Numbered from the stretch's first letter, positions 1-64,000 are shown. The stretch: DNA of 64,000 nt from Spirochaetia bacterium (GCA_965203055.1 OZ241863.1:2304001-2368000); one strand, 5' to 3'. A program made the numbers and translations. The notes: a model not told the origin generated them from the sequence alone.

Positions 1-266
1 CGCGCGGCGGCACCGTGGTCCAGATCGGGACGCTGCCGCAGCAGGTCACCGCGCCCTTCAATCTGGTCATGGCCAACGAGCTGCGGGTGCTCGGCAGCTT
101 CCGCTTCGCCGGCGGCTTCCAGGTCGGCGCGGCGCTGCTCGCCGCCGGCCGCATCGAGGTCGAATCGCTGATCAGCGCGGTGCTGCCGCTGGCGCAGGCG
201 CCGGCGGCCCTGGAACAGGCGGCCGGCGATCCGGCCGCGCTCAAGCTGCAGGTCAGCCGGCAGTGA
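1..266 (+). CDS. Zinc-binding (MDR) dehydrogenase, L-idonate/sorbitol dehydrogenase-like, C-terminal part (truncated by window edge)
   Basis: G.VVQIG...N.VMANELRVLGSFRF...LISAVLPLAQA..ALE.A......KLQ is a typical MDR C-terminus. Confidence 0.75.
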   Translation, partial: RGGTVVQIGTLPQQVTAPFNLVMANELRVLGSFRFAGGFQVGAALLAAGRIEVESLISAVLPLAQAPAALEQAAGDPAALKLQVSRQ

Positions 267-295
267 GCCGGCGGCGCGCCGCCTGCTGGCGCGCA

Positions 296-325
296 TTGCA
301 CGTGGGGCCGGCGGGCGGGTAGATT
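296..325 (+). promoter_or_regulatory. Putative sigma-70 promoter (TTGCAC-18-TAGATT)
   Basis: -35/-10 hexamers 12 nt upstream of ATG 338. Confidence 0.4.
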
Positions 326-337
326 GCGGCAACGAAT

Positions 338-1000
338 ATGCGTGTTGTTCGTACCGCCCTCTCCCTCCTCGTGCTGCTGCTGGCCGGCGCCGGCGCCGCG
401 GTCGCCGACGGCCCCTACCTGAACGCCACCGCCGGCGTGGCGCTGGTGCCCGGCCTCAACGACGCTCCGTTCAAGTTCCTCGGACAGGCGGCGGCCGCTG
501 TGACCGAAGACGAAGGCAAGGGTGACTGGGAGTTCGATGCCGGCTTCGTGGCCAGCGGCGCGGTCGGCTACCAGTTCGGCCCGGTGCGCGCCGACGCCGA
601 GTTTTCCTACCTGACGGCGAACTTCGCCTTCACCGCCAACGACGCGGCGAAGGACGACAACCTCACGGCCCTGCTGCTGCTGGCCAACTTCTGGTACGAC
701 GTAGAGATCGGCGGCATCGTGGCGCCCTACGCCGGGATCGGGGCCGGGGGCGCGAATCTGCTGGCCAAGCTGACCGCCGACCAGAACACCTGGTTCGACG
801 GCTCCGGCTGGGGCTTCGCCTTCCAGGCAGGCGCCGGCGTGCTCCTCAAACTGGTGCCCGGAATCTCCTTCGACCTCGGCTACCGGTTCTCCGGCTCCCT
901 GGCAACGGAGATATTCGACCGGGCCAATGCCGACCTGAGCAGCTTGAATCCCACCCTCATGGCCCATCGCATCCAGCTCGGCGTGCGCTTTCCCTCCTGA
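338..1000 (+). CDS. Outer-membrane beta-barrel protein (opacity/OmpA-like porin family)
   Basis: Signal peptide; alternating beta-strands; NxWYD, PYxGxGxG, FAFQAGAG, DLGYRF motifs; terminal LGVRF strand. Confidence 0.85.
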   Translation: MRVVRTALSLLVLLLAGAGAAVADGPYLNATAGVALVPGLNDAPFKFLGQAAAAVTEDEGKGDWEFDAGFVASGAVGYQFGPVRADAEFSYLTANFAFTANDAAKDDNLTALLLLANFWYDVEIGGIVAPYAGIGAGGANLLAKLTADQNTWFDGSGWGFAFQAGAGVLLKLVPGISFDLGYRFSGSLATEIFDRANADLSSLNPTLMAHRIQLGVRFPS

Positions 1001-1097
1001 GCCGCGGACCGGCCGCCGGCCCGGAGCAACCGGTTGCTACCCTATCTCAAACTCGGTACATTACGGCTTGATCCCACCCCAGCGAGGCATTATACCT

Positions 1098-1829
1098 ATG
1101 CGTTCAAGCGCCGCTCTCCTTACTATCGCGTTGTTGTCCGTTCCCGCGGTAGCCACCTTCTCCCAAAGCGCCATGATGATGGAAAGCTCCGGCGTCTACG
1201 TGAACGTCGGCGGGGCGCTGACCCTCGTTCCCGGCCTGACCGGGGTACCGTACGAGAAACTTGATTCTGACCTTAACCTTGAGCACATGACGGCGGACGG
1301 AAAGAAGACCAACTGGGACTTCGATCTCGGGTTCGGCGCCGACGGCGCCCTGGGCTACGACTTCGGCAGCTTCCGCGCCGACGTGGAGTTCACCTACCTG
1401 ACCGCGAGGTCCGTCTTCGACGTCGACAAGACCAAGCGGCGAGAGAACTCCGACAAGGCCGACGACACGCTCACCGTGCTGGCGGCGACCGCCAACGCCT
1501 GGTACGACCTGGACACCGGCACTGCCTGGTCGCCCTACATCGGGATCGGCGTCGGCGCCGCCAACGTCCAGGTGAAACTCGCCACCGGCGAGGGGACGGA
1601 GGACCTGCACTTCGATGGCAATGGGTGGGGATTCGCCTACCAAGCCGGGGTCGGCGTCGCCCTCGAGGTTCTGACCGGGTTCTCGCTCGTGGGCGGCTAC
1701 CAGTTCTTCGGCACGTTGCAGACGACGGTGACGGACTCAGACAACAATACCGCGCCTGCCGAGGCTGGCACCGTGAGTCCGATGCTGATGGCGCACGGGG
1801 TGCAACTCGGCATGCGGTTCCTGTTCTAG
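1098..1829 (+). CDS. Outer-membrane beta-barrel protein, paralog of upstream gene
   Basis: Signal peptide from ATG 1098; ANAWYD, PYIGIGVG, FAYQAGVG; C-terminal Phe (LGMRFLF). Confidence 0.85.
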   Translation: MRSSAALLTIALLSVPAVATFSQSAMMMESSGVYVNVGGALTLVPGLTGVPYEKLDSDLNLEHMTADGKKTNWDFDLGFGADGALGYDFGSFRADVEFTYLTARSVFDVDKTKRRENSDKADDTLTVLAATANAWYDLDTGTAWSPYIGIGVGAANVQVKLATGEGTEDLHFDGNGWGFAYQAGVGVALEVLTGFSLVGGYQFFGTLQTTVTDSDNNTAPAEAGTVSPMLMAHGVQLGMRFLF

Positions 1830-1882
1830 GACGGCGGAGCCGGAGCGCCGGCGGCGGCGCTTCAGCGCAGGCTGTCTGACCG

Positions 1883-2884
1883 TCAGCCGCGGCAGGCCAC
1901 TATCGGCAGGTCCTTCATCGCGTAGAGGCCGGGCGCCGCGGCCACCAGCGCCGGCGCGCTGTTGACGACGATGGCCGCGGTCGCGGTGTCGCCGGGGGTG
2001 CCTCCGGGGATGGTCGCCTCCAGATCGGGGGTGCCGGTAATGGCCACCGAATCGTGGGAACTCGGCGCGCCGACGTAGGCTTGGAACTCCAGCTCCACCA
2101 CCGGGCGCCCGGCGCATGACCCCACCGCGGACTGCTTCAAGCCGGCGACGCGGCCCACCGGCACCGCGGCGTGGGCGCTGCTCACCGCGCGATCCAGCAG
2201 CACCGGTTCGATCGACTCGCTGAAGTCGTCCAACTTCCAGCCGAATCCGGCCGCCAGCAGCGCCGCGGACTGCTCCAGGCCGACGTGGCCGAAGCCGCCG
2301 CCGGCCACCGCCGCGGCGAACTCCCGAGGCGACATGCCTACCCCGATCTTGCGCTGAAACGGCCCCCGCCGGGCGGCCGCGTCCTGCACCCGGGTCACGC
2401 GCACCGCGCGCACCTCGGCGCACACCGCCGACATGAACAGCGGCCAGGTATCCATCAGAAAGCCGGGGTTGACCCCGGTGCCGAGAATCGACACCCGGTG
2501 GCGGCGCGCCAGCTCCTGCAGCCGCGCCGCGGCCTCCGGGTCGCGGCCGCCGGGAAAGGCCAGCTCCTCGCAGGTGGACACCACGTTGGCCCCGGCGGCG
2601 GCGATCGCCGCAAGCTGATCGAACACCGCCGCCACCTGCGAACCGGTAGCATGAAACACCACCGCCGGGCGCAGCTCGCGCAGCGCCGCCGCGGCGTCGC
2701 CGCGCACCGTAACGCCGAGGCGGCCTCCCAGCCCCGCCACCTCGCCCAGATCGCGGCCCACCACCGCCGGGTCGACGTCGATCCCGCCCAGAACCGTGAA
2801 CTCCGGCCGCTGCGCCGCCAGACGCACGATGCTGCGCCCGATGGGACCGCAGCCAAACTGCACCACGCCAATCGTTCCTGCCAT
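1883..2884 (-). CDS. Dihydrodipicolinate reductase-like / 2,4-diaminopentanoate dehydrogenase family NAD(P)H oxidoreductase
   Basis: Rossmann GCGPIG; NVVSTCEEL, GTGVNPGFLMD, FQRKIGVG, GHVGL, PGDTATAA; start moved to ATG 2884. Confidence 0.85.
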   Translation of the reverse strand: MAGTIGVVQFGCGPIGRSIVRLAAQRPEFTVLGGIDVDPAVVGRDLGEVAGLGGRLGVTVRGDAAAALRELRPAVVFHATGSQVAAVFDQLAAIAAAGANVVSTCEELAFPGGRDPEAAARLQELARRHRVSILGTGVNPGFLMDTWPLFMSAVCAEVRAVRVTRVQDAAARRGPFQRKIGVGMSPREFAAAVAGGGFGHVGLEQSAALLAAGFGWKLDDFSESIEPVLLDRAVSSAHAAVPVGRVAGLKQSAVGSCAGRPVVELEFQAYVGAPSSHDSVAITGTPDLEATIPGGTPGDTATAAIVVNSAPALVAAAPGLYAMKDLPIVACRG

Positions 2885-2986
2885 GCGGCGCCCAGCATAG
2901 CAGGCTCCGCGCCGGCGTTGCACCGCCCCGGCCCGCGCCGTACCATGGCGGCCACCGATGAGCGCTACCCTTGCGGGAGGCCGGGC

Positions 2987-3757
2987 GTGAGCCGCCGGGC
3001 GCTGGTCATCCAGCACATTGCGGTGGAGACCCTGGGCGCCAACTTCGGCGCGGTGCTGGCCGAAGCGGGCTTCGAGACGATCCCGCTACTGGCGGCGGGC
3101 GCCGATAGTGATAGCGCGGGCCGGTTCGCCGCGCCGGAGCTGGCGGAGCTGGAGCTGATCGTCTCGCTGGGCGGCCCGCAGTCGGCCAATGACCGGACCC
3201 CGGCGCTGCAGCAGGAGATCGAATACCTGCGCGCGGCCGCCGCCGGGCAGCCGCCGGTGCCGGTGGTAGGAGTGTGTCTCGGCGCCCAACTGCTGGCCCG
3301 CGCGCTCGGCGGCCAAGTAGCGCCCACCGGCGGCTACCAGTTCGGGCTGCGCAAGATCGACGTGACCGCGGCGGGCGCCGTCGACCCGGCGTTCCGGGAA
3401 GTCGCCGTGCCGCTGGTGCCGACGCTGCACGGCGAGCGGTTCTCGGTGCCGCCGGGGGCCGCACTGCTGGCGACTGGCACCATGCTGCGGCGCGACGGGA
3501 GCTACGTCCGCATCCCCATGGCGTTCCGCTATGGCCTCAGCTACGGCTTCCAGTTCGAGCCGCAACTGACCTGCGCCGAGTTGCGCGTCTGGAACCGCGA
3601 GCTGGCCGGCGACTACGCGCTCATGGGCGAACGCTTCGACCCGCGCGAGGAGGCCGCCCGCAACCTGCGCGAGTTCACCGCATTCGCACCGTACCACGAA
3701 CGCCAGATGGCCCGCCTGCTCCGCGCCATCCTGCGCCAGGCAAACTACAACCGATGA
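2987..3757 (+). CDS. Class I glutamine amidotransferase (GMP synthase-like)
   Basis: LVIQH..E.LG, LGGPQSAND, GVCLGAQLLA nucleophile elbow; GGAGG before GTG 2987; catalytic His motif altered (QFEPQ). Confidence 0.85.
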   Translation: MSRRALVIQHIAVETLGANFGAVLAEAGFETIPLLAAGADSDSAGRFAAPELAELELIVSLGGPQSANDRTPALQQEIEYLRAAAAGQPPVPVVGVCLGAQLLARALGGQVAPTGGYQFGLRKIDVTAAGAVDPAFREVAVPLVPTLHGERFSVPPGAALLATGTMLRRDGSYVRIPMAFRYGLSYGFQFEPQLTCAELRVWNRELAGDYALMGERFDPREEAARNLREFTAFAPYHERQMARLLRAILRQANYNR

Positions 3758-3776
3758 CCATGCAGAAACAAAGACG

Positions 3777-6700
3777 ATGAACGGAGCCGATACTGTGGAA
3801 GGAGGAGAACACGTCAGGTTGAGAGGGAATCCCGGACGACACGGAATGACAACTGGCAAGACCCAAACCGTTGGAAGCTTTCTGATGGTCGAGGTCGCCT
3901 TCGGACCCAACGAACGGCAATTCAAGCGGTATGACTTGCTGGAACCTGTCGAGCCCGAAGAGGACATGCTGGACCTTCTCGCTACGGGTCGATGCGGCGG
4001 TCCGATCGATCTCCGGCGCGTATTGACGCTGGCGAAAGTCAAGGGCGACCTCACGAATGTGTTCTATTCGATGGAGGCCAGCAATACTGACTTCTATCCG
4101 CACCAATTCAAACCAGTTCTGAAGTTTATCGAGTCGACTGTAGGGCGGCTACTCATCGCCGACGAGGTTGGTCTGGGCAAGACGATTGAGTCAATCTACA
4201 TCTGGAAAGAGCTGCAGGCACGGGAAGACGCACGACGACTGCTCATTATAGTCCCTGCAATGCTGAGGCAAAAATGGCGAGACGATTTGCAACAGCGCTT
4301 TGGTATCTCAGCTGAAATCATCCGCGCCAAGGAATTGGTTGATAAGGTCGAAAGTTTTTCACAGCGACGACTCATCAATCATACATTTACATTGATCACC
4401 AGCCTTGAAGGATTGCGAACTCCAAGAGACTTTCATGATGAAGACAACACTAGCCCTCGGGCCGTGTTCGGCCGCCTCATGGATCGAAACACAGCGACCG
4501 ATGATCTTGCGTTGTTCGATCTCACAATTATCGATGAAGCGCATTATTTGAGGAATCCACAGACGGCAAGCAATCGTCTGGGTCGATTGGTGCGCGATGC
4601 ATCGCGTAACCTTGTGCTGCTGACTGCCACACCAATCCAGATCAAGACCGGAAATCTCTATCAGCTGCTTCGCCTGGTAGATGAGGAACAGTTTTTCCAG
4701 GATGGCTTGTTCGAAGATATGCTGCAAGCCAATGCACCCATTATTCGTGCGCTCCGATCGATTTGGCGTATCCCTCCGGAAATAGAAAACGCTCGAGAAG
4801 GTATAGCGGATGCGCTCGCTAACCGCTACTTTGCCAATGACCCGATCCTCGGCAGAGCAGCTGAAAAAATATCGGACGCCACTGACGATCCAGCGGCACG
4901 GGTTGAACTTGGAAGACTGCTCGAATCCCGGTCTCTTCTTGGCCAGTACATGACCCGCAGTCGAAAACGGGAGGTCCTCAAGCGGCGAGTCGAGCGCGCC
5001 GCGCAGGTGTTACACGTGTCCTTTAGTTCTCAGGAACGGTCGGTATATAACACAATAACACGGAAGATCCGCGAACGCATGGCCGAAACAGAGGGAATGG
5101 CGACGTTCGCACTGTGCACGCGCCAACGACAGATGGCAAGCTGCCTGGTTGCGGCGCTTGAGCGTTGGCGCGAATGGGATCTGATAGAGGAAGTAATGTC
5201 GGAGGATATAGGATCATCGTTTCGACAAGAAAACACTCATATGGATCAAGAAGACGCTCATATAGATAACGAATTACTGAGCGAAGAGATCCTCGCTGAC
5301 ATAGATATCAGGGATTTGGAGAGGGTTGATTCCAAATACCTACGGCTGCGTGAATTCTTGCGCAACGAGTTGTCGGAGCGTCCGGCAGATAAGATAGTGA
5401 TGTTCTCATTTTTCCGCGGTACACTGGCATATTTGCAGAAGCGGTTGGAGCAAGATGGCTTGCAGACGGCTCTGATCATGGGAGGTATGGGAGACGAAAA
5501 GCAGAACGTACTGCGACGGTTTGCGTCGTCTAGTGGACCATCGATCTTGTTGTCGTCGGAAATCGGCAGTGAAGGAATCGACCTTCAGTTTTGTCGTCTT
5601 GTAGTGAACTACGACTTGCCGTGGAACCCCATGAAAGTCGAGCAGCGTATCGGCCGCTTGGATCGTCTTGGGCAGACGGCGGATAAGATATCGATCGTCA
5701 ACTTGGCGCTGCAGGACACGATAGAAGACAAGATCCTGTTGCGGCTATATGACCGGATTGATCTTTTTAGGGATAGCATCGGAGATCTCGAAGAGATTCT
5801 AGGGGAGATCACAGAGCAACTCATGGTCAAGCTGTTGGCGCCGGACCTTAGCGATGAGCAGAGGGACAGATTGGCGCGGGAAAGTGAGCTTGCCATCGTC
5901 AACAAACGTAAGGAACAGGAGCGGCTTGAGAGTGAAGCGGTCAATCTCATTGGATTCACGGATCATATACTTGATAGCGTCACGGAGACTCACGCGCAGC
6001 GTCGGTGGATCAGCGGGGGCGAGCTTATGGCGTTGGTGGATGACTTCTTTGCACGTCATTATCCCGGCACGCAGATCAGTCGCCTTTCTGGTGACCTAAT
6101 GGCGGCAAGAGTGGACCTTTCTATCGAGGCTCGTGCTGATCTTGCCGCCTTTATCAGTGCCTCGCGGCCGGTGGAACCGACCGGGTTGCACAGGCGAGTA
6201 TCAACTTGCCTTTTTGACCCGCGTCGACCAGGAATCGGCACCCGTATCGAGCGAGTCGACGCGACCCATCCGCTAATTCAATGGATATGTAGTAGGCTGG
6301 AAAGTAGTGCCATATACCGGGTATCGGCGGTCGATCTTTGCCGCCTCAGGACAAGCGTCGGTCCCGGGAAGTACACGTTCGCAGTACATAGATGGGAGTT
6401 TACGGGTTTGCGTGCGCGACGTGTGCTGAGCTTCAGAGCCGCCGATTTGGCACGTAGCCATGTGCTGGATGCGGAATTGTCTGAGGGACTGGTGGTAGCT
6501 GCGTCAAGGTACGGAGCGATGTTGACCAATGTGGAGCATGCCATTGGTGATCTCGACGTGATGGCGGCTGTAGAACGCTGTGAAGAATCGCTCTACAGTG
6601 AGTACGAGCAGTTTGTGCATGATTTCGAAGCCGAGAATGAACTGCGGTGTAATACTCAGGAAATGAGCGCACGGAGATTCTCAGATCGAAGAATCCGTGA

Positions 6701-6881
6701 ACTTGAAGATCGGCTGCGGCGATTTAGAGACAACGATCAGGCGCACCTGATACCGATGACAGAAGGCTTGTTACGGAGAGAGAGAGTACAACTTGAAGCG
6801 AAGCTCCGGAAGGTGAAGGAACGGCGCAATACCGACCCGACGGTGGAGCCGTTGGCCGTCGGCATTATCAGGGTCAGGTAA
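3777..6881 (+). CDS. SNF2-family (RapA/DrmD-like) helicase
   Basis: LIADEVGLGKT Walker A, DEAH, LLTATP, SEGIDLQ, NYDLPWNP, EQRIGRLDRLGQ; C-terminal coiled coil; visibly lower GC than flanks. Confidence 0.93.
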   Translation: MNGADTVEGGEHVRLRGNPGRHGMTTGKTQTVGSFLMVEVAFGPNERQFKRYDLLEPVEPEEDMLDLLATGRCGGPIDLRRVLTLAKVKGDLTNVFYSMEASNTDFYPHQFKPVLKFIESTVGRLLIADEVGLGKTIESIYIWKELQAREDARRLLIIVPAMLRQKWRDDLQQRFGISAEIIRAKELVDKVESFSQRRLINHTFTLITSLEGLRTPRDFHDEDNTSPRAVFGRLMDRNTATDDLALFDLTIIDEAHYLRNPQTASNRLGRLVRDASRNLVLLTATPIQIKTGNLYQLLRLVDEEQFFQDGLFEDMLQANAPIIRALRSIWRIPPEIENAREGIADALANRYFANDPILGRAAEKISDATDDPAARVELGRLLESRSLLGQYMTRSRKREVLKRRVERAAQVLHVSFSSQERSVYNTITRKIRERMAETEGMATFALCTRQRQMASCLVAALERWREWDLIEEVMSEDIGSSFRQENTHMDQEDAHIDNELLSEEILADIDIRDLERVDSKYLRLREFLRNELSERPADKIVMFSFFRGTLAYLQKRLEQDGLQTALIMGGMGDEKQNVLRRFASSSGPSILLSSEIGSEGIDLQFCRLVVNYDLPWNPMKVEQRIGRLDRLGQTADKISIVNLALQDTIEDKILLRLYDRIDLFRDSIGDLEEILGEITEQLMVKLLAPDLSDEQRDRLARESELAIVNKRKEQERLESEAVNLIGFTDHILDSVTETHAQRRWISGGELMALVDDFFARHYPGTQISRLSGDLMAARVDLSIEARADLAAFISASRPVEPTGLHRRVSTCLFDPRRPGIGTRIERVDATHPLIQWICSRLESSAIYRVSAVDLCRLRTSVGPGKYTFAVHRWEFTGLRARRVLSFRAADLARSHVLDAELSEGLVVAASRYGAMLTNVEHAIGDLDVMAAVERCEESLYSEYEQFVHDFEAENELRCNTQEMSARRFSDRRIRELEDRLRRFRDNDQAHLIPMTEGLLRRERVQLEAKLRKVKERRNTDPTVEPLAVGIIRVR

Positions 6882-6882
6882 C

Positions 6883-8178
6883 GTGCGTATGAACCGCCCG
6901 GAACGACGTCGAAGACGTTTTCGTGTAGAGCCGTTGCATGTCAATCTTGGTATTGACTTTGGTACAAGCTACACCAAGGTCTGTTATCGAGATGTCGGTT
7001 CTGATAAGTCCGGTGTCCTTACCTTCGAAGGTGGACCATACTTACCTTCGATTGTGCTCATTGGTGAAAATGGCACGCTAAGCACCCCATTAGCCAATAA
7101 CGGTCGAAGTTCGACGGAAGTAGCATTTCTGAAGATGCGGATAGGTGAATACACTAATTCGCAAGATTCTATGTTCGTACAGGCGTTGTCCAGCTACTAT
7201 CTTGCCGAAATCATTCGTGGTGCAATGGACAGATTCAGGATTCAGGAGTCCGAATTGTCTGATCGACGACAGATTAGATGGTCGGCCAATATTGGAGTTC
7301 CGGTAGACCACTATGACTCACCAAAGTTAGTGATATTCAGAAAGGTATTCGCGATAGCGTGGATGTGGGCGGTATCGAACGGTGTCCCTACTACAGTCCA
7401 AGGTGCGATCGAACAATATCAGATTGGGGAAGGAGAGGTGAACCTGGCAGCCACGGATTGTCATGCAGTACCGGAGATCGTTGCGGCGGTATGGTCGTTC
7501 GTTACATCGCGTGCAGCACGGCCCGGAATATACACCTATTTCGACATCGGTGGAGGTACTCTTGATGGCGTCTGCTTCGGGTACGAGAACAGCAAAGGAG
7601 CTCGCCTTATTCGCTGTTACTCGGGCAAGGTGGCTCCGTTAGGCGTCAGTTTGCTTACGCATGGTCTGCGCCGTCCCGGGGGCGGGAACATTGAGAGAAT
7701 GCTCACTGCAGATTCGCTTCCATCGGCCTACATCCTTAATCATCTTGCGAAATACGAGAACCAAATTAGGACGCTTGTTGCAGAGATCGTCATGACTGCT
7801 AAGTGCAAGATTTGGGGAGGATTCAGGGGGATTTACCTGGAAGATAGTGTGGATCTACTTCCCATCTTTCTTGGAGGTGGAGGATCTCGTTCCGCGTGGT
7901 ACCAATTGGTCATTAAGAGTACCTACGGAAGTCGTCAGCTCGACAGAGCCGGGATCCCTCGCTTCGATCTGAAGGAGGTTCCTAAGCCGCCCGACCTAGA
8001 GATGAACAGCCTTTCTGATGACAATATTTTTTCGCGGTTTACTATTTCCTATGGTCTTTCCGTGCCAGCCGGCGAGACGCCGAATTTCTTCTTACCTGGT
8101 GGCGCTTATCCAATCCCGCCTAGTCAGAAGCCGAACGATATCCCTCCGTTCGAAACACACAAAGATTTGTACGAATAG
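6883..8178 (+). CDS. Actin-like/Hsp70-fold (ASKHA) ATPase of unknown function
   Basis: Phosphate-1 LGIDFGTSYTKV, NIGVP, connect-1 VPEIVAA, phosphate-2 FDIGGGTLDG, adenosine IFLGGGGS; starts 1 nt after helicase stop; no Hsp70 substrate-binding domain. Confidence 0.75.
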   Translation: MRMNRPERRRRRFRVEPLHVNLGIDFGTSYTKVCYRDVGSDKSGVLTFEGGPYLPSIVLIGENGTLSTPLANNGRSSTEVAFLKMRIGEYTNSQDSMFVQALSSYYLAEIIRGAMDRFRIQESELSDRRQIRWSANIGVPVDHYDSPKLVIFRKVFAIAWMWAVSNGVPTTVQGAIEQYQIGEGEVNLAATDCHAVPEIVAAVWSFVTSRAARPGIYTYFDIGGGTLDGVCFGYENSKGARLIRCYSGKVAPLGVSLLTHGLRRPGGGNIERMLTADSLPSAYILNHLAKYENQIRTLVAEIVMTAKCKIWGGFRGIYLEDSVDLLPIFLGGGGSRSAWYQLVIKSTYGSRQLDRAGIPRFDLKEVPKPPDLEMNSLSDDNIFSRFTISYGLSVPAGETPNFFLPGGAYPIPPSQKPNDIPPFETHKDLYE

Positions 8179-8567
8179 CTGCGGCGATGTATCGCTACAT
8201 GCGCGGAGACAAGCAAGCGCATCGTCCGGCTACTGTCCGAGCGTTGAGTTGCATTTTGGTTACGGCCCCGTGTCCTGCCACCGTGGACCCAAAGGGGAAC
8301 GCATCGAGTCCAAAGCGCACGGCGCAGATGATCGACAGGACGGGCGGCGTTTGGCCAAGACCAAACGGTGCGGCTTGTTTACGGCGACCTGCACCGGGAA
8401 TGGTGGATCGGGGACATGCGTCTGCCGTACCTACGCTCGGCTCCTCATGCGCTGATCGTACCTACAGTCGAGCCGTGGCTGCCTACGGACCACTCAAGGA
8501 TGGAATCATCCTGTACGGGCTCGCGAGGGTATTGACCAGCGCCGCGCGCTAGGCGACGGTTGGGGTC

Positions 8568-10217
8568 ATGGAACGCGTCGCGCCCCGTTCGCCCGTCCTG
8601 CTCAGCGCCGAGCAGGTCCGCCAGTTCATCGCCGACGGCTATCTCGTGCTGCAGCCGTCGTTGCCGGCCAACCTGCACCGCGCCATCTGCCGGCGGCTTG
8701 CGGCGGCGATTCCGGCGGACGACAATCCCGGCAACAACATCCTGCCGCTGGTGCCGGAGATGCGCCACGTGCTGGAGGCGCCGGAAGTGCGCGGCGCCCT
8801 GCTCAGCCTGCTCGGTCCCGGCTACTTCGAGCATCCGCACCGCTATTGCCACATCGAAGCGCCGCAGTCCTCCGACGGCCTCGACTACCCCGCCAAGCTG
8901 GCCGCCAACAGCCACCAGGACGCCTACACGCCGCTCGACCGCCCGCGCCACCACCTGCTCCGCTACCTGCGGCTCATGTACTACCCGCAGGACACGCCGC
9001 AGGAGCTGGGCCCGACTCACGTCATTCCCGGCACTCAATTCAACGCCGGGCTGAACGACGCCGAGCGCGCGCGGCCGCTGCCGGTGCGCGGCGGCGCCGG
9101 CACGGTGAGTCTGACCCACTTCGACGTGGGACATGCCGCCGGGGTCAACTTCGGCGCGCAACGGCGCTTCATGGTGAAGTTCATCTTCATGCGCGCCGCG
9201 GCGCCGCAGGCCAACGGCTGGGCGGGGCCGGAGTGGGCCTGGACCCGCCCGGAGCAGAGCGCCGCGCCGGAGCGGCTGGAGCTCGCCTGGGCGCACCTCT
9301 GGGACTGGCTGCGCGGCGCGGAGCGGTACGCCAGCCTGAAGTCCGGAGCGCTGACCAACGGCGCGCAGGCCGATGTTGCCGGCCTGAGCGTGGCCGAGCT
9401 GAGCGCGCGTCTGGCCGCCGAGGCCGACAGTGCCTCGCGGATAGCGGCCGCGCATGCCCTGGCCGCCCGCGGCGCCGCGGCCGAGACGGCGGTACCGGCC
9501 CTGACCGCGGCCCTCAACCGCGATCCCGACCCGGTGCGCGTCGCCGCGACCTACGCTCTCGGAGCGATCGGCGCGCCGGCGGTGGAGCCGCTGGCCGCCC
9601 TGCTGCGCGGCTCCGGCGCCGCCCTGCCCCACCTGCTGCGCGGGTTCGGCCGCCGCAACTCCGGCGCGCTGCTCATGGACGACGCCGGATACGCGCTGGC
9701 GGCGGTCGGCGCGCCGGCGCTTCCGGCCCTGGTCGAGTTGCTGCGGGACGACAGCGAGTGGGCGCGCGTCAACGCCGCCTTCGCCCTCGGCGAGATGGAC
9801 GCCGCCGCCCGGGACGCGGTGCCCGCGCTGGTGGACGCGCTGGAGGATGAATCGCAGTACGTAGTGCGCGCCGCCGCGGACGCGCTGGGGGCGGTGGGCG
9901 CTGCCGAGGCCGCGGCTTCCCTCGGCGCCCTGCTGCACGCCGAACGTCCCGGCTGGGACGCGGTCCAGCAGCGCGGCTGGTGCATCCGCGACCAGGTGCG
10001 GGTCAACGCGGCCACCGCGCTCGCGCGCCTCGGACCGGGCGCCGCCGCCGCCGAGGCCGACCTGATCGCCGCGCTCGACGACCCCTGCGGCCAGGTTACG
10101 ACCTTCGTGCTGACCGCGCTGCGCCGCCTCGGCACGCCCGCGGCCATGGACGCCGCCCTCGCCATGCTCAACGCCCAACGCTGGGACCCCTCCCTCAATG
10201 CCCCCCACCGCTTCTGA
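8568..10217 (+). CDS. PhyH-like Fe(II)/2-oxoglutarate dioxygenase fused to HEAT/PBS-lyase repeats
   Basis: LSAEQVRQFIADGYL, HQD, YYPQD...GPT..IPGT, distal His; C-terminal repeats of VPAL..AL.D....VR..AA.ALG. Confidence 0.88.
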   Translation: MERVAPRSPVLLSAEQVRQFIADGYLVLQPSLPANLHRAICRRLAAAIPADDNPGNNILPLVPEMRHVLEAPEVRGALLSLLGPGYFEHPHRYCHIEAPQSSDGLDYPAKLAANSHQDAYTPLDRPRHHLLRYLRLMYYPQDTPQELGPTHVIPGTQFNAGLNDAERARPLPVRGGAGTVSLTHFDVGHAAGVNFGAQRRFMVKFIFMRAAAPQANGWAGPEWAWTRPEQSAAPERLELAWAHLWDWLRGAERYASLKSGALTNGAQADVAGLSVAELSARLAAEADSASRIAAAHALAARGAAAETAVPALTAALNRDPDPVRVAATYALGAIGAPAVEPLAALLRGSGAALPHLLRGFGRRNSGALLMDDAGYALAAVGAPALPALVELLRDDSEWARVNAAFALGEMDAAARDAVPALVDALEDESQYVVRAAADALGAVGAAEAAASLGALLHAERPGWDAVQQRGWCIRDQVRVNAATALARLGPGAAAAEADLIAALDDPCGQVTTFVLTALRRLGTPAAMDAALAMLNAQRWDPSLNAPHRF

Positions 10218-10369
10218 CCGGAGCCGGGCCCCTTACGCCGCAGTTATGGTTTTTTGGCGTCGGCAGTTGACGAAAATTGCATGGAAGTGTATCCTCTCCT
10301 TCATTACTACCCATCAAGTTCGCCCCTCGATATTTGCAAGGGGTTCAGGCGGCTTGATCAATACCACCC

Positions 10370-10394
10370 CAGGGACGCCCTTGTGGCGTCCCTG
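10370..10394. repeat. Perfect 10-bp hairpin (REP-like or terminator)
   Basis: CAGGGACGCC-cttgt-GGCGTCCCTG followed by CATTTT. Confidence 0.55.
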
Positions 10395-10525
10395 CATTTT
10401 GCACCATGGACCTGCCCACTTCCGAGCACCGTGTCCGCGTACGAGTATTCGTCGACTTCTGGAACTTCCAAGCAATGCTGTCTTCCAATTTGCTGCTATG
10501 TGCGGTATCATCGGCGGAGGTGCAA

Positions 10526-10792
10526 ATGAAAATAAAACCATGGAAACAAGCGACTGAGGATGCAATTGTCCGTATCTGTCGTAGAACAGGTACGAAGATA
10601 TTCGACTTCAGTAGCCTTGTCAGGCAAGAGCTACCCCAGATTGTCAAGGAGACCCAGACAAAAGGAAAGACACCGGAAAAGTCGCTATCGAAGTATCTGC
10701 AGGACTTGAAAGGAAGGAAAATAGAGTTTGTCGATCATCAAGGCACGTACAAGTTGATAGACGATGATCTCGTGGCGAGATGTTCCAGATGA
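10526..10792 (+). CDS. Small winged-helix protein resembling DpnI-type/HNH-associated wH domains (88 aa)
   Basis: GGAGG RBS then ATG 10526; G.TPEKSLSKYLQDL...IEF...GTY pattern; AT-rich. Confidence 0.55.
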   Translation: MKIKPWKQATEDAIVRICRRTGTKIFDFSSLVRQELPQIVKETQTKGKTPEKSLSKYLQDLKGRKIEFVDHQGTYKLIDDDLVARCSR

Positions 10793-10944
10793 GCCTCAGG
10801 TGATGGGCCGGGCCGCTGGTGTGGATTCTTTATGATGAGGCGCTACTTCCCGCAGCCGATTATGGCGTGCCGCATACGCGGGGTAGACGGGCGGCGGGGC
10901 AGCGTGTAAGGTGATCTAACCAACCGGACCACCTCACCTCAGGT

Positions 10945-11075
10945 AGCGGCCGGAACGGCCGGCGGTAGCTTTCGACATTGAGTTCGAAGATGGTCGCGCG
11001 ATGCACCAGCCGATCGACCGCCGACCGGGTCATGGTGGGTCGGGGAAGATGGTGTCCCACTTGCCGAACGGCGCG
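10945..11075 (-). pseudogene. istB: IS21-family IstB ATPase C-terminal remnant (frameshifted)
   Basis: PFGKWD.IF..PTMT..AVDRLVHRATIFELNVESYRR. Confidence 0.85.
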
Positions 11076-11108
11076 CCCGCCGTGGGGGGACGCCCGGCGC
11101 GGCGGGGA

Positions 11109-11420
11109 CTATTGGCGGGGCGCGGTCTGCTCCGTGCCGTTGGCGTCGCGTTTGAGGGTGCGGTAGGTGGACTCGTCGATGCCGGTGGCGGAGTGGATTA
11201 CCGGCCACCCGATCCCGGCGCGCAGGAGCCCGTCGATGGTCTCCAGCCGGCCCTCCTGACGGCCTTCCAACCGGCCTTTCAACTCGCCCGCCTGTTGGCC
11301 TTCCTGCCGGCCCTTCAACTCACCTTCCTGGCGCCCTTTCAACTCGCCTTCCTGTTGGCCTTGCAACCGGCCTTCTTGGCGGAGCTCAGCTTCCCAGCGA
11401 TCGATCTTCTCTAACAGCAT
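11109..11420 (-). CDS. Putative intragenic small Rpn (RpnS-like antitoxin), 103 aa, in frame within rpn
   Basis: GAGGAGG (11429-11435) 8 nt upstream of in-frame ATG 11420 (MLLEKIDRWE...). Confidence 0.65.
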   Translation of the reverse strand: MLLEKIDRWEAELRQEGRLQGQQEGELKGRQEGELKGRQEGQQAGELKGRLEGRQEGRLETIDGLLRAGIGWPVIHSATGIDESTYRTLKRDANGTEQTAPRQ

Positions 11421-12143
11421 TGCGCTTGCCTCCTCGTAGTCGCGAATCGACGGCAACTCCATGTCCCACTTCTGGCCCAGGGCGTCCAGCCACAGGTCGA
11501 AACTCTTCGTCAGTTCCGGCTCGTCCTCGGCGGCGAGCCACTGCCCCAACTCCCGCACCCGCTCCGCCAGCTCCCCAGCGCGCAGGCTGCGCTCCACTTC
11601 CGCCATCCAGGTTATCAGGTTCGGGCGCGGCAGGTCTTCCGCTGCCATCGCTACCAGATCAACCACGTCATAGCTCAGCGCGAGCTGCGCCGGGCCGTCG
11701 TGTTCCAGACTCGTCGGCACCAACTCCGCCAGCGACTGCGGCGCGTCCCACCGGGTGGCGCCGTTGTACAGCACGACGTGCAGCACCTGGTCGACGGTGT
11801 CGCCCTTGCGCCATCGGTGGTCGCGGTACTTCCGCTGGTACATCAGGCTGCTGTAGTTCAGGAACCGCATCGGCATCGAGTGGTCCACCGACGACTGATG
11901 CTCGATCAGCACCTGGATGGTCTGCGCGCTGCCGTCGGCGGCGCGGCGGTCGATCGACCAGACGACGTCGCTGAGCCGCCGGCGCAGGTAGTCGGTGACG
12001 TACTCGGCCGGACCTTCGCGCAGCGAGTCGAAGATGAGCGAGTCAGCCCAACCGGGAGGGCGCAGGCGGGCGATGAAGCCGAGGATCAGGTCCTTGACGG
12101 TGCGCCGGTGGTCGAGCAGGCGCTTGTACGATTCGTCGTTCAT
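11109..12143 (-). CDS. Rpn/YhgA-like recombination-promoting PD-(D/E)XK nuclease (Transposase_31 family)
   Basis: D.SYKRLL, RR.SDVVW, VLIEHQSSVDHSMPMRFLNY, VVLYNG..RW; C-terminal (xxEG)n repeats; ATG 12143. Confidence 0.9.
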   Translation of the reverse strand: MNDESYKRLLDHRRTVKDLILGFIARLRPPGWADSLIFDSLREGPAEYVTDYLRRRLSDVVWSIDRRAADGSAQTIQVLIEHQSSVDHSMPMRFLNYSSLMYQRKYRDHRWRKGDTVDQVLHVVLYNGATRWDAPQSLAELVPTSLEHDGPAQLALSYDVVDLVAMAAEDLPRPNLITWMAEVERSLRAGELAERVRELGQWLAAEDEPELTKSFDLWLDALGQKWDMELPSIRDYEEASAMLLEKIDRWEAELRQEGRLQGQQEGELKGRQEGELKGRQEGQQAGELKGRLEGRQEGRLETIDGLLRAGIGWPVIHSATGIDESTYRTLKRDANGTEQTAPRQ

Positions 12144-12309
12144 GGAGTCTCCGTCGATGGCGGCGCCGTGCCGGCCGCGGCCGGGGAGCCGGGTAGTGCA
12201 GCGGCGGTGCCATTCTCTGACCCTACAACGGCGCCGCGTCGGCCGCGCTTGCATTTGGCGGCGCGGCGCGTTCGCCGTGGTGGACGCGCCTCCGGCCCGG
12301 CGGCACGGA

Positions 12310-12520
12310 CTACTGGCGGGGCGCGGTCTGCTCCGTGCCGTGGGCGGCGTGGCGTTTGAGGGTGCGGCAGGTGGGCTCGTCGATGCCGGTGGCGGAGTGG
12401 ATCACCGGCCACTCGATCCCGGCCCGCAGGAGCCCGTCGATGGTCTCCAGCCGGCCGTCCTTGCCGGCCCTTCGACTCGCTCTTCCAGCCGGCCTTCAAC
12501 GCCTTCGCGGCCCCTCCGAT
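12310..12520 (-). pseudogene. Degenerate rpn 3'-end fragment
   Basis: Near-copy of 11109-11300 (GRLETIDGLLRAGI.WPVIHSATGIDE) with indels. Confidence 0.8.
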
Positions 12521-12580
12521 CCTCCTCTGTCGGAGACAGCCGCCCTGCTCGCGCATTCTCACCTTGATTGTCGCTGAACA

Positions 12581-12790
12581 AGCGTGCGTAGCTTCCTGGA
12601 CAGCAACGTGCTGGCCTACCGACGATGTCGGCGACAGAGCGAGGCAGGCGAAGGCGTTGGCGCTGTACCAGACCTGCCGGGAGCAGCGGCAGCGGCGTGA
12701 TCTCGATGCAGGTCCTGCAGGAGTATTTCGTGACCGCGACTCGCAAGCTCGGTGTGGCCACCGTAGTGGCGAGGCGCAAGTGGAGCTGAG
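12581..12790 (+). pseudogene. vapC: Degenerate copy of vapC 5' half
   Basis: Near-identical to 13205-13413 with several small deletions. Confidence 0.85.
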
Positions 12791-12837
12791 GCGCTTAAGG
12801 AACTTGCGGATCCCGACGAATCAATAGCTGGCGCGTT

Positions 12838-12939
12838 GGCGAGCCCGGCGGTCAGGTGTGGTGGTGGCCGGGGCCGGCCAGGCGGGCGGGCGGAGCGCTG
12901 GTCGATTCCGGCGCAGGCGGCTTGTACTAGGCCGCTACC
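12838..12939. repeat. Diverged duplicate of ureG 3' end (partner 14788-14893)
   Basis: ggtcaggtgtggtggtggccggggccggcc...gtcgattccggcgcaggcggcttg shared by both copies. Confidence 0.9.
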
Positions 12940-12952
12940 CGTTCGCCGCGGG

Positions 12953-12987
12953 TGGACGCGGGATACGTGTGCACATATACTGTGCGC
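12953..12987 (+). promoter_or_regulatory. vapBC promoter (TGGACG-17-TATACT) with overlapping operator palindrome, leaderless start
   Basis: GCACA-tatac-TGTGC inverted repeat over the -10; ATG 6 nt after the -10 with no SD. Confidence 0.65.
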
Positions 12988-13215
12988 ATGAATCTTACGC
13001 TTTCACTGGACGACAAGGTGGTGGCCGAGGCTCGAAAGTCGGCCGCGGCACTCGGGTTGAGTCTCAATCAGGCGGTGCGGGATTACTTGACAAGCCTCGC
13101 GGGCCGAAGCTCCGCCGACGATGAAATCGCCGAAGTCCGACGCCTCTCCGAGCTGGCGTGCGGCGACCGCGCCGGCTGGCGCTTCGACCGCGACGAGCTG
13201 CATCAGCGTGCGTAG
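12988..13215 (+). CDS. vapB: RHH-type antitoxin (VapB, DUF6364-like)
   Basis: MNLTLSLDD.VV..AR..A...G.SLNQ.VRDYL...WRFDRDELH.R; overlaps PIN gene start. Confidence 0.85.
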   Translation: MNLTLSLDDKVVAEARKSAAALGLSLNQAVRDYLTSLAGRSSADDEIAEVRRLSELACGDRAGWRFDRDELHQRA

Positions 13216-13579
13216 CTTCCTGGACAGCAACGTGCTGGCCTACACCGACGATGCCGGCGACAGAGCGAAGCAAGCGAAGGCGTTGGAGCTGTACCAGACC
13301 TGCCGCAGCAGCGGCAGCGGCGTGATCTCGATGCAGGTCCTGCAAGAGTATTTCGTGACCGCGACTCGCAAGCTCGGTGTGGCCACCGCAGTGGCGAGGC
13401 GCAAAGTGGAGCTGTTCGCGAAGATGGATGTCGTGATTCCGCAGACCGAAGACATCCTGGCGGCCATCGATCTGGTGCGCCTGCACTCGGTGTCGTTCTG
13501 GGACGCACTGATTGTGCGCGCCGCGCAGGTGTCACGATGTTCGGTACTCTACTCGGATGTAGCGCGACAATCAGGATGA
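13208..13579 (+). pseudogene. vapC: PIN-domain toxin VapC, C-terminus replaced by IS21 end
   Basis: FLDSNVLAY, S.QVLQE, SFWDALI..AA....C.VLYS; expected SED...NPF tail absent, IS end starts at 13558. Confidence 0.82.
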
Positions 13580-13900
13580 GAACCAAGCGACAATCAAGGT
13601 GAGAAAATCGGGGTCGCAACGACCGGGACGATGCCACAAGCGGGCGTGGTGAGCACGAGAAGCGGCGGCGCGGGAGCCGCCGTCGGGGTCGCGATAGAAC
13701 GGTGAGATCGGCGCCGGTCGGGAGGGCGTGATGGCGCTTGCGAACGGCTGGCGGGCGGCGGGAGGGTAGCGGCCGGAGCAACGGCTTTCGACGTTGAGTT
13801 CGAAGATGGTCGCGCGATGCACCAGCCGATCGACCGCCGCCAGGGTCATGGTGGGGTCAGGGAAGATGATGTCCCACTTGCCGAACGGCGCGCCCGCCGT
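13558..13900 (-). mobile_element. IS21-family right end plus istB remnant
   Basis: Terminal TGT at 13558, tandem 19-bp repeats GCGACAATCAGGATGAGAA (13564-13582) and GCGACAATCAAGGTGAGAA (13587-13605); istB tail PFGKWDIIFPDPTMTLAAVDRLVHRATIFELNVES at ~13785-13890. Confidence 0.8.
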
Positions 13901-13926
13901 GGGGGGGACGCCCGGCGCGGCGGGGA

Positions 13927-14790
13927 CTATTGGCGGGGCGCGGTCTGCTCCGTGCCGTTGGCGTCGCGTTTGAGGGTGCGGTAGGTGGACTCGTCGATGC
14001 CGGTGGCGGAGTGGATTACCGGCCACCCGATCCCGGCCCGCAGGAGCCCGTCGATGGTCTCCAGCCGGCCTTCCTGCCGGCCCTTCAACTCACCTTCCTG
14101 GCGCCCTTTCAACTCGCCTTCCTGTTGGCCTTGCAACCGGCCTTCTTGGCGGAGCTCAGCTTCCCAGCGATCGATCTTCTCTAACAGCATTGCGCTTGCC
14201 TCCTCGTAGTCGCGAACCGACGGCAACTCCATGTTCCACTTCTGGCCCAGGGCTCCCAGCCACAGGTCGAAACTCTTCGTCAGTTCCGGCTCGTCCTCGG
14301 CGGCGAGCCACTGTCCCAACTCCCGCACCCGCTCCGCCAGCTCCCCGGCGCGCCGGCTGCGCTCCACTTCCGCCACCCACGTTATCAGGTTTCGGGCGCG
14401 GCAAGTCTTCCGCTGCCAGCGCTACCAGATCAACCACGTCATAGCTCAGCGCGAGATGCGCAGGGCCGTCGTGTTCCGCACTCGCCGGCACCAGCCCCGC
14501 CAGCGACTGCGGCGCGTCCCAGCGGGTGGCGCCGTTGTACAGCACCACGTGCAGCACCTGGTCGACGGTGTCGCCCTTGCGCCACCGGCGGTCGCGGTAC
14601 TTCCGCTGATACATCAGGCTGCCGTAGTTCAGGAACCGTAGCGGCATCGAGCGGTCCACCGAGGACTGATGCTCGATCAGCACCTGGATGGTCCGCACGT
14701 TGCCGTCGGCGGCGCGGCGGTCGATCGACCAGACGACATCGCTGAGCCGCCGGGGCAGGCCGGCGGACGGCGCTTGATGAGCGAGTCGGC
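13927..14790 (-). pseudogene. Second rpn copy, 5'-truncated and frameshifted (~14391); internal small ORF 13927-14190 intact
   Basis: Near-identical to 11109-11990; extra T in gttatcaggtttcggg; GAGGAGG-8-ATG retained at 14190. Confidence 0.88.
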
Positions 14791-14802
14791 GAGCCCCGGT
14801 GG

Positions 14803-15528
14803 TCAGGTGTGGTGGTGGCCGGGGCCGGCCCAGGCGGGGCGGGCGGAGCGCCGGTCGATTCCGGCGCAGGCGGCTTGCACCCAGGCCGCTACCTGGTCGA
14901 CGCCGGCGCCCGCCTTCAGGTTGGTCATGAGGAACGGCAGGAGGCCGCGCGCGGCGCGGACGTCGGCGGCCATGCGCTCCAGGTCCACCTCGACGTAGGG
15001 CGCCAGGTCCACCTTGTTGACCACCAGCAGGTCGCTGCGGGTGATTCCCAGGCCGCCCTTGCGGGGTATGTCGCCGCCCTGCGCCACGTCAATGACGTAG
15101 ATCTGGTAGTCCACCAGGTCGGGGCTGAAGCTGGCCGCCAAGTTGTCGCCGCCGCTCTCGATGAACGCCATGCCGGCGTCGTCGAACCGCTCCAGGAGCA
15201 GTTCCAGGGCGTCGACGTTCAGGGAAATGTCGTCGCGCACCGCGGCGTGCGGGCAGCCGCCGGTCTCCACGCCCACGATGCGCCCCGCGGCCAGCGCGCC
15301 GGCGCGAATCAGGAAATCGGCGTCCTCGCGGGAGTAGATGTCGTTGGTGACGGCGACGATGGAGTGCGCGCCGGCCAGCGCCTGGCAGAGGCGCAGCAGC
15401 AGGTGGCTCTTGCCGGCGCCGACCGGGCCGCCGATGCCGAAGCGCACCGCCCCGGCGCGGCGGCCGTGGGGGAGATGGTGGCCGCGGGGATCGTGCATGA
15501 GGTCGTTCGTTGCCGTTGCCATGGTCAT
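14803..15528 (-). CDS. ureG: Urease accessory GTPase UreG
   Basis: GGPVGAGKS, NDIY, VETGGCPH, ESGGDNL, NKVDL; AGGAG RBS. Confidence 0.96.
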   Translation of the reverse strand: MTMATATNDLMHDPRGHHLPHGRRAGAVRFGIGGPVGAGKSHLLLRLCQALAGAHSIVAVTNDIYSREDADFLIRAGALAAGRIVGVETGGCPHAAVRDDISLNVDALELLLERFDDAGMAFIESGGDNLAASFSPDLVDYQIYVIDVAQGGDIPRKGGLGITRSDLLVVNKVDLAPYVEVDLERMAADVRAARGLLPFLMTNLKAGAGVDQVAAWVQAACAGIDRRSARPAWAGPGHHHT

Positions 15529-15539
15529 GGTCAAGCTCC

Positions 15540-16253
15540 TCAACTGCGGAAGTAGCGCGCTTCGAGCTGGCCGTGGCCGAGCACGGCCAGGTCCCAGCCG
15601 GGGGTGACGGCGGCCAGCGGGCCGCGCGCGCGCGCGGCGCCGCGCGCCAGCTCGGCGATCTCGTCCAGCAGGCCGCCGGCCACCGCCAGCGCCTCGCTCT
15701 GACCGATCGGCACGGTGCGCAGCGCCACCTGGGTCCACTGGCGCGCGGCGTTGAGCAGGTAGGCCTGCGCCAGCGCGCCGGCGTCGATCTTCAGCTCCGC
15801 GCCCAGGAATCCCCACACCACCGGCTGCTGCAGCCGCGGCGCGCCGCCGCGCGCGGCCTGCCGCGCCGCGGCGTAGCGCGGGCTTGAGCGCAGGCCGGCG
15901 AACGCCGCGCCGGCCGCGGTCAACAGCGAACGCCCCAGTTGGCCGCCGGCCGCGCGCGCCTCGCCCGACGGCAGGAAGCTGGCCACCTCGTCGCTGAGCC
16001 GCGCCAGCCGGCGCGCCACGTGCTCCGCCGCGCCCTCCCCCGCCGCCTGCGCGGCCCGCACCACCGCGCGGCCCTCCAGCGGCGCCACGCCGTAACGCAG
16101 CGCGTCGCCGATCCAGGCGCTCAGGCTGGCGGCGCCGGTCACCCAGCCGTGCCGGATCGCCCACTCCAACCCCCAGGAGTGGGCGAACGCGCCGGTCGGA
16201 AACGCGCTGTCCGCCAGCAGCAGCAGACGGCTCAGCTCCCGCTCCTCCCGCAA
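15540..16253 (-). CDS. ureF: Urease accessory protein UreF
   Basis: LADSAFPTGAFAHSWGLE ... H..LEARYFRS; start uncertain (TTG 16253). Confidence 0.93.
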   Translation of the reverse strand: MREERELSRLLLLADSAFPTGAFAHSWGLEWAIRHGWVTGAASLSAWIGDALRYGVAPLEGRAVVRAAQAAGEGAAEHVARRLARLSDEVASFLPSGEARAAGGQLGRSLLTAAGAAFAGLRSSPRYAAARQAARGGAPRLQQPVVWGFLGAELKIDAGALAQAYLLNAARQWTQVALRTVPIGQSEALAVAGGLLDEIAELARGAARARGPLAAVTPGWDLAVLGHGQLEARYFRS

Positions 16254-16267
16254 CGGCCGCGCCCTAC

Positions 16268-17999
<1,732 letters not shown>

Positions 18000-18007
<8 letters not shown>

Positions 18008-18392
18008 CGCCGAACCCCCGCTCGCGGACCGCGCGCAAGGCCGCGGCCCGCACCGCTTCGTCATCCAGGGCGCCTTCCACCAGACCGTTGAGGCCGTGGC
18101 ACACGCGCTCGCCGCCGAACGCCACCAGCGTCACCGTGTGGCGCTGGCCCGGTTCGAAGCGCACCGCGGTGCCGGCCGGAATCGCGAGCTTCATGCCGTA
18201 GGCGCGGGCGCGCTCGAACTCCAGCGCGCGGTTGACCTCGAAGAAGTGGAAGTGGCTGCCCACCTGGATCGGGCGGTCGCCGGTGTTGGCGACCTGCAGC
18301 CGCGCCGCCGGCCGCTGCGGCAGGCTGCGCCAGCCGGCGCGCGCGGTCCAGAGCTGGCCGGGAGCCCAGTCGTCGCCGGTGTCGTAGTTCAT
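18000..18392 (-). CDS. ureB: Urease subunit beta
   Basis: [33 protein letters not shown]. Confidence 0.98.
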
Positions 18393-18399
18393 CGTTGCC

Positions 18400-18699
18400 T
18401 CACTGAATCGGATGATGCAGGGTCACCAGCTTGGTCCCATCCGGGAAGGTGGCTTCGACCTGCACGCTGGGAAGCATTGCCGGAATCCCGCTCATCACCT
18501 GGTCGGCGGAGAGAATGCCGGGCCCCAGCTCGACGATGTCCGCCAGCGACCGGCCCTCGCGCGCCCACTCCATGATCTGCGCGGCGATCAGCGCGGTGGC
18601 CTCCGGGTAGTTGAGCTTGACGCCGCGCGCCAGGCGGTCGCGCGCCACCATCGCGGCCACCGCCAGCAGCAGCTTCTCCCGTTCGTGGGGGGTAAACAT
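18400..18699 (-). CDS. ureA: Urease subunit gamma
   Basis: [38 protein letters not shown]. Confidence 0.98.
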
Positions 18700-18728
18700 C
18701 TTCTAGGCGCGCTCCGTCATGGCGCCCA

Positions 18729-19427
18729 TCATAGCGCAAGGTGGCGCTCCACCACCGCGCGGTTGGCCGGCCCCGCGCTCCCCTCGTGCACGATGGTGCC
18801 CTGGTCCATGATGTACACCCGGTCGGCGAGCCGCAGGGCGAAGTCGAGCGACTGCTCCACGAGCAGGATCGACAGCTCGCCCTGCGCCCGGATCTCGCGC
18901 ACCGCCTGTTCGATCTCACTGACGATCGACGGCTGAATCCCCTCGGTCGGCTCGTCGAGCAGCAGCAGGCGCGGTTGGGTGAGCAGCACCCGGGCCACCG
19001 CCAACTGCTGCTGCTGGCCGCCGCTCAGGTCGCCGCCGCGGCGCGGCAGCATGTCGGTCAACTCCGGGAACAGCTCCAGCACCCAGGCCGGCGCCCGGCT
19101 GCGCGCGCCGCCGCGCGCCTCCAGCCCCAGAAACAGGTTTTCGGCCACCGTCAGAAAGGGGAAGATCTCGCGCCCCTGGGGAACGTAGCCGATCCCGGCG
19201 CGGGAGCGGCGGTCGGCGCGCCATCCGGTGACCTCGCCGCCGTTGAAGGCGATGCTGCCCGCGCGCGCCTCCAGGATGCCCACCAGCGTCTTCATGAGCG
19301 TCGACTTGCCGACCCCGTTGCGGCCCATCACCGCCACCACCTCGCCGGCCGCCACCTGCAGATCGAGGTCGCGCACCACGATGGAACTGCCGTAGCCGGC
19401 CTGCAGGCCGCGCGTTTCAAGCAGCAT
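18729..19427 (-). CDS. urtE: Urea ABC transporter ATP-binding subunit
   Basis: GRNGVGKST, LSGGQQQQLA, LDEPTEGIQPSI; operon context. Confidence 0.93.
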   Translation of the reverse strand: MLLETRGLQAGYGSSIVVRDLDLQVAAGEVVAVMGRNGVGKSTLMKTLVGILEARAGSIAFNGGEVTGWRADRRSRAGIGYVPQGREIFPFLTVAENLFLGLEARGGARSRAPAWVLELFPELTDMLPRRGGDLSGGQQQQLAVARVLLTQPRLLLLDEPTEGIQPSIVSEIEQAVREIRAQGELSILLVEQSLDFALRLADRVYIMDQGTIVHEGSAGPANRAVVERHLAL

Positions 19428-20181
19428 CGCCGCCGCCCGCCCCGCGCCCGAGATAGACGTCGATCACGGTGGGGTCCCGCTTGACGGTGGCGAAGTCGCC
19501 CTCGCAGATCACCTGGCCGGCGTGCAGCACGGTCACCAGGCTGGAGAAGCGGCCCACGAACTGCATGTCGTGCTCCACCACCACCACCGAGCGCTGCGCG
19601 GCGATAGCCTCCAGAATCGTTCCGGTGCGCTCCCGCTCGGCCGCGGTCATGCCGGCCACCGGCTCATCCACCAGCAGCAGCTCCGGGTCGCGGACGATCG
19701 CCATGCCCAGCTCCAGCCACTGCTTCTCGCCGTGCGCCAGGGCGCCGGCCACGGTGCGGCGCCGGTCTTTCAGCCCCACCAGCTCCAGCACTTCGGCGCT
19801 GCGCCGGCGCGCGGCGCGGCCCGCCTCCCGGAAGGTGGCGGCGAGGAACCCGCGCGGCACTTCGGCGGCGAGATCCATGTTCTGGTCGACGGTGAGACTG
19901 TCGAACACCGACGGCGCCTGAAACTTGCGGCTGATGCCGAGCCGCGCGATGGCGTGCTCATCGTGGGCCAGGAGGTCGATCCGGTTGGCGAACTGCACCC
20001 GCCCCGACACCGGCTTGACCTTGCCGCAGATCACGTCCAGCAGGGTGGTCTTGCCGGCGCCGTTGGGACCGATCAGGAAGCGCAGCTCCCCCGTGCGGAC
20101 GATCAGGTTGACGTGTTGCAGGGCCTTGAAGCCGTCGAAGTCCACGGTTACCGATTCCACGTACAGGATGTCGTTCAACAT
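19417..20181 (-). CDS. urtD: Urea ABC transporter ATP-binding subunit
   Basis: VDFDGFKAL, IGPNGAGKTT, RKFQ.PSVF, HGEKQWLELGM. Confidence 0.93.
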   Translation of the reverse strand: MLNDILYVESVTVDFDGFKALQHVNLIVRTGELRFLIGPNGAGKTTLLDVICGKVKPVSGRVQFANRIDLLAHDEHAIARLGISRKFQAPSVFDSLTVDQNMDLAAEVPRGFLAATFREAGRAARRRSAEVLELVGLKDRRRTVAGALAHGEKQWLELGMAIVRDPELLLVDEPVAGMTAAERERTGTILEAIAAQRSVVVVEHDMQFVGRFSSLVTVLHAGQVICEGDFATVKRDPTVIDVYLGRGAGGGDAA

Positions 20182-21314
20182 TTGCGCGCTCCCTCCCCGG
20201 CGGCGCCGCGCCGGCCCGCGGCAGGCGGCGCCGGCTGCGGCCCCGGTCCCGCGCGCCGCGCCCGCAGCGAACGCAGCGCCGGCGCCTGCCGGAGCTGCCC
20301 CAGGATGCCGGCCAGCCCGCGCGGGAACAGCAGCACCACCCCGATGAACAGCGCGCCGAACAGGTAGAGCCACACTTCGGGCAGCGATTCGCTGAACGCG
20401 GTCTTGGCCCAGTTGACCGCCACCGCGCCGGCCGCGGCGCCGGCGATGGTGCCGCGCCCCCCGACCGCCACCCAGATTGCCATTTCCACCGACGGCAGGA
20501 TGCCCATCGAGGAGGGGCTGATGATCCCCACCTGGGGCACGAACAGCGCGCCGGCGAAGCCGGCAATCGCGGCCGACAGGGCGAAGATCACCAACTTGTA
20601 GCGCACCGGATCGTAGCCTAGAAAGCGCAGCCGGTTCTCCCCGTCGCGAATCGCCAGCAGCACGGTGCCGGTCTTGGTACGCACCAGCCAGCGCGCCAGC
20701 GCGATCACCCCGAGCAGCGTGGCCGCGGTGATCAGATACAGCGCCAGCCGTACCCCGGAACCATACAGCGAGACGCCGGCGACGGAGTGAAAGTTGGTCA
20801 TGCCGTTGGTGCCGCCGGTGAACGGCTGCTGGCCGATGAACAGGATCATCATCGCCAGCGCCAGCGCCTGGGTGAGAATCGAGAAGTACACCCCGCGAAT
20901 GCCGGCGCGAAAGGTGGGATAGCCGACGATGACCGCGAACAGCGCCGGGATCAGCACCGCCATCGGCAGCGCCACCGCGAAGTGGCGAAACGGCTCCCAG
21001 AACCAGGGGAGCTGCTCCAGGCCGCTCCACACCATGAAGTCGGGCAGCGCTTCCGACTGCAGCTTCATGTGCATCGCCATGCTGTAGGCGCCCAGGCTGA
21101 AGAACACGCCGTGCCCGAGGCTCAACACGCCGGCGTAGCCCCACAACAGGTCGAGCCCCACCGCGGCGACCGCGAACGCCAGGTACTTCCCGACCAGCGC
21201 GAGGCGGAAGTCGGACAGCAGCAGCGGCAGGAGCAACAGGAGCGCCGCCGCCAGCAGGTAGCCGGCGCCCGCCGCGCGCCCCTGCGCCAGCCGCGCCAGC
21301 CGCGCCGGGATCAT
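20175..21314 (-). CDS. urtC: Urea ABC transporter permease
   Basis: GKYLAFA..AVGLDLLWGYAGVLSLGH, IRGVYFSILTQA, AIRDGENR.RFLGY. Confidence 0.93.
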   Translation of the reverse strand: MIPARLARLAQGRAAGAGYLLAAALLLLLPLLLSDFRLALVGKYLAFAVAAVGLDLLWGYAGVLSLGHGVFFSLGAYSMAMHMKLQSEALPDFMVWSGLEQLPWFWEPFRHFAVALPMAVLIPALFAVIVGYPTFRAGIRGVYFSILTQALALAMMILFIGQQPFTGGTNGMTNFHSVAGVSLYGSGVRLALYLITAATLLGVIALARWLVRTKTGTVLLAIRDGENRLRFLGYDPVRYKLVIFALSAAIAGFAGALFVPQVGIISPSSMGILPSVEMAIWVAVGGRGTIAGAAAGAVAVNWAKTAFSESLPEVWLYLFGALFIGVVLLFPRGLAGILGQLRQAPALRSLRARRAGPGPQPAPPAAGRRGAAGEGARKC

Positions 21315-22219
21315 CGCTGCCCCTCCAGGGCGCGGGTGCGCAGCGCCAGCAGCCCGGCGGGCCGGTACTGCAGGAACACCACGATCAGGGCGAAGATGAT
21401 CACCTTGCCCATCGACGAGGTGGTGATGAATTCGAACAGCGGGCTGGCCGCGCCGATCAACACGGCGCCGGCCACCGAGCCGGCAATCGAGCCGACGCCG
21501 CCGAGCACCACCACCATGAAGGAGTCGATGATCCAGTTCTGGCCGGTCGCCGGACCGACCGAGCCGAGCAGACTCACCACGCAGCCGGCGATGCCCGCCA
21601 GCCCGCTTCCCAGGGCGAAGGTGCGCGCGTCCACCGCCGCGGTGTTGATGCCCAGGGCCGCGGCCATCGGGCGGTTCTGCATCACGGCGCGCATGCTGCA
21701 GCCGGCGCGGGTCCGGTTCAGGAACAGGTAGGTGCCCAGCACGCACGTCAGCGCCGCGCCGATGATGAACAGCCGGTTGGCCGGGAGCTGCACGCCGTCG
21801 GCCAGCGCCAGACCGCCCTGCAGCCAGTCCGGGGTGCGCACCTCCACGTTGGCGGCGCCGAACACGTTGCGGGCGAGTTGCTGCAGGATGAGACTCAGGC
21901 CCCAGGTCGCCAGGATGCTCTCGAACGGGCGCCCGTAGAGGAAGCGGATCAGCGAGCGCTCGGTAAGGAAGCCGAGCCCCGCGGTGACCAGGAACGCCAG
22001 CGCCAGCGCCACCGGGTACCAGGCCCCGCCCAGCGGATCGTGGAGCCAGCGGTCCACCACGTAGGTGACGTAGGCGCCGACCATCACGAACTCGCCGTGC
22101 GCGAAGTTGATCACGCCCATGATTCCGAAGGTGATGCTCAGCCCCAGCGCCACCATCAGCAGCACGCTGCTGATGCTGAGGCTGTTGAAGAGCTGCATCG
22201 CGGTAGTGGTCAGGGTCAC
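21311..22219 (-). CDS. urtB: Urea ABC transporter permease
   Basis: ALGLSITFGIMGVINFAHGEF, LATWGLSLILQQ, IDSFMVVVLGGVG. Confidence 0.93.
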   Translation of the reverse strand: MTLTTTAMQLFNSLSISSVLLMVALGLSITFGIMGVINFAHGEFVMVGAYVTYVVDRWLHDPLGGAWYPVALALAFLVTAGLGFLTERSLIRFLYGRPFESILATWGLSLILQQLARNVFGAANVEVRTPDWLQGGLALADGVQLPANRLFIIGAALTCVLGTYLFLNRTRAGCSMRAVMQNRPMAAALGINTAAVDARTFALGSGLAGIAGCVVSLLGSVGPATGQNWIIDSFMVVVLGGVGSIAGSVAGAVLIGAASPLFEFITTSSMGKVIIFALIVVFLQYRPAGLLALRTRALEGQR

Positions 22220-22313
22220 CGTGCCTTCCTTGCCGTGCCGGCGGCGCCGGCCGCCGGGGCACCCGGAGAGGCGCTCCCGGCAGCCCGGCGCCGCCGCAAC
22301 TATTCTAGCGCTG

Positions 22314-23540
22314 TCAGCCGCGCGGCCCCAGCACTCCGGGCTCGATCACGTCTTCGTCAGGCGAAATCAGCTCCGGATAGGGATCGGGCCGCACCGGCTC
22401 GCCGGTGGACCACAGAATGTCGAACTGGCCCTCGGCGTCCACCTTTCCGATCTGGACGATCTTCCAGGTGTGGTTGTTGACCGGGTCGATCTTGACCATC
22501 CCCTCGGGGGCCTCGTACTCGACGCCGCGCAGCGCCAGGCGCACCTCCGCGGTGTCGGCGGTGCCCGCCTTCTTGACCGCTTCCGCCCACAGGTAGACCC
22601 CGAAGTAGCCCGCCTCGATCGGATCGTCGGTCACCCGCTCGGCGCCGTAGGCCGCCTTGTACCGCTCCACGAAACCGGCGTTCATCGGGCTGTCCATGCT
22701 CTGGAAGTAGTTCCAGGCCGCCAGGTGCCCTTCGATGAACTCGGCGCCGATGCCCTTGATCTCCTCTTCGGCAACGCTCACCGACATCACCGGAATGTCG
22801 TCCGGGCCGATGCCCGCGGCCTTGAGCTGCTTGAAGAAGGCCACGTTGCTGTCGCCGTTCAGGGTGTTGAAGATCACGTCCGGGGCCGCGGCGCGAATCT
22901 TGTTGATCACCGTGGCGTACTCGGTATGGCCGAGCGGCGTGTACTCCTCCGCCACCGTGGTGCCGCCCTCCGCCTCGAGTTGGATCTTGATGATCTTGTT
23001 GGCGGTGCGCGGAAACACGTAGTCGGAGCCCAGCAGGAAGAATTTGGTGCCCTTCTCCTGCAGCAGCCACGACACCGCGGGCATGATCTGCTGATTGGGC
23101 GCCGCGCCGGTGTAGATGATGTTCTTGGAAGCCTCCAGCCCTTCGTACTGCACCGGATAGAACAGCAGATGGTCAAGACCCTCGAACACCGGCAGCACCG
23201 CCTTGCGGCTGGCCGAGGTCCAGCAGCCGAACACCACCTGGACCTGATCGCGTTCGATCAGCTTGCGCGCCTTCTCGGCGAACGTGGGCCAGTCGGAGGC
23301 GCCGTCTTCGATGATCGGCACGATCTGCTTGCCGAGCAGCCCGCCGGCGGCGTTGATCTCGTTGATCGCCATGATGGTGGCGTCCTTTACCGCTACCTCG
23401 CTGATCGACATGGTGCCGCTCAGCGAATGCAGGACGCCGACTTTGATGACGTCGCCCGCTTCGTCCTCACCGCCGGCGAATGCGATGCAGGGCAGAAGCA
23501 GGGCGACACAAACCAGGAGCGGAGCTCGCAGGTTACGCAT
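22314..23540 (-). CDS. urtA: Urea ABC transporter substrate-binding protein
   Basis: [54 protein letters not shown]; signal peptide. Confidence 0.96.
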
Positions 23541-23601
23541 AATAGGTGTTCCTCCCAAGGGGTAGTAAGGTGTCAGGGTGAGGTCCCTTGCCTATCCTTG
23601 A

Positions 23602-23618
23602 AGCAAGCTCCGTGCCAA
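23602..23618 (-). promoter_or_regulatory. Sigma-54 (RpoN) -24/-12 promoter of urt-ure operon
   Basis: TTGGCACGGAGCTTGCT matches TGGCAC-N5-TTGC, ~60 nt upstream of urtA. Confidence 0.88.
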
Positions 23619-23711
23619 CCGCGCAGGTGCTCCCCGTGCGGCGCAGTCAGCGTGCGGGCGGCGCAATGGGGTACATTTTCGTATGACGGCGCGTCGATTG
23701 CTACCTGAATG

Positions 23712-24707
23712 TCAGATCCTGTCGGCGATGATACCGGACGGTCGCCAGTACCGCTCCTGCAGCGCGCCCTGGGCGGCTCCGGGCGAACAGGAACGCAGCA
23801 CACCCCGCAGCGCCTCCAGGTCGCCGAACAGCGCCCGTACCTGAGACTGGTAGCAGCCGATGGCGCTGACCTTGGCCGCGAATACCGCCGCGGTGTCGAT
23901 CAGCTCCGGGGTCATGGTGAGCCACGCGCGGCGCCGCGCGCCGGCGCGCGCGCGGGCGAACCGGGCGGCGAGCAGCGCGAACAGCAGGAGCCGGGCGGCG
24001 CCGGCGGCGCGCAGGTGACGGCCGAGCTGGGGGGCCGCCAGCAGCGCGGCCTGGGCGGCGCGGGCGCGGGCCAGCGCTGACCGCGCCGGCGCGGGCCGTG
24101 CCGGCGGCGTGGCCGGAGCGCGGATCCCGACCTGTTCGAACCGCTGCGCCAACAGATGGGGGATGCACACGTAGGGCGTATCCTCGTAGAATAGCATACC
24201 GCACGGCTGGCCGGACTCGATCCGCCGCCGCTCAAGGCCGACTGCGGACACCAACTGATGGTCCACGTGGTTACCGATTCCGAGGGGAAAGTAGAGTGTC
24301 GCGGCCGGATGCCGGCGGCTCACCTGCGCCATGGAGGCGGCTACCCGGGCCTGCAGCGGCGCTTCGCGCCGCGCCCGCGGCCGGGTGATGGCGGCCAGCG
24401 ACGCATACCGGCGGTGGCGCTGGATGGCGTCCGGGTAGTCGAGCCAGCAGTGGTCGGCGCCGAGCGCGGCGAGCGCGCGGCGATCTTCCCCGCGGCGCGC
24501 GGCAACGTCCCGGAACGGGTCCCAGGCCTGGGAGCGGGCAGGCGGCGGCGGCGCCTGCCGCGCGGCGCCGGCAAAGATGGTCACCACCAGCACCCGGTGA
24601 CCGGCGCCGGTCTGGCGGGCAATGCGCCCGGCGCAGGACAGGACCACGTCGTCCAGGTGCGGCGAGAAGTAGACGTGCCGGTAGTCGCCGGCCCCGGGCT
24701 GCCCCAC
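23712..24707 (-). CDS. PIG-L/LmbE family deacetylase
   Basis: FSPHLDDVVLSC, R..ED..A...LG, PLGIGNHVDH, FYEDTPY, K..AI.CYQSQ; start uncertain. Confidence 0.88.
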   Translation of the reverse strand: MGQPGAGDYRHVYFSPHLDDVVLSCAGRIARQTGAGHRVLVVTIFAGAARQAPPPPARSQAWDPFRDVAARRGEDRRALAALGADHCWLDYPDAIQRHRRYASLAAITRPRARREAPLQARVAASMAQVSRRHPAATLYFPLGIGNHVDHQLVSAVGLERRRIESGQPCGMLFYEDTPYVCIPHLLAQRFEQVGIRAPATPPARPAPARSALARARAAQAALLAAPQLGRHLRAAGAARLLLFALLAARFARARAGARRRAWLTMTPELIDTAAVFAAKVSAIGCYQSQVRALFGDLEALRGVLRSCSPGAAQGALQERYWRPSGIIADRI

Positions 24708-24816
24708 CCCGCCAGTGTGAACGCGGGGGGCGCGCCGCGGCAACCGGGGCCCAGGCCGCCGCGCGCCGCCGCCGGGCTCTCGGCAGCACGCCGCAGTACA
24801 GGATAGGCTGGACGCC

Positions 24817-26082
24817 GTGACGGTCTGTATCGTGACCCTGGGCACGCTGGGAGACGTGCTGCCCTTGTGCGCGTTGGGCGCCGGGTTGACGCGCGCAGGT
24901 CATCAGGTGCGCGTCGCTACCCATGACCACTACCGCGCCTACGTGCTGGGGTACGGACTGGAACACTCGGCCATGCCGCTCGATCCGGTGGCCCTGTTCA
25001 GCGGCGACCGCGGCAACTTCTGGCTGGCGTCGCGCAACAACCCGGTGCGCTTCATGGCGGGGCTGGTGCGGGCGGCGCGGCCGGCCATCCCGCGGCTGGT
25101 AGACGCGGCCCGCGCGGCCTGCCGGAACGCCGACGCGATGCTGTTTACCCCGCTGGGAATGATAGCTCATCACGTTGGCGAGAAGCTCGGCATTCCGGCA
25201 TTCCTCGCGTCGCTGCAGCCGATCATGCCGACCAACCGGTTCCCCAGCGTGCTGGCGCCGGCGCAGGTGCGCCTGGGCGGCGGCTACAACCGGATGAGCC
25301 ACCTGGCTACCGAGCAGGCGTTCTGGCAGCCGTGGCGGCGCGCCTTCAACCGCACGCGCCGCGAGGTGCTCGACCTGCCGCCGCTGCCCTGGAGCGGCAT
25401 CGGCCCGGAACTGCGCCGCCGGCGCACGCCGCACCTGTATGGCTTCAGCTCCGCGGTGGTGCCGCGGCCGCCCGATTGGCCGGCCTGGGCCCACGTGACC
25501 GGCTACTGGTTTCCCGCCACGCGCCGCCTGTGGCCGGTGCCGGCCGAGCTGGAGGAGTTTCTGGCCGCCGGGCCGGCGCCGGTATGCGTCGGGTTCAGCA
25601 GCCTCAAGGTAGCGGATCCGCGCGCGCTGACGGCGACCGTGGTCGCCGCGCTGCGCCGCGCCGGCCGGCGCGGCGTGCTGCTGCAGGGTTGGGGCGCGCT
25701 GCAGCCGGGCCGCCACGGCAAGGACATGCTGGTGCTCGATTCGGCGCCCCACGAGTACCTGTTCGAACGGGTGGCGGCGGTGGTGCACCCCGGCGGCGCG
25801 GGCACCAGCGCCGCGTCCCTGCGCGCCGGCGTGCCTTCGGTGGTGGTGCCGGGTTTCGCCGACCAGTTCTTCTGGGCGCGGCGGCTGACCGAGCTGGGGG
25901 TGGCGCCGCCGCCGCTCAGGTGGCGGACGCTGAGCCCCGACCGGCTCGGCTCGGCGATTGCGCTGGCCGCGGGCAACGCCGCCATGCGCCGCGCGGCCCG
26001 CGCCGCCCGCGCCCGGATTCGCGCCGAGGATGGAGTGAACCGCGCCGTCACTGCCATCGAACGGTACCTGGCAGCGGCCTGA
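24817..26082 (+). CDS. GT1/GT28 glycosyltransferase, sterol 3-beta-glucosyltransferase-like
   Basis: GTLGDVLP...LG..L...GH.V, S..VVPRPPDW, VTGYWF, VVHPGGAGT, DQFFW. Confidence 0.9.
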   Translation: MTVCIVTLGTLGDVLPLCALGAGLTRAGHQVRVATHDHYRAYVLGYGLEHSAMPLDPVALFSGDRGNFWLASRNNPVRFMAGLVRAARPAIPRLVDAARAACRNADAMLFTPLGMIAHHVGEKLGIPAFLASLQPIMPTNRFPSVLAPAQVRLGGGYNRMSHLATEQAFWQPWRRAFNRTRREVLDLPPLPWSGIGPELRRRRTPHLYGFSSAVVPRPPDWPAWAHVTGYWFPATRRLWPVPAELEEFLAAGPAPVCVGFSSLKVADPRALTATVVAALRRAGRRGVLLQGWGALQPGRHGKDMLVLDSAPHEYLFERVAAVVHPGGAGTSAASLRAGVPSVVVPGFADQFFWARRLTELGVAPPPLRWRTLSPDRLGSAIALAAGNAAMRRAARAARARIRAEDGVNRAVTAIERYLAAA

Positions 26083-26114
26083 CCCTGGGTGCGGCGCGTC
26101 CTGACCGGCCTCCT

Positions 26115-26882
26115 TCAGGCGCGCCGGTCGCTCCGATCTCCCTGCAGATCCAAGGTCACCAGCTTGAGGTGCCATGGTTCGCCGGTGATCCGCGTCCACA
26201 GCGAGAACCGGCGCTTGTCGGCCACCCGGCACCCGTACAAGGTCCGGATCCGCCCGGATATGAAGTCTTGCTCACCCGGCTCGGCGATCTGACCGTGCAG
26301 GCCGCGCACGCCGCGGGCGCGCAGATCGCGGATCAGCGCGTCGCCGAGGCGTACCATGCACCCGTAGAAGGCCAGCTTCCGGGTGCGCAAGGCGGGGTCC
26401 ACGCCGAGATGGACGTGGGCCGGGAACTGCCGCAGATCCGCTCCCGGGAGCTCGCGCCAGGCCCGCGCCGCGGCCCACCACAGGGTGCGGTAGGTATTCA
26501 GCCGGCGGTAGCGGGCGGTGACCAGCCGCAGCAGCAGGCGCGCGAGCAGTCGCGGTCCGTAGCGGAACAGCAGCACCCGCTGATAGCGGCGCGTGTCCTT
26601 GCAGCCCATGATGTAGCCCACCACCCGCCCCCCGCTCTCGGCGACGAAGCAGGATTCCGGTTCATAGCTCAGGTAGTAGTCCATGAACAGCGCCAGCACG
26701 ATCCGTTCATCTTCGAAGAACGCGGCGAGCGGCTGCCCGCGCAGCGCCGTAGCGCAGATGATGCGGCTGATGGCGGCGCGGTCGCGGCGCCGAAAGGGGC
26801 GGATGCGCAGCCGCTGCCCGGCGGGGGCGGCGGAGGCGCGCCGGTCCTGCTGCCAGACGCGCTCGGGGGAACGGCGGCTCAT
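26115..26882 (-). CDS. GNAT-family N-acetyltransferase
   Basis: IRPF...D..AI..I, YYL.YEPESCFVAE..GRVVGYI.G, FPAHVH. Confidence 0.8.
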   Translation of the reverse strand: MSRRSPERVWQQDRRASAAPAGQRLRIRPFRRRDRAAISRIICATALRGQPLAAFFEDERIVLALFMDYYLSYEPESCFVAESGGRVVGYIMGCKDTRRYQRVLLFRYGPRLLARLLLRLVTARYRRLNTYRTLWWAAARAWRELPGADLRQFPAHVHLGVDPALRTRKLAFYGCMVRLGDALIRDLRARGVRGLHGQIAEPGEQDFISGRIRTLYGCRVADKRRFSLWTRITGEPWHLKLVTLDLQGDRSDRRA

Positions 26883-26967
26883 GGCGCCCCCTACCATACC
26901 ATTGCATCCTGCGGCGGGCCGGCGCCGGCCGCCGCCCCGCCGGCGGTGACGCGCCGGTGACGCGCCG

Positions 26968-29376
26968 ATGACGGCGGCGCCGGCCCGGGGCCCGGCGGCA
27001 GCGGAATTGCTGTTCCGGCGCTACGCCCGGTTCGTGGCGCGCCGCGGAGTGGCGGTGGCGGCGGCGCTGGCAGTGGTGACCTGCGCCAGCATCTGGCTGC
27101 TGCCCAAACTCCGGGTCGACGCCGACATCGCGGCGCTGCTGCCGCGCGACTCGCAGACCCGGCGCCTGATCGACAAGTACGCCGCGCCCGCGGCCAGCGA
27201 ACTGTTGCTGATCGGGGTCAGCCATCCCGAGCTGTTGGCGCCGGCGCGGCTGGCGCAGGTGGCCGAGATCGATCGCCTGGTGCGCGCTCAGCCGGAGGTG
27301 CTGGACGCTCTGACGCCGTTCAACCTGCGTACCTTCCAGCGCCGGCGGGGGCGGCTGCTGCTGGCGCCGCTGGCGCCGGGCGGGACGGCGCCGGCCGGCG
27401 CCGAGGAGTTGGCCCGCTGGCGCGCCCGGCTCGACGCCGCGCCGCCGGACCGGCAGGCGCTGTTCAACCCGCAGGAGCCGGCGTTCAACCTGATCTACTC
27501 GGTGGCGACGCAGGATGACTACGGCGCGTTCCTGCGGCGGGTACGCGCCATCCTGGCGGCCGGCGGCGGGGAGCTGTCCACCGTCCTGGGCGGTTGGCTG
27601 CCGCTGTACGAGGAAAGCCGAACTGCCATTACCGGCGAGCTGCCGCTGCTGGCCGGAGCCGCGGCGCTGATCACCCTGCTGGTGTTTCTGCTGAGCTTCG
27701 CCGCCCTGCGCGCCGTGGTGCTGCCGCTGCTGGCGATCGCCGCGGGGCTGCTGTGGACGTTTGGCCTGATGGCGCTCACCGGGGTCCCGGTGAGCATGGC
27801 CAGTCTGATGCTGCCGCCGCTGATCTTCGCGCTTGGCAGCTCCTACAGCATCCACTTCCTGCACCGCTACTTCAGCGCGCCGCCGGCGGCCGACCCCGGG
27901 GGACGCATCGGCGCGGCGCCGCCGGAGCGGGTCGAAGCGGTGGCGCGGGTGAGCGGCGCCGCGGCGCAAACCATCGTGCTGGCCGCCCTCACCACCGCCG
28001 CGGGCTCCGCCAGCCTGCTGTTCAGCGGCATGGCGCGGCTGCGCGAGTTCGGCCTGTTCGCGGCCGTGGGCATCGTGAACTGCGCCGCGGCCGCCCTGCT
28101 GCTCTACCCGGCGGTGCTGGCGCGCCTGCCGCTGCCGGAAGCGCGCCGGCGCCGGCGGCTGACCCGCGGCGCGCTGGCGCGCTTCGTGACCCGCCTGACC
28201 GCGCTGGTGCCGCGCCGGCGGTGGTGGGTGTACGGGTTCCTGGCGCTGATGGCGGCGGCGCTGGCGGCGACCGCGGCCGGTCTGCGCTATCAGACCGACG
28301 TCGCCGCGTTCTTCCGCGGCAGCGTGGCCGCGGTGGAGGACAACCGCCTGCTGATGCGCCGCTTCGGCAGCTACGTGGACCTGAACCTGACCGTCACCGC
28401 GCCGGCGGGGTTGCCGGACCGCGAGCTGCTCGGCCAGCTCGCGCGCTTCGAGGAAGCGGCGCGGGGCCATCCCCACGTCAGCCACGTCACCGCGGTCACG
28501 GCCTATCTGAGGTCCCTCAATCATGCGCTCACCGGGAACCTCGACTATCCGCGCAACCCGGCGGTAGTGCACCTGTTTCAGCGCCTGCTGCGGCTCGGCG
28601 CGGCCACCGGCAGCGGCCTGGGGGGGCTGATCGACACCGCCCGCGGCCACCTCACCACGCGCATCTGGATCCGCGACGACGCCACCCGGTGGCTGCTCTC
28701 CGAGCGCGACATGCGCGAGCTGGCGCAGTACCTGCGCCGGCAGGCCGCGGCGGCATTCCCGCCCGAACGGGAACCGGAGTTGTGGGGGTGGAGTCTGGTC
28801 ACCCTGCGGGTAGCGGAGATCCTCACCCGCGAGCAGCTCCTGTCCACCGCTACCGCCGCCCTGCTGGTGCTGCTCATCACCAGCGCCGCCTTCCGCTCGC
28901 TGCGCTACGGATTGCTCGCCCTGCTGCCCCTGGGAACCGCGGTCATGCTCACCTTCATCCTGATGGCGCTGTTCGGAATACCGCTGGACGTGCTCACGGT
29001 GAGCTTTGCCGGGGTCGCGGTCGGGGTGGGGGTCGATGACTCGATTCACTTCCTGCTGCACTACCGGCGGACCCGCCGCGCCGCGCCCGCGGCCGCGCCG
29101 GAGGCCGCGGTGGCGGCCACCATGCAGCACACCGGGCGCGCGATTCTGATCACCACCGCCGCCATCGTCGCCGGCCTGCTGGCGCTGGCGGTCTCCCGCT
29201 TCCTGCCGGTGGTGTACCTCGGAGCGCTGATCTCGATGACGCTGATCGGAGCCACCTTCGGCACCCTGGTGCTGCTGCCCGCGCTGCTCGCCACCCGGCG
29301 GGATGCGGTCTCCGTCCGCCGCCGCGCCCGGCTCGTCGCGCGCCCGCGCCGGCCCCCGGACGAGGAACCGGCATGA
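26968..29376 (+). CDS. MMPL/RND-family lipid transporter
   Basis: Two repeats of TM + periplasmic domain + 5 TM; GSSYSIHF and GVGVDDSIHF; TGRAILIT. Confidence 0.9.
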   Translation: MTAAPARGPAAAELLFRRYARFVARRGVAVAAALAVVTCASIWLLPKLRVDADIAALLPRDSQTRRLIDKYAAPAASELLLIGVSHPELLAPARLAQVAEIDRLVRAQPEVLDALTPFNLRTFQRRRGRLLLAPLAPGGTAPAGAEELARWRARLDAAPPDRQALFNPQEPAFNLIYSVATQDDYGAFLRRVRAILAAGGGELSTVLGGWLPLYEESRTAITGELPLLAGAAALITLLVFLLSFAALRAVVLPLLAIAAGLLWTFGLMALTGVPVSMASLMLPPLIFALGSSYSIHFLHRYFSAPPAADPGGRIGAAPPERVEAVARVSGAAAQTIVLAALTTAAGSASLLFSGMARLREFGLFAAVGIVNCAAAALLLYPAVLARLPLPEARRRRRLTRGALARFVTRLTALVPRRRWWVYGFLALMAAALAATAAGLRYQTDVAAFFRGSVAAVEDNRLLMRRFGSYVDLNLTVTAPAGLPDRELLGQLARFEEAARGHPHVSHVTAVTAYLRSLNHALTGNLDYPRNPAVVHLFQRLLRLGAATGSGLGGLIDTARGHLTTRIWIRDDATRWLLSERDMRELAQYLRRQAAAAFPPEREPELWGWSLVTLRVAEILTREQLLSTATAALLVLLITSAAFRSLRYGLLALLPLGTAVMLTFILMALFGIPLDVLTVSFAGVAVGVGVDDSIHFLLHYRRTRRAAPAAAPEAAVAATMQHTGRAILITTAAIVAGLLALAVSRFLPVVYLGALISMTLIGATFGTLVLLPALLATRRDAVSVRRRARLVARPRRPPDEEPA

Positions 29377-30044
29377 AGCTCAGCGTGGTCGTGCCGGCCC
29401 ACAACGAGGAGCGGGTGATCGGGCGCGCGCTCGGCGCCATCCGCCGGCAGGGCGCGGCGGTGCACGAGGTAATCGTGGTGTGCAACGGCTGCCGCGACCG
29501 GACCGCGGCCTGCGCGCGCCGCGCCGGCGCCGAGGTGCTGGTGACGGAACGGCGCGGCGTCAGCCTGGCGCGCAATCTGGGCGCGCGCCGCGCGGCCGGC
29601 GACCTGCTGCTGTTCGTGGATGCCGACGTGCGGTTGGCGCCGGGAGTGGCGGCGGCGATCGGCGGTTGGGCGCGCCGCCGGCGGCGGGTGGTCGGCACCG
29701 TGCGGGTGGTGCCCGACCGCCGCCGCTACCTGCTGCACTACGCCCTGGCGGCGGTGCTGATTCGTGCCCTGCGGCTCTCGTCCAACGGCCTCATCTTCTG
29801 TTCGGCGGCGTTGTTCCGCAGCGCCGGCGGGTTCCCCGAGGGGGTGCAGGTCGGCGAGGACAACCTGTTCATGCGCCGCGCGCGCCGCCTGCCGGGCGCC
29901 CGCTACCGGTTCGTCGGGAATCCGCCCGCAATTTCCGACACGCGCCGCCTGCGGCGCTGGGGCAGTCTCCGCCTGCTGTTCACCTGGCTGCGGTCGGCGC
30001 TGGCGCGGGACAAGAAGGCGGTAGACTACGCCGCGGTACGGTAA
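29373..30044 (+). CDS. GT2 glycosyltransferase
   Basis: SVVVPAHNEE, ARNLGA, LLFVDAD, GED; ATGA coupling to MMPL gene. Confidence 0.92.
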   Translation: MKLSVVVPAHNEERVIGRALGAIRRQGAAVHEVIVVCNGCRDRTAACARRAGAEVLVTERRGVSLARNLGARRAAGDLLLFVDADVRLAPGVAAAIGGWARRRRRVVGTVRVVPDRRRYLLHYALAAVLIRALRLSSNGLIFCSAALFRSAGGFPEGVQVGEDNLFMRRARRLPGARYRFVGNPPAISDTRRLRRWGSLRLLFTWLRSALARDKKAVDYAAVR

Positions 30045-30078
30045 CGAACCCCGGCCGGCGGCGGCCCGCCGCGGCGAG

Positions 30079-30828
30079 GTGCGGCTGGCCGCGCGCGGCC
30101 GGCGCTGGCGCGCCCGCTACCGCGCGCCGCTGTTCCTCAACGTGGTGCCGGTTGCCGGCGGCGCGCTGCTGGCGCTGCCGGTGGATCAGGGCGGCGGCCT
30201 GCGCAATGGCGAACGCCACCTGCAGCAGGTGCTGCTCGATTCCGGCGCCGAGCTGACCTGGGCCCCGCCGGCCAGCACCCTGTGCCTGCCGGGAGCGGGC
30301 GGGGCCGGCGCCCACCAGCAACTGGTGGCGGAGGTGCGCGGCGCCAGCTACCTGCGCCTCGCCGGCCGCCCGCTGATTCCCTTTGCCGGCGCCGCGGTGG
30401 AGCAGACCACCGTGGTGCGGATCGCTGCCGGCAGCGCGTGTCTGCTGGTCGAGAGCGGCTGCCCCGGGCGCACCCGGATGGGTGAGACCTGGGCATTCGC
30501 GCGCCTCGGCTACCACCTGACGGTGCTGCGCGGGCGCACCGTGGTGTACCGCGAACGCTGGCAGCTCCGGCCGCCGGCGGTGCCCCACGCGGCCAGCGGC
30601 TTCGGCGGCCACCTGGGTTGGGCAACCTGCCTGGCCTGCGGAGCACCGGCGGTGGCGGAACTGGAGCGGCTGCGCGGTTGGCTCGCCGCCGGCGGCGCCG
30701 CGGTGAGCCACGGCGCGATTAGCGACGACCTGGCGGTAGCGCGCGTCCTCGATCCGCACGGCGCCCTCGTCACCGGCATCGCCGACCGGGTGACGCGGGC
30801 CGCGGCCGCCGCGGCGGCGGGCGCTTGA
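30079..30828 (+). CDS. ureD: Urease accessory protein UreD (divergent)
   Basis: APL...GGGL..G, P.IPFAGA...Q, PGR..MGE.WAF, V..ER..L.P; fills the ureD gap of the nearby ure operon. Confidence 0.75.
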   Translation: MRLAARGRRWRARYRAPLFLNVVPVAGGALLALPVDQGGGLRNGERHLQQVLLDSGAELTWAPPASTLCLPGAGGAGAHQQLVAEVRGASYLRLAGRPLIPFAGAAVEQTTVVRIAAGSACLLVESGCPGRTRMGETWAFARLGYHLTVLRGRTVVYRERWQLRPPAVPHAASGFGGHLGWATCLACGAPAVAELERLRGWLAAGGAAVSHGAISDDLAVARVLDPHGALVTGIADRVTRAAAAAAAGA

Positions 30829-31583
30829 CGCGCGGCGGCGGGCGCGGCTTAGTTGTTGCCGCGGTGCCATTGCGGGTCACGATTCTTGCCGCACTTCAGG
30901 AGGAAGTGGACGCCTTTCGCGGCGCCCACCAACTGCGGCCGTTCGCCGGCCCGGCGCCGTTCGCCGGCTACCGGTTCCGGTTGGGGGAGTGCGGCGTCAC
31001 CCTGCTGCGGACCGGCGTCGGCAAGGCGTGCGCGGCGATGGCCGCGCAGTACGCCGTCGACCGGGAGCGGCCGGACTATCTGATCGCCGCCGGCATCGCC
31101 GGCAGCATCCGGCCCGGGCTGGCGCTCGGCGACGTGGTGGTGAGCCGCGACTGCGTGCAGCATGACCTGGACGTCACCGCCCTGGGCATTCCGCTGGGGC
31201 AGATCCCCTTTACCGGCTACCGCTTTCTGGCCGCCGACCCGAAGCTGCTGGCGCTGGCGCTGGCCGTGCCGCTGGCCGGCCGGCGCGTGGTGGCGGGCCG
31301 CATCCTCACCGGAGACCAGTTCATCAGCGCCAACGACGCTTCCCGGCAGCGCCGGCTACGCTCCCTGCAGGGTGACGTGGTGGAGATGGAAGGCGCCGCG
31401 ATTGCGCTGGTGGCGGCGGTCAACCGGATCCCCTTCGTGATCATCCGTTCGGTATCCGACCGCGCCGATGCCGCCGCTCCGGCCGACTTCAGCGCCGGCC
31501 TGCGCCGGGCGGCGGCCAACTCGCGCGCGGTCTGCGCCGGCCTCCTCGCCGGCCTGAACGACCACCCCCCGGCCGGCAACTGA
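30825..31583 (+). CDS. mtnN: 5'-methylthioadenosine/S-adenosylhomocysteine nucleosidase
   Basis: A.QEE, GVGK..AA, G.AG, QHD.D, TGDQFI, VEMEGAAIA, IRSVSD.AD. Confidence 0.92.
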   Translation: MTRGGGRGLVVAAVPLRVTILAALQEEVDAFRGAHQLRPFAGPAPFAGYRFRLGECGVTLLRTGVGKACAAMAAQYAVDRERPDYLIAAGIAGSIRPGLALGDVVVSRDCVQHDLDVTALGIPLGQIPFTGYRFLAADPKLLALALAVPLAGRRVVAGRILTGDQFISANDASRQRRLRSLQGDVVEMEGAAIALVAAVNRIPFVIIRSVSDRADAAAPADFSAGLRRAAANSRAVCAGLLAGLNDHPPAGN

Positions 31584-31662
31584 CGCCCCGGTACATGGTC
31601 CGATTCTCCCCGGCGGCCGTTACGGGGTATATTCGAGCAGCGCAGGTGCCGGCGCCGCACCT

Positions 31663-31748
31663 GCCGGAGTGGTGGAATTGGTAGACACTGGGGACTTAAA
31701 ATCCCTTGGTCCTGACCGACCGTGCCGGTTCGAGTCCGGCCTCCGGCA
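31663..31748 (+). tRNA. tRNA-Leu (anticodon UAA), CCA not encoded
   Basis: GCCGGAG acceptor pairs CTCCGGC; D-arm TGGTGGAATTGGTAGACAC; anticodon loop CT-TAA-AA; long variable arm; GGTTCGAGTCC. Confidence 0.96.
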
Positions 31749-32100
31749 ACGCGCCCGCCGCGGCCCGGAGCTGGCCGTCGACCGCGGCGCGAAAGCCGGC
31801 GTCGGCGGCGAGCAGCTCCAGGCCGAAGCCGCTGGCGGTCAACCCTCGGCCGCCGCCGAACGACCGCTGCGAGCACACCACCCGCGCCGCGGCCGCGGCG
31901 AAGGGGCCGCCGTCCGCAGCTACCACCACCTCCACTTCCTCGTCCAGATCGAGCAGGCCCAGGTCGTCGCTGGCGAGGAACGCGCGGCGCGCGGAAAGTT
32001 CGCGCGCGCGGAACTCCAGCAGCACGCTGCCGCCATCCACCATCGGCTTGCGCACGTAGACGGTAATCGGCGCCGGCCGGGGCAGTTCCCTACTTCGCAC
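31696..32100 (-). CDS. Hypothetical protein, PilZ-like fold
   Basis: RxxxR (RELPR), ARELS...AFL, ARVV, GFGLE pattern; 3' end runs antisense into tRNA. Confidence 0.5.
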   Translation of the reverse strand: MRSRELPRPAPITVYVRKPMVDGGSVLLEFRARELSARRAFLASDDLGLLDLDEEVEVVVAADGGPFAAAAARVVCSQRSFGGGRGLTASGFGLELLAADAGFRAAVDGQLRAAAGALPEAGLEPARSVRTKGF

Positions 32101-32371
32101 GGCGCCAGAAGCGAAACTTCTCCACGTAACCGCAGTCGTCCGGCAGGTAGCGGGAGAACAACGCGTGCAGCAGCGTTACCTGGCGGCACTCGGCGCACTC
32201 CTCGAACCGGGACGTGTACACGGTGCAGAGGTTGCTCTCGGTGTCCAGGAACCGGCACGGCTGGTCCTTCTTGACCACCAACTCACCCGCCTCCCGCTCG
32301 CGCCGGTAGCAGCAGGCGCCGCACTGAGTACAAATATCGTCCCACCAGTCGCGCAACGCGCCGTTCGCCAT
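32090..32371 (-). CDS. YcgN/YkgJ-family cysteine-cluster protein
   Basis: C.QCG.CC, CRFLD....CTVY..RF....EC, LP.DCGYV; TATAGT 7 nt before ATG. Confidence 0.88.
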   Translation of the reverse strand: MANGALRDWWDDICTQCGACCYRREREAGELVVKKDQPCRFLDTESNLCTVYTSRFEECAECRQVTLLHALFSRYLPDDCGYVEKFRFWRRAK

Positions 32372-32427
32372 CGGCGCCACTATAGCCCGATACCCTGCCC
32401 TCGTTCCACACTGCGCGCGGAGAGAAG

Positions 32428-34101
32428 ATGGCGGTGAATCTGACGGCTGGCGGAGTTCACGCCGGGCGGCGCGGCGCGGTGCGCGCCGGCGGCCTGCCGA
32501 TGGCGGTCTGCTCGGCGCTGCTCCTCGCGCTGGCGCTGCCGAACGACCTGTTTCCGCTGGGCAGCCCGCTGTTCGGGGCGGCGTGTCTGGCCCCCCTGCT
32601 GGTAGCGCTGTACCGCAGCCGCAGCTATCGCCACGCCGCATGGCTGGGCGCGGTCTTCGGCGTGTGCGCCAGCGTCCTGAGCAACTTCTGGCTGCTGTTC
32701 TTCCAGAGCTTCTCGGCGTGGACGCTGGGCGGGGTCACCCTCGCCTACCTGGGATACCACGCCGTGCTGGCCGCGGTCCTGCGCTTCGCCGCCGGGGTGC
32801 CGCGCGCCTACCGGCCGTTCGCCGTGGCCGCGGTGTGGGCGTTGTACGAGTACCTCAAGTCGTCCGGCTACCTGGGCTATCCATGGGGTCTGATAGCGTA
32901 TCCGGCGCACGCCGTCACCCCGCTCATCCAGTTCGTGGAGATCACCGGCGTGTGGGGGCTGTCGCTGCTGATGGCAACGGTGAACGGAGTGGCCGCCGAG
33001 TGGCTCGACCTGGCCTGGCAGCGGCGCCGGGGAGTGCCGGCGCGGCTGTGGCGCGTCAGCGCCGGCGCGGCGCTGCTGGTGGCCGCCGCCCTCGGCTACG
33101 GCGCCGCGGCCTTGCAGCGGGAGATTCCCGACGCCGGGAGCGCCGACCTGGTGCTGGTGCAACACAACGCCAACCCGTGGCAGAGCGGCGACGACGCCGG
33201 CACGCTGCGCATCCTCGAAGCGCTTACCGCCGAAGGCATCGCCGCCGATCCTGCTTTGCCGGACCTGGTGGTGTGGAGCGAGACCGCGGTGCGCTACCCG
33301 GTGGCCGCGCCGCCCTCGGGCGGCGCGGCGGCGCAGGCGCCGCCGCCCCTGCGCCGATTCCCCGTGCCGCTGCTTACCGGGGTGCCCTGGTTAGTCAGCG
33401 AGGCGCCCGGCGCGGCCATGAACGCCGCGATGCTGGTGGCGCCGGGGGGCGAGGTGGCCGCCCATTACGGCAAGCAGCACCTGGTTCCGTTTGCCGAGAG
33501 CGTCCCGTTCTGGGAGCTGGCGGCCGTGCGCCGCTTCTTCAGCGAGGTGATCGGCCTGCAGGCCACCTGGGTGCCGGGCGCCGAGGCCACCATCTTCTCG
33601 GTGCCCCTGCGCCGCGGCGGCCGGGCGCGCTTCGCGACGCCGATCTGCTTCGAGGACGCGTTCCCCGACCTGAATCGGCGCTTCATCCGCGCCGGCGCGG
33701 ATCTGCTCATCAACCTCACCAACGACGCCTGGTCGCAGACCGTGTCCGCCGAGACCCAGCACTTCGTCGCCGCCAAGCTGCGCGCCGTCGAGAACCGGCG
33801 CGTGCTGGTGCGCGCCACCAACGGCGGCGTGACCGCGGCCATCGATCCCTGGGGCAGGATCATCGGCAACGCCGCGCCGCTGTTCACGGAAACCTGGGTC
33901 CGCCTGCAGGTCCCCGTGTATCGGCCGCCGGCCGACACGCCCTACACCCGCTTCGGCGACTGGCTGCCGCCGCTCCTTGGCCTGGTCCTGGGCGTGCCGT
34001 TCGCGGTCACGCGGTGGCGGAGCCGGCAGCGAAGCGGATGGCGTAGCGGTCGGCGCGGCGGTCCAGCCGGCAGCGGGCGCCGAACACCGCCTGCAGCGTA
34101 A
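32428..34101 (+). CDS. lnt: Apolipoprotein N-acyltransferase
   Basis: GYLGYPWG, WSET, YGKQHLVPFAE, PICFED, NLTNDAW, RAVENRR...RATNGG. Confidence 0.93.
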   Translation: MAVNLTAGGVHAGRRGAVRAGGLPMAVCSALLLALALPNDLFPLGSPLFGAACLAPLLVALYRSRSYRHAAWLGAVFGVCASVLSNFWLLFFQSFSAWTLGGVTLAYLGYHAVLAAVLRFAAGVPRAYRPFAVAAVWALYEYLKSSGYLGYPWGLIAYPAHAVTPLIQFVEITGVWGLSLLMATVNGVAAEWLDLAWQRRRGVPARLWRVSAGAALLVAAALGYGAAALQREIPDAGSADLVLVQHNANPWQSGDDAGTLRILEALTAEGIAADPALPDLVVWSETAVRYPVAAPPSGGAAAQAPPPLRRFPVPLLTGVPWLVSEAPGAAMNAAMLVAPGGEVAAHYGKQHLVPFAESVPFWELAAVRRFFSEVIGLQATWVPGAEATIFSVPLRRGGRARFATPICFEDAFPDLNRRFIRAGADLLINLTNDAWSQTVSAETQHFVAAKLRAVENRRVLVRATNGGVTAAIDPWGRIIGNAAPLFTETWVRLQVPVYRPPADTPYTRFGDWLPPLLGLVLGVPFAVTRWRSRQRSGWRSGRRGGPAGSGRRTPPAA

Positions 34102-34823
34102 CCTCGGTCAGCGCCTCGGGCGGCGCCCCGCACGCCGCCGTCCGCCCGCGGTCCAACACCAGCACGCCGTCGTAGCGGGCGGTGATCTCGGCTATGTCGT
34201 GGGTAACGTACACCACCGTGAGCTCCCGGCGCTGCCGGAACAGGGCCGCCAGATCTTCCAGAAACCGCTCCCGCGCCGCCGGGTCGAGGCCGATGGCCGG
34301 CTCGTCGAGCAGCAGCAGTTCCACCTCCGGCGCCAGCGCCCGCGCAATCAGCACGCGCTGCCGTTCGCCGGTGGAGAGGGTGGCGAAACGGCGCTCGGCC
34401 AGGTGGGCCGCGGCCAGCAGCGCCAGTTGCCGGCGCGCCTGCGCCAGCGCCGCGGCGGGCACCTCGCCGTAGAGCACCAGACCGCCGCGCGCGCGCGACA
34501 TGACTACCTCGGCGGCGCTCATGAAGGGCGGGATCTGGTAGCGCACGTCGCTGTGCACCCAACCGATTCGCGCCCGCAGGCGGCGCAGGTCGGTACGCCC
34601 GAAGCGCTCGCCCAATACCTGCAGGGTTCCTTCGGACGGATAGGCGTAGGCGGCGAACAGCCGCACCAGCGAGGTCTTGCCGCTGCCGTTGGGCCCCAGC
34701 ACCGCCCAGCGCTCGCCGCGGCGGAGCGCAAGGCTGATGTCGTCGAGGATGCGCGCGCCGTCGACCACCAGGCCGATGCCGCGGGCGACTACGGCCTGCG
34801 GCGCCGGCGGCGGTCCCGGAGCG

Positions 34824-34834
<11 letters not shown>
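34007..34834 (-). CDS. ABC ATP-binding protein (ModF/YlmA-like)
   Basis: [32 protein letters not shown]. Confidence 0.88.
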
Positions 34835-36515
<1,681 letters not shown>

Positions 36516-36712
36516 GGCGAGGACTCCAGGGGGCCAGAATGCATGCCGCGCGAAACCAGGCGGAACCTGGGCCGGCGACAGGTCATTTGTCTAACGAAAG
36601 GATGTGTGCGTGACAGGTCTCGCCGGACACTTCCGGTGGGCAACGACTGCCGTCGTTTCCTACTCTTGTCCGGCAAGCCGCGATCCGGGCGCGTGCGCCC
36701 GCCGTTGAGTTA

Positions 36713-36742
36713 ACTGTACGCCCATTGCCGCACCGGCGTCAA
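36713..36742 (-). promoter_or_regulatory. Putative rho promoter (TTGACG-18-TACAGT), implying ~190-nt leader
   Basis: Near-consensus hexamers in the regulator-rho intergenic region. Confidence 0.6.
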
Positions 36743-36786
36743 CCGGCGCCGCGGCAGCACCGCACGGCACCGCCGCCACCCGGCGG

Positions 36787-37533
36787 TCAGATGCCATCGG
36801 CGGGGTCGTTTCCGCTCCCGCTGAGGCGATCGTGAACCAGCGTCTGCAACTCCTCCAGGCTCAGGTCGCCCTCCTTCAGACGGTCGCCCCGGTCGCGCAC
36901 TTCGGTGATCTGCTCCTCCAGCTCGCTCAACGTCGCCAGCACCGCCTGCGACTGCTCCGCCACGGTGGCCGCGAACGCCCGTAGCGCGTCGGCATCGCCC
37001 TCCTGCAGCAGCCGCGCGCCGCGCCGCGCCTGCTCCTCCAACGGCTGCCGGACGTGCCGCGAAAAGAAGATCAGCGACTCGTTGAGCGCCTCGATGATCC
37101 CCAGCCGGTGCTCGCGGCGGGCAAGCTGCCGGGCCAGCTCATGGCGATGCAGCACGGCCCGGATCCGGGCCAGCACCTCGGAGAAATTGAACGGCTTGGA
37201 GATGTAGTCGTCCACCCCCAACTCCAGTCCTGCGATGCGATCGGCTATCTCGTCTTGCTCCGACAACATGATGATCGGCAGGCCGCGGTAGGCCGCATAC
37301 TCCGGCGCGGTCTTGATCCTCCGGGTAACCTCCAAGCCGGACAATCCCGGCAGCAGGTCGTCGAGCACGATCAGGTCGGGATTCACCTCCGCCAACCGCT
37401 CCAGGGCCTGCTCGCCGTGCGCGGCCGGTGCGACCTCGAAGCCAAGCCGCGACAGCATCACCTCGAACATCTCGAGGAAGACCGGTTCGTCATCGACGAC
37501 GAGTATCCTGGCGTGTGTGGAGCGGTCCGACAT
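36787..37533 (-). CDS. Response regulator (REC + coiled-coil, no obvious DNA-binding domain)
   Basis: ILVVDDE, PDLIVLD, PIIMLS, GVDDYISKPF. Confidence 0.9.
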   Translation of the reverse strand: MSDRSTHARILVVDDEPVFLEMFEVMLSRLGFEVAPAAHGEQALERLAEVNPDLIVLDDLLPGLSGLEVTRRIKTAPEYAAYRGLPIIMLSEQDEIADRIAGLELGVDDYISKPFNFSEVLARIRAVLHRHELARQLARREHRLGIIEALNESLIFFSRHVRQPLEEQARRGARLLQEGDADALRAFAATVAEQSQAVLATLSELEEQITEVRDRGDRLKEGDLSLEELQTLVHDRLSGSGNDPADGI

Positions 37534-37628
37534 TGGTCCAGAGCGGGACGGGGTTCAATCTTCCCGCAGCCGGATGCCTGTGTCAACGGCCCGGGCGCCG
37601 GCGGAGCCGGCGGCGCGAAGCGGGCGCC

Positions 37629-39281
37629 CTAGCGGGCCGGCCGCCGTCCCGGCGCGGCGCGCCGCAGACTCCCGGCGGCGAGCAGCGCCAGCCCCGCGGC
37701 CAACACGGCGATGCCGAACCAGTCTCCCCAGCGCGTGTAGAGGGTATGCGGGCCATCCACCACCGGCACGCTGCCGATCAGGTAGTCGGCGGTGAACGGC
37801 TCCAGCAACTGCAGGAGGCGGCCGTCCGGGTCGACGGTCGCCGTCATCCCGCCGTTGGTGGAACGCACCACCGAGCGCCGGTTCTCCACCGCCCGGAACA
37901 TGCCGATCATCATGTGCTGCATCTCCGCAGGCACCGAAGCCGACCACGAGTCGTTGCTCATGTTCACCAGCACCTGCGCGCCGTGCCGCACGAACTCCCG
38001 CCCCAGGTAGCCGAAGGTGTCCTCGAAGCAGATCGGGGTGGAAAACCGCACTCCCGGGCGGCCGCCGGCAGCGCCCGAATCGAACACCACGTACTCGGTG
38101 CCCTGCTTCCAGAAGTGGGTATCGGCCTCCTTCAGCCAGCGGTAGATGCCGGGCAACTGGCGCTTGAAGGGAAAGCTCTCGGTGAAGGGCACCAGGTGGA
38201 TCTTGCGGTAGGTATCCACGATCTCGCCGGCGCCGAACAGCAGCGCGGCGTTGTAGTCCACGCGCACCTCGCCGTCCGCGGTACGCTCCAGTTGCCCGTC
38301 GTCGTTGCCGACCACGAACGGCACGCTCTGCCGGTCCAGATAGGCGCGCAGCCGCTGCACCAGGGCAAACCGGCGGGAGTCGGTCCGGTGCCGCGTATGC
38401 CAGTCGATGCCGGGCACGAACGAGGTCTCCGACCAGATCACGATGTCGGGAGCTTCGCGCAGCGCCGCATCGCTGAGCCGCAGCAGCGTGTCCAGTGAGC
38501 GCTCGTAGGCGTAGAAACCGCCGCGCCAGGGATCGATGTTCTGCTGAATCAAGGCGACGCGCCACTGGCCGGCGGTCTGATAATCGCCGCGCGCGGCGGC
38601 GCCGTATCCCACGTTGGCGGCCAGCAACGCCGCCCAGCAGAGCAGCGGGAGGCGGTGGCGGCCCCAGAAGCGCGCCAGCAGCGGCCGCCGCCATGGGGCC
38701 AGCCGCGCCGCCAGCGCGTCCAGCGCCAACCGCGCCAACAGCGCCGAGGCGGCGACCACCAGCAGCGACACGCCCCACACTCCGGTGACCCCGGCGATCT
38801 GGATGAAGTCGGTCCACAGATACTGGGTATAGCCGATGATGCCGTAGCTGTAGCCAAGAAAGCCGAGACTCTTGACGTATTCGTAGCCTACCCAGATCAG
38901 CACCTGCACCAGGTAGCCGTAGCGGGGAAAGAGGTGGTCGGCCAACTTCAGGAGCAGGAACAGGAGCAGCAGGTAGCCCATGTACACTACCGGCACGATG
39001 ATGATGGCCAACGGGTGGAAGGTGGCCAGCCAGTAATTGTAGAGCGCGTAGCTGGCGTACCCGTACAGCACGCCGTAGAGCACCACCCGCAGCCACCCGG
39101 CGCGGCGCAGCACCAGGAACACCGGCGCCAACGCCACGAACGCCACCGGGCCCAGGCCCCAACGGGTGAGCAGACTGGGATGCGCCAGCGCGAACAGGAC
39201 TGCGGACAGCAGCAGCAGCCCGACCTCGCCGGCGGTGGTACGAAAGAACGCGCCCGCGGGGCGCCGGTGCTCCGCAGTCAG
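37629..39281 (-). CDS. lnt: Apolipoprotein N-acyltransferase, second paralog (start uncertain, probably non-canonical)
   Basis: WSET, YRKIHLVPFTE, PICFED, RAVENRR; frame open and Lnt-like upstream of GTG 39146. Confidence 0.92.
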   Translation of the reverse strand: MTAEHRRPAGAFFRTTAGEVGLLLLSAVLFALAHPSLLTRWGLGPVAFVALAPVFLVLRRAGWLRVVLYGVLYGYASYALYNYWLATFHPLAIIIVPVVYMGYLLLLFLLLKLADHLFPRYGYLVQVLIWVGYEYVKSLGFLGYSYGIIGYTQYLWTDFIQIAGVTGVWGVSLLVVAASALLARLALDALAARLAPWRRPLLARFWGRHRLPLLCWAALLAANVGYGAAARGDYQTAGQWRVALIQQNIDPWRGGFYAYERSLDTLLRLSDAALREAPDIVIWSETSFVPGIDWHTRHRTDSRRFALVQRLRAYLDRQSVPFVVGNDDGQLERTADGEVRVDYNAALLFGAGEIVDTYRKIHLVPFTESFPFKRQLPGIYRWLKEADTHFWKQGTEYVVFDSGAAGGRPGVRFSTPICFEDTFGYLGREFVRHGAQVLVNMSNDSWSASVPAEMQHMMIGMFRAVENRRSVVRSTNGGMTATVDPDGRLLQLLEPFTADYLIGSVPVVDGPHTLYTRWGDWFGIAVLAAGLALLAAGSLRRAAPGRRPAR

Positions 39282-39330
39282 GGCAGCGTTGGCGCGGAGA
39301 TCTAGGCCGGAACGGCGGCCGCGCGGCGGA

Positions 39331-39633
39331 TCAATGGCGCAACTGCCACGCGCGCCGCTTCAACTCCCTGCCCGGACGGAAGGTGACCACCCCATGGTCT
39401 TCCACTTGCACCGCTTCTCCGGTCTTGGGATTGCGCGCCTTGCGGCCTTTGCGGGTGCGTACCTCGAAGGTCCCGAAGCCGCGCAACTCGATGGTGTGCT
39501 CGTCGAGCAGACCCTCCTTGACCGCATCGAAGAACAGGCCGAGGACTCGATGGATGCTCTTCTTGCCGACGTCGACCCCGGGATGGATGATTTCGATGAT
39601 TTCGGCCTTGGTCAGCTTGCGCACCTCAGCCAC
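39331..39633 (-). CDS. HU/IHF-family DNA-binding protein (Hbb-like)
   Basis: LTKAEI, IELRGFGTFEVR.RK.R.ARNPKTGE, FRPGRELK. Confidence 0.95.
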   Translation of the reverse strand: MAEVRKLTKAEIIEIIHPGVDVGKKSIHRVLGLFFDAVKEGLLDEHTIELRGFGTFEVRTRKGRKARNPKTGEAVQVEDHGVVTFRPGRELKRRAWQLRH

Positions 39634-39654
39634 CGTCGCTCTCCAACGGCCCGT

Positions 39655-39909
39655 CTACACCTTCGACCGGCCGGCGGCCAGCCGGCGCTTGCGGCGCGCC
39701 GCGGTATTGCGCGTCAGCACGCCCTTCGCGACGGCGCGGTCCAACTGGCTGGTGACCGCCGCGAACTGCTCGTCGGTGGCGCTGCCGGCCGCCATGGCCT
39801 CGCGCAACTTGCGCATGGTGGTTCGCACCCGACTCATCACCGCGCGATTGCGCAGGCGTCGCTTCTCGTTCTGTCGCTGCCGCTTGGCAGCCGAACGCTT
39901 GCTCGGCAA
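39655..39909 (-). CDS. rpsT: 30S ribosomal protein S20
   Basis: SAAKR.RQNEKRRLRN, LDRAV.KGV...NTAARRK.RL. Confidence 0.96.
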   Translation of the reverse strand: MPSKRSAAKRQRQNEKRRLRNRAVMSRVRTTMRKLREAMAAGSATDEQFAAVTSQLDRAVAKGVLTRNTAARRKRRLAAGRSKV

Positions 39910-39987
39910 AGTTACCTCCTTCGTGGACCGGGCGCCGGATTCACCGCCCCGCGGCGGGGTCCGCGGTCCGCTGCCAACCCGGCCCTT

Positions 39988-40017
39988 ACGTTAAGCAACC
40001 AGCGGCGCCGGCGTCAA
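39988..40017 (-). promoter_or_regulatory. Putative rpsT promoter (TTGACG-18-TAACGT)
   Basis: Hexamers in tyrS-rpsT intergenic region. Confidence 0.55.
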
Positions 40018-40044
40018 CCGTCCGGCCGGCGCGGCGCCGGCCGG

Positions 40045-41316
40045 TCAACCGGAACCGCCCGGGCCGGTTCCGGCAGTGCGGGGCAGGAAGCGGAAGAATC
40101 GCTTCTTGCCGGCGCGCAGCAGCAACTCGTTCGGACCCGTCAGGTCGATCTGCTCATGGATGTCGGTCCGCACCCTGCCGTCGAGCCACGCCCCGCCCTG
40201 CTCGATCAGCCGGCGCGCGTCGCTCCGGGTGGAACACAGCGCGCTGTCGCCGAACAACCTTAGCAGGGAGGTGGAGTCCCCCATCTCGGGCGGCAGTTCG
40301 GCGCTCGGCAGCGCCGCGGTGTCGCCCCCGCCGGCGGCGAACAGCGCGCGGCTGGTCTGCCGCGCCTGCCGCGCCTGCTCCTCGCCATGCACCATGGCGG
40401 TAAGCTCCATGGCCAACCGCTCCTTGGCCGCGCCGGCCGCGCGGTCGCGCAACCGGCCCAACTCTTCCACGGTGGAATCGGGCAGCAAGGTAAGCAGCGC
40501 CAGCAGCCGGGGCGCGTCGGCGTCCGGCACGTTGATCCAATACTGATAGAACTGGTAGGGACTGACCCGCGCGGGATCGAGGAACAGGGCGCCGGCCGCG
40601 GTCTTGCCCATCTTCTTGCCGTCGGCGGTGGTCACCAGCGGCCAGGTGAGCGCGTGCGCTTCGACCCGCTCCACCCGCCGGATCAGGTCGACGCCGGCCA
40701 GAATGTTGGCCCACTGGTCGTCGCCGCCGAGCTGCAGCAGGCAGCCGTGCCGGCGCTGCAGCTCCAGATAGTCGTAGGCCTGCAGCAAGAGGTAGTTGAA
40801 CTCCAGAAAGCTCAATCCGGTGTCGAGCCGCCGGCGGTAGGTCTCGAAGCCCAGCATGCGGTTCACCGAGAAGTGGCGCCCGATCTCGCGCAGAAAGTCG
40901 AGGTAGCGGAGTTCGGGGAGCCAGTCGGCGTTGTTCACGACGATGGTGCGCTGCAGGTCGATGAAGCGGCCGACCTGGCGCCGCATCAGCTCGGCGTTGC
41001 GCGCCACCGTCTCCACCGGCAGCAGGGGGCGCATGTCGTCCCGGTCGGAGGGGTCGCCGACGCGCGCGGTGCCGCCGCCGATCAGCAGCACCGGCTGGTG
41101 GCCGGCGCGCTGCAGGCGCGCCATCGCCAGCAGGCCGACCAGGTGACCGGCGTGCAGGCTCGGCCCCGTCGGGTCGATGCCCAGGTAGAAGGTAACCTGC
41201 CGCTCGTCGAGGAGCCGGGTCAGGGCCGCGGCGCCGGTGGTCTGTTGGACCAACCCGCGCCGGACCAGAGCCGCAAACGCCCCGCCGCCGTGCCCGTCGC
41301 CGCTGCCGCCGCTCAT
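40045..41316 (-). CDS. tyrS: Tyrosine--tRNA ligase
   Basis: Y.GIDPT..SLHAGH, LLQAYD, GG.DQW.NI, KMGKT, C-terminal S4 domain. Confidence 0.97.
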   Translation of the reverse strand: MSGGSGDGHGGGAFAALVRRGLVQQTTGAAALTRLLDERQVTFYLGIDPTGPSLHAGHLVGLLAMARLQRAGHQPVLLIGGGTARVGDPSDRDDMRPLLPVETVARNAELMRRQVGRFIDLQRTIVVNNADWLPELRYLDFLREIGRHFSVNRMLGFETYRRRLDTGLSFLEFNYLLLQAYDYLELQRRHGCLLQLGGDDQWANILAGVDLIRRVERVEAHALTWPLVTTADGKKMGKTAAGALFLDPARVSPYQFYQYWINVPDADAPRLLALLTLLPDSTVEELGRLRDRAAGAAKERLAMELTAMVHGEEQARQARQTSRALFAAGGGDTAALPSAELPPEMGDSTSLLRLFGDSALCSTRSDARRLIEQGGAWLDGRVRTDIHEQIDLTGPNELLLRAGKKRFFRFLPRTAGTGPGGSG

Positions 41317-42644
41317 GCCGCGCCGGCGCGCCGGTAGCCGCGCGTCGCCTCGTGCAGGCGGGCCGGCAGCTCGCGGCGCGCCACCCGCTCCTGCTTGGTG
41401 GAATCACGGAACCGCAGCGTGACCGTATCGTCATCCATCGTCCGGTAGTCCACGGTAACGCAGTACGGCGTGCCGATCTCGTCCTGGCGGCGGTAGCGGC
41501 GGCCGATGGCGCCGCCCTGATCGTAGAAGGTGGCGAACGATTCGCGCAGCTCCGCCTCGATGGCCCGCGCCCGTTCCGCCAAGCCATCTTTCTTGACCAG
41601 CGGGAACACGCCCGCGGTGACCGGGGCCACGCGCGGATGGAAGCGCAGCACCACGCGGCGCTCGCCGCCCACCTCGTCTTCGGCGTAGGCGTCGGCCAGG
41701 GCCATCAGCACCGAGCGGGTAAGCCCCACCGCGGTTTCGATGATGAACGGCACGTAGCGCTCGCGGCTGGTTTCGTCCAGATAGCTCAGGTCCTTGCCGG
41801 CGAACTCCATGTGCCGCTTCAGGTCGTAGTCGGTGCGGTTGTGGATGCCTTCCAGCTCCTGCCAGCCGAACGGGAAGCGGTACTGGATGTCGTAGGCGTC
41901 GCGCGCGTAGTGGGCCAGCTCGCCGGGGCCGTGCTGGTGAAAGCGCAGGTTGTCGGGGTCGATGCCGAGGTCGAGGTAGTACTGAAAGCGCCGCTGCTTC
42001 CAGTGTTCGAACCAGCGTACGTCGTCGCCGGGATGCACGAAGTACTGCATCTCCATCTGCTCGAACTCGCAGGTGCGGAAGATGAAGCTCTTGGTGGTGA
42101 TCTCGTTGCGGAATGCCTTGCCGACCTGGGCGATGCCGAACGGAATCTTGAGACGGCTCGACTGCAGCACGTTCTTGAAGTTGACGTAGCTGCCCTGGGC
42201 GGTCTCGGGACGCAGATACACCACGCCGGCGGCATCCCGGACCGGTCCGAGGTGGGTTTGGAACATCAGATTGAACTGGCGCGCGGCGGTCAGCTCCGGC
42301 TTCCCGCACTGGGGGCACACTCCGCCGCCGGCGTCGTCGAGCTGGTCGGCGCGGAAGCGCGCCTTGCAGTTGCGGCAGTCCACCAGCGGGTCGGTGAAGT
42401 TGGCGACGTGGCCGGACGCCTCCCAGACGCGCGGGTGCATCAGGATGGCGGCGTCGATCCCGACGATGTTGTCGTGGAGCTGCGTCATCTCGCGCCACCA
42501 CACGTCGCGCAGCCGGTTCTTGAGGGCCGCGCCAAGAGGGCCGTAGTCCCACGCCGAAGCAAGACCGCCGTAGACGTCGCTGGAGGGAAAGATGAAGCCG
42601 CGCCGCTTGCACAGCGCGACCAGCGTGTCCATGGAAACCGCCAC
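41313..42644 (-). CDS. glyQS: Glycine--tRNA ligase, dimeric type
   Basis: KRRGF, YDYGP-like WDYGPLG, YLRPETAQG, GKAFRNEIT, IGRRYRRQDEIGTP; GGAGG before GTG 42644. Confidence 0.97.
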   Translation of the reverse strand: MAVSMDTLVALCKRRGFIFPSSDVYGGLASAWDYGPLGAALKNRLRDVWWREMTQLHDNIVGIDAAILMHPRVWEASGHVANFTDPLVDCRNCKARFRADQLDDAGGGVCPQCGKPELTAARQFNLMFQTHLGPVRDAAGVVYLRPETAQGSYVNFKNVLQSSRLKIPFGIAQVGKAFRNEITTKSFIFRTCEFEQMEMQYFVHPGDDVRWFEHWKQRRFQYYLDLGIDPDNLRFHQHGPGELAHYARDAYDIQYRFPFGWQELEGIHNRTDYDLKRHMEFAGKDLSYLDETSRERYVPFIIETAVGLTRSVLMALADAYAEDEVGGERRVVLRFHPRVAPVTAGVFPLVKKDGLAERARAIEAELRESFATFYDQGGAIGRRYRRQDEIGTPYCVTVDYRTMDDDTVTLRFRDSTKQERVARRELPARLHEATRGYRRAGAA

Positions 42645-42649
42645 CGCGC

Positions 42650-44104
42650 CTAGCCTCCGGCGGCGCCGGCCGCGGCTTGGTCCAGGGTTGCCAGCGCCTG
42701 CGCCAAGCGGCGCCGCACCCGGGGCCCGCCGAGCAGGCGCAGGGAACCGAACAACGGCGGCGACACCCGGCTTCCGGTCGCCGCCAGTCGAATCGTCATC
42801 ATCAAGTCTCCAAATTTCACGCCCTGCGCTGCGGCCAACTCGCGGAGCCGTTCCTCCAGCCGCTGGTCGTCGGCTTCCCGCGGCGGTTCCTGCAGCAGCG
42901 CCGCGGCCGCCCGCAGCAGCGCCGCGGCGCGGCGCGGGGTCAGGCGCTTGGGCACCAGTTCCGCGGCGGTCAGCGGCGCGCCGCCGGCCAGGAATGCCGC
43001 CCGCCGCGGCGCCTCGTCGAGCGCCGTGAGGCGTTCGCGCAGCAGCGCCGCGAGCGCCGCCTGCTCCCGGTCTTCCAACTCGATGCCCGCCGCCTGCAGG
43101 TGCGGCGCGATGGCCGCGGCCAGGCGCTGCGGAGGTAACATACGGATGTACTGGCCGTTGAACCACTCCAGCTTGCGATGATCGAACACCGCGCCGGAGC
43201 GGCCGAGCCGCTCCAGGCTGAAGGCGCGCTCCAGTTCGTCGAGGCGGAACAGCTCGCGGTCGTCGCCGGGCGACCAGCCGAGCAGCGCCAGGTAGTTGAC
43301 CAGCGCCGCGGGCAGGAAGCCGCGCCGGCGGAACTCGCCGATGCCGGTGGCCCCGTGGCGCTTGGCCAGCTTCCTGCCGTCGGGACCGTTGACCGCCGGC
43401 AGATGGGCGTAGCGCGGCGGCTGCCAGCCGCAGGCCGCGAAGATCAGCAGGTGCAGCGGCGCCGACGAGACCCATTCCTGCGCGCGCAGCACGTGGCTGA
43501 TGCGCATCGCGTGGTCGTCGGCAATCGCGGCCAGGTGATAGGTGGGAAAGCCATCGCTCTTCAGCAGCACCGGATCGGGATTGAGGTCCGCGTTGCGGCG
43601 CTCGATCGTGCCCAGGAGGAGATCCTCGTAGCGCGTCGCGCCCTCCAGCGGCACCTTGAACCGGATCACGGAGGGCGCCGCGCTGCGCGCCCGGGCGGCG
43701 TGTTCGGCCGGCGTCAGGTTGCGGCAGCGGCGGTCGTAGCCGTTGTTCGCGGCGCGCACCCGTTCCAGGCGTTCGGCGGCGCAGTAGCAGCGGTAGGCGC
43801 GGCCCTCCCGCAGCAGCCGTTCGGCCACGGCGCGGTAGCGGTCCAGCCGCTCCGATTGCACGTAGGGCGCGTAGGGTCCGCCCACGTCCGGGCCCTCGTC
43901 CCAGCGGAGGCCGAGCCACGAGAGGGTGTCGTACACGTCCTGCAGCGCGCCCGGGTCGAACCGCCGGCGGTCGGTATCCTCGATGCGCAACACGAACGTG
44001 CCGCCGCAGGAGCGGGCCAGCAGGTAGTCGAACAGGGCGGTACGAACGTTGCCGACGTGCTGGCGGCCGGTAGGAGAAGGCGCGTAGCGCACGCGAACTG
44101 ACAT
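42650..44104 (-). CDS. gltX: Glutamate--tRNA ligase
   Basis: RYAPSPTG..HVGN, LRIEDTD, PY.QSER, KSDGFPTYH, KLAKR. Confidence 0.97.
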   Translation of the reverse strand: MSVRVRYAPSPTGRQHVGNVRTALFDYLLARSCGGTFVLRIEDTDRRRFDPGALQDVYDTLSWLGLRWDEGPDVGGPYAPYVQSERLDRYRAVAERLLREGRAYRCYCAAERLERVRAANNGYDRRCRNLTPAEHAARARSAAPSVIRFKVPLEGATRYEDLLLGTIERRNADLNPDPVLLKSDGFPTYHLAAIADDHAMRISHVLRAQEWVSSAPLHLLIFAACGWQPPRYAHLPAVNGPDGRKLAKRHGATGIGEFRRRGFLPAALVNYLALLGWSPGDDRELFRLDELERAFSLERLGRSGAVFDHRKLEWFNGQYIRMLPPQRLAAAIAPHLQAAGIELEDREQAALAALLRERLTALDEAPRRAAFLAGGAPLTAAELVPKRLTPRRAAALLRAAAALLQEPPREADDQRLEERLRELAAAQGVKFGDLMMTIRLAATGSRVSPPLFGSLRLLGGPRVRRRLAQALATLDQAAAGAAGG

Positions 44105-44220
44105 GCGGCGTGACTAGAGACTCCCTGCCGGCGGCGCGTCAAGAGCACGGCGGCCGCGGGGGCCGCGGGCGTTGCCGGGCGCGCGGGGCGCCGCGGCGGC
44201 GCCCCGCCGGCCCCGGCTCG

Positions 44221-45783
44221 TCACATGCCCCACACGTCGACCGGCGCGGCTGCGGCGCCGCGGCGGTGGAATATCTTCTCCTCCCAGGTGCGGTGCTCCC
44301 GGCAGTCGATCACCACCAGATGCCCGGCCTCCGCCGCGCAGCGCGCCATGTACCCCGCGGTCTGCTCCACCCCCTCGGCGATGGTCCGCTCCAGCCCGTC
44401 CCGCTCCCGCACCACCTTGCACTCCACCACCACCTCCTGCACCCGCACCCCCGCCGGCCACACGATCAGCAGGTCGACCCGCCCGCGGCCCAGCGCGTAC
44501 TCCCGCTCGATGCGCCCGCCTCCGTTCACCACCCGCTGCAGGTACGCCTGCAGCAGCAACTGCGGCCACGCCTCCGCATAGGCAAAGCGGTCGCGCCAGT
44601 GCTCGGAGTGGCGCCGGAAGAAGCTCTGGAACTCCTCCAGCAGCAGCGCCGCGTCAAGGCTGCCGTCCGCGCGTACGTAGCGCGGCGGCGAAAGATCGAG
44701 CGTCTCCTGCGCCACCCACGACAGCTCGCGCGGCAGCACCTCGGCGTAGATCGGGTTGGCGATGCGCACCGGCGCCTCGCGGGCGAGCAGCCCGAGGTCG
44801 CGCGCGTAGCCGAGGTCGCGGTCGCTGATGGCGTAGTGGTCGGCGCCGGTCAGCATCGGCTCAATCACCCGCCGCACGCGCTCCTCACGCAGCTTGTCCG
44901 CCAGGTAGTCGAGGTGGGTCACCCGTTCGACGATCAGCTCCTCGCGGACGGCTGCGACGGCGGCGGCGGTGACCGGGCGCGAACGGTCGTCGCGCAGCGC
45001 CTTGTTGCGGAAGCAGGCGCCGTAGGCCAGAGCGTTGACCAGCCATGGCTGGCCGCAGGTCTGCGTCCACACCGCTTCCAGCGCCTCCGGCGCGAACTCC
45101 TGGCCGGTCGCCTCGGTATGCTGGCCGAGCAGGCCCAGCGTCTCGTCACGCGAGAAGTCGCCCAGCCGCAACGACGCCGCGGCGATGTTGAACGGGCTGC
45201 CGGTTGCGCCCATGCGGTAGTCGCGCACGTCGCGCAGGCCGCATAGCACGACGCTCTGTGGGAAGCGTTCGGGGCGATTCGGATAGCCGGCGCGAAGTTG
45301 CTGCAGCACCGCCAGCAGCGAGTCGCCCACCAGCGTGTCGATCTCGTCGATCAACAGCACCAGCGGGCGCGGCGCCTCCTCCGCCCAACGCGAGAGCGCT
45401 TCGCCCAGCGCCAGATCCGGCCCGACCTCGGCGAGGGTATCCGCCCAGATGCCTTGCAGGAACCGGTCGCCCAAGGCCCAACTCGCCGCCCGCGCCAGCG
45501 CGACAAGCACTACGCGCAACGCCCGCTGAACGTCGTCTCGGGCGGTGCGGGCGGTTTCCACGGTGACGTAGACGCAGTGGTAGCCACGTTCGTTCAGCAA
45601 CTCGGCCAGCGCCAGCAACGCCGAGGTCTTGCCGGTCTGCCGCGGCGCGTGCAGCACGAAGTACTTCTTGTCCCGCACCAGGCCGAGCACTTCGTCCAGA
45701 TCGATCCGCGACAGCGGCGGGATCAAGTAATGATCGGCCGGTCTGACCGGACCGGCAGTGTTGAATGATCGCCTGGTCACCAT
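44221..45783 (-). CDS. AAA ATPase with C-terminal PD-(D/E)XK nuclease-like domain, copy 1
   Basis: FNTAGP, HAPRQTGKTS, LLIDEID, SPFNI, REYALGRGRVDL....VVECK; TACACT 8 nt before ATG 45783. Confidence 0.88.
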   Translation of the reverse strand: MVTRRSFNTAGPVRPADHYLIPPLSRIDLDEVLGLVRDKKYFVLHAPRQTGKTSALLALAELLNERGYHCVYVTVETARTARDDVQRALRVVLVALARAASWALGDRFLQGIWADTLAEVGPDLALGEALSRWAEEAPRPLVLLIDEIDTLVGDSLLAVLQQLRAGYPNRPERFPQSVVLCGLRDVRDYRMGATGSPFNIAAASLRLGDFSRDETLGLLGQHTEATGQEFAPEALEAVWTQTCGQPWLVNALAYGACFRNKALRDDRSRPVTAAAVAAVREELIVERVTHLDYLADKLREERVRRVIEPMLTGADHYAISDRDLGYARDLGLLAREAPVRIANPIYAEVLPRELSWVAQETLDLSPPRYVRADGSLDAALLLEEFQSFFRRHSEHWRDRFAYAEAWPQLLLQAYLQRVVNGGGRIEREYALGRGRVDLLIVWPAGVRVQEVVVECKVVRERDGLERTIAEGVEQTAGYMARCAAEAGHLVVIDCREHRTWEEKIFHRRGAAAAPVDVWGM

Positions 45784-45827
45784 CTGCCCGGAGTGTAGCA
45801 TGGGCGGCCGTTCCGTCCCGGTGGTGA

Positions 45828-47399
45828 TCACATGCCCCACACGTCGACCGGCGCGGCGCCGGCGCCGCGCCGGTGGTGGAATATCTTCTCCTCCCAGGTC
45901 CGGTGCTCCCGGCAGTCGATCACCACCAGGTGCGCCGCCTCCGCCGCGCAGCGCGCCGCGTACCCCGCCGTCTGCTCCACCCCCTCGGCGATGATCCGCT
46001 CCAGCCCGTCCCGCTCCCGCACCACCTTGCACTCCACCACCACATCCTGCACCCGCTGCGCCAGCGACCGCTCCCCCACCGGCCACACGATCAGCAGGTC
46101 GACCCGCCCCCGCCCCAGCGCGTACTCCCGCTCGATCCGCCCGCCCCCGTTCACCACCCGCTGCAGGTACGCCTGCAGCAGCAACTGCGGCCACGCCTCC
46201 GCGTAGGCGAAGCGGTCGCGCCAGTGCTCGGAGTGGCGCCGGAAGAAGCTCTGGAACTCCTCCAGCAGCAATGCCGCGTCCAGGCTGCCGTCCGCGCGCA
46301 CGTAGCGCGGCGGCGAAAGGTCGAGCGTCTCCTGCGCCACCCACGACAGCTCGCGCGGCAGCACCTCGGCGTAGATCGGGTTGGCGATGCGCACCGGCGC
46401 CTCGCGGGCGAGCAGCCCCAGGTCGCGCGCGTAGCCCAGGTCGCGGTCGCTGATGGCGTAGCGGTCGGCGCCGGTGAGCATCGGCTCGATCACCCGCCGC
46501 ACGCGCTCCTCGCGCAGCTTGTCCGCCAGGTAGTCCAGGTGGGTTACCCGTTCGACGATCAGCTCCTCGCGGACGGCGGCGACCGCGGCGGCGGTGACCG
46601 GACGCGAACGGTCGTCGCGCAGCGCCTTGTTGCGGAAGCAGGCGCCGTAGGCCAGCGCGTTGACCAGCCACGGCTGGCCGCAGGTCTGCGTCCAGACCGC
46701 CTCCAACGCCTCCGGCGCGAACGGCTGGCCGGTCTGCTCGGTATGCTGGCCGAGCAGGGCCAGCGTCTCGTCACGCGAGAAGTCGCCCAGCCGCAACGAC
46801 TTGGCGGCGATGTTGAAGGGGCTGCCGATCGCGCCCATGCGGTAGTCGCGCACGTCGCGCAGGCCGCACAGCACGACGCTCTGCGGGAAGCGCGCCGGAC
46901 GGTCGGGGTAGCCGGCGCGGAGTTGCTGCAGCACCGACAGCAGCGAGTCGCCCACCAGCGTGTCGATCTCGTCGATCAACAGCACCAGCGGGCGCGGCGC
47001 CTCCTCCGCCCAACGCGAGAGCGCTTGGCCCAGCGCCTCGTCAGGGCCGAAATCGGCGAGAATCTCAGCCCAAACGCCATGCAGGAAACGATCGCGCAGC
47101 GTCGCGCGCGCCTGGGACGCCAGCCTGATGAGCACCGAGCGCATCGCCCGCGCCACGTCGTCGCGGGCGGTGCGGGCGGTTTCCACCGTGACGTACACGC
47201 AGTGGTAGCCACTTTCGTTCAGCAACTCGGCCAGCGCCAGCAGCGCCGAGGTCTTGCCGGTCTGCCGCGGCGCGTGCAGCACGAAGTACTTCTCGTCTGC
47301 CACCAGGCGCAGGACCTCATCCAGGTCAAGGCGCGCCAGCGGCGGAATGCAGTAGTGCCGGTCGGATTTGACCGGACCGGCGGTGTTGAATGATCTCAT
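45828..47399 (-). CDS. AAA ATPase with C-terminal PD-(D/E)XK nuclease-like domain, copy 2
   Basis: Same motifs; near-identical to copy 1 over most of its length. Confidence 0.88.
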   Translation of the reverse strand: MRSFNTAGPVKSDRHYCIPPLARLDLDEVLRLVADEKYFVLHAPRQTGKTSALLALAELLNESGYHCVYVTVETARTARDDVARAMRSVLIRLASQARATLRDRFLHGVWAEILADFGPDEALGQALSRWAEEAPRPLVLLIDEIDTLVGDSLLSVLQQLRAGYPDRPARFPQSVVLCGLRDVRDYRMGAIGSPFNIAAKSLRLGDFSRDETLALLGQHTEQTGQPFAPEALEAVWTQTCGQPWLVNALAYGACFRNKALRDDRSRPVTAAAVAAVREELIVERVTHLDYLADKLREERVRRVIEPMLTGADRYAISDRDLGYARDLGLLAREAPVRIANPIYAEVLPRELSWVAQETLDLSPPRYVRADGSLDAALLLEEFQSFFRRHSEHWRDRFAYAEAWPQLLLQAYLQRVVNGGGRIEREYALGRGRVDLLIVWPVGERSLAQRVQDVVVECKVVRERDGLERIIAEGVEQTAGYAARCAAEAAHLVVIDCREHRTWEEKIFHHRRGAGAAPVDVWGM

Positions 47400-47450
47400 G
47401 GCTCGCCCCGCGCGCGGCGGCTCTGGAGGCTGCCGCCGTTTCTCAGTCGA

Positions 47451-48374
47451 TCATATCGGCAATGTCGTTGCGCGGGCAGCCGCATCCGTCCACTCCTTCA
47501 TCTTCTCTAACACGTCGTTGCTCACGTTATCGCAGAAATCGACGATGCGGCACCGATCGAACAGCAAACCCGCATCGATCGCAATATCATACCGATTGAC
47601 TCTCGACAAAGCCTCCGCAACAAAGAACATCCGTACCGGAACGAACGCCGGAAACGAATGAAGCCACTTTTTGCAGAACGAATCAGGTTGTAGATCAGCA
47701 AAGTTATCTCGGAAATTAGTTCCCGTCTTGCACTGACCGAACGCAATGAGCTTTCCCGGCAGACGGTCGGCGAAATGCTTCCATGCCACAATGTCCAATT
47801 TGCCGTCGTTTGCCGTAGTCCGACCACTTCCGTGACGATAGAAACCATCACCCTCCTCCAGCCTGCCACACAGGTCATTGATCTTGTTCTCGAATCCGAC
47901 TCCTGAAGGGCCGTGACCGAAGACCATGCTTTCAGCACGCGCGCCAAGGTATTCACGTGCGGCCTCCGCGGATAGATCTTCCAAGAGTGATGCTCCGTCG
48001 ATACCAGCGTGGCGCCGATTGCTTTGCATATTCAGTCTCGTCGCCAAGAGCAGATAACGGTAGACAGCGTATCGCTGATTTCCGCTGCCTCCGGACATCT
48101 TCATGGTATATCCGTACTGGTCGATCGAAAACGGGTATCCTCCTCGACATGCTTCCCTGCGCCGTTCGATCTCGGAATATGCGCCTTCGACTACCTCCGT
48201 TATTGCCTCCTCCTCCGGCACGCCTTCCGAGTAGTCGTTCTCGTCGAGCCTGCCGAGGGCTGCGCGGACCTCGTTGAGCGACGTGCCGCCGCCTCTCCAG
48301 CAAACCAACTCGGCGAAGTCGGCAACCTCGTAGGCAGGCGCGCGCGGGGATGGCAGGCCCGGCCACTTGAACAT
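47451..48374 (-). CDS. Putative restriction-endonuclease-fold (PD-(D/E)XK, D...QxK) protein
   Basis: DGKLDIVAW.....GKLIAFGQCKTG; TGATG-coupled to ParB-like gene; lower GC. Confidence 0.65.
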   Translation of the reverse strand: MFKWPGLPSPRAPAYEVADFAELVCWRGGGTSLNEVRAALGRLDENDYSEGVPEEEAITEVVEGAYSEIERRREACRGGYPFSIDQYGYTMKMSGGSGNQRYAVYRYLLLATRLNMQSNRRHAGIDGASLLEDLSAEAAREYLGARAESMVFGHGPSGVGFENKINDLCGRLEEGDGFYRHGSGRTTANDGKLDIVAWKHFADRLPGKLIAFGQCKTGTNFRDNFADLQPDSFCKKWLHSFPAFVPVRMFFVAEALSRVNRYDIAIDAGLLFDRCRIVDFCDNVSNDVLEKMKEWTDAAARATTLPI

Positions 48375-49477
48375 CAGCCGGCCTCGGCTACCCGCCGCCG
48401 CCTTCGCCGGTGTCCCTTTCGGTGCATCTCTTCGTAGAGATCGTTCGCAAGGTCCGCCACCGCATCGGCAACGCTGAGCAGCCTCTCGGAACCATCGTAT
48501 CCGGTCGAGAGCATACCGCGAGCCCTCTGGAGATTGCGCTTCGCCGCAAACAAGGATTCCTCGAAGACCGTCGATGACGGACGACTCTGTTCAAAGGCGG
48601 ACGCCAAGTCGTTGTTGGCGCGAAGCGCTGCGACCGATTCCCTGCTGCTCAAGACCGATTCAAGTTGGCGAAGGTGCGGATTCTGGGTTTCTACGACGGG
48701 AGGCCGCTCTTGCTTCTTGCTGCCGTACATCCACAGGAAGAGCTCGCCGAGCTCGGTACTCCGCTCAGCAGGAACCGGCTCAGGTTCGTCCCAAGAATCG
48801 GATTGCAAACCGATGAAGTCGCATATTCCTGAATAATTCAGACCGGTGTAGAGATGAGAGAACGAGAAATGGTTTCGCCATCGATCGTCGCGACTGAACA
48901 CCTGCATCCGCTCGGCCTGCTCGATCACCATGAGGCCACGGAACAGCCGCTGAACGGTTCGGTGTGTGTCGCCGATCTGCTTGGCGATATCTTCAAGCCG
49001 GACGCCAAAACGTCGATGTACGTCGGCGATGTACTGGGCCTTCGCATAGCTGCTCCATTTTGCCGGACCGTTTACATGCTTGAAACCGAGATAGCGCCAC
49101 GAATCTCCGCGGGTGCCGATTACCACGGGAAGCTCGCTGAGTTCCTGCTTCTCTTGCGCGGTAATCTCTGGAATGTCGGCCGTCGAGAACTCGAACTCCT
49201 CGGGAGTCAACAAGATGCGGACTGCGGCAAGCCGGCGGTTGCCTTCGATGACTACGTTCTTCCCGTTCTCTCGATCCACGATCAGCGGCTCATGGCTGAA
49301 GAACCCGCTGGCCGCAATGGAAAGTACCAGCTCGCGTACGTCCATTGCATCCCATAGCACTTGTATGACCTCTGATTCCGTTGAATCTTCGGTCAGTTCG
49401 AACTCAGGTAGCCGAGGGTTCTTGGGATCGAAGCGGAGCGCCGATACGGGCAACCGTTCGACCGGATTGTCTTCCAT
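48374..49477 (-). CDS. ParB/Srx N-terminal domain protein
   Basis: L.FDPKNPRL, L.LSI..SGF..HEPLIV, VVIEGNRRLAA, H..G..KW, HTH-like IAKQIG; GGAGG before ATG 49477. Confidence 0.85.
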   Translation of the reverse strand: MEDNPVERLPVSALRFDPKNPRLPEFELTEDSTESEVIQVLWDAMDVRELVLSIAASGFFSHEPLIVDRENGKNVVIEGNRRLAAVRILLTPEEFEFSTADIPEITAQEKQELSELPVVIGTRGDSWRYLGFKHVNGPAKWSSYAKAQYIADVHRRFGVRLEDIAKQIGDTHRTVQRLFRGLMVIEQAERMQVFSRDDRWRNHFSFSHLYTGLNYSGICDFIGLQSDSWDEPEPVPAERSTELGELFLWMYGSKKQERPPVVETQNPHLRQLESVLSSRESVAALRANNDLASAFEQSRPSSTVFEESLFAAKRNLQRARGMLSTGYDGSERLLSVADAVADLANDLYEEMHRKGHRRRRRRVAEAG

Positions 49478-49590
49478 GAGACCTCCGTTACTGCCCGCAA
49501 CCATGCGGGCGACAATATGCGGCGGCGGTCCCGGCGCGGGGTACTACTATACCGCGGCGGGGTAGCTGCCGGCGTAATCGGTGGCGGCGT

Positions 49591-52479
49591 TCAGTCATCG
49601 AGCAGGCCGAGTTCGCGGAGCGGTTCGAGGACGGCGTGTTCCAGTCTGTTCCGGTCGAGCGGGTCGGCGGAGGCGGCCTTGGCGCTGATGGTGATCCGGC
49701 CGGTCAGGTCGGCGAGGTTGGCCAGGGCGCGCCACGCGTCGAACAGTTTGTCGCGGTCGGCGGTGAATGAGATCGCCACTTCGCGGCCGGCGCCGGGGGG
49801 CGGTGGCGGATCCGGCGGCGGCGCGTCGCCGGGGTCGGTGGGCTGGCGGACTTCTCCTCCGGATGCCGGCGCAGCGCCGCCGGCCGGATCGCGCTGCCCC
49901 AGCTCGACCGGCGCCTCGGCTTCGGGAAGCGCCCGGGGCAGGATGAGGAAGCCGGAGTCGAGGTCGATCTCGTCGGCGGCGAGGGGGCGCTCGAAGGCGA
50001 TGCGGCTGCGGTCGAGCCGGTAGCGGCCGGCGTCGTCGAGGGCCGGGCGGCCGGTGGCGTAGCCGAACAGGCCGGTCTCCACGCCGCGGGCGATCGCGCT
50101 GCGCACGACCTCGGCGGAGCGCAGGCGCGGATAGCCGAGGAACGAGAAGAACCCGGCTGACACGCGGTCGGTCGCGATGCCGGGCGCGGCGCCCTCCTCG
50201 CCGATGCGGAACAACTCGACGATCTTGCCAGGCGCGACCGAATCGAAGACCTTGCGCTGGACGGTCGTCAGCAACTCCATCAGGCGTTGGTGGATCAGGG
50301 CGCGCCTTCCGGCGTCGAGGGTGGTCCGCAACGGGCGGCCGCCCAGGGCGGCGGTGGCCAGCGACAGCGCTCCGGCGCCCGACTCCGGCAGCCACACTTC
50401 CGCGTACAACTGGACCAGCGCGGACTCGGCGGCGGCCCGCTCGGTCGCCTCCCGCTCGCGGAGCTGGCTGCGCTGGGCGGCGGTAAGGTTGAGCGCCCGC
50501 GACCGACCCTGCACGCGCTGCACGGCAAGCAGGTAGCGGACCGCGCGGCGCAACCCCTGGATCCGTTCCGCGTCCGGCACGGCCAGCGCCAGCCCGTTGC
50601 GGTACTCGCGCGTCCGGGAACCGTGATTCTCGCACAGGCCGCGCGCGAACGCCTGCCGGTCGTTCTCAGACCGATCGACGAACTCCGGCGGCAGGTAGGC
50701 GATCAGGAACCGCGCGTCGCGGTCCGGCACGTCGGAGGACCGTTCCGGCCAGACGATGGCCGGCTGGCCGGCCAGGCGCTCCTCGATCAGCTCCCGGACG
50801 CGGGCGCGCACGCCGCTCTCGTCCCGCGCCACGGCGTCCGCCTCCTGTTCGACGAGCAAGGTGACGTTGGGATCCTTCTTGAAGCAATAGTGCGCGCCGT
50901 CGAAGTGGAGATAGAGACACTGCTCCCGGAGCTCCTTGAGACATGCCTGCGCGGTGGTGCTGTCCAGGTCGGGGCCGATGCTCACCCCCAACAGTTCGGA
51001 CTCGGCGATTCCGGGAGGCAGCGGCTCGCTCTCCTCACCCGCCGAACGGCGCAGCCCGCCGAACGAGTACAGCAGCACGACCGTCGCCAGCCGGGTGGCC
51101 GGTTCCTTGCCGGCCTCGGCCGTGACCTCCCGCGCGCGCCGCGCGTCGATCCGCCGCGTGCGCGCGTTGGCGCCGACGAAGTCGTGCTCCAGACAGGCCT
51201 GAAAGTCCTCCCGCTGGCCGACTTCCTTGAAGAAGGCGAGGCGCACCTCGGCGTCGCGGAGCGGCACGTCGCCGGGGCCGAGGAGCAGGCGCGACCGGCC
51301 CGCGCCGTGCGCCGCGCGCAGGCAGGACGCCAGGAAGCGCAACGCGCCGCGCGTGCGCTGGAAGTCGGGGACCGCCGCCCAGCGTTCCCGCATCACGTCG
51401 ATGAGCGCGGGATGGAACGGATAGGCGGCGCTGATCCGGTCGCGCAAAGCCATGCCCTCCTCGTCCGCCTGCCGGCGCTCCGCTTCACCCTGCGCGTAGG
51501 CCTGCCGCATGCGCGTGAACACCTGCCGGCAGGCTTCGGCCACGTTCCCGGCGGCGCCGGCGTCCGGCAGCTTCGCCAGCAGCCGCCGCTGCACCACGTT
51601 GAGAATCTCGTTGCCTTCGACCGGCTCCCGCCGCTGGTCCTTGCGGGCGGCGAGATGCTCCACCGTGCGCAGCAATCCGGTGTATTCCAGCGACTCGCGC
51701 GAACTCGACTGCAGGGAATAGACCAGCACGGCGTGGTCCACGTTGCCCACCGCGACCGTGAGCCGCTTCAGGAACGCCAGCGTCTCGTCCCGGAGCGTGG
51801 TCTGGCCGACCTGCACGCCGCCGGCGCTGATCAGGTATTCGAGGATCTCGTCGAGCAGGATCAGACTCGGTCCGCGCCGCAGCAGCTCGACGAGCAGGTC
51901 GCCGCCGGGGGCGACCCGCGCCGCGTCCTGGCGCCGCACCAGGTCGTAGCCGTCGCGCCCGCCGAGCGCCCACCCGATCCAGCCCCAGATGGTCTGCGCC
52001 GTAACGCCCTCCTGCGGCGCGCGCCGGCCGGCGGTGGCGTCGAACAGCTGACCGTCCACCACCGCCACCCGCACCCGCTCCGGGCGCGGCAGGCCGGCCG
52101 CTTCCGGCAGCGCGTCCAGGGCAGCCCGCGACCGGGCGGCGTGCAGCAGCGCGGCGAGGGTGTGCGACTTGCCGCCGCCGAAGGGGGTCATCAGCTTGAG
52201 CACGCGGTTGCCGCCCGCGCCGCTCAGCCGCCCCAGCACGTCGTCGAGCAGGGAGCGCAGGCCGCCGGTCAGGTAGGAGGCCGCAAAGAAGCTGCCGGCG
52301 TCGCGGTAGACGGCGGGCACGCGCGGCAGTTCGGCGTCCGCGGCGCCCCGCTCCTTGCCGATCAGGTAATCGGCCAACGGCCCCAGGTCGAGCGCGAAGA
52401 GATCGTCGGAAGACTCGCGCGAGAGCACGTCGGGGTGCAGTTCCACGCATTCCAGCCACGGGCGCAGTGCGGCGCTCAT
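49591..52479 (-). CDS. DUF499-family AAA+ ATPase (BrxC-related)
   Basis: PW.....HPDV, FF..SYLT.GL, TPFGGGKSH, ILLDE, YPFHP.LID, FQRTRGALR. Confidence 0.9.
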   Translation of the reverse strand: MSAALRPWLECVELHPDVLSRESSDDLFALDLGPLADYLIGKERGAADAELPRVPAVYRDAGSFFAASYLTGGLRSLLDDVLGRLSGAGGNRVLKLMTPFGGGKSHTLAALLHAARSRAALDALPEAAGLPRPERVRVAVVDGQLFDATAGRRAPQEGVTAQTIWGWIGWALGGRDGYDLVRRQDAARVAPGGDLLVELLRRGPSLILLDEILEYLISAGGVQVGQTTLRDETLAFLKRLTVAVGNVDHAVLVYSLQSSSRESLEYTGLLRTVEHLAARKDQRREPVEGNEILNVVQRRLLAKLPDAGAAGNVAEACRQVFTRMRQAYAQGEAERRQADEEGMALRDRISAAYPFHPALIDVMRERWAAVPDFQRTRGALRFLASCLRAAHGAGRSRLLLGPGDVPLRDAEVRLAFFKEVGQREDFQACLEHDFVGANARTRRIDARRAREVTAEAGKEPATRLATVVLLYSFGGLRRSAGEESEPLPPGIAESELLGVSIGPDLDSTTAQACLKELREQCLYLHFDGAHYCFKKDPNVTLLVEQEADAVARDESGVRARVRELIEERLAGQPAIVWPERSSDVPDRDARFLIAYLPPEFVDRSENDRQAFARGLCENHGSRTREYRNGLALAVPDAERIQGLRRAVRYLLAVQRVQGRSRALNLTAAQRSQLREREATERAAAESALVQLYAEVWLPESGAGALSLATAALGGRPLRTTLDAGRRALIHQRLMELLTTVQRKVFDSVAPGKIVELFRIGEEGAAPGIATDRVSAGFFSFLGYPRLRSAEVVRSAIARGVETGLFGYATGRPALDDAGRYRLDRSRIAFERPLAADEIDLDSGFLILPRALPEAEAPVELGQRDPAGGAAPASGGEVRQPTDPGDAPPPDPPPPPGAGREVAISFTADRDKLFDAWRALANLADLTGRITISAKAASADPLDRNRLEHAVLEPLRELGLLDD

Positions 52480-55283
52480 TCGGTCGTACTCCAGGTGAAG
52501 GTCTGCTGGCCGGTAACCCGGCGGTCGATCTCGTCGGCGAAGGCGGCGCCCTCGATCACGCTCCGCCAGTTGGCGTTCAGCCGGGCGAGGACGCGCTGCT
52601 CGGCGGTAGGGTTGCTCTCCCGCAGCTCGGAACGGCCGTGGGCCGGCCCGGCGAGCGCCTCGGCGACCAGGCGGAGCTGTTCCTGGTTCGGGCGCGCCGC
52701 GTCGAGAAAATCGGGCAGTTCCGCCGGGCGGTTGTCGAGCAACCAGAGCACCCGGTGGAGGACGTCGATGAGCGGCGCCGAGCGGCTGTCCGCCGGCGCC
52801 CCCACGCGCCGGTCGCCGCCGCGCTCGTCGTAGGTGCGCACGCGGAACCGGCCGCCGGCCTGCTCCACCAGCGCCGGCGCCGGCCCGGAGAGTCCGCCGG
52901 CGCCGGCGATCTCGATGCCGAACGGCGGGCAGAAGACGTAGGCCTCACCGGCTGGGATGCTCCCCTCGCGATAGGTGAAGCGCCACATGAGGTAGAACTG
53001 CGTGAGCGCGTCGACCGAACCGACCGCGGACCGCGACAGCCCGAAGATCTCGGCCAGCATCACCTCCAGCACCTCGCCTTCGACCACCTGAAGAAAGCGC
53101 TCGGCGGGCACCGGCTCGCCGTTGGCGTATTCGACGGCGCTGAACTGCGTGTAGGCGCGCAGCCCGGCGCCGACCGCGGCCATCAGCAGGTCGGCGCCGC
53201 CGATCCCCGCGCCGCCGGCCCACAACGTGCGCACCCGTTCGCGCGCGATGCGGCGCAGTTCCGGCTCCACCTCGGTCTCGTAGCGGCCGGTCGCCGCAGC
53301 CTGCCGCCGGCGGGCGACGAAGAAGATGCTGTCCGACAGCGCCGCGGCGCCCTGCGCGTTGACCCGGCCGCGCGATTCGGTCTGCACCGGCCATGCCTCG
53401 GTCACCGTGAGCCCGGCGCCGACCAGGGCGCGGATCAACGTCGCCCATCCTTCCGTGGTCCGATGGGCGTAGACGCAGACCAGCGGCGCTCCCGGCTTCA
53501 ACACGCGCCGCGCCTCGGCGAAGGAGCGGCGCATCAGCTCCTGGTAGTGGGCGTTGGCCTGCTCCTTGTCACCGCCGTGCTCGCTCGGTTGCGCCACCGC
53601 CTCGCGCCGCTTCGGCGGCGCCGGCAGCGCGAAGTGTTCCGGGTACAGGTCGCCGAGGATGCGCTTCAGCCACACGTAGAAGAACGCCGACAGGTCGGCG
53701 TAGTAGATGCTGCTGTAGTACGGCGGATCGGTGATGACCGCGTCGAAGGTCTCGTCGGCGTAGAACAGCTTCTCGGCGTTGCCGCGGGTCACCACCGCCG
53801 GCGTTTCGATCTTGGCGAGCTCGCGCATGCAGTACGCTTCCCGGTCCAGGGCAAACGGCAGGCAACCCTCTGTCAGGGCACTGAAATTGATCTCCGAGAA
53901 GTCGTAGACCATCTTGAGCGCCTGCCGATCGCCGATTGCGCCTTTGGTACGCTGAACTGCCGGCTCCCACCTTGCAAACTTGTTGAACGCGATTACCAAG
54001 CGACCAAACGCCATCGAAAAGTAGGTCGCCAGCGCCAGCGCCCGCTGCTCATCCACACCCTCCTGGCGCATCTCGCGGTGGATTCGCCGCAGGTGCTTGA
54101 CGAGCGTGAACAGCACCAGCAGTTGCCGGGAGGTGAACAGATCCTGATAGCGCTCGACGCCGTACCCCGGCAGTTGATCGCGGAGCTTGCCCTGCAGCGT
54201 CTCCGCCGGGCGCTCGCACCGGAGTTCGCGTTCCAGACCGGTCAGCCGATCTTCGAGCTCCTGCGCCGCGGGAATCGCCGCCGCCGCCGCGCTCAGGTAC
54301 AGCTTGGAACCTCGCTTCTGCTTCCCCTGCTCGCGCTTGCCGGCCGTGCTTACCACCGCCGCCAGCGACTCCCCCATCCGTCCGGCCGCGGCCATCGCCT
54401 TGACGTAATCGGCCGGCGCCGGCGTGGCGCACGCCGCGCACACCGCCTGCCCGGCGCCGGTCTGTCCGGTCTGCGCCGACACGTCGCGGGCGCTCGTTCC
54501 CGACACGATGTCCCAGCGCAGCCGGTCGTGCGCGTCGATGCGCGGCAGCGCGGCCACGGCCAGGTCTCCCCGCTTGCGCAGCCACGCCTGCCGCACGAGC
54601 GGTACCGGCGCGGCGCAGCCGGGCCGCCGGCAGGGCACGGTACGCGCCCAGACGTAGGCGACCGGCGCCGGGCGGCGGTCGAAGTCATCCGCATCGCCAT
54701 CGAACAGCGGCGTCTGCGCCGCTACCGCCGCATCCGCGTCCGGGATCGACACCGGCGGGTAGAGGTCGCCAACCTCCTGCCGCATCCGCTCCATAAGGAC
54801 GCCGCTCCAGCGCTCGAAGTCGTCGGCAAGGCCGGAGCCGAATCGCTGCGGATAGACCAGCGTGCACAACTCGATCAGATGCGCCACCGGGTTGTAGTCG
54901 ACGGCGTGGCTCTCGCAGCCGAGGCGCGCCGCCTCCAGCGGAATCGACCCGCCGCCGGCGAACGGATCGAGCACCTTGGGCGCCCGCCCGCCGTGCAGGT
55001 CCCTGATGCTCGCCGCCGCCCGCCCGACTTCCCGCCGGGCCGGCTGGTACGCCGCCAGCCGGCCCACGAAGGCGGCGGCATCCTTGCGTTCGTCATCGCT
55101 GCGCGGCGCCGGCACCAGCGCCGCGTAGATCGCCGCCCGCACCGCGCTGATCGGGCGCCGCGCCGGCCAGTAGTGCACCATCTCCACGTACCGCCGCGGA
55201 TGCAACTTCTCGCGCGCCGCGATCGCATTGAGCACCTCGAGCGGCAGATAATCCTCGATCAGCCTGCGGTCACCCGTTTCCAT
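52476..55283 (-). CDS. DUF1156-family N6-adenine DNA methyltransferase
   Basis: RLIE..LP, HYWPARRP, VLDPFAGGGSIPLEA, CxxC pairs, TDPPYY, YAH.T.EGW. Confidence 0.92.
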   Translation of the reverse strand: METGDRRLIEDYLPLEVLNAIAAREKLHPRRYVEMVHYWPARRPISAVRAAIYAALVPAPRSDDERKDAAAFVGRLAAYQPARREVGRAAASIRDLHGGRAPKVLDPFAGGGSIPLEAARLGCESHAVDYNPVAHLIELCTLVYPQRFGSGLADDFERWSGVLMERMRQEVGDLYPPVSIPDADAAVAAQTPLFDGDADDFDRRPAPVAYVWARTVPCRRPGCAAPVPLVRQAWLRKRGDLAVAALPRIDAHDRLRWDIVSGTSARDVSAQTGQTGAGQAVCAACATPAPADYVKAMAAAGRMGESLAAVVSTAGKREQGKQKRGSKLYLSAAAAAIPAAQELEDRLTGLERELRCERPAETLQGKLRDQLPGYGVERYQDLFTSRQLLVLFTLVKHLRRIHREMRQEGVDEQRALALATYFSMAFGRLVIAFNKFARWEPAVQRTKGAIGDRQALKMVYDFSEINFSALTEGCLPFALDREAYCMRELAKIETPAVVTRGNAEKLFYADETFDAVITDPPYYSSIYYADLSAFFYVWLKRILGDLYPEHFALPAPPKRREAVAQPSEHGGDKEQANAHYQELMRRSFAEARRVLKPGAPLVCVYAHRTTEGWATLIRALVGAGLTVTEAWPVQTESRGRVNAQGAAALSDSIFFVARRRQAAATGRYETEVEPELRRIARERVRTLWAGGAGIGGADLLMAAVGAGLRAYTQFSAVEYANGEPVPAERFLQVVEGEVLEVMLAEIFGLSRSAVGSVDALTQFYLMWRFTYREGSIPAGEAYVFCPPFGIEIAGAGGLSGPAPALVEQAGGRFRVRTYDERGGDRRVGAPADSRSAPLIDVLHRVLWLLDNRPAELPDFLDAARPNQEQLRLVAEALAGPAHGRSELRESNPTAEQRVLARLNANWRSVIEGAAFADEIDRRVTGQQTFTWSTTE

Positions 55284-55381
55284 CGTCACGCTGTCGGCTT
55301 GTGGTCCCCACGACCGACGGTACGGCGAGATGCTCGCCGCGGCCGGCGGCGACCGTCGTTCCGTCGTGTCTCCGGTCGATC

Positions 55382-55751
55382 CTACGCGAGCAACGCGAAC
55401 ACCGTCGTCAGCGACGTGACGACCACGAAGCCCACGCCGATCATCCACGTCAGCGTGTTGAAGCGCTTGTCCACCGTCTCAAACCGCTTGTCGACGTGCC
55501 AGATCAGATGCCCGAATCGGTTTGTCCACCGCGTCGAAGCGATGCTCCATGAACCTGAAGCGTTCGTCCATCAGCACCCGCAACACCTTGAGCTCTTCCT
55601 CGACCCGTACCATACGCTCCAACAGGGCGATGGGGACAACGACGGTCTCCGCCCGCGGGACCGCGTGGTTCACCAGCTCCCGGAGCCACGGCTTGACGTA
55701 GTCCCCGATGCGGACGACGTCCTCTTCCTTCAGCATCACCGGCTCTCCCAT
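55382..55751 (-). pseudogene. Small coiled-coil (VDKRF repeat) protein with C-terminal TM helix, DUF1640/Bdr-like, +1 frameshift at ~55520
   Basis: LLERMVRVEEELK...MDERF..MEHRFDAVDK / RFGHLIWHVDKRFETVDKRFNTLTWMIGVGFVVVTSL...; AGGAGG RBS and TATAGT upstream. Confidence 0.75.
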
Positions 55752-55817
55752 CAGCACCTCCTGCTACTATAGCCCAATAACGCGCCGGAGGCGCTGGCGC
55801 TTCAATCCGTCCATCCG

Positions 55818-58800
55818 TCAGGATGCCTCCTGCTCGCGCGCGGCCTGCTCGACGGCGGCGGCCGGCAGGTCATAGTAGCGGGACCCGACGACCTCCTGCT
55901 TGGCGTGGTCCAGGCGACGCGCCGGGTTGCGGATCATCAGCGGCACCGGGCTGGGGTCATCCAGCGGGTCCCAGACGACGTACAGCCAGTAGCTGTCGCC
56001 GAGTTGTTGCGCCTTGTACCACTCGTTGGTGGTCAGCCGGACCGGGCGGCCGCGGCGGCGGCCCTTCACTTCGATACGCCGCACGCCGGTCACCGGATCG
56101 CGGTAGCCGGTCTGCGCGTCCGGCGGCGCCAGGCTGCGGATGTCGAAGCCGATCTTCTCGCGGCCTACCCGGGTGCACTCGCGGCCTTGGCGCTCCTCGT
56201 AGGCGACCACCACCTCCTCGGCGGCGCGTTCGACCCGCTGCTGCAACTTGGCGTCCGGCTCGGCGGCGCCGTCCGGGGGCAGCACCAGGCAGCTCGCCAG
56301 GTGCCGCACGGGACCGTGGCGGGCGACGCGCAGCCGCTCGATCCCGGCCAGGCGTCCGGCATGGGTGCGCTGCAGGTCTTCCAGGTCCCGCTCCGCGCGC
56401 TGCCGCGCCAGCGCCACCTGCGGCTCGCTTCGCTCGCGCCCGAGCAGCGCCATCACCCGGTTCTGCGCCGCCCGCCGCCGCGCCGCGAACGACTTCTCCA
56501 GGTACGCGCGCGCCACGTCCGCATAGCGGCCGCGCTCGGCCTGAGCCGCCCGCCGCCGCGCCATCTGCACGGTGGCCTTCACGTAGTCGTCGATCGGCCC
56601 GCGATCGACCGCCGGCAGAGTCGCCGGCGGCTGCGGGTGCGCCGGCAGGTCGATCAGCACGTCCGCCGGCACCGCGCAGTACGGACCGCCGCCCGCCGCG
56701 CCGGTATCGATCTCCTCCCGCACCGCCGCCAGTTCGGCGTGAACGGTCGCCGCCGCGCCGCCGGGCGAGTGGCCGCGCAGCGCGATCTCATAGAAGTGGA
56801 GCCGATACGGCGTCTCGGCCGCGGGGTCCAGGTACACCGCGGTCCGGCCCGCCAGCTCCTGCAGCAGCTCCTGCAGCTTCTCGTCGACCGCGCCGTAGAG
56901 CGGGTGGCCGGGGCCGAGCAGCACCGCGTCCTGGTGCTGCGCCTGCTCCAGATGCTCCTTGTAGCAGGTCAACTTGCGATAGCCGGCCGCCGGCTTGCCG
57001 AGCCGGCGCACCGCGGCGAGGCGCTCCGAGCGCAGGTCGGCGCGCACGTGGTCGATCCGCCACAACCCGTCGGCGCGCGCTTCCACGCGCTGGCCCACCG
57101 CGGCGGCCGCCTGCAGGAAGTGCGACTCCACGTAGCGCGGCATCAGACGCCGCTCCTCCGCCTCCAGGTTGGCCTGCGCGAAGGCCGGGAAATCGACGTG
57201 GGAACGCGCCAGGGCGATGCCGCTCGCCTCCTCGTACCGTTCCGGGAGCTGCGGATCGATCCGCTCGATGTCGTCGAGATACTCCTCCAGCCGCCGCGGC
57301 TCAGAGGCCACCGCGCGCAGCATCTCCGGCAGGTCGATCCGGTTCAGCGCGAGCACTTCGCCCACCACGTCGAATACCCGATCGCCGAGCGCGGCGCGCA
57401 TCCGCTCCAGCTTGCTCAGCAGCCGCTCCAGGATGCGGCCCTCGATCACCGGCCGGCCATCCTCCGCCGAGGCGGCGACGAAGTTGAAGGCATGGACGTC
57501 GCGCGCCTGCCCGATGCGGTGGATGCGGCCCAGGCGCTGCTCCAGGCGGGTCGGGTTCCAGGGCAGATCGTAGTTGATCAGCAGGTGGCAGAACTGCAGG
57601 TTGATGCCTTCGCCGGCCGCCTCGGTGGCCACGCACACCTGCCGGCCGGCGCGGAACGCCTCCTGCGCCCGGCGGCGTTCCGGCTGGCTCATCCCGCCGT
57701 GGATCGCGCAGGTCGAATAGCCCCAGGCTGCGAGGTGTTCCCGCAGATGGTCGAGCGTGTCGCGGTGTTCGGTGAAGATGAGCAGCTTGCCGCGGCCATC
57801 CTGCAGCTCGGCGAATTCCGCCCGCGCCAAGCAGTCGCGCAGGGCGCGCAGCTTGGAGTCGCGCCCGCCGTCGCGCACCCGGCCGACGCGCGCCGTCAGC
57901 TCGCCGAGCGCCGCGACTTCCGCCCGGAGCCGGTCCAGGTCGATCCCGTCGAGCGCGGCGCCGGCCAGCTCGTCGCGGGCGGCGTCGTCCAGGTCGTCCT
58001 CCTCCTGTTCCACATCGGCGAGGCGGCCGGCGAGCTGCGCGAGACGCCGCGCCCGCGCAGCCGGGGCAAGCCGTTCCAGTTCCTCCACCAAGTCCGAAAG
58101 CCGCGCCCGGCGGCGGCGCAACGACTCGTGAATCGCGCGCGTCGAGCTCGCCAGGCGGCGCTGGAATACGGTGCGCACCAGGGCGGCGCTGTGCTTGCGG
58201 CTGCCGCTCGCGTGCGGCAGGAACTCGTTGATATACGCGGTGACCGCCTGGTAGACCGCGTACTCCTCCGGTCCAAGATGGAAGCTGACGGTGCCGACGT
58301 GGCGGTCCGGGAACAACCGGCGGCCGCGCAGGTCCTTGAGATCTTCCTTGAGCCGGCGCAGCGCCCACGGGCAGTCGTCGCCGAGACGCAGGATGTCGCG
58401 CCGGAGGTCACGCGCCGCCGCGCCGTAGCGGTGCGGCTCGGGGAACAGATCGCGGTCGAGCAGGCGAATGAAGTGGGCGAAGCGGTCGTCGTCGCCGTGG
58501 TGCGGGGTGGCGGTGAGCAGCAGCAGGTTGTCGGCGAGCTCGGAGAGCCGTTCGGCGAGTCGATAGCGCCTGGTGCGCTCGATCTCGTCGCCGCGCCCGG
58601 CCGCGCGCCGGGTGAAGGCGCTGCACTTGTGCGCCTCGTCGATGATCACCAGGTCCCAGCGCTGCTGCCACACCCGCTCCCGGACTTCGTCGCGCTTGGC
58701 GTAGTCGATAGACGCGATCACCTGCGGCTCGCGCTCCCACGGATTCAGCGCCTGCCGGCCGTCGTTGGCGGAATCGATGATCTGGAACGGCTCGTTGAAG

Positions 58801-59357
58801 AAGCGCAGCAACTCGTCCTGCCACTGGCCGGTAAGCGGCGCCGGCACCAGGATCAGGCAGCGCTCCAGCGCGGCGCGCAGCTTCAGTTCCTTGATGAGGA
58901 GGCCGGCCATGATCGTCTTGCCGGCGCCGGGGTCGTCGGCCAGCAGGAAGCGCAGCCGCGGCTGCGGCAGCATCTTCAGGTAGACCGCCTCGAGCTGATG
59001 CGGCAGAGTGCGGATGCCGGACAGGCTCACCGCGAACTGCCGGTCATGGGCGTGCGCCAGCCGGATGCGGGCCGACTCGACCAGCAGCCGCAACCGTTCC
59101 GCGTCGACCGGCGGCGCCGGCTGCGCGGCAGCTTCGCCGGCGGCATAGTCGCCGGCCGCGCCGAACGCCGCGGCCGCTTCCTCGGCCGAGAGGACCGCCT
59201 CGTCGAGCGTCCCGTCGGGCAGGCGCACGCGGCACTCGCAGCCGCCCGCGCCGCCGGGGCCGAGCGGGCGGATCGCTTCCAGGACGACCGGCCCGGCGAA
59301 GTGGCCCGGCAGCGCCACGCGGCGCCCGACCGGCGCTGCCAGGGAGTTACCGACCAC
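55818..59357 (-). CDS. SNF2 helicase with C-terminal DUF3883 (NOV) nuclease domain
   Basis: LLADDPGAGKT, DEAH, LLTATPH, AGEGINLQ, PWNP.RLEQR.GRIHR; GFDI.S...IEVKG....LT.NEW......YWLYVV. Confidence 0.93.
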   Translation of the reverse strand: MVGNSLAAPVGRRVALPGHFAGPVVLEAIRPLGPGGAGGCECRVRLPDGTLDEAVLSAEEAAAAFGAAGDYAAGEAAAQPAPPVDAERLRLLVESARIRLAHAHDRQFAVSLSGIRTLPHQLEAVYLKMLPQPRLRFLLADDPGAGKTIMAGLLIKELKLRAALERCLILVPAPLTGQWQDELLRFFNEPFQIIDSANDGRQALNPWEREPQVIASIDYAKRDEVRERVWQQRWDLVIIDEAHKCSAFTRRAAGRGDEIERTRRYRLAERLSELADNLLLLTATPHHGDDDRFAHFIRLLDRDLFPEPHRYGAAARDLRRDILRLGDDCPWALRRLKEDLKDLRGRRLFPDRHVGTVSFHLGPEEYAVYQAVTAYINEFLPHASGSRKHSAALVRTVFQRRLASSTRAIHESLRRRRARLSDLVEELERLAPAARARRLAQLAGRLADVEQEEDDLDDAARDELAGAALDGIDLDRLRAEVAALGELTARVGRVRDGGRDSKLRALRDCLARAEFAELQDGRGKLLIFTEHRDTLDHLREHLAAWGYSTCAIHGGMSQPERRRAQEAFRAGRQVCVATEAAGEGINLQFCHLLINYDLPWNPTRLEQRLGRIHRIGQARDVHAFNFVAASAEDGRPVIEGRILERLLSKLERMRAALGDRVFDVVGEVLALNRIDLPEMLRAVASEPRRLEEYLDDIERIDPQLPERYEEASGIALARSHVDFPAFAQANLEAEERRLMPRYVESHFLQAAAAVGQRVEARADGLWRIDHVRADLRSERLAAVRRLGKPAAGYRKLTCYKEHLEQAQHQDAVLLGPGHPLYGAVDEKLQELLQELAGRTAVYLDPAAETPYRLHFYEIALRGHSPGGAAATVHAELAAVREEIDTGAAGGGPYCAVPADVLIDLPAHPQPPATLPAVDRGPIDDYVKATVQMARRRAAQAERGRYADVARAYLEKSFAARRRAAQNRVMALLGRERSEPQVALARQRAERDLEDLQRTHAGRLAGIERLRVARHGPVRHLASCLVLPPDGAAEPDAKLQQRVERAAEEVVVAYEERQGRECTRVGREKIGFDIRSLAPPDAQTGYRDPVTGVRRIEVKGRRRGRPVRLTTNEWYKAQQLGDSYWLYVVWDPLDDPSPVPLMIRNPARRLDHAKQEVVGSRYYDLPAAAVEQAAREQEAS

Positions 59358-59416
59358 TCGAACCCGACTCTCCGTTCGTTCGCGCCGGGCGCCGGGGCGC
59401 CTCGCGGCGCCCTCGG

Positions 59417-61462
59417 TCAGCGCCCGGCGGCGGCCTCGGCGGCCTGCGCGCGCTTGATCACGTCCTCGGCCAGGCGTCCGGTCAGCGGAGCATAGTGGGC
59501 GAACTCCACCTCGAACGACGCGGTGCCGGAGGTCATCGACTTGAGGTCGATGGCGTAGCGCAGCAGCTCCGCCTGCGGCACCAGCGCCTTGACCTCCAGC
59601 ATGCCGGCGCCGGCCGGCTCCTGGCCCTGGATGCGCCCGCGCCGGCCACTCAGGTCCGACAGCACGTCGCCAAGGTACTGTTCCTCGACGATTACCGTCA
59701 GGCCGGCGACCGGTTCCAGGAGCACCGGCCGGGCCTGCTCGACCGCGCTGCGCAGCGCGCCGCGGGCGGCCAGCGCGAACGCCAGCTCCGACGAGTCGAC
59801 CGAGTGCTCCTTGCCGTCCACCAGCGTGGCTTCGATGCCCATCACCGGAAAGCCGGCCAGCACCCCCTCGGCCATCCCCTCGCGCAGCCCCTTTTCGACC
59901 CCCGGGATGTAGCCCTTGGAGATGGCGCCGCCGACGATCTGGTTGACGAACGTGAACTCCTCGCCGTTCGCCAGCGGCCGGATCTTGATCTCCACCTTGG
60001 CGTACTGGCCGTGGCCGCCGGTCTGCTTCTTGTGCTGGTACTCGGCGCCGGCGGAGCCGTTGATGGTCTCGCGGTAGGCGATGCGCGGCACGTTGGTCCG
60101 CACTTCCACCTTGGCGGCGTTCTTGAGCCGCTCCAGCGCGATGGAAAGCTGCAGCTCGCCCATGGTGGACACTACCGTTTCGCGGGTCTCGCCGTTGTAG
60201 CGGACCCGGAAGGTGGGGTCTTCCTCGGCGACGCGGCTCAGGAACTGTCCCAGCTTGTCCTCATCCTTCTTGGACGCGGCGGCCACGGTCACCGCGTGCA
60301 CCGGCTGCGGCAGGTCCAACGGCGGATAGCTCAGCTCCGAATCCTGGGCCAGGGTGTCGCCGGTGGCGGCGCTGGCAAGCTTGGTCAGCACCCCCAGATC
60401 GCCGGCGGCAAGCGCCGGAACATCCTTCAGGCCGGCGCCTTGCAGCGCGTACAGCTTGCTGATGCGCTCCTTCTTGCCGTCGCGCGTGGTGACCAGCTCG
60501 GCGTCCGGGGTCAGCCGGCCGCTCATGACCTTGATCCAGGACAGCTTGCCGGAGTACTGGTCCAGACTGGTCTTGAACACGAACGCCGACGGCTCGCCCT
60601 CGGCGCTGACCGGGGGCTCGCCGGCCGCCGCCAGCGGCGACGGCGCCGCCAGCCGGATCAGGTCCAGCAAGCTGGCGACCCCCGCGTTGAGGGTAGCGGA
60701 GCCGGCCACCACCGGCACCACCTGGCCGGCCTGCAGCGACGCCGCCAGGCCGGTCCGCACCTCCGCTTCGCTCAAGGTCTCCTCTTCGAGGTACTTCTCC
60801 ATGAGCGTGTCATCGCCTTCGGCCGCGCCTTCGATCAGACCCTGCCGGTACTCTTCGACGCTGTCCGCGGCCGCTTCCGGCACGGCGCCGGGAGACTCCT
60901 TGCCGCCGGTATGGGTCAACGCCGTGCCGCCGACCAGGTCCACCACCCCGGAGAACCCGGCGCCGGCGCCGAGCGGCACCACCGCCGGGACGAAGTTGCC
61001 GCCCAGCTTCTCCTGCAGATCGGCCACCACGTTGGCGAAGTCGGCGTGCTCCTTGTCCATCTGATTGACGAACACGACGCGCGGGATACCCGCGCTCCGC
61101 AGGCGCCGCCACAGCTTGGCGGTCTCGATCTGCACGCCCACGTCGGCGCCGACCGTCACTACCGCCAGATCGGCAACGTGCAGCGCGGACGCCACCTCGC
61201 CGACGAAGTCCGCCGAGCCGGGGGTGTCGAGCAGGTTGATCTTGGCGCCCTTCCATTGCAGGTGGGCCATGGCGGCGTGCACGGAGATGCCGCGCGCGAT
61301 TTCCTCAGGGGTGTGATCGCTGATCGACTTGCCGCCGTCGACCGGAGCGAACTTGGCCACCTCGCCGCCCTGCACCAGGGCCTGCTCCATCAGTGAGGTC
61401 TTCCCGGTACCGCCGTGACCGATGATCGCAACGTTGCGGATGTCGGAAGATGCCGTGCTCAT
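59417..61462 (-). CDS. Elongation factor G-like protein (EF-G II type, divergent GTPase motifs)
   Basis: GHGGTGKTSL, RGIS, DTPGSADF, NQMD; domain IV KKQTGGHGQY and HSVDSSE intact. Confidence 0.92.
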   Translation of the reverse strand: MSTASSDIRNVAIIGHGGTGKTSLMEQALVQGGEVAKFAPVDGGKSISDHTPEEIARGISVHAAMAHLQWKGAKINLLDTPGSADFVGEVASALHVADLAVVTVGADVGVQIETAKLWRRLRSAGIPRVVFVNQMDKEHADFANVVADLQEKLGGNFVPAVVPLGAGAGFSGVVDLVGGTALTHTGGKESPGAVPEAAADSVEEYRQGLIEGAAEGDDTLMEKYLEEETLSEAEVRTGLAASLQAGQVVPVVAGSATLNAGVASLLDLIRLAAPSPLAAAGEPPVSAEGEPSAFVFKTSLDQYSGKLSWIKVMSGRLTPDAELVTTRDGKKERISKLYALQGAGLKDVPALAAGDLGVLTKLASAATGDTLAQDSELSYPPLDLPQPVHAVTVAAASKKDEDKLGQFLSRVAEEDPTFRVRYNGETRETVVSTMGELQLSIALERLKNAAKVEVRTNVPRIAYRETINGSAGAEYQHKKQTGGHGQYAKVEIKIRPLANGEEFTFVNQIVGGAISKGYIPGVEKGLREGMAEGVLAGFPVMGIEATLVDGKEHSVDSSELAFALAARGALRSAVEQARPVLLEPVAGLTVIVEEQYLGDVLSDLSGRRGRIQGQEPAGAGMLEVKALVPQAELLRYAIDLKSMTSGTASFEVEFAHYAPLTGRLAEDVIKRAQAAEAAAGR

Positions 61463-61557
61463 GGCTGTGAGTCTCCTTGCCTGGGAAGTGGCAGGCGCAT
61501 CCAAAAGAGCCGCTCGGGTGGGGACGATCGCGGGGAGACGGCGCCGTGCCGTGCGGC

Positions 61558-61587
61558 ATGGTAGGTGCGCCGGGCGCCTCTTGTCAA
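61558..61587 (-). promoter_or_regulatory. Putative promoter of EF-G-like gene (TTGACA-18-TACCAT)
   Basis: Consensus -35 and near-consensus -10 between the two EF-G genes. Confidence 0.6.
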
Positions 61588-61636
61588 CGTTACGGGCGCG
61601 GCGCGCGCGGCGGGCGGCCCCTGAGCGGGCGCCGCT

Positions 61637-63661
61637 TCAGGCGGCCGCGGCGCGCGGCGCGAAGTGCGTGAAGGTCATGACGAAGGAGCCGCGGCCCTGG
61701 GTGAGGCTGCGCAGCGCGGTGGAGTAGCCGAACAGCCGCGCCAGCGCGGCGTGGGCCGTTACCTGCTCGCCGGAGGCGCCCGACTCCACCGCCAGCACGG
61801 TGGCGCCGCGCATCCCCAGGTTGCCGATTACCTCGCCCACGAATTCCCGCGGCACGGTGACCTCCAGCTCCATGACCGGCTCCAACAGGGTAGGCGCGGC
61901 GGCGCGGCAGGCGTCGTAGAAGGCCATCGCCCCGGCGGCCTCGAAGGCCAACGCCGATGAGACCGCGGCATCGTATACCGCCGCCTCGATGGTAGCCGCG
62001 ATGTCGATCGTCGGGTAGCCGTACCGTACGCCGGAGTTCATGGCATTGCGGACGCCGTCCCGCAGCGCCGCGGCGACCTGCTCCGGCAGCGCCTCCGGCG
62101 CCAGTTCGCTGCGCACCACGTTGCCGGCGCCGCGCGGCTGCGGCTGCACGCGCAGGGTGAGCTCCGCCACGTGTTCCGCTCCGCCGATGGTGCGCTGGTA
62201 GCGCTGGTGAAAGCGGGCGCGGCCGGCGATCGACTCGCGCAACGCCACCTGCGGCTGCCCTACCCGCGCCGGCACGCGGAACTCCTCGGCCAGGCGCCGC
62301 AGTACGACGTCGAGGTGCAGTTCGCCCATGCCGGAGATCACGATCTGCCCGGTCTCCTCGCTCTCCCGGACGAAGAAGGTGGGATCCTCGCGCGCCACCA
62401 CCTCCAACGCGGCGCGCAGCCGGGCGGCGTCGGAAGCGGTGAGCGGTTCCACCGCCGCGGAGATCACCGGCTCGGGGAACGTCATCCGCTCCAGCAGCAG
62501 GTGCGCGCCGTCGCCGCCCAGCGTGTCGCCGGTGCGCACCTGCTTCAGCCCTACGGCCACCGCGATGTCGCCGGCCGCCAGCTCGGTCAGCGGCTCCGAG
62601 CGGTTGGCGCGCATGCGCAGCAGGCGCCCGATGCGCTCGCGCCCGCCGCGCCCCACGTTGCGTACCGCGGCGCCGCTGCGGAACCGCCCGGCATAGGCGC
62701 GCACGTAGCTGAGCAGCCCCGCCTCGCGGTCGCTGCGCAACTTGAACACCAATCCCAGCGCCGGGCCGGAGGCGGCGCGCGGCACCGCCGCGGCGGCGCC
62801 GGAGCGGCTCAACGCGGCCGGCGGCGGGACGTCGTCCGGCGCCGGCAGATAGTCTACCACCGCGTCCAGCAGCGGCTGCACCCCGGCGTTGCGCAACGCC
62901 GCGCCGCACAGCACCGGCACCAGCGTCCCGGCGATGGTGCGCCGGCGTATCTCCGCGCGCAGCAGACGCGCCGGGAGCGGCCTGCCTTCCAGGTAGCGGG
63001 CGGTTATCTCGTCCGATTCATTGGCCAGCTCATCCAGCAACCGTTCGCGGGCGGCCGCGGCCGCCGCTTGCAGCGCGGCGGGAATCGGCACCCGCTCCAC
63101 CGACTCGCCATGCGCGCCGGCGAAGCGCAGCCCGGTCTGCTCGACCAGATCGGCGATGCCGGTGAAGCCGCTCTCGGTGCCGAACGGAAGCTGCACCGGC
63201 AGCGGCGTTCCGCCCAGCCGGCGCTGCATTTCGCCGAGCACCGCGTCGAAGCGGGCGCCGACCCGGTCCAGCTTGTTGATGAACGCCACGCGCGGCACGC
63301 GGTGGCGGTCGCTCTGCCGCCACACCGTCTCCGTCTGCGGCTCCACTCCCTCCACGGCCGAAAAGATGCCAATGGCGCCGTCCAGTACCCGCAGCGCCCG
63401 CTCGACCTCCGCCGTGAAGTCGACGTGGCCGGGCGTATCGATCAGGTTGATCTGGTGGCCGCGCCAGTAGCAGGTGATGGCGGCCGCGGTGATGGTGATG
63501 CCGCGCTCCTGCTCCTGGACCATCCAGTCCATGGTCGCCTCACCGTCGTCCACCTCGCCCATGCGGTGGTTCAATCCGGTGTAGAACAGGATCCGCTCGG
63601 TGGTGGTGGTCTTGCCCGCGTCGATGTGCGCGACGATGCCGATGTTGCGGATCTCGGGCAT
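61637..63661 (-). CDS. fusA: Elongation factor G paralog with divergent domain IV (probable recycling-type EF-G2)
   Basis: AHIDAGKTTT, QERGITI, DTPGHVDF, NKLD canonical; domain IV loops degenerate (YQRTIGGA, YDAAVSS). Confidence 0.9.
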   Translation of the reverse strand: MPEIRNIGIVAHIDAGKTTTTERILFYTGLNHRMGEVDDGEATMDWMVQEQERGITITAAAITCYWRGHQINLIDTPGHVDFTAEVERALRVLDGAIGIFSAVEGVEPQTETVWRQSDRHRVPRVAFINKLDRVGARFDAVLGEMQRRLGGTPLPVQLPFGTESGFTGIADLVEQTGLRFAGAHGESVERVPIPAALQAAAAAARERLLDELANESDEITARYLEGRPLPARLLRAEIRRRTIAGTLVPVLCGAALRNAGVQPLLDAVVDYLPAPDDVPPPAALSRSGAAAAVPRAASGPALGLVFKLRSDREAGLLSYVRAYAGRFRSGAAVRNVGRGGRERIGRLLRMRANRSEPLTELAAGDIAVAVGLKQVRTGDTLGGDGAHLLLERMTFPEPVISAAVEPLTASDAARLRAALEVVAREDPTFFVRESEETGQIVISGMGELHLDVVLRRLAEEFRVPARVGQPQVALRESIAGRARFHQRYQRTIGGAEHVAELTLRVQPQPRGAGNVVRSELAPEALPEQVAAALRDGVRNAMNSGVRYGYPTIDIAATIEAAVYDAAVSSALAFEAAGAMAFYDACRAAAPTLLEPVMELEVTVPREFVGEVIGNLGMRGATVLAVESGASGEQVTAHAALARLFGYSTALRSLTQGRGSFVMTFTHFAPRAAAA

Positions 63662-63724
63662 GGCAACGCCGGCACTATAGCCGGTAGCGACCGTTCGGAG
63701 TAGTCGGCGGTGAGCGGTGCGCGT

Positions 63725-64000
63725 TCAGCCCGCGCCGGGTACCAGCAGGACCGCCATGAGCCGGCAGCGCAGTCCGCCGCCGTCACGCCGCGAAGAGTGC
63801 AGCCGCAAGCTGCAGCAGGTGCATTCGGCCACCGCGCGCAGGTCGCGCACCCCGAGGCGGCGCAGCAGGATGGCGTTGGCGGCGTGCAGGTCCAGGGCGC
63901 GGTTGCCGGGGCGCACCGCGGCGGCGCCGTAGCGGTCGCGGAACAGCCGGTAGCGGGCGGCGTCCACCCGGTAGCAGCAGGCCCCGATAGCGGGCCCCAG
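63725..64000 (-). CDS. pgeF: YfiH/PgeF (laccase-domain, purine nucleoside phosphorylase) family protein, C-terminal part
   Basis: LGPAIG.CCY.V, LDL..AN...L, CTCC....HS.RRDG. Confidence 0.85.
   Translation of the reverse strand: MGPAIGACCYRVDAARYRLFRDRYGAAAVRPGNRALDLHAANAILLRRLGVRDLRAVAECTCCSLRLHSSRRDGGGLRCRLMAVLLVPGAG

Follow-up and report, generated by a model that had tools for sequence, protein, structure and literature searches.

A mobile gene pair encoding a SNF2 ATPase and an Hsp70-like ATPase in a Spirochaetia bacterium: a candidate anti-phage cassette

RapA-type SNF2 helicases are core parts of the BREX, DISARM, and Hma defence systems, whose mode of action is unsettled, and RapA itself is a chromosomal housekeeping protein, an RNA-polymerase-associated SNF2 ATPase. 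To our knowledge, DISARM contains no Hsp70-like component, and we know of no Hsp70-like partner of RapA. The eukaryotic remodellers INO80, SWR1, and SWI/SNF combine a SNF2-family motor with an obligate subunit of the ASKHA fold (actin or Arp), and their motor protein carries a long helix. According to the accessible text of PMC12839542, a small N-terminal domain and a Swi2/Snf2 motor are followed, in BrxHII and the type-3 BR helicases, by C-terminal domains that resemble those of RapA and carry an insertion of two long helices ahead of the final strand, and a single N-terminal Tudor domain was described for BrxHII-like helicases; the words Hsp70, DnaK, and ASKHA are absent from the main text, as available, of that paper. 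Hsp70-like proteins were described elsewhere, in the portions available of two further papers, as CnuD of the predicted defence system CoCoNuT, which has degenerate Walker-like motifs (PMC11090510), and as HSP70-only proteins of GTPase-centric conflict systems (PMC7159879). A system pairing a SNF2 helicase with an Hsp70-like ATPase was not found in the literature searched, in keeping with the preliminary description of the locus analysed here, which knew of no named system of this composition.

The low-GC block and its SNF2 protein

The locus lies in a 64,000-nucleotide stretch of Spirochaetia DNA (the window), and consists of two open, intact reading frames, both on the + strand, as are all motifs and domains given below: gene 1 (3777..6881, 1034 aa) and gene 2 (6883..8178, 431 aa). 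Gene 1 runs from an ATG at 3777 to a TAA at 6879-6881, and is followed after 1 nt by the GTG of gene 2 at 6883, and an in-frame ATG lies at 6889. The GC content of the block (3777-8178) is 52.2%, compared with 70.5% for 1-3757, 74.8% for 8568-10217, and 69.2% over the window as a whole, and GC3 is 0.57 in gene 1 and 0.51 in gene 2, compared with 0.84-0.94 in neighbour genes. At 52% GC, the block stands apart from its ~70% GC genome and represents a two-gene cassette gained by horizontal transfer. On the left the transition is abrupt, the ATG at 3777 following the stop of an upstream GATase-like ORF after 19 nt, and the right-hand edge (8179..8567, no strand assigned) is formed by ~390 nt of intermediate GC without a recognisable gene, ahead of a HEAT-repeat ORF at 8568. 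A 121-aa ORF within this edge (8187-8552) matched no family in Pfam, PADLOC, or NCBIfam. No prominent repeats flank the block, promoter and terminator matches are at chance level, and the immediate flanks of the pair contain no defence genes. Searches of both proteins against Pfam, PADLOC, and NCBIfam revealed no integrase, methylase, or nuclease domain, so that the initial picture of two intact genes, 1 nt apart in a low-GC block and free of such motifs, is borne out.

Gene 1 was classified by Pfam, PADLOC, NCBIfam, and PDB sequence searches as a RapA/BrxHII-type SNF2 ATPase without a nuclease domain. A beta-rich N-terminal domain (residues 1-105, 3777..4091), delimited by the family alignment, precedes the SNF2 motor core (4161..5675, from Pfam and motifs), which contains the Pfam domains SNF2-rel_dom and Helicase_C, and in which all SNF2 motifs are intact, including the Walker A motif DEVGLGKT (residues 129-136, 4161-4184), DEAH (residues 253-256, 4533-4544), motif III (residues 281-286, 4617-4634), and motif VI (residues 623-633, 5643-5675). 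Structure modelling and Foldseek assigned residues 700-1034 (5874..6878) to a RapA-like C-terminal region, with the family motif ExxDxxHPLIxW in an alpha/beta domain (6249-6284) and a long helical hairpin (protein residues 928-1017, 6558-6827) followed by the final strand. In the C-terminal model (pLDDT 86.7), the two long helices span model residues 229-286 and 290-318. The SF2 motif set, short beta-rich N-terminus, and long coiled-coil tail that had been read from the sequence alone are in line with these features. When the C-terminal model was compared with the PDB, four RapA chains alone were significant (E=1.6e-6 to 2.3e-5; next match 0.087), and E. coli RapA is also the closest solved relative of gene 1 by sequence (E=7e-32; next SNF2 protein 6e-18). 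The N-terminal domain is conserved in the family and kept in motor-less variants, where the family profile matches positions 3-92; a profile search with it gave no significant PDB sequence match, and by analogy with BrxHII-like helicases it may be Tudor-like.

Over its full length, gene 1 matches the PADLOC model PDLC02623 (E=7e-275, residues 10-1019), a PADLOC-DB v2.0.0 model that carries the label DrmD and represents precisely this subfamily at full length. The suggestion of an undescribed system has to be divided: gene 2 is unnamed and no description of the pair was found in the literature searched, but gene 1 already has a model. The NCBIfam equivalog DISARM_DrmD (NF038317) matches residues 13-1021 with 409 bits, under its cut-off of 610, and the NCBIfam RapA equivalog (NF003426) matches the core only (residues 97-701), with 165 bits where 576 are required. 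The PADLOC BrxHII and BrxHI models match in part only (E=1e-41 and 2e-62), the best-scoring stretch of the HmaA model PDLC00659 (E=1.8e-46) covers residues 518-687 only, and hits to the ZorD models are confined to the helicase C-lobe (E=8e-17, best stretch residues 536-668). Neither the window nor 314 neighbour ORFs (231 near and 83 outer ones) contain ZorA, ZorB, or ZorC, and the earlier idea of a detached Zorya accessory module is not upheld. Gene 1 is most likely, judging from its sequence, an active SNF2 translocase of RapA/BrxHII architecture, with an N-domain, motor, RapA-like C-domain, and helical hairpin.

The Hsp70-like partner and its linkage to the SNF2 gene

Gene 2, identified from motifs and a structure model as an Hsp70-NBD-like ASKHA ATPase, matched no family in Pfam, NCBIfam, or PADLOC, where its family has no name. 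The Pfam HSP70 model (PF00012) gave no match at E<=0.1, and a PDB profile search reached no better than E=0.24. Foldseek with the structure model retrieved DnaK/Hsp70 nucleotide-binding domains (E=1.6e-12), and all 431 residues form this domain, with no substrate-binding domain, as had been proposed. The motifs comprise phosphate-1 (6943-6978), an LKMRI lysine motif (7129-7143), VPEIVAAV (7468-7491), phosphate-2 (7537-7569), and a GGGG motif (7867-7887). Across 33 homologues, the Hsp70-type catalytic motifs are invariant or nearly so: D25, K84, E198, D221, G223, and G225 are invariant and T226 nearly, residues which we take, by reading rather than by computation, to correspond to the catalytic residues of DnaK. 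Hsp70 nucleotide-binding domains rank above actin-like folds in both structure libraries, and in one structure search the first actin-related protein stood at rank 22. Because of this ranking, the polymerising actin-fold partner suggested at first is not favoured.

Linkage was assessed in 80 loci with a gene-2 relative, with adjacency determined by tblastn. A SNF2 gene adjoins the ASKHA gene in 71 of the 80, SNF2 first in 55 and ASKHA first in 16 (the latter mostly cyanobacteria), and in three further loci (L061, L063, L071) the partner is a motor-less SNF2 derivative. Four of the 80 are cut by contig ends, where the partner is not assessable, and the true exceptions without a partner number two (L025, an ASKHA fragment, and L031), so that the supposed pairing is strict. 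The partners in L055, L061, L063, and L071 have no RecA2 lobe, and three of these four have no helicase motif at all, yet they retain the N-domain and the C-domain; the ExxDxxHPLIxW motif is retained in three of the four, the L055 partner having no aligned residues there. Among ORFs of at least 90 aa, the only families conserved around the pair are the two themselves (76 and 68 loci), with no other real family occurring in more than 8, and no third conserved gene was found among loci with the pair. Pairwise distances of the two proteins correlate with r=0.96 over 57 pairs, a value reached in none of 999 permutations. The two genes are a conserved unit inherited together; SNF2-ASKHA fusion proteins were searched for, and none were found. 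The pair is mobile, with a patchy and horizontally transferred distribution over many bacterial phyla, and a relative with 95% identity exists. Homologues were absent from 50,697 phage records, and only 3 were present in 72,556 plasmid records.

Genomic neighbourhoods of the pair

The pair recurs in defence-rich neighbourhoods of many genomes, so that its expected company of defence genes was seen in the PADLOC search of neighbour ORFs. Of 231 ORFs lying no more than two genes from the pair, 49 match PADLOC at E<=1e-15, and 18 of the 83 outermost ORFs, 7-10 kb off, also have PADLOC matches, an equal frequency; since outer ORFs match as often as near ones, there is no proximity gradient, the comparison being between near and outer ORFs of the same loci. 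Some neighbour matches are to generic domains (mad3, HEAT-ARM, UvrD-like, LmuB-like coiled coil), and most cyanobacterial loci have no PADLOC match in the four nearest ORFs. Other neighbours include CBASS, AbiE, Dsr1, Ssp, and type III or IV restriction genes, and on a Leptolyngbya plasmid the pair lies beside type I-D cas1 and cas2.

Several loci place the pair within larger systems. It lies between PglX and PglZ-BrxL of BREX in L036 and L057, and directly after HmaB-HmaC in L008, L009, and L013 (with a gap of 5 nt in L009), the only three in which a BrxC/DUF499 ATPase and an N6-methyltransferase adjoin it. These arrangements, together with a complete Hma system in the window itself (49591-59357, 41 kb from the pair) and the gene 1 architecture common to BrxHII and type-3 BR helicases (PMC12839542, text as available), suggest that the pair could be a helicase module interchangeable among the BREX-family systems that rely on methylation (BREX, DISARM, Hma/'BR'); it would then depend on a matching methyltransferase and AAA+ ATPase from another locus, here possibly that Hma system. 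We consider this unlikely. By our tally, BREX, DISARM, or Hma genes occur within two ORFs of the pair in only ~6 of 72 loci examined. The Hma system there has its own helicase-nuclease HmaA (PDLC00659, E=1e-177, residues 84-1148, with NOV_C), and the sole complete DISARM locus seen, a class-1 locus (L068) with the pair inside it on the opposite strand, carries its own DrmD of a different subfamily (PDLC02621). Genes embedded in such systems are, moreover, usually independent defences, according to the available part of a preprint (10.1101/2024.01.29.577857).

PDC-S68, an SF1 RecD-like helicase of a family other than those of the pair and a PADLOC phage-defence candidate, is a frequent neighbour: it adjoins the pair in 14 of 80 loci, and in 13 of these it has the same orientation, the exception being L010, where a 672-aa fragment lies on the opposite strand. 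The 14 loci are from alphaproteobacteria and Treponema, with PDC-S68 on either side of the pair at short intergenic gaps; the name does not occur in the literature searched. If the functional unit were three genes, PDC-S68, SNF2, and ASKHA, the window pair would be incomplete, its third component lost, and maybe inactive. The 66 of 80 loci without PDC-S68 make this highly improbable, as do its listing in PADLOC as a single-gene candidate, the intactness of both window genes, the existence of the 95%-identity relative, and the absence of any PDC-S68 copy or remnant from the window.

A role outside defence was also weighed: the SNF2 protein could be a RapA-like factor in transcription or RNA-polymerase recycling, aided by a chaperone-like cofactor, or the pair could serve the maintenance of a mobile element, in either case travelling with genomic islands. 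The kinship with RapA in sequence and fold, the match of the NCBIfam RapA model to the core, and the flanks in the window and many cyanobacterial loci, which are not defence genes, are consistent with it. However, the RapA equivalog cut-off is far from reached, low GC together with a patchy distribution shaped by horizontal transfer is unusual for housekeeping factors, the pair is repeatedly embedded in defence operons, and homologues are nearly absent from phage and plasmid records; this explanation appears quite improbable.

Proposed function and comparison with known systems

The horizontally acquired block most likely serves phage defence, a reading that we hold with about even confidence. 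We read the pair as either a BREX-family accessory or a mobile defence module that has two ATPases and lacks a nuclease; its defence role, taken from context, and its mechanism are both inferred. The Hsp70-like protein is proposed to dock on the SNF2 protein outside the motor, at the N- and C-terminal domains, because motor-less partners keep both, and could act as an ATP-driven switch or sensor gating the SNF2 motor. Immunity would then arise from ATP-driven remodelling, in which phage replication or transcription complexes are stalled or evicted, comparable to the action of RapA on RNA polymerase and with no DNA cleavage. The preliminary description envisaged a stand-alone module; the pair is alone in the window, and elsewhere it lies within BREX, DISARM, or Hma loci or is joined to PDC-S68. 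The cassette would accordingly be able to work alone and also be recruited into such loci, with the SF1 helicase sometimes joining it. Against this preferred reading, no effector, nuclease, or toxin domain is recognisable in either protein, the window flanks are not defence genes, most cyanobacterial loci have no PADLOC match close by, and the neighbourhoods show no proximity gradient.

Because it recurs in defence islands across many phyla, the pair is a good candidate for a new anti-phage system, as yet a candidate only. It represents a RapA-type motor reduced to two genes, with one dedicated partner, an unnamed Hsp70-like ATPase. If the pair protects alone, it would provide a minimal, tractable model for nuclease-free phage arrest by such motors, and extend the defence repertoire by a chaperone-type ATPase. 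PADLOC-type annotation will call gene 1 an orphan DrmD and overlook gene 2.

Among described systems, the class 1 DISARM protein DrmD resembles gene 1 over its full length, including the N- and C-terminal regions, whereas DrmA, DrmB (DUF1998), DrmC, and DrmMI are absent from the 42 other window ORFs and gene 1 falls under the NCBIfam DrmD cut-off. The C-terminal features of BrxHII and the nuclease-less type-3 BR (Hma-like) helicases are seen in the gene 1 model, but the PADLOC BREX models match only partially, and no BrxC/DUF499 ATPase, methyltransferase, PglZ, or iSTAND gene stands beside the window pair. RapA is the only significant structural match of the C-terminal region, although gene 1 scores far under the RapA equivalog cut-off.

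One further possibility is that the pair is the equivalent, in bacteria, of the remodeller-plus-actin/Arp module of eukaryotes: an ASKHA ATPase would bind and control the helical non-motor part of a SNF2 translocase, and the two together would provide immunity without a nuclease, by stripping or stalling the replication or transcription complexes of phages. We regard this as decidedly unlikely. The HSA helix of the remodellers is N-terminal, whereas the gene 1 helix is C-terminal, gene 2 is nearer to Hsp70 than to actin, and any homology or binding is putative. If true, this would be the first defence system coupling an Hsp70-type ATPase to a chromatin-remodeller-type motor, and the motor-less cyanobacterial variants would represent a sensing core able to work without translocation. 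Gene 2 resembles the Hsp70/DnaK nucleotide-binding domain in fold and motif type, but has no substrate-binding domain. Its motifs are conserved, in contrast to the degenerate motifs of CnuD, and whereas the Hsp70-like proteins of conflict systems are partnered with McrBC or a GTPase, the partner of gene 2 is a SNF2 helicase.

A low-GC gene pair inherited as a unit

Gene 1 (window 3777..6881, + strand) starts with ATG and encodes a SNF2 protein of 1034 aa, and gene 2 (6883..8178, + strand) starts with GTG and encodes an ASKHA protein of 431 aa. The gene 1 stop codon (TAA, 6879-6881) is separated by a single base from the GTG at 6883, and gene 2 holds an in-frame ATG at 6889. The GC content of the block is 52.2%, compared with 70.5% in the sequence to its left, 74.8% in the next gene to its right, and 69.2% in the window as a whole, and GC3 is 0.57 in gene 1 and 0.51 in gene 2, compared with 0.84-0.94 in neighbouring genes. 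All that the preliminary description had said of the pair and its low-GC block (open frames, 1-nt gap, GC contrast) was found to be present. The left edge of the block is abrupt, with the stop of a GATase-like ORF lying 19 nt ahead of the gene 1 ATG, while the right edge passes through ~390 nt of intermediate GC before a HEAT-repeat ORF. Searches at the block boundaries revealed no convincing flanking direct or inverted repeats, and no tRNA was found near the pair, the sole tRNA of the window being at 31662. A promoter and terminator scan returned match counts at the level of chance.

The left flank of the pair consists of genes for two outer-membrane beta-barrel proteins, one like diaminopentanoate dehydrogenase, and the GATase-like gene. 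The right flank holds the HEAT-repeat gene, another small patch of low GC (10250-11000, GC 0.49-0.53) containing a 128-aa ORF without a family match (10406-10792), a YhgA-like Transposase_31 gene (11109-12254, - strand), a PIN-domain ORF (13121-13579), and urease genes. The HEAT-repeat ORF (8568-10217) was considered as a CnuD-like third component and ruled out, having a GC of 0.75 and not being conserved in other loci. Neither a methyltransferase nor a nuclease is present beside the pair in the window.

Scanning one genome per species yielded 80 loci with a gene 2 relative, from alpha- and gammaproteobacteria, cyanobacteria, spirochaetes, Binatia, Acidobacteria, Latescibacterota, Verrucomicrobia, and a Bacteroidales MAG. 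A gene 1 relative is adjacent on the same strand in the order SNF2-ASKHA in 55 of the 80 loci, and in the order ASKHA-SNF2 in 16, mostly cyanobacterial. A motor-less derivative of gene 1 lies upstream in three more (L061, L063, L071), and in four (L023, L054, L062, L072) the contig ends too close for the partner to be judged, leaving two true exceptions without a partner, L025 (an ASKHA fragment) and L031. Co-localisation of gene 2 homologues with this SNF2 clade was borne out by adjacency in 71/80 loci, or by the motor-less derivative in three others. All ORFs of 90 aa or longer, taken from the 80 loci and from the window's initial 20 kb, were clustered, which gave two conserved families only (76 and 68 loci); no third was found, the remaining clusters being antisense shadows of the pair or present in at most eight loci. 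After removal of three near-duplicate loci, pairwise distances of the two proteins were strongly correlated (r = 0.96, n = 57 pairs; none of 999 permutations as high), with the ASKHA protein diverging faster (mean distance 0.69, versus 0.56 for SNF2). Because any co-inherited neighbours would show such a correlation, it shows inheritance as a unit, not binding. The pair is a mobile two-gene unit, strictly co-inherited in either gene order.

The partner is shortened in four cyanobacterial loci (L055:7766-9985, L061:3362-4798, L063:8593-9966, L071:8370-9917), where the RecA2 lobe is lost and the N- and C-domains are kept. The L055 partner, counted among the 55, has 739 aa and a degenerate Walker A. 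The other three proteins (457-515 aa) lack Walker A, DEAH, motif III, and motif VI altogether, and are matched by the SNF2-family profile through the N-domain (3-92), a RecA1 fragment, and the C-domain (about 730-940).

Predicted properties of the two proteins

Gene 1 matches the Pfam families SNF2-rel_dom (E = 7.5e-27) and Helicase_C (E = 3.4e-19), and retains intact forms of Walker A, DEAH, motif III, and motif VI. The PADLOC-DB v2.0.0 model PDLC02623, labelled DrmD, matches it with E = 7e-275, aligning residues 10-1019 to model positions 6-1014 of 1040. The NCBIfam DISARM_DrmD equivalog likewise aligns end to end, with a score of 409 bits that falls below its cut-off of 610; since that cut-off is not reached and the partner genes of DISARM are absent, identity of the pair with DISARM was ruled out. 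The best solved sequence relative is RapA (E = 7e-32; next SNF2 protein, 6e-18). Residues 700-1034, modelled from a 49-member family alignment (pLDDT 86.7), form an alpha/beta region, two long helices (928-985 and 989-1017), and a final strand. In a comparison of this model with the PDB, four RapA chains alone were significant (E = 1.6e-6 to 2.3e-5, ~300-310 aligned columns), and the first match after them had E = 0.087. RapA proper was ruled out as the identity of gene 1, the RapA equivalog scoring 165 bits against a cut-off of 576. A non-defence, RapA-like function would fit the structural kinship and the cyanobacterial loci, most of which lack PADLOC matches near the pair; set beside the many defence loci that hold the pair (see below), we regard such a function as improbable.

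According to PMC12839542, BrxHII of type-3 BREX and the DUF499-centred ‘BR’ (Hma) helicases consist of a single Tudor domain, a Swi2/Snf2 motor, a restriction-endonuclease-like domain that is inactive, and a C-terminal domain in which a pair of long helices is inserted between strands 4 and 5, ‘paralleling RapA’. The motor and the C-terminal model of gene 1 match that description. The N-terminal 105 residues of the protein are conserved in the family; profile searches of the N- and C-domains against PDB sequences gave chance or coiled-coil matches only. The C-terminal alignment contains no conserved nuclease motif, and its strongest signature is ExxDxxHPLIxW (residues 825-836). Judged from its motifs, gene 1 is an apparently active SNF2 motor of the RapA/BrxHII type, without a nuclease.

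Gene 2 had no match at E<=0.1 in Pfam, PADLOC, or NCBIfam. In a 90%-clustered collection, 270 relatives were found at E<=1e-3, none with a precomputed Pfam domain, and all those named are ‘hypothetical’ except for one ‘Hsp70 family’ entry. A 33-member profile retrieved 2561 clusters at 50% identity (E<=1e-3, of 1.84 billion representatives), 1849 at E<=1e-10, and 454 at E<=1e-30. A protein atlas returned unnamed clusters and one cluster with PF00012 in 12% of its members. Conserved in the 33-sequence alignment are N21, G23, D25, G27, T28, T31, and K32 (NLGIDFGTSxTK), which we take to be the Hsp70 phosphate-1 motif; K84, presumably the catalytic lysine, and M85; E198 and A201, with P197 and A202 nearly invariant, a stretch (P197-A202) that we read as NEPTAAA-like; D221, G223, G225, D228, and G229 (DIGGGTxDG), assumed to be phosphate-2; and G331-G334, tentatively assigned to the adenosine motif.

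The structure model of gene 2 (pLDDT 82.2, pTM 0.83) found DnaK/Hsp70 nucleotide-binding domains (NBDs) as its top matches (4b9q_B, E = 1.6e-12), with query-normalised TM of 0.45-0.52, 12-16% identity, and alignments spanning the whole protein. By sequence, the link to human Hsp70 NBDs was sub-threshold (E = 0.24). Because the model matches the Hsp70 NBD over the whole protein and the motif set is present, gene 2 is predicted to be an Hsp70-NBD-like ASKHA ATPase that has no substrate-binding domain, and thereby differs from canonical Hsp70, in a family without a name; the ATPase is apparently active. Some eukaryotic SNF2 motors are paired with an actin/Arp module, and the pair might by analogy be a bacterial counterpart of that arrangement; in a viral structure library Hsp70 homologues came first for the gene 2 model (8e-12) and an actin-related protein appeared at rank 22, and we consider the analogy doubtful.

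Cyanobacterial members of the gene 2 family carry a repetitive coiled-coil N-extension of 350-1000 residues (for example L030:3112-5793, L047:8123-11332, and the proteins P0172 and P0167). One extended form of 744 aa is labelled ‘hypothetical protein’ in RefSeq, and an extended protein is labelled ‘chromosome segregation ATPase’ in one source. A search for SNF2-ASKHA fusions (‘Rosetta stone’ proteins) found long ASKHA relatives (764-1454 aa) with the coiled-coil extension instead of an SNF2 domain.

Residence in defence loci

The pair was shown to reside repeatedly in, and to be embedded within, defence loci. In L036 and L057, PglX precedes the pair, and PglZ and BrxL follow it. In L068, DrmB and DrmA are followed by the pair on the opposite strand, RT_UG19, DrmMI, and DrmD (subfamily PDLC02621), with DrmC further out. 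The order in L008, L009, and L013 is HmaB, HmaC, SNF2, ASKHA, and PDC-S68, the sequence examined reaching 10 kb and ending at HmaB. A CBASS effector and cyclase lie on one side of the pair in L053, and DrmC on the other. Elsewhere the pair lies beside AbiEi and AbiEii (L015), AbiLi (L018), Dsr1 (L041), SspH and SspA (L060), ThsB (L037), or a type III (L074) or type IV (L049) restriction enzyme. On a Leptolyngbya plasmid, the upstream genes are cas1 and cas2 of type I-D, and a transposase lies downstream. Gene 2 homologues were found in three plasmid records and in no phage record. The BREX, DISARM, and Hma loci would suit a helicase module that is accessory to methylation-based systems, a role that we consider rather unlikely.

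From 71 loci, the two ORFs closest to the pair on either side were collected (231 ORFs; minimum length 120 aa, no overlaps), excluding the duplicates L007 and L076 together with 16 references already scanned or representing pieces of the pair. PADLOC matched 21/109 in a first batch and 28/122 in a second (E<=1e-15), one of the latter being the L055 partner itself; these are raw single-HMM matches, not system calls, and carry no genome-wide background. At least one matching neighbour within two ORFs was seen in 32/72 loci, a tally that includes some generic-domain matches. Outermost ORFs, 7-10 kb off, matched as often (18/83, versus 49/231 for proximal ones, at the same threshold), therefore no proximity gradient exists and the regions are defence-rich over at least 10 kb. 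The PADLOC model PDLC04135 (mad3) matched unrelated-looking ORFs in L025, L040, L061, L063, and the window (18729-19427, beside the urease genes), always within about model positions 253-357. It behaves like a generic-domain match that inflates per-gene defence counts.

PDC-S68, a PADLOC phage-defence candidate, is a SF1 RecD-like helicase of ~1250 aa whose ~600-aa N-terminal region has no Pfam match. It adjoins the pair in 14/80 loci of two phyla (L002, L006-L010, L013, L017, L020, L026, L029, L049, L074, L080), on the downstream side in alphaproteobacteria and on the upstream side in Microvirga and Treponema. Thirteen of the 14 copies share the orientation of the pair, and that of L010 is an opposite-strand fragment. 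This recurrence would be expected if the pair were an incomplete three-gene system with PDC-S68; a search of the window found no PDC-S68 remnant, and we think this reading very improbable.

The window also contains a complete Hma (‘type-1 BR’) system 41 kb from the pair (49591-59357, - strand), made up of HmaA (55818-59357), an SNF2 helicase bearing a NOV_C nuclease domain at its C-terminus (PADLOC E = 1e-177), HmaB (52476-55448), a DUF1156 adenine methyltransferase, and HmaC (49591-52479), a DUF499 ATPase. Its high GC3 (0.88-0.92) suggests that it is long resident. PADLOC matched five of the 42 other ORFs of the window (E<=1e-10), three of them in this locus. Directly beside it, two adjacent ORFs without Pfam matches (47451-49504, - strand) have lower GC3 (0.64 and 0.68), and one of them, of 376 aa, matches the PADLOC PD-Lambda-5_A and PDC-M38A ATPase models (E = 3e-19); the duo may be another small defence cassette. 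Two EF-G-like GTPase genes (59417-61504 and 61637-63661, - strand) lie in tandem.

Proposed function and known systems

The reading that we prefer, with a confidence that stands about midway, is a two-gene cassette most likely acting in phage defence. The ASKHA protein would bind its SNF2 partner on the domains outside the motor, gating it or sensing for it, and the pair would defend against phages or other mobile DNA. As the pair has no nuclease, it would probably use ATP to remodel replication or transcription complexes; alternatively, it could lend this remodelling activity to BREX-family systems in the same cell. The approach of ‘guilt by embedding’ did well in the study that first presented it: according to the preprint (10.1101/2024.01.29.577857), antiviral activity was seen in 7/9 Hma-embedded candidates assayed. 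The pair is a good candidate for bench testing.

The preliminary description had proposed, as one possibility, an accessory module of a Zorya-like locus; this link was rejected, PADLOC supporting it neither in the window nor among neighbouring ORFs. Its statement that no named system has such a composition agrees with a full-text literature search in which a pair of SNF2/DrmD and Hsp70-like/ASKHA proteins was not described; the cassette may be listed without comment in the supplements of PMC12839542 or of the preprint 10.1101/2024.01.29.577857. Hsp70-like proteins are present in other predicted conflict systems, as CnuD in CoCoNuTs (PMC11090510) and as HSP70, NBD-only forms included, in GTPase-centric systems (PMC7159879). 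As described in these papers, neither has an SNF2 helicase partner, unlike gene 2, and the pair is best viewed as a helicase of the BREX/DISARM family that has gained a new partner dedicated to it.
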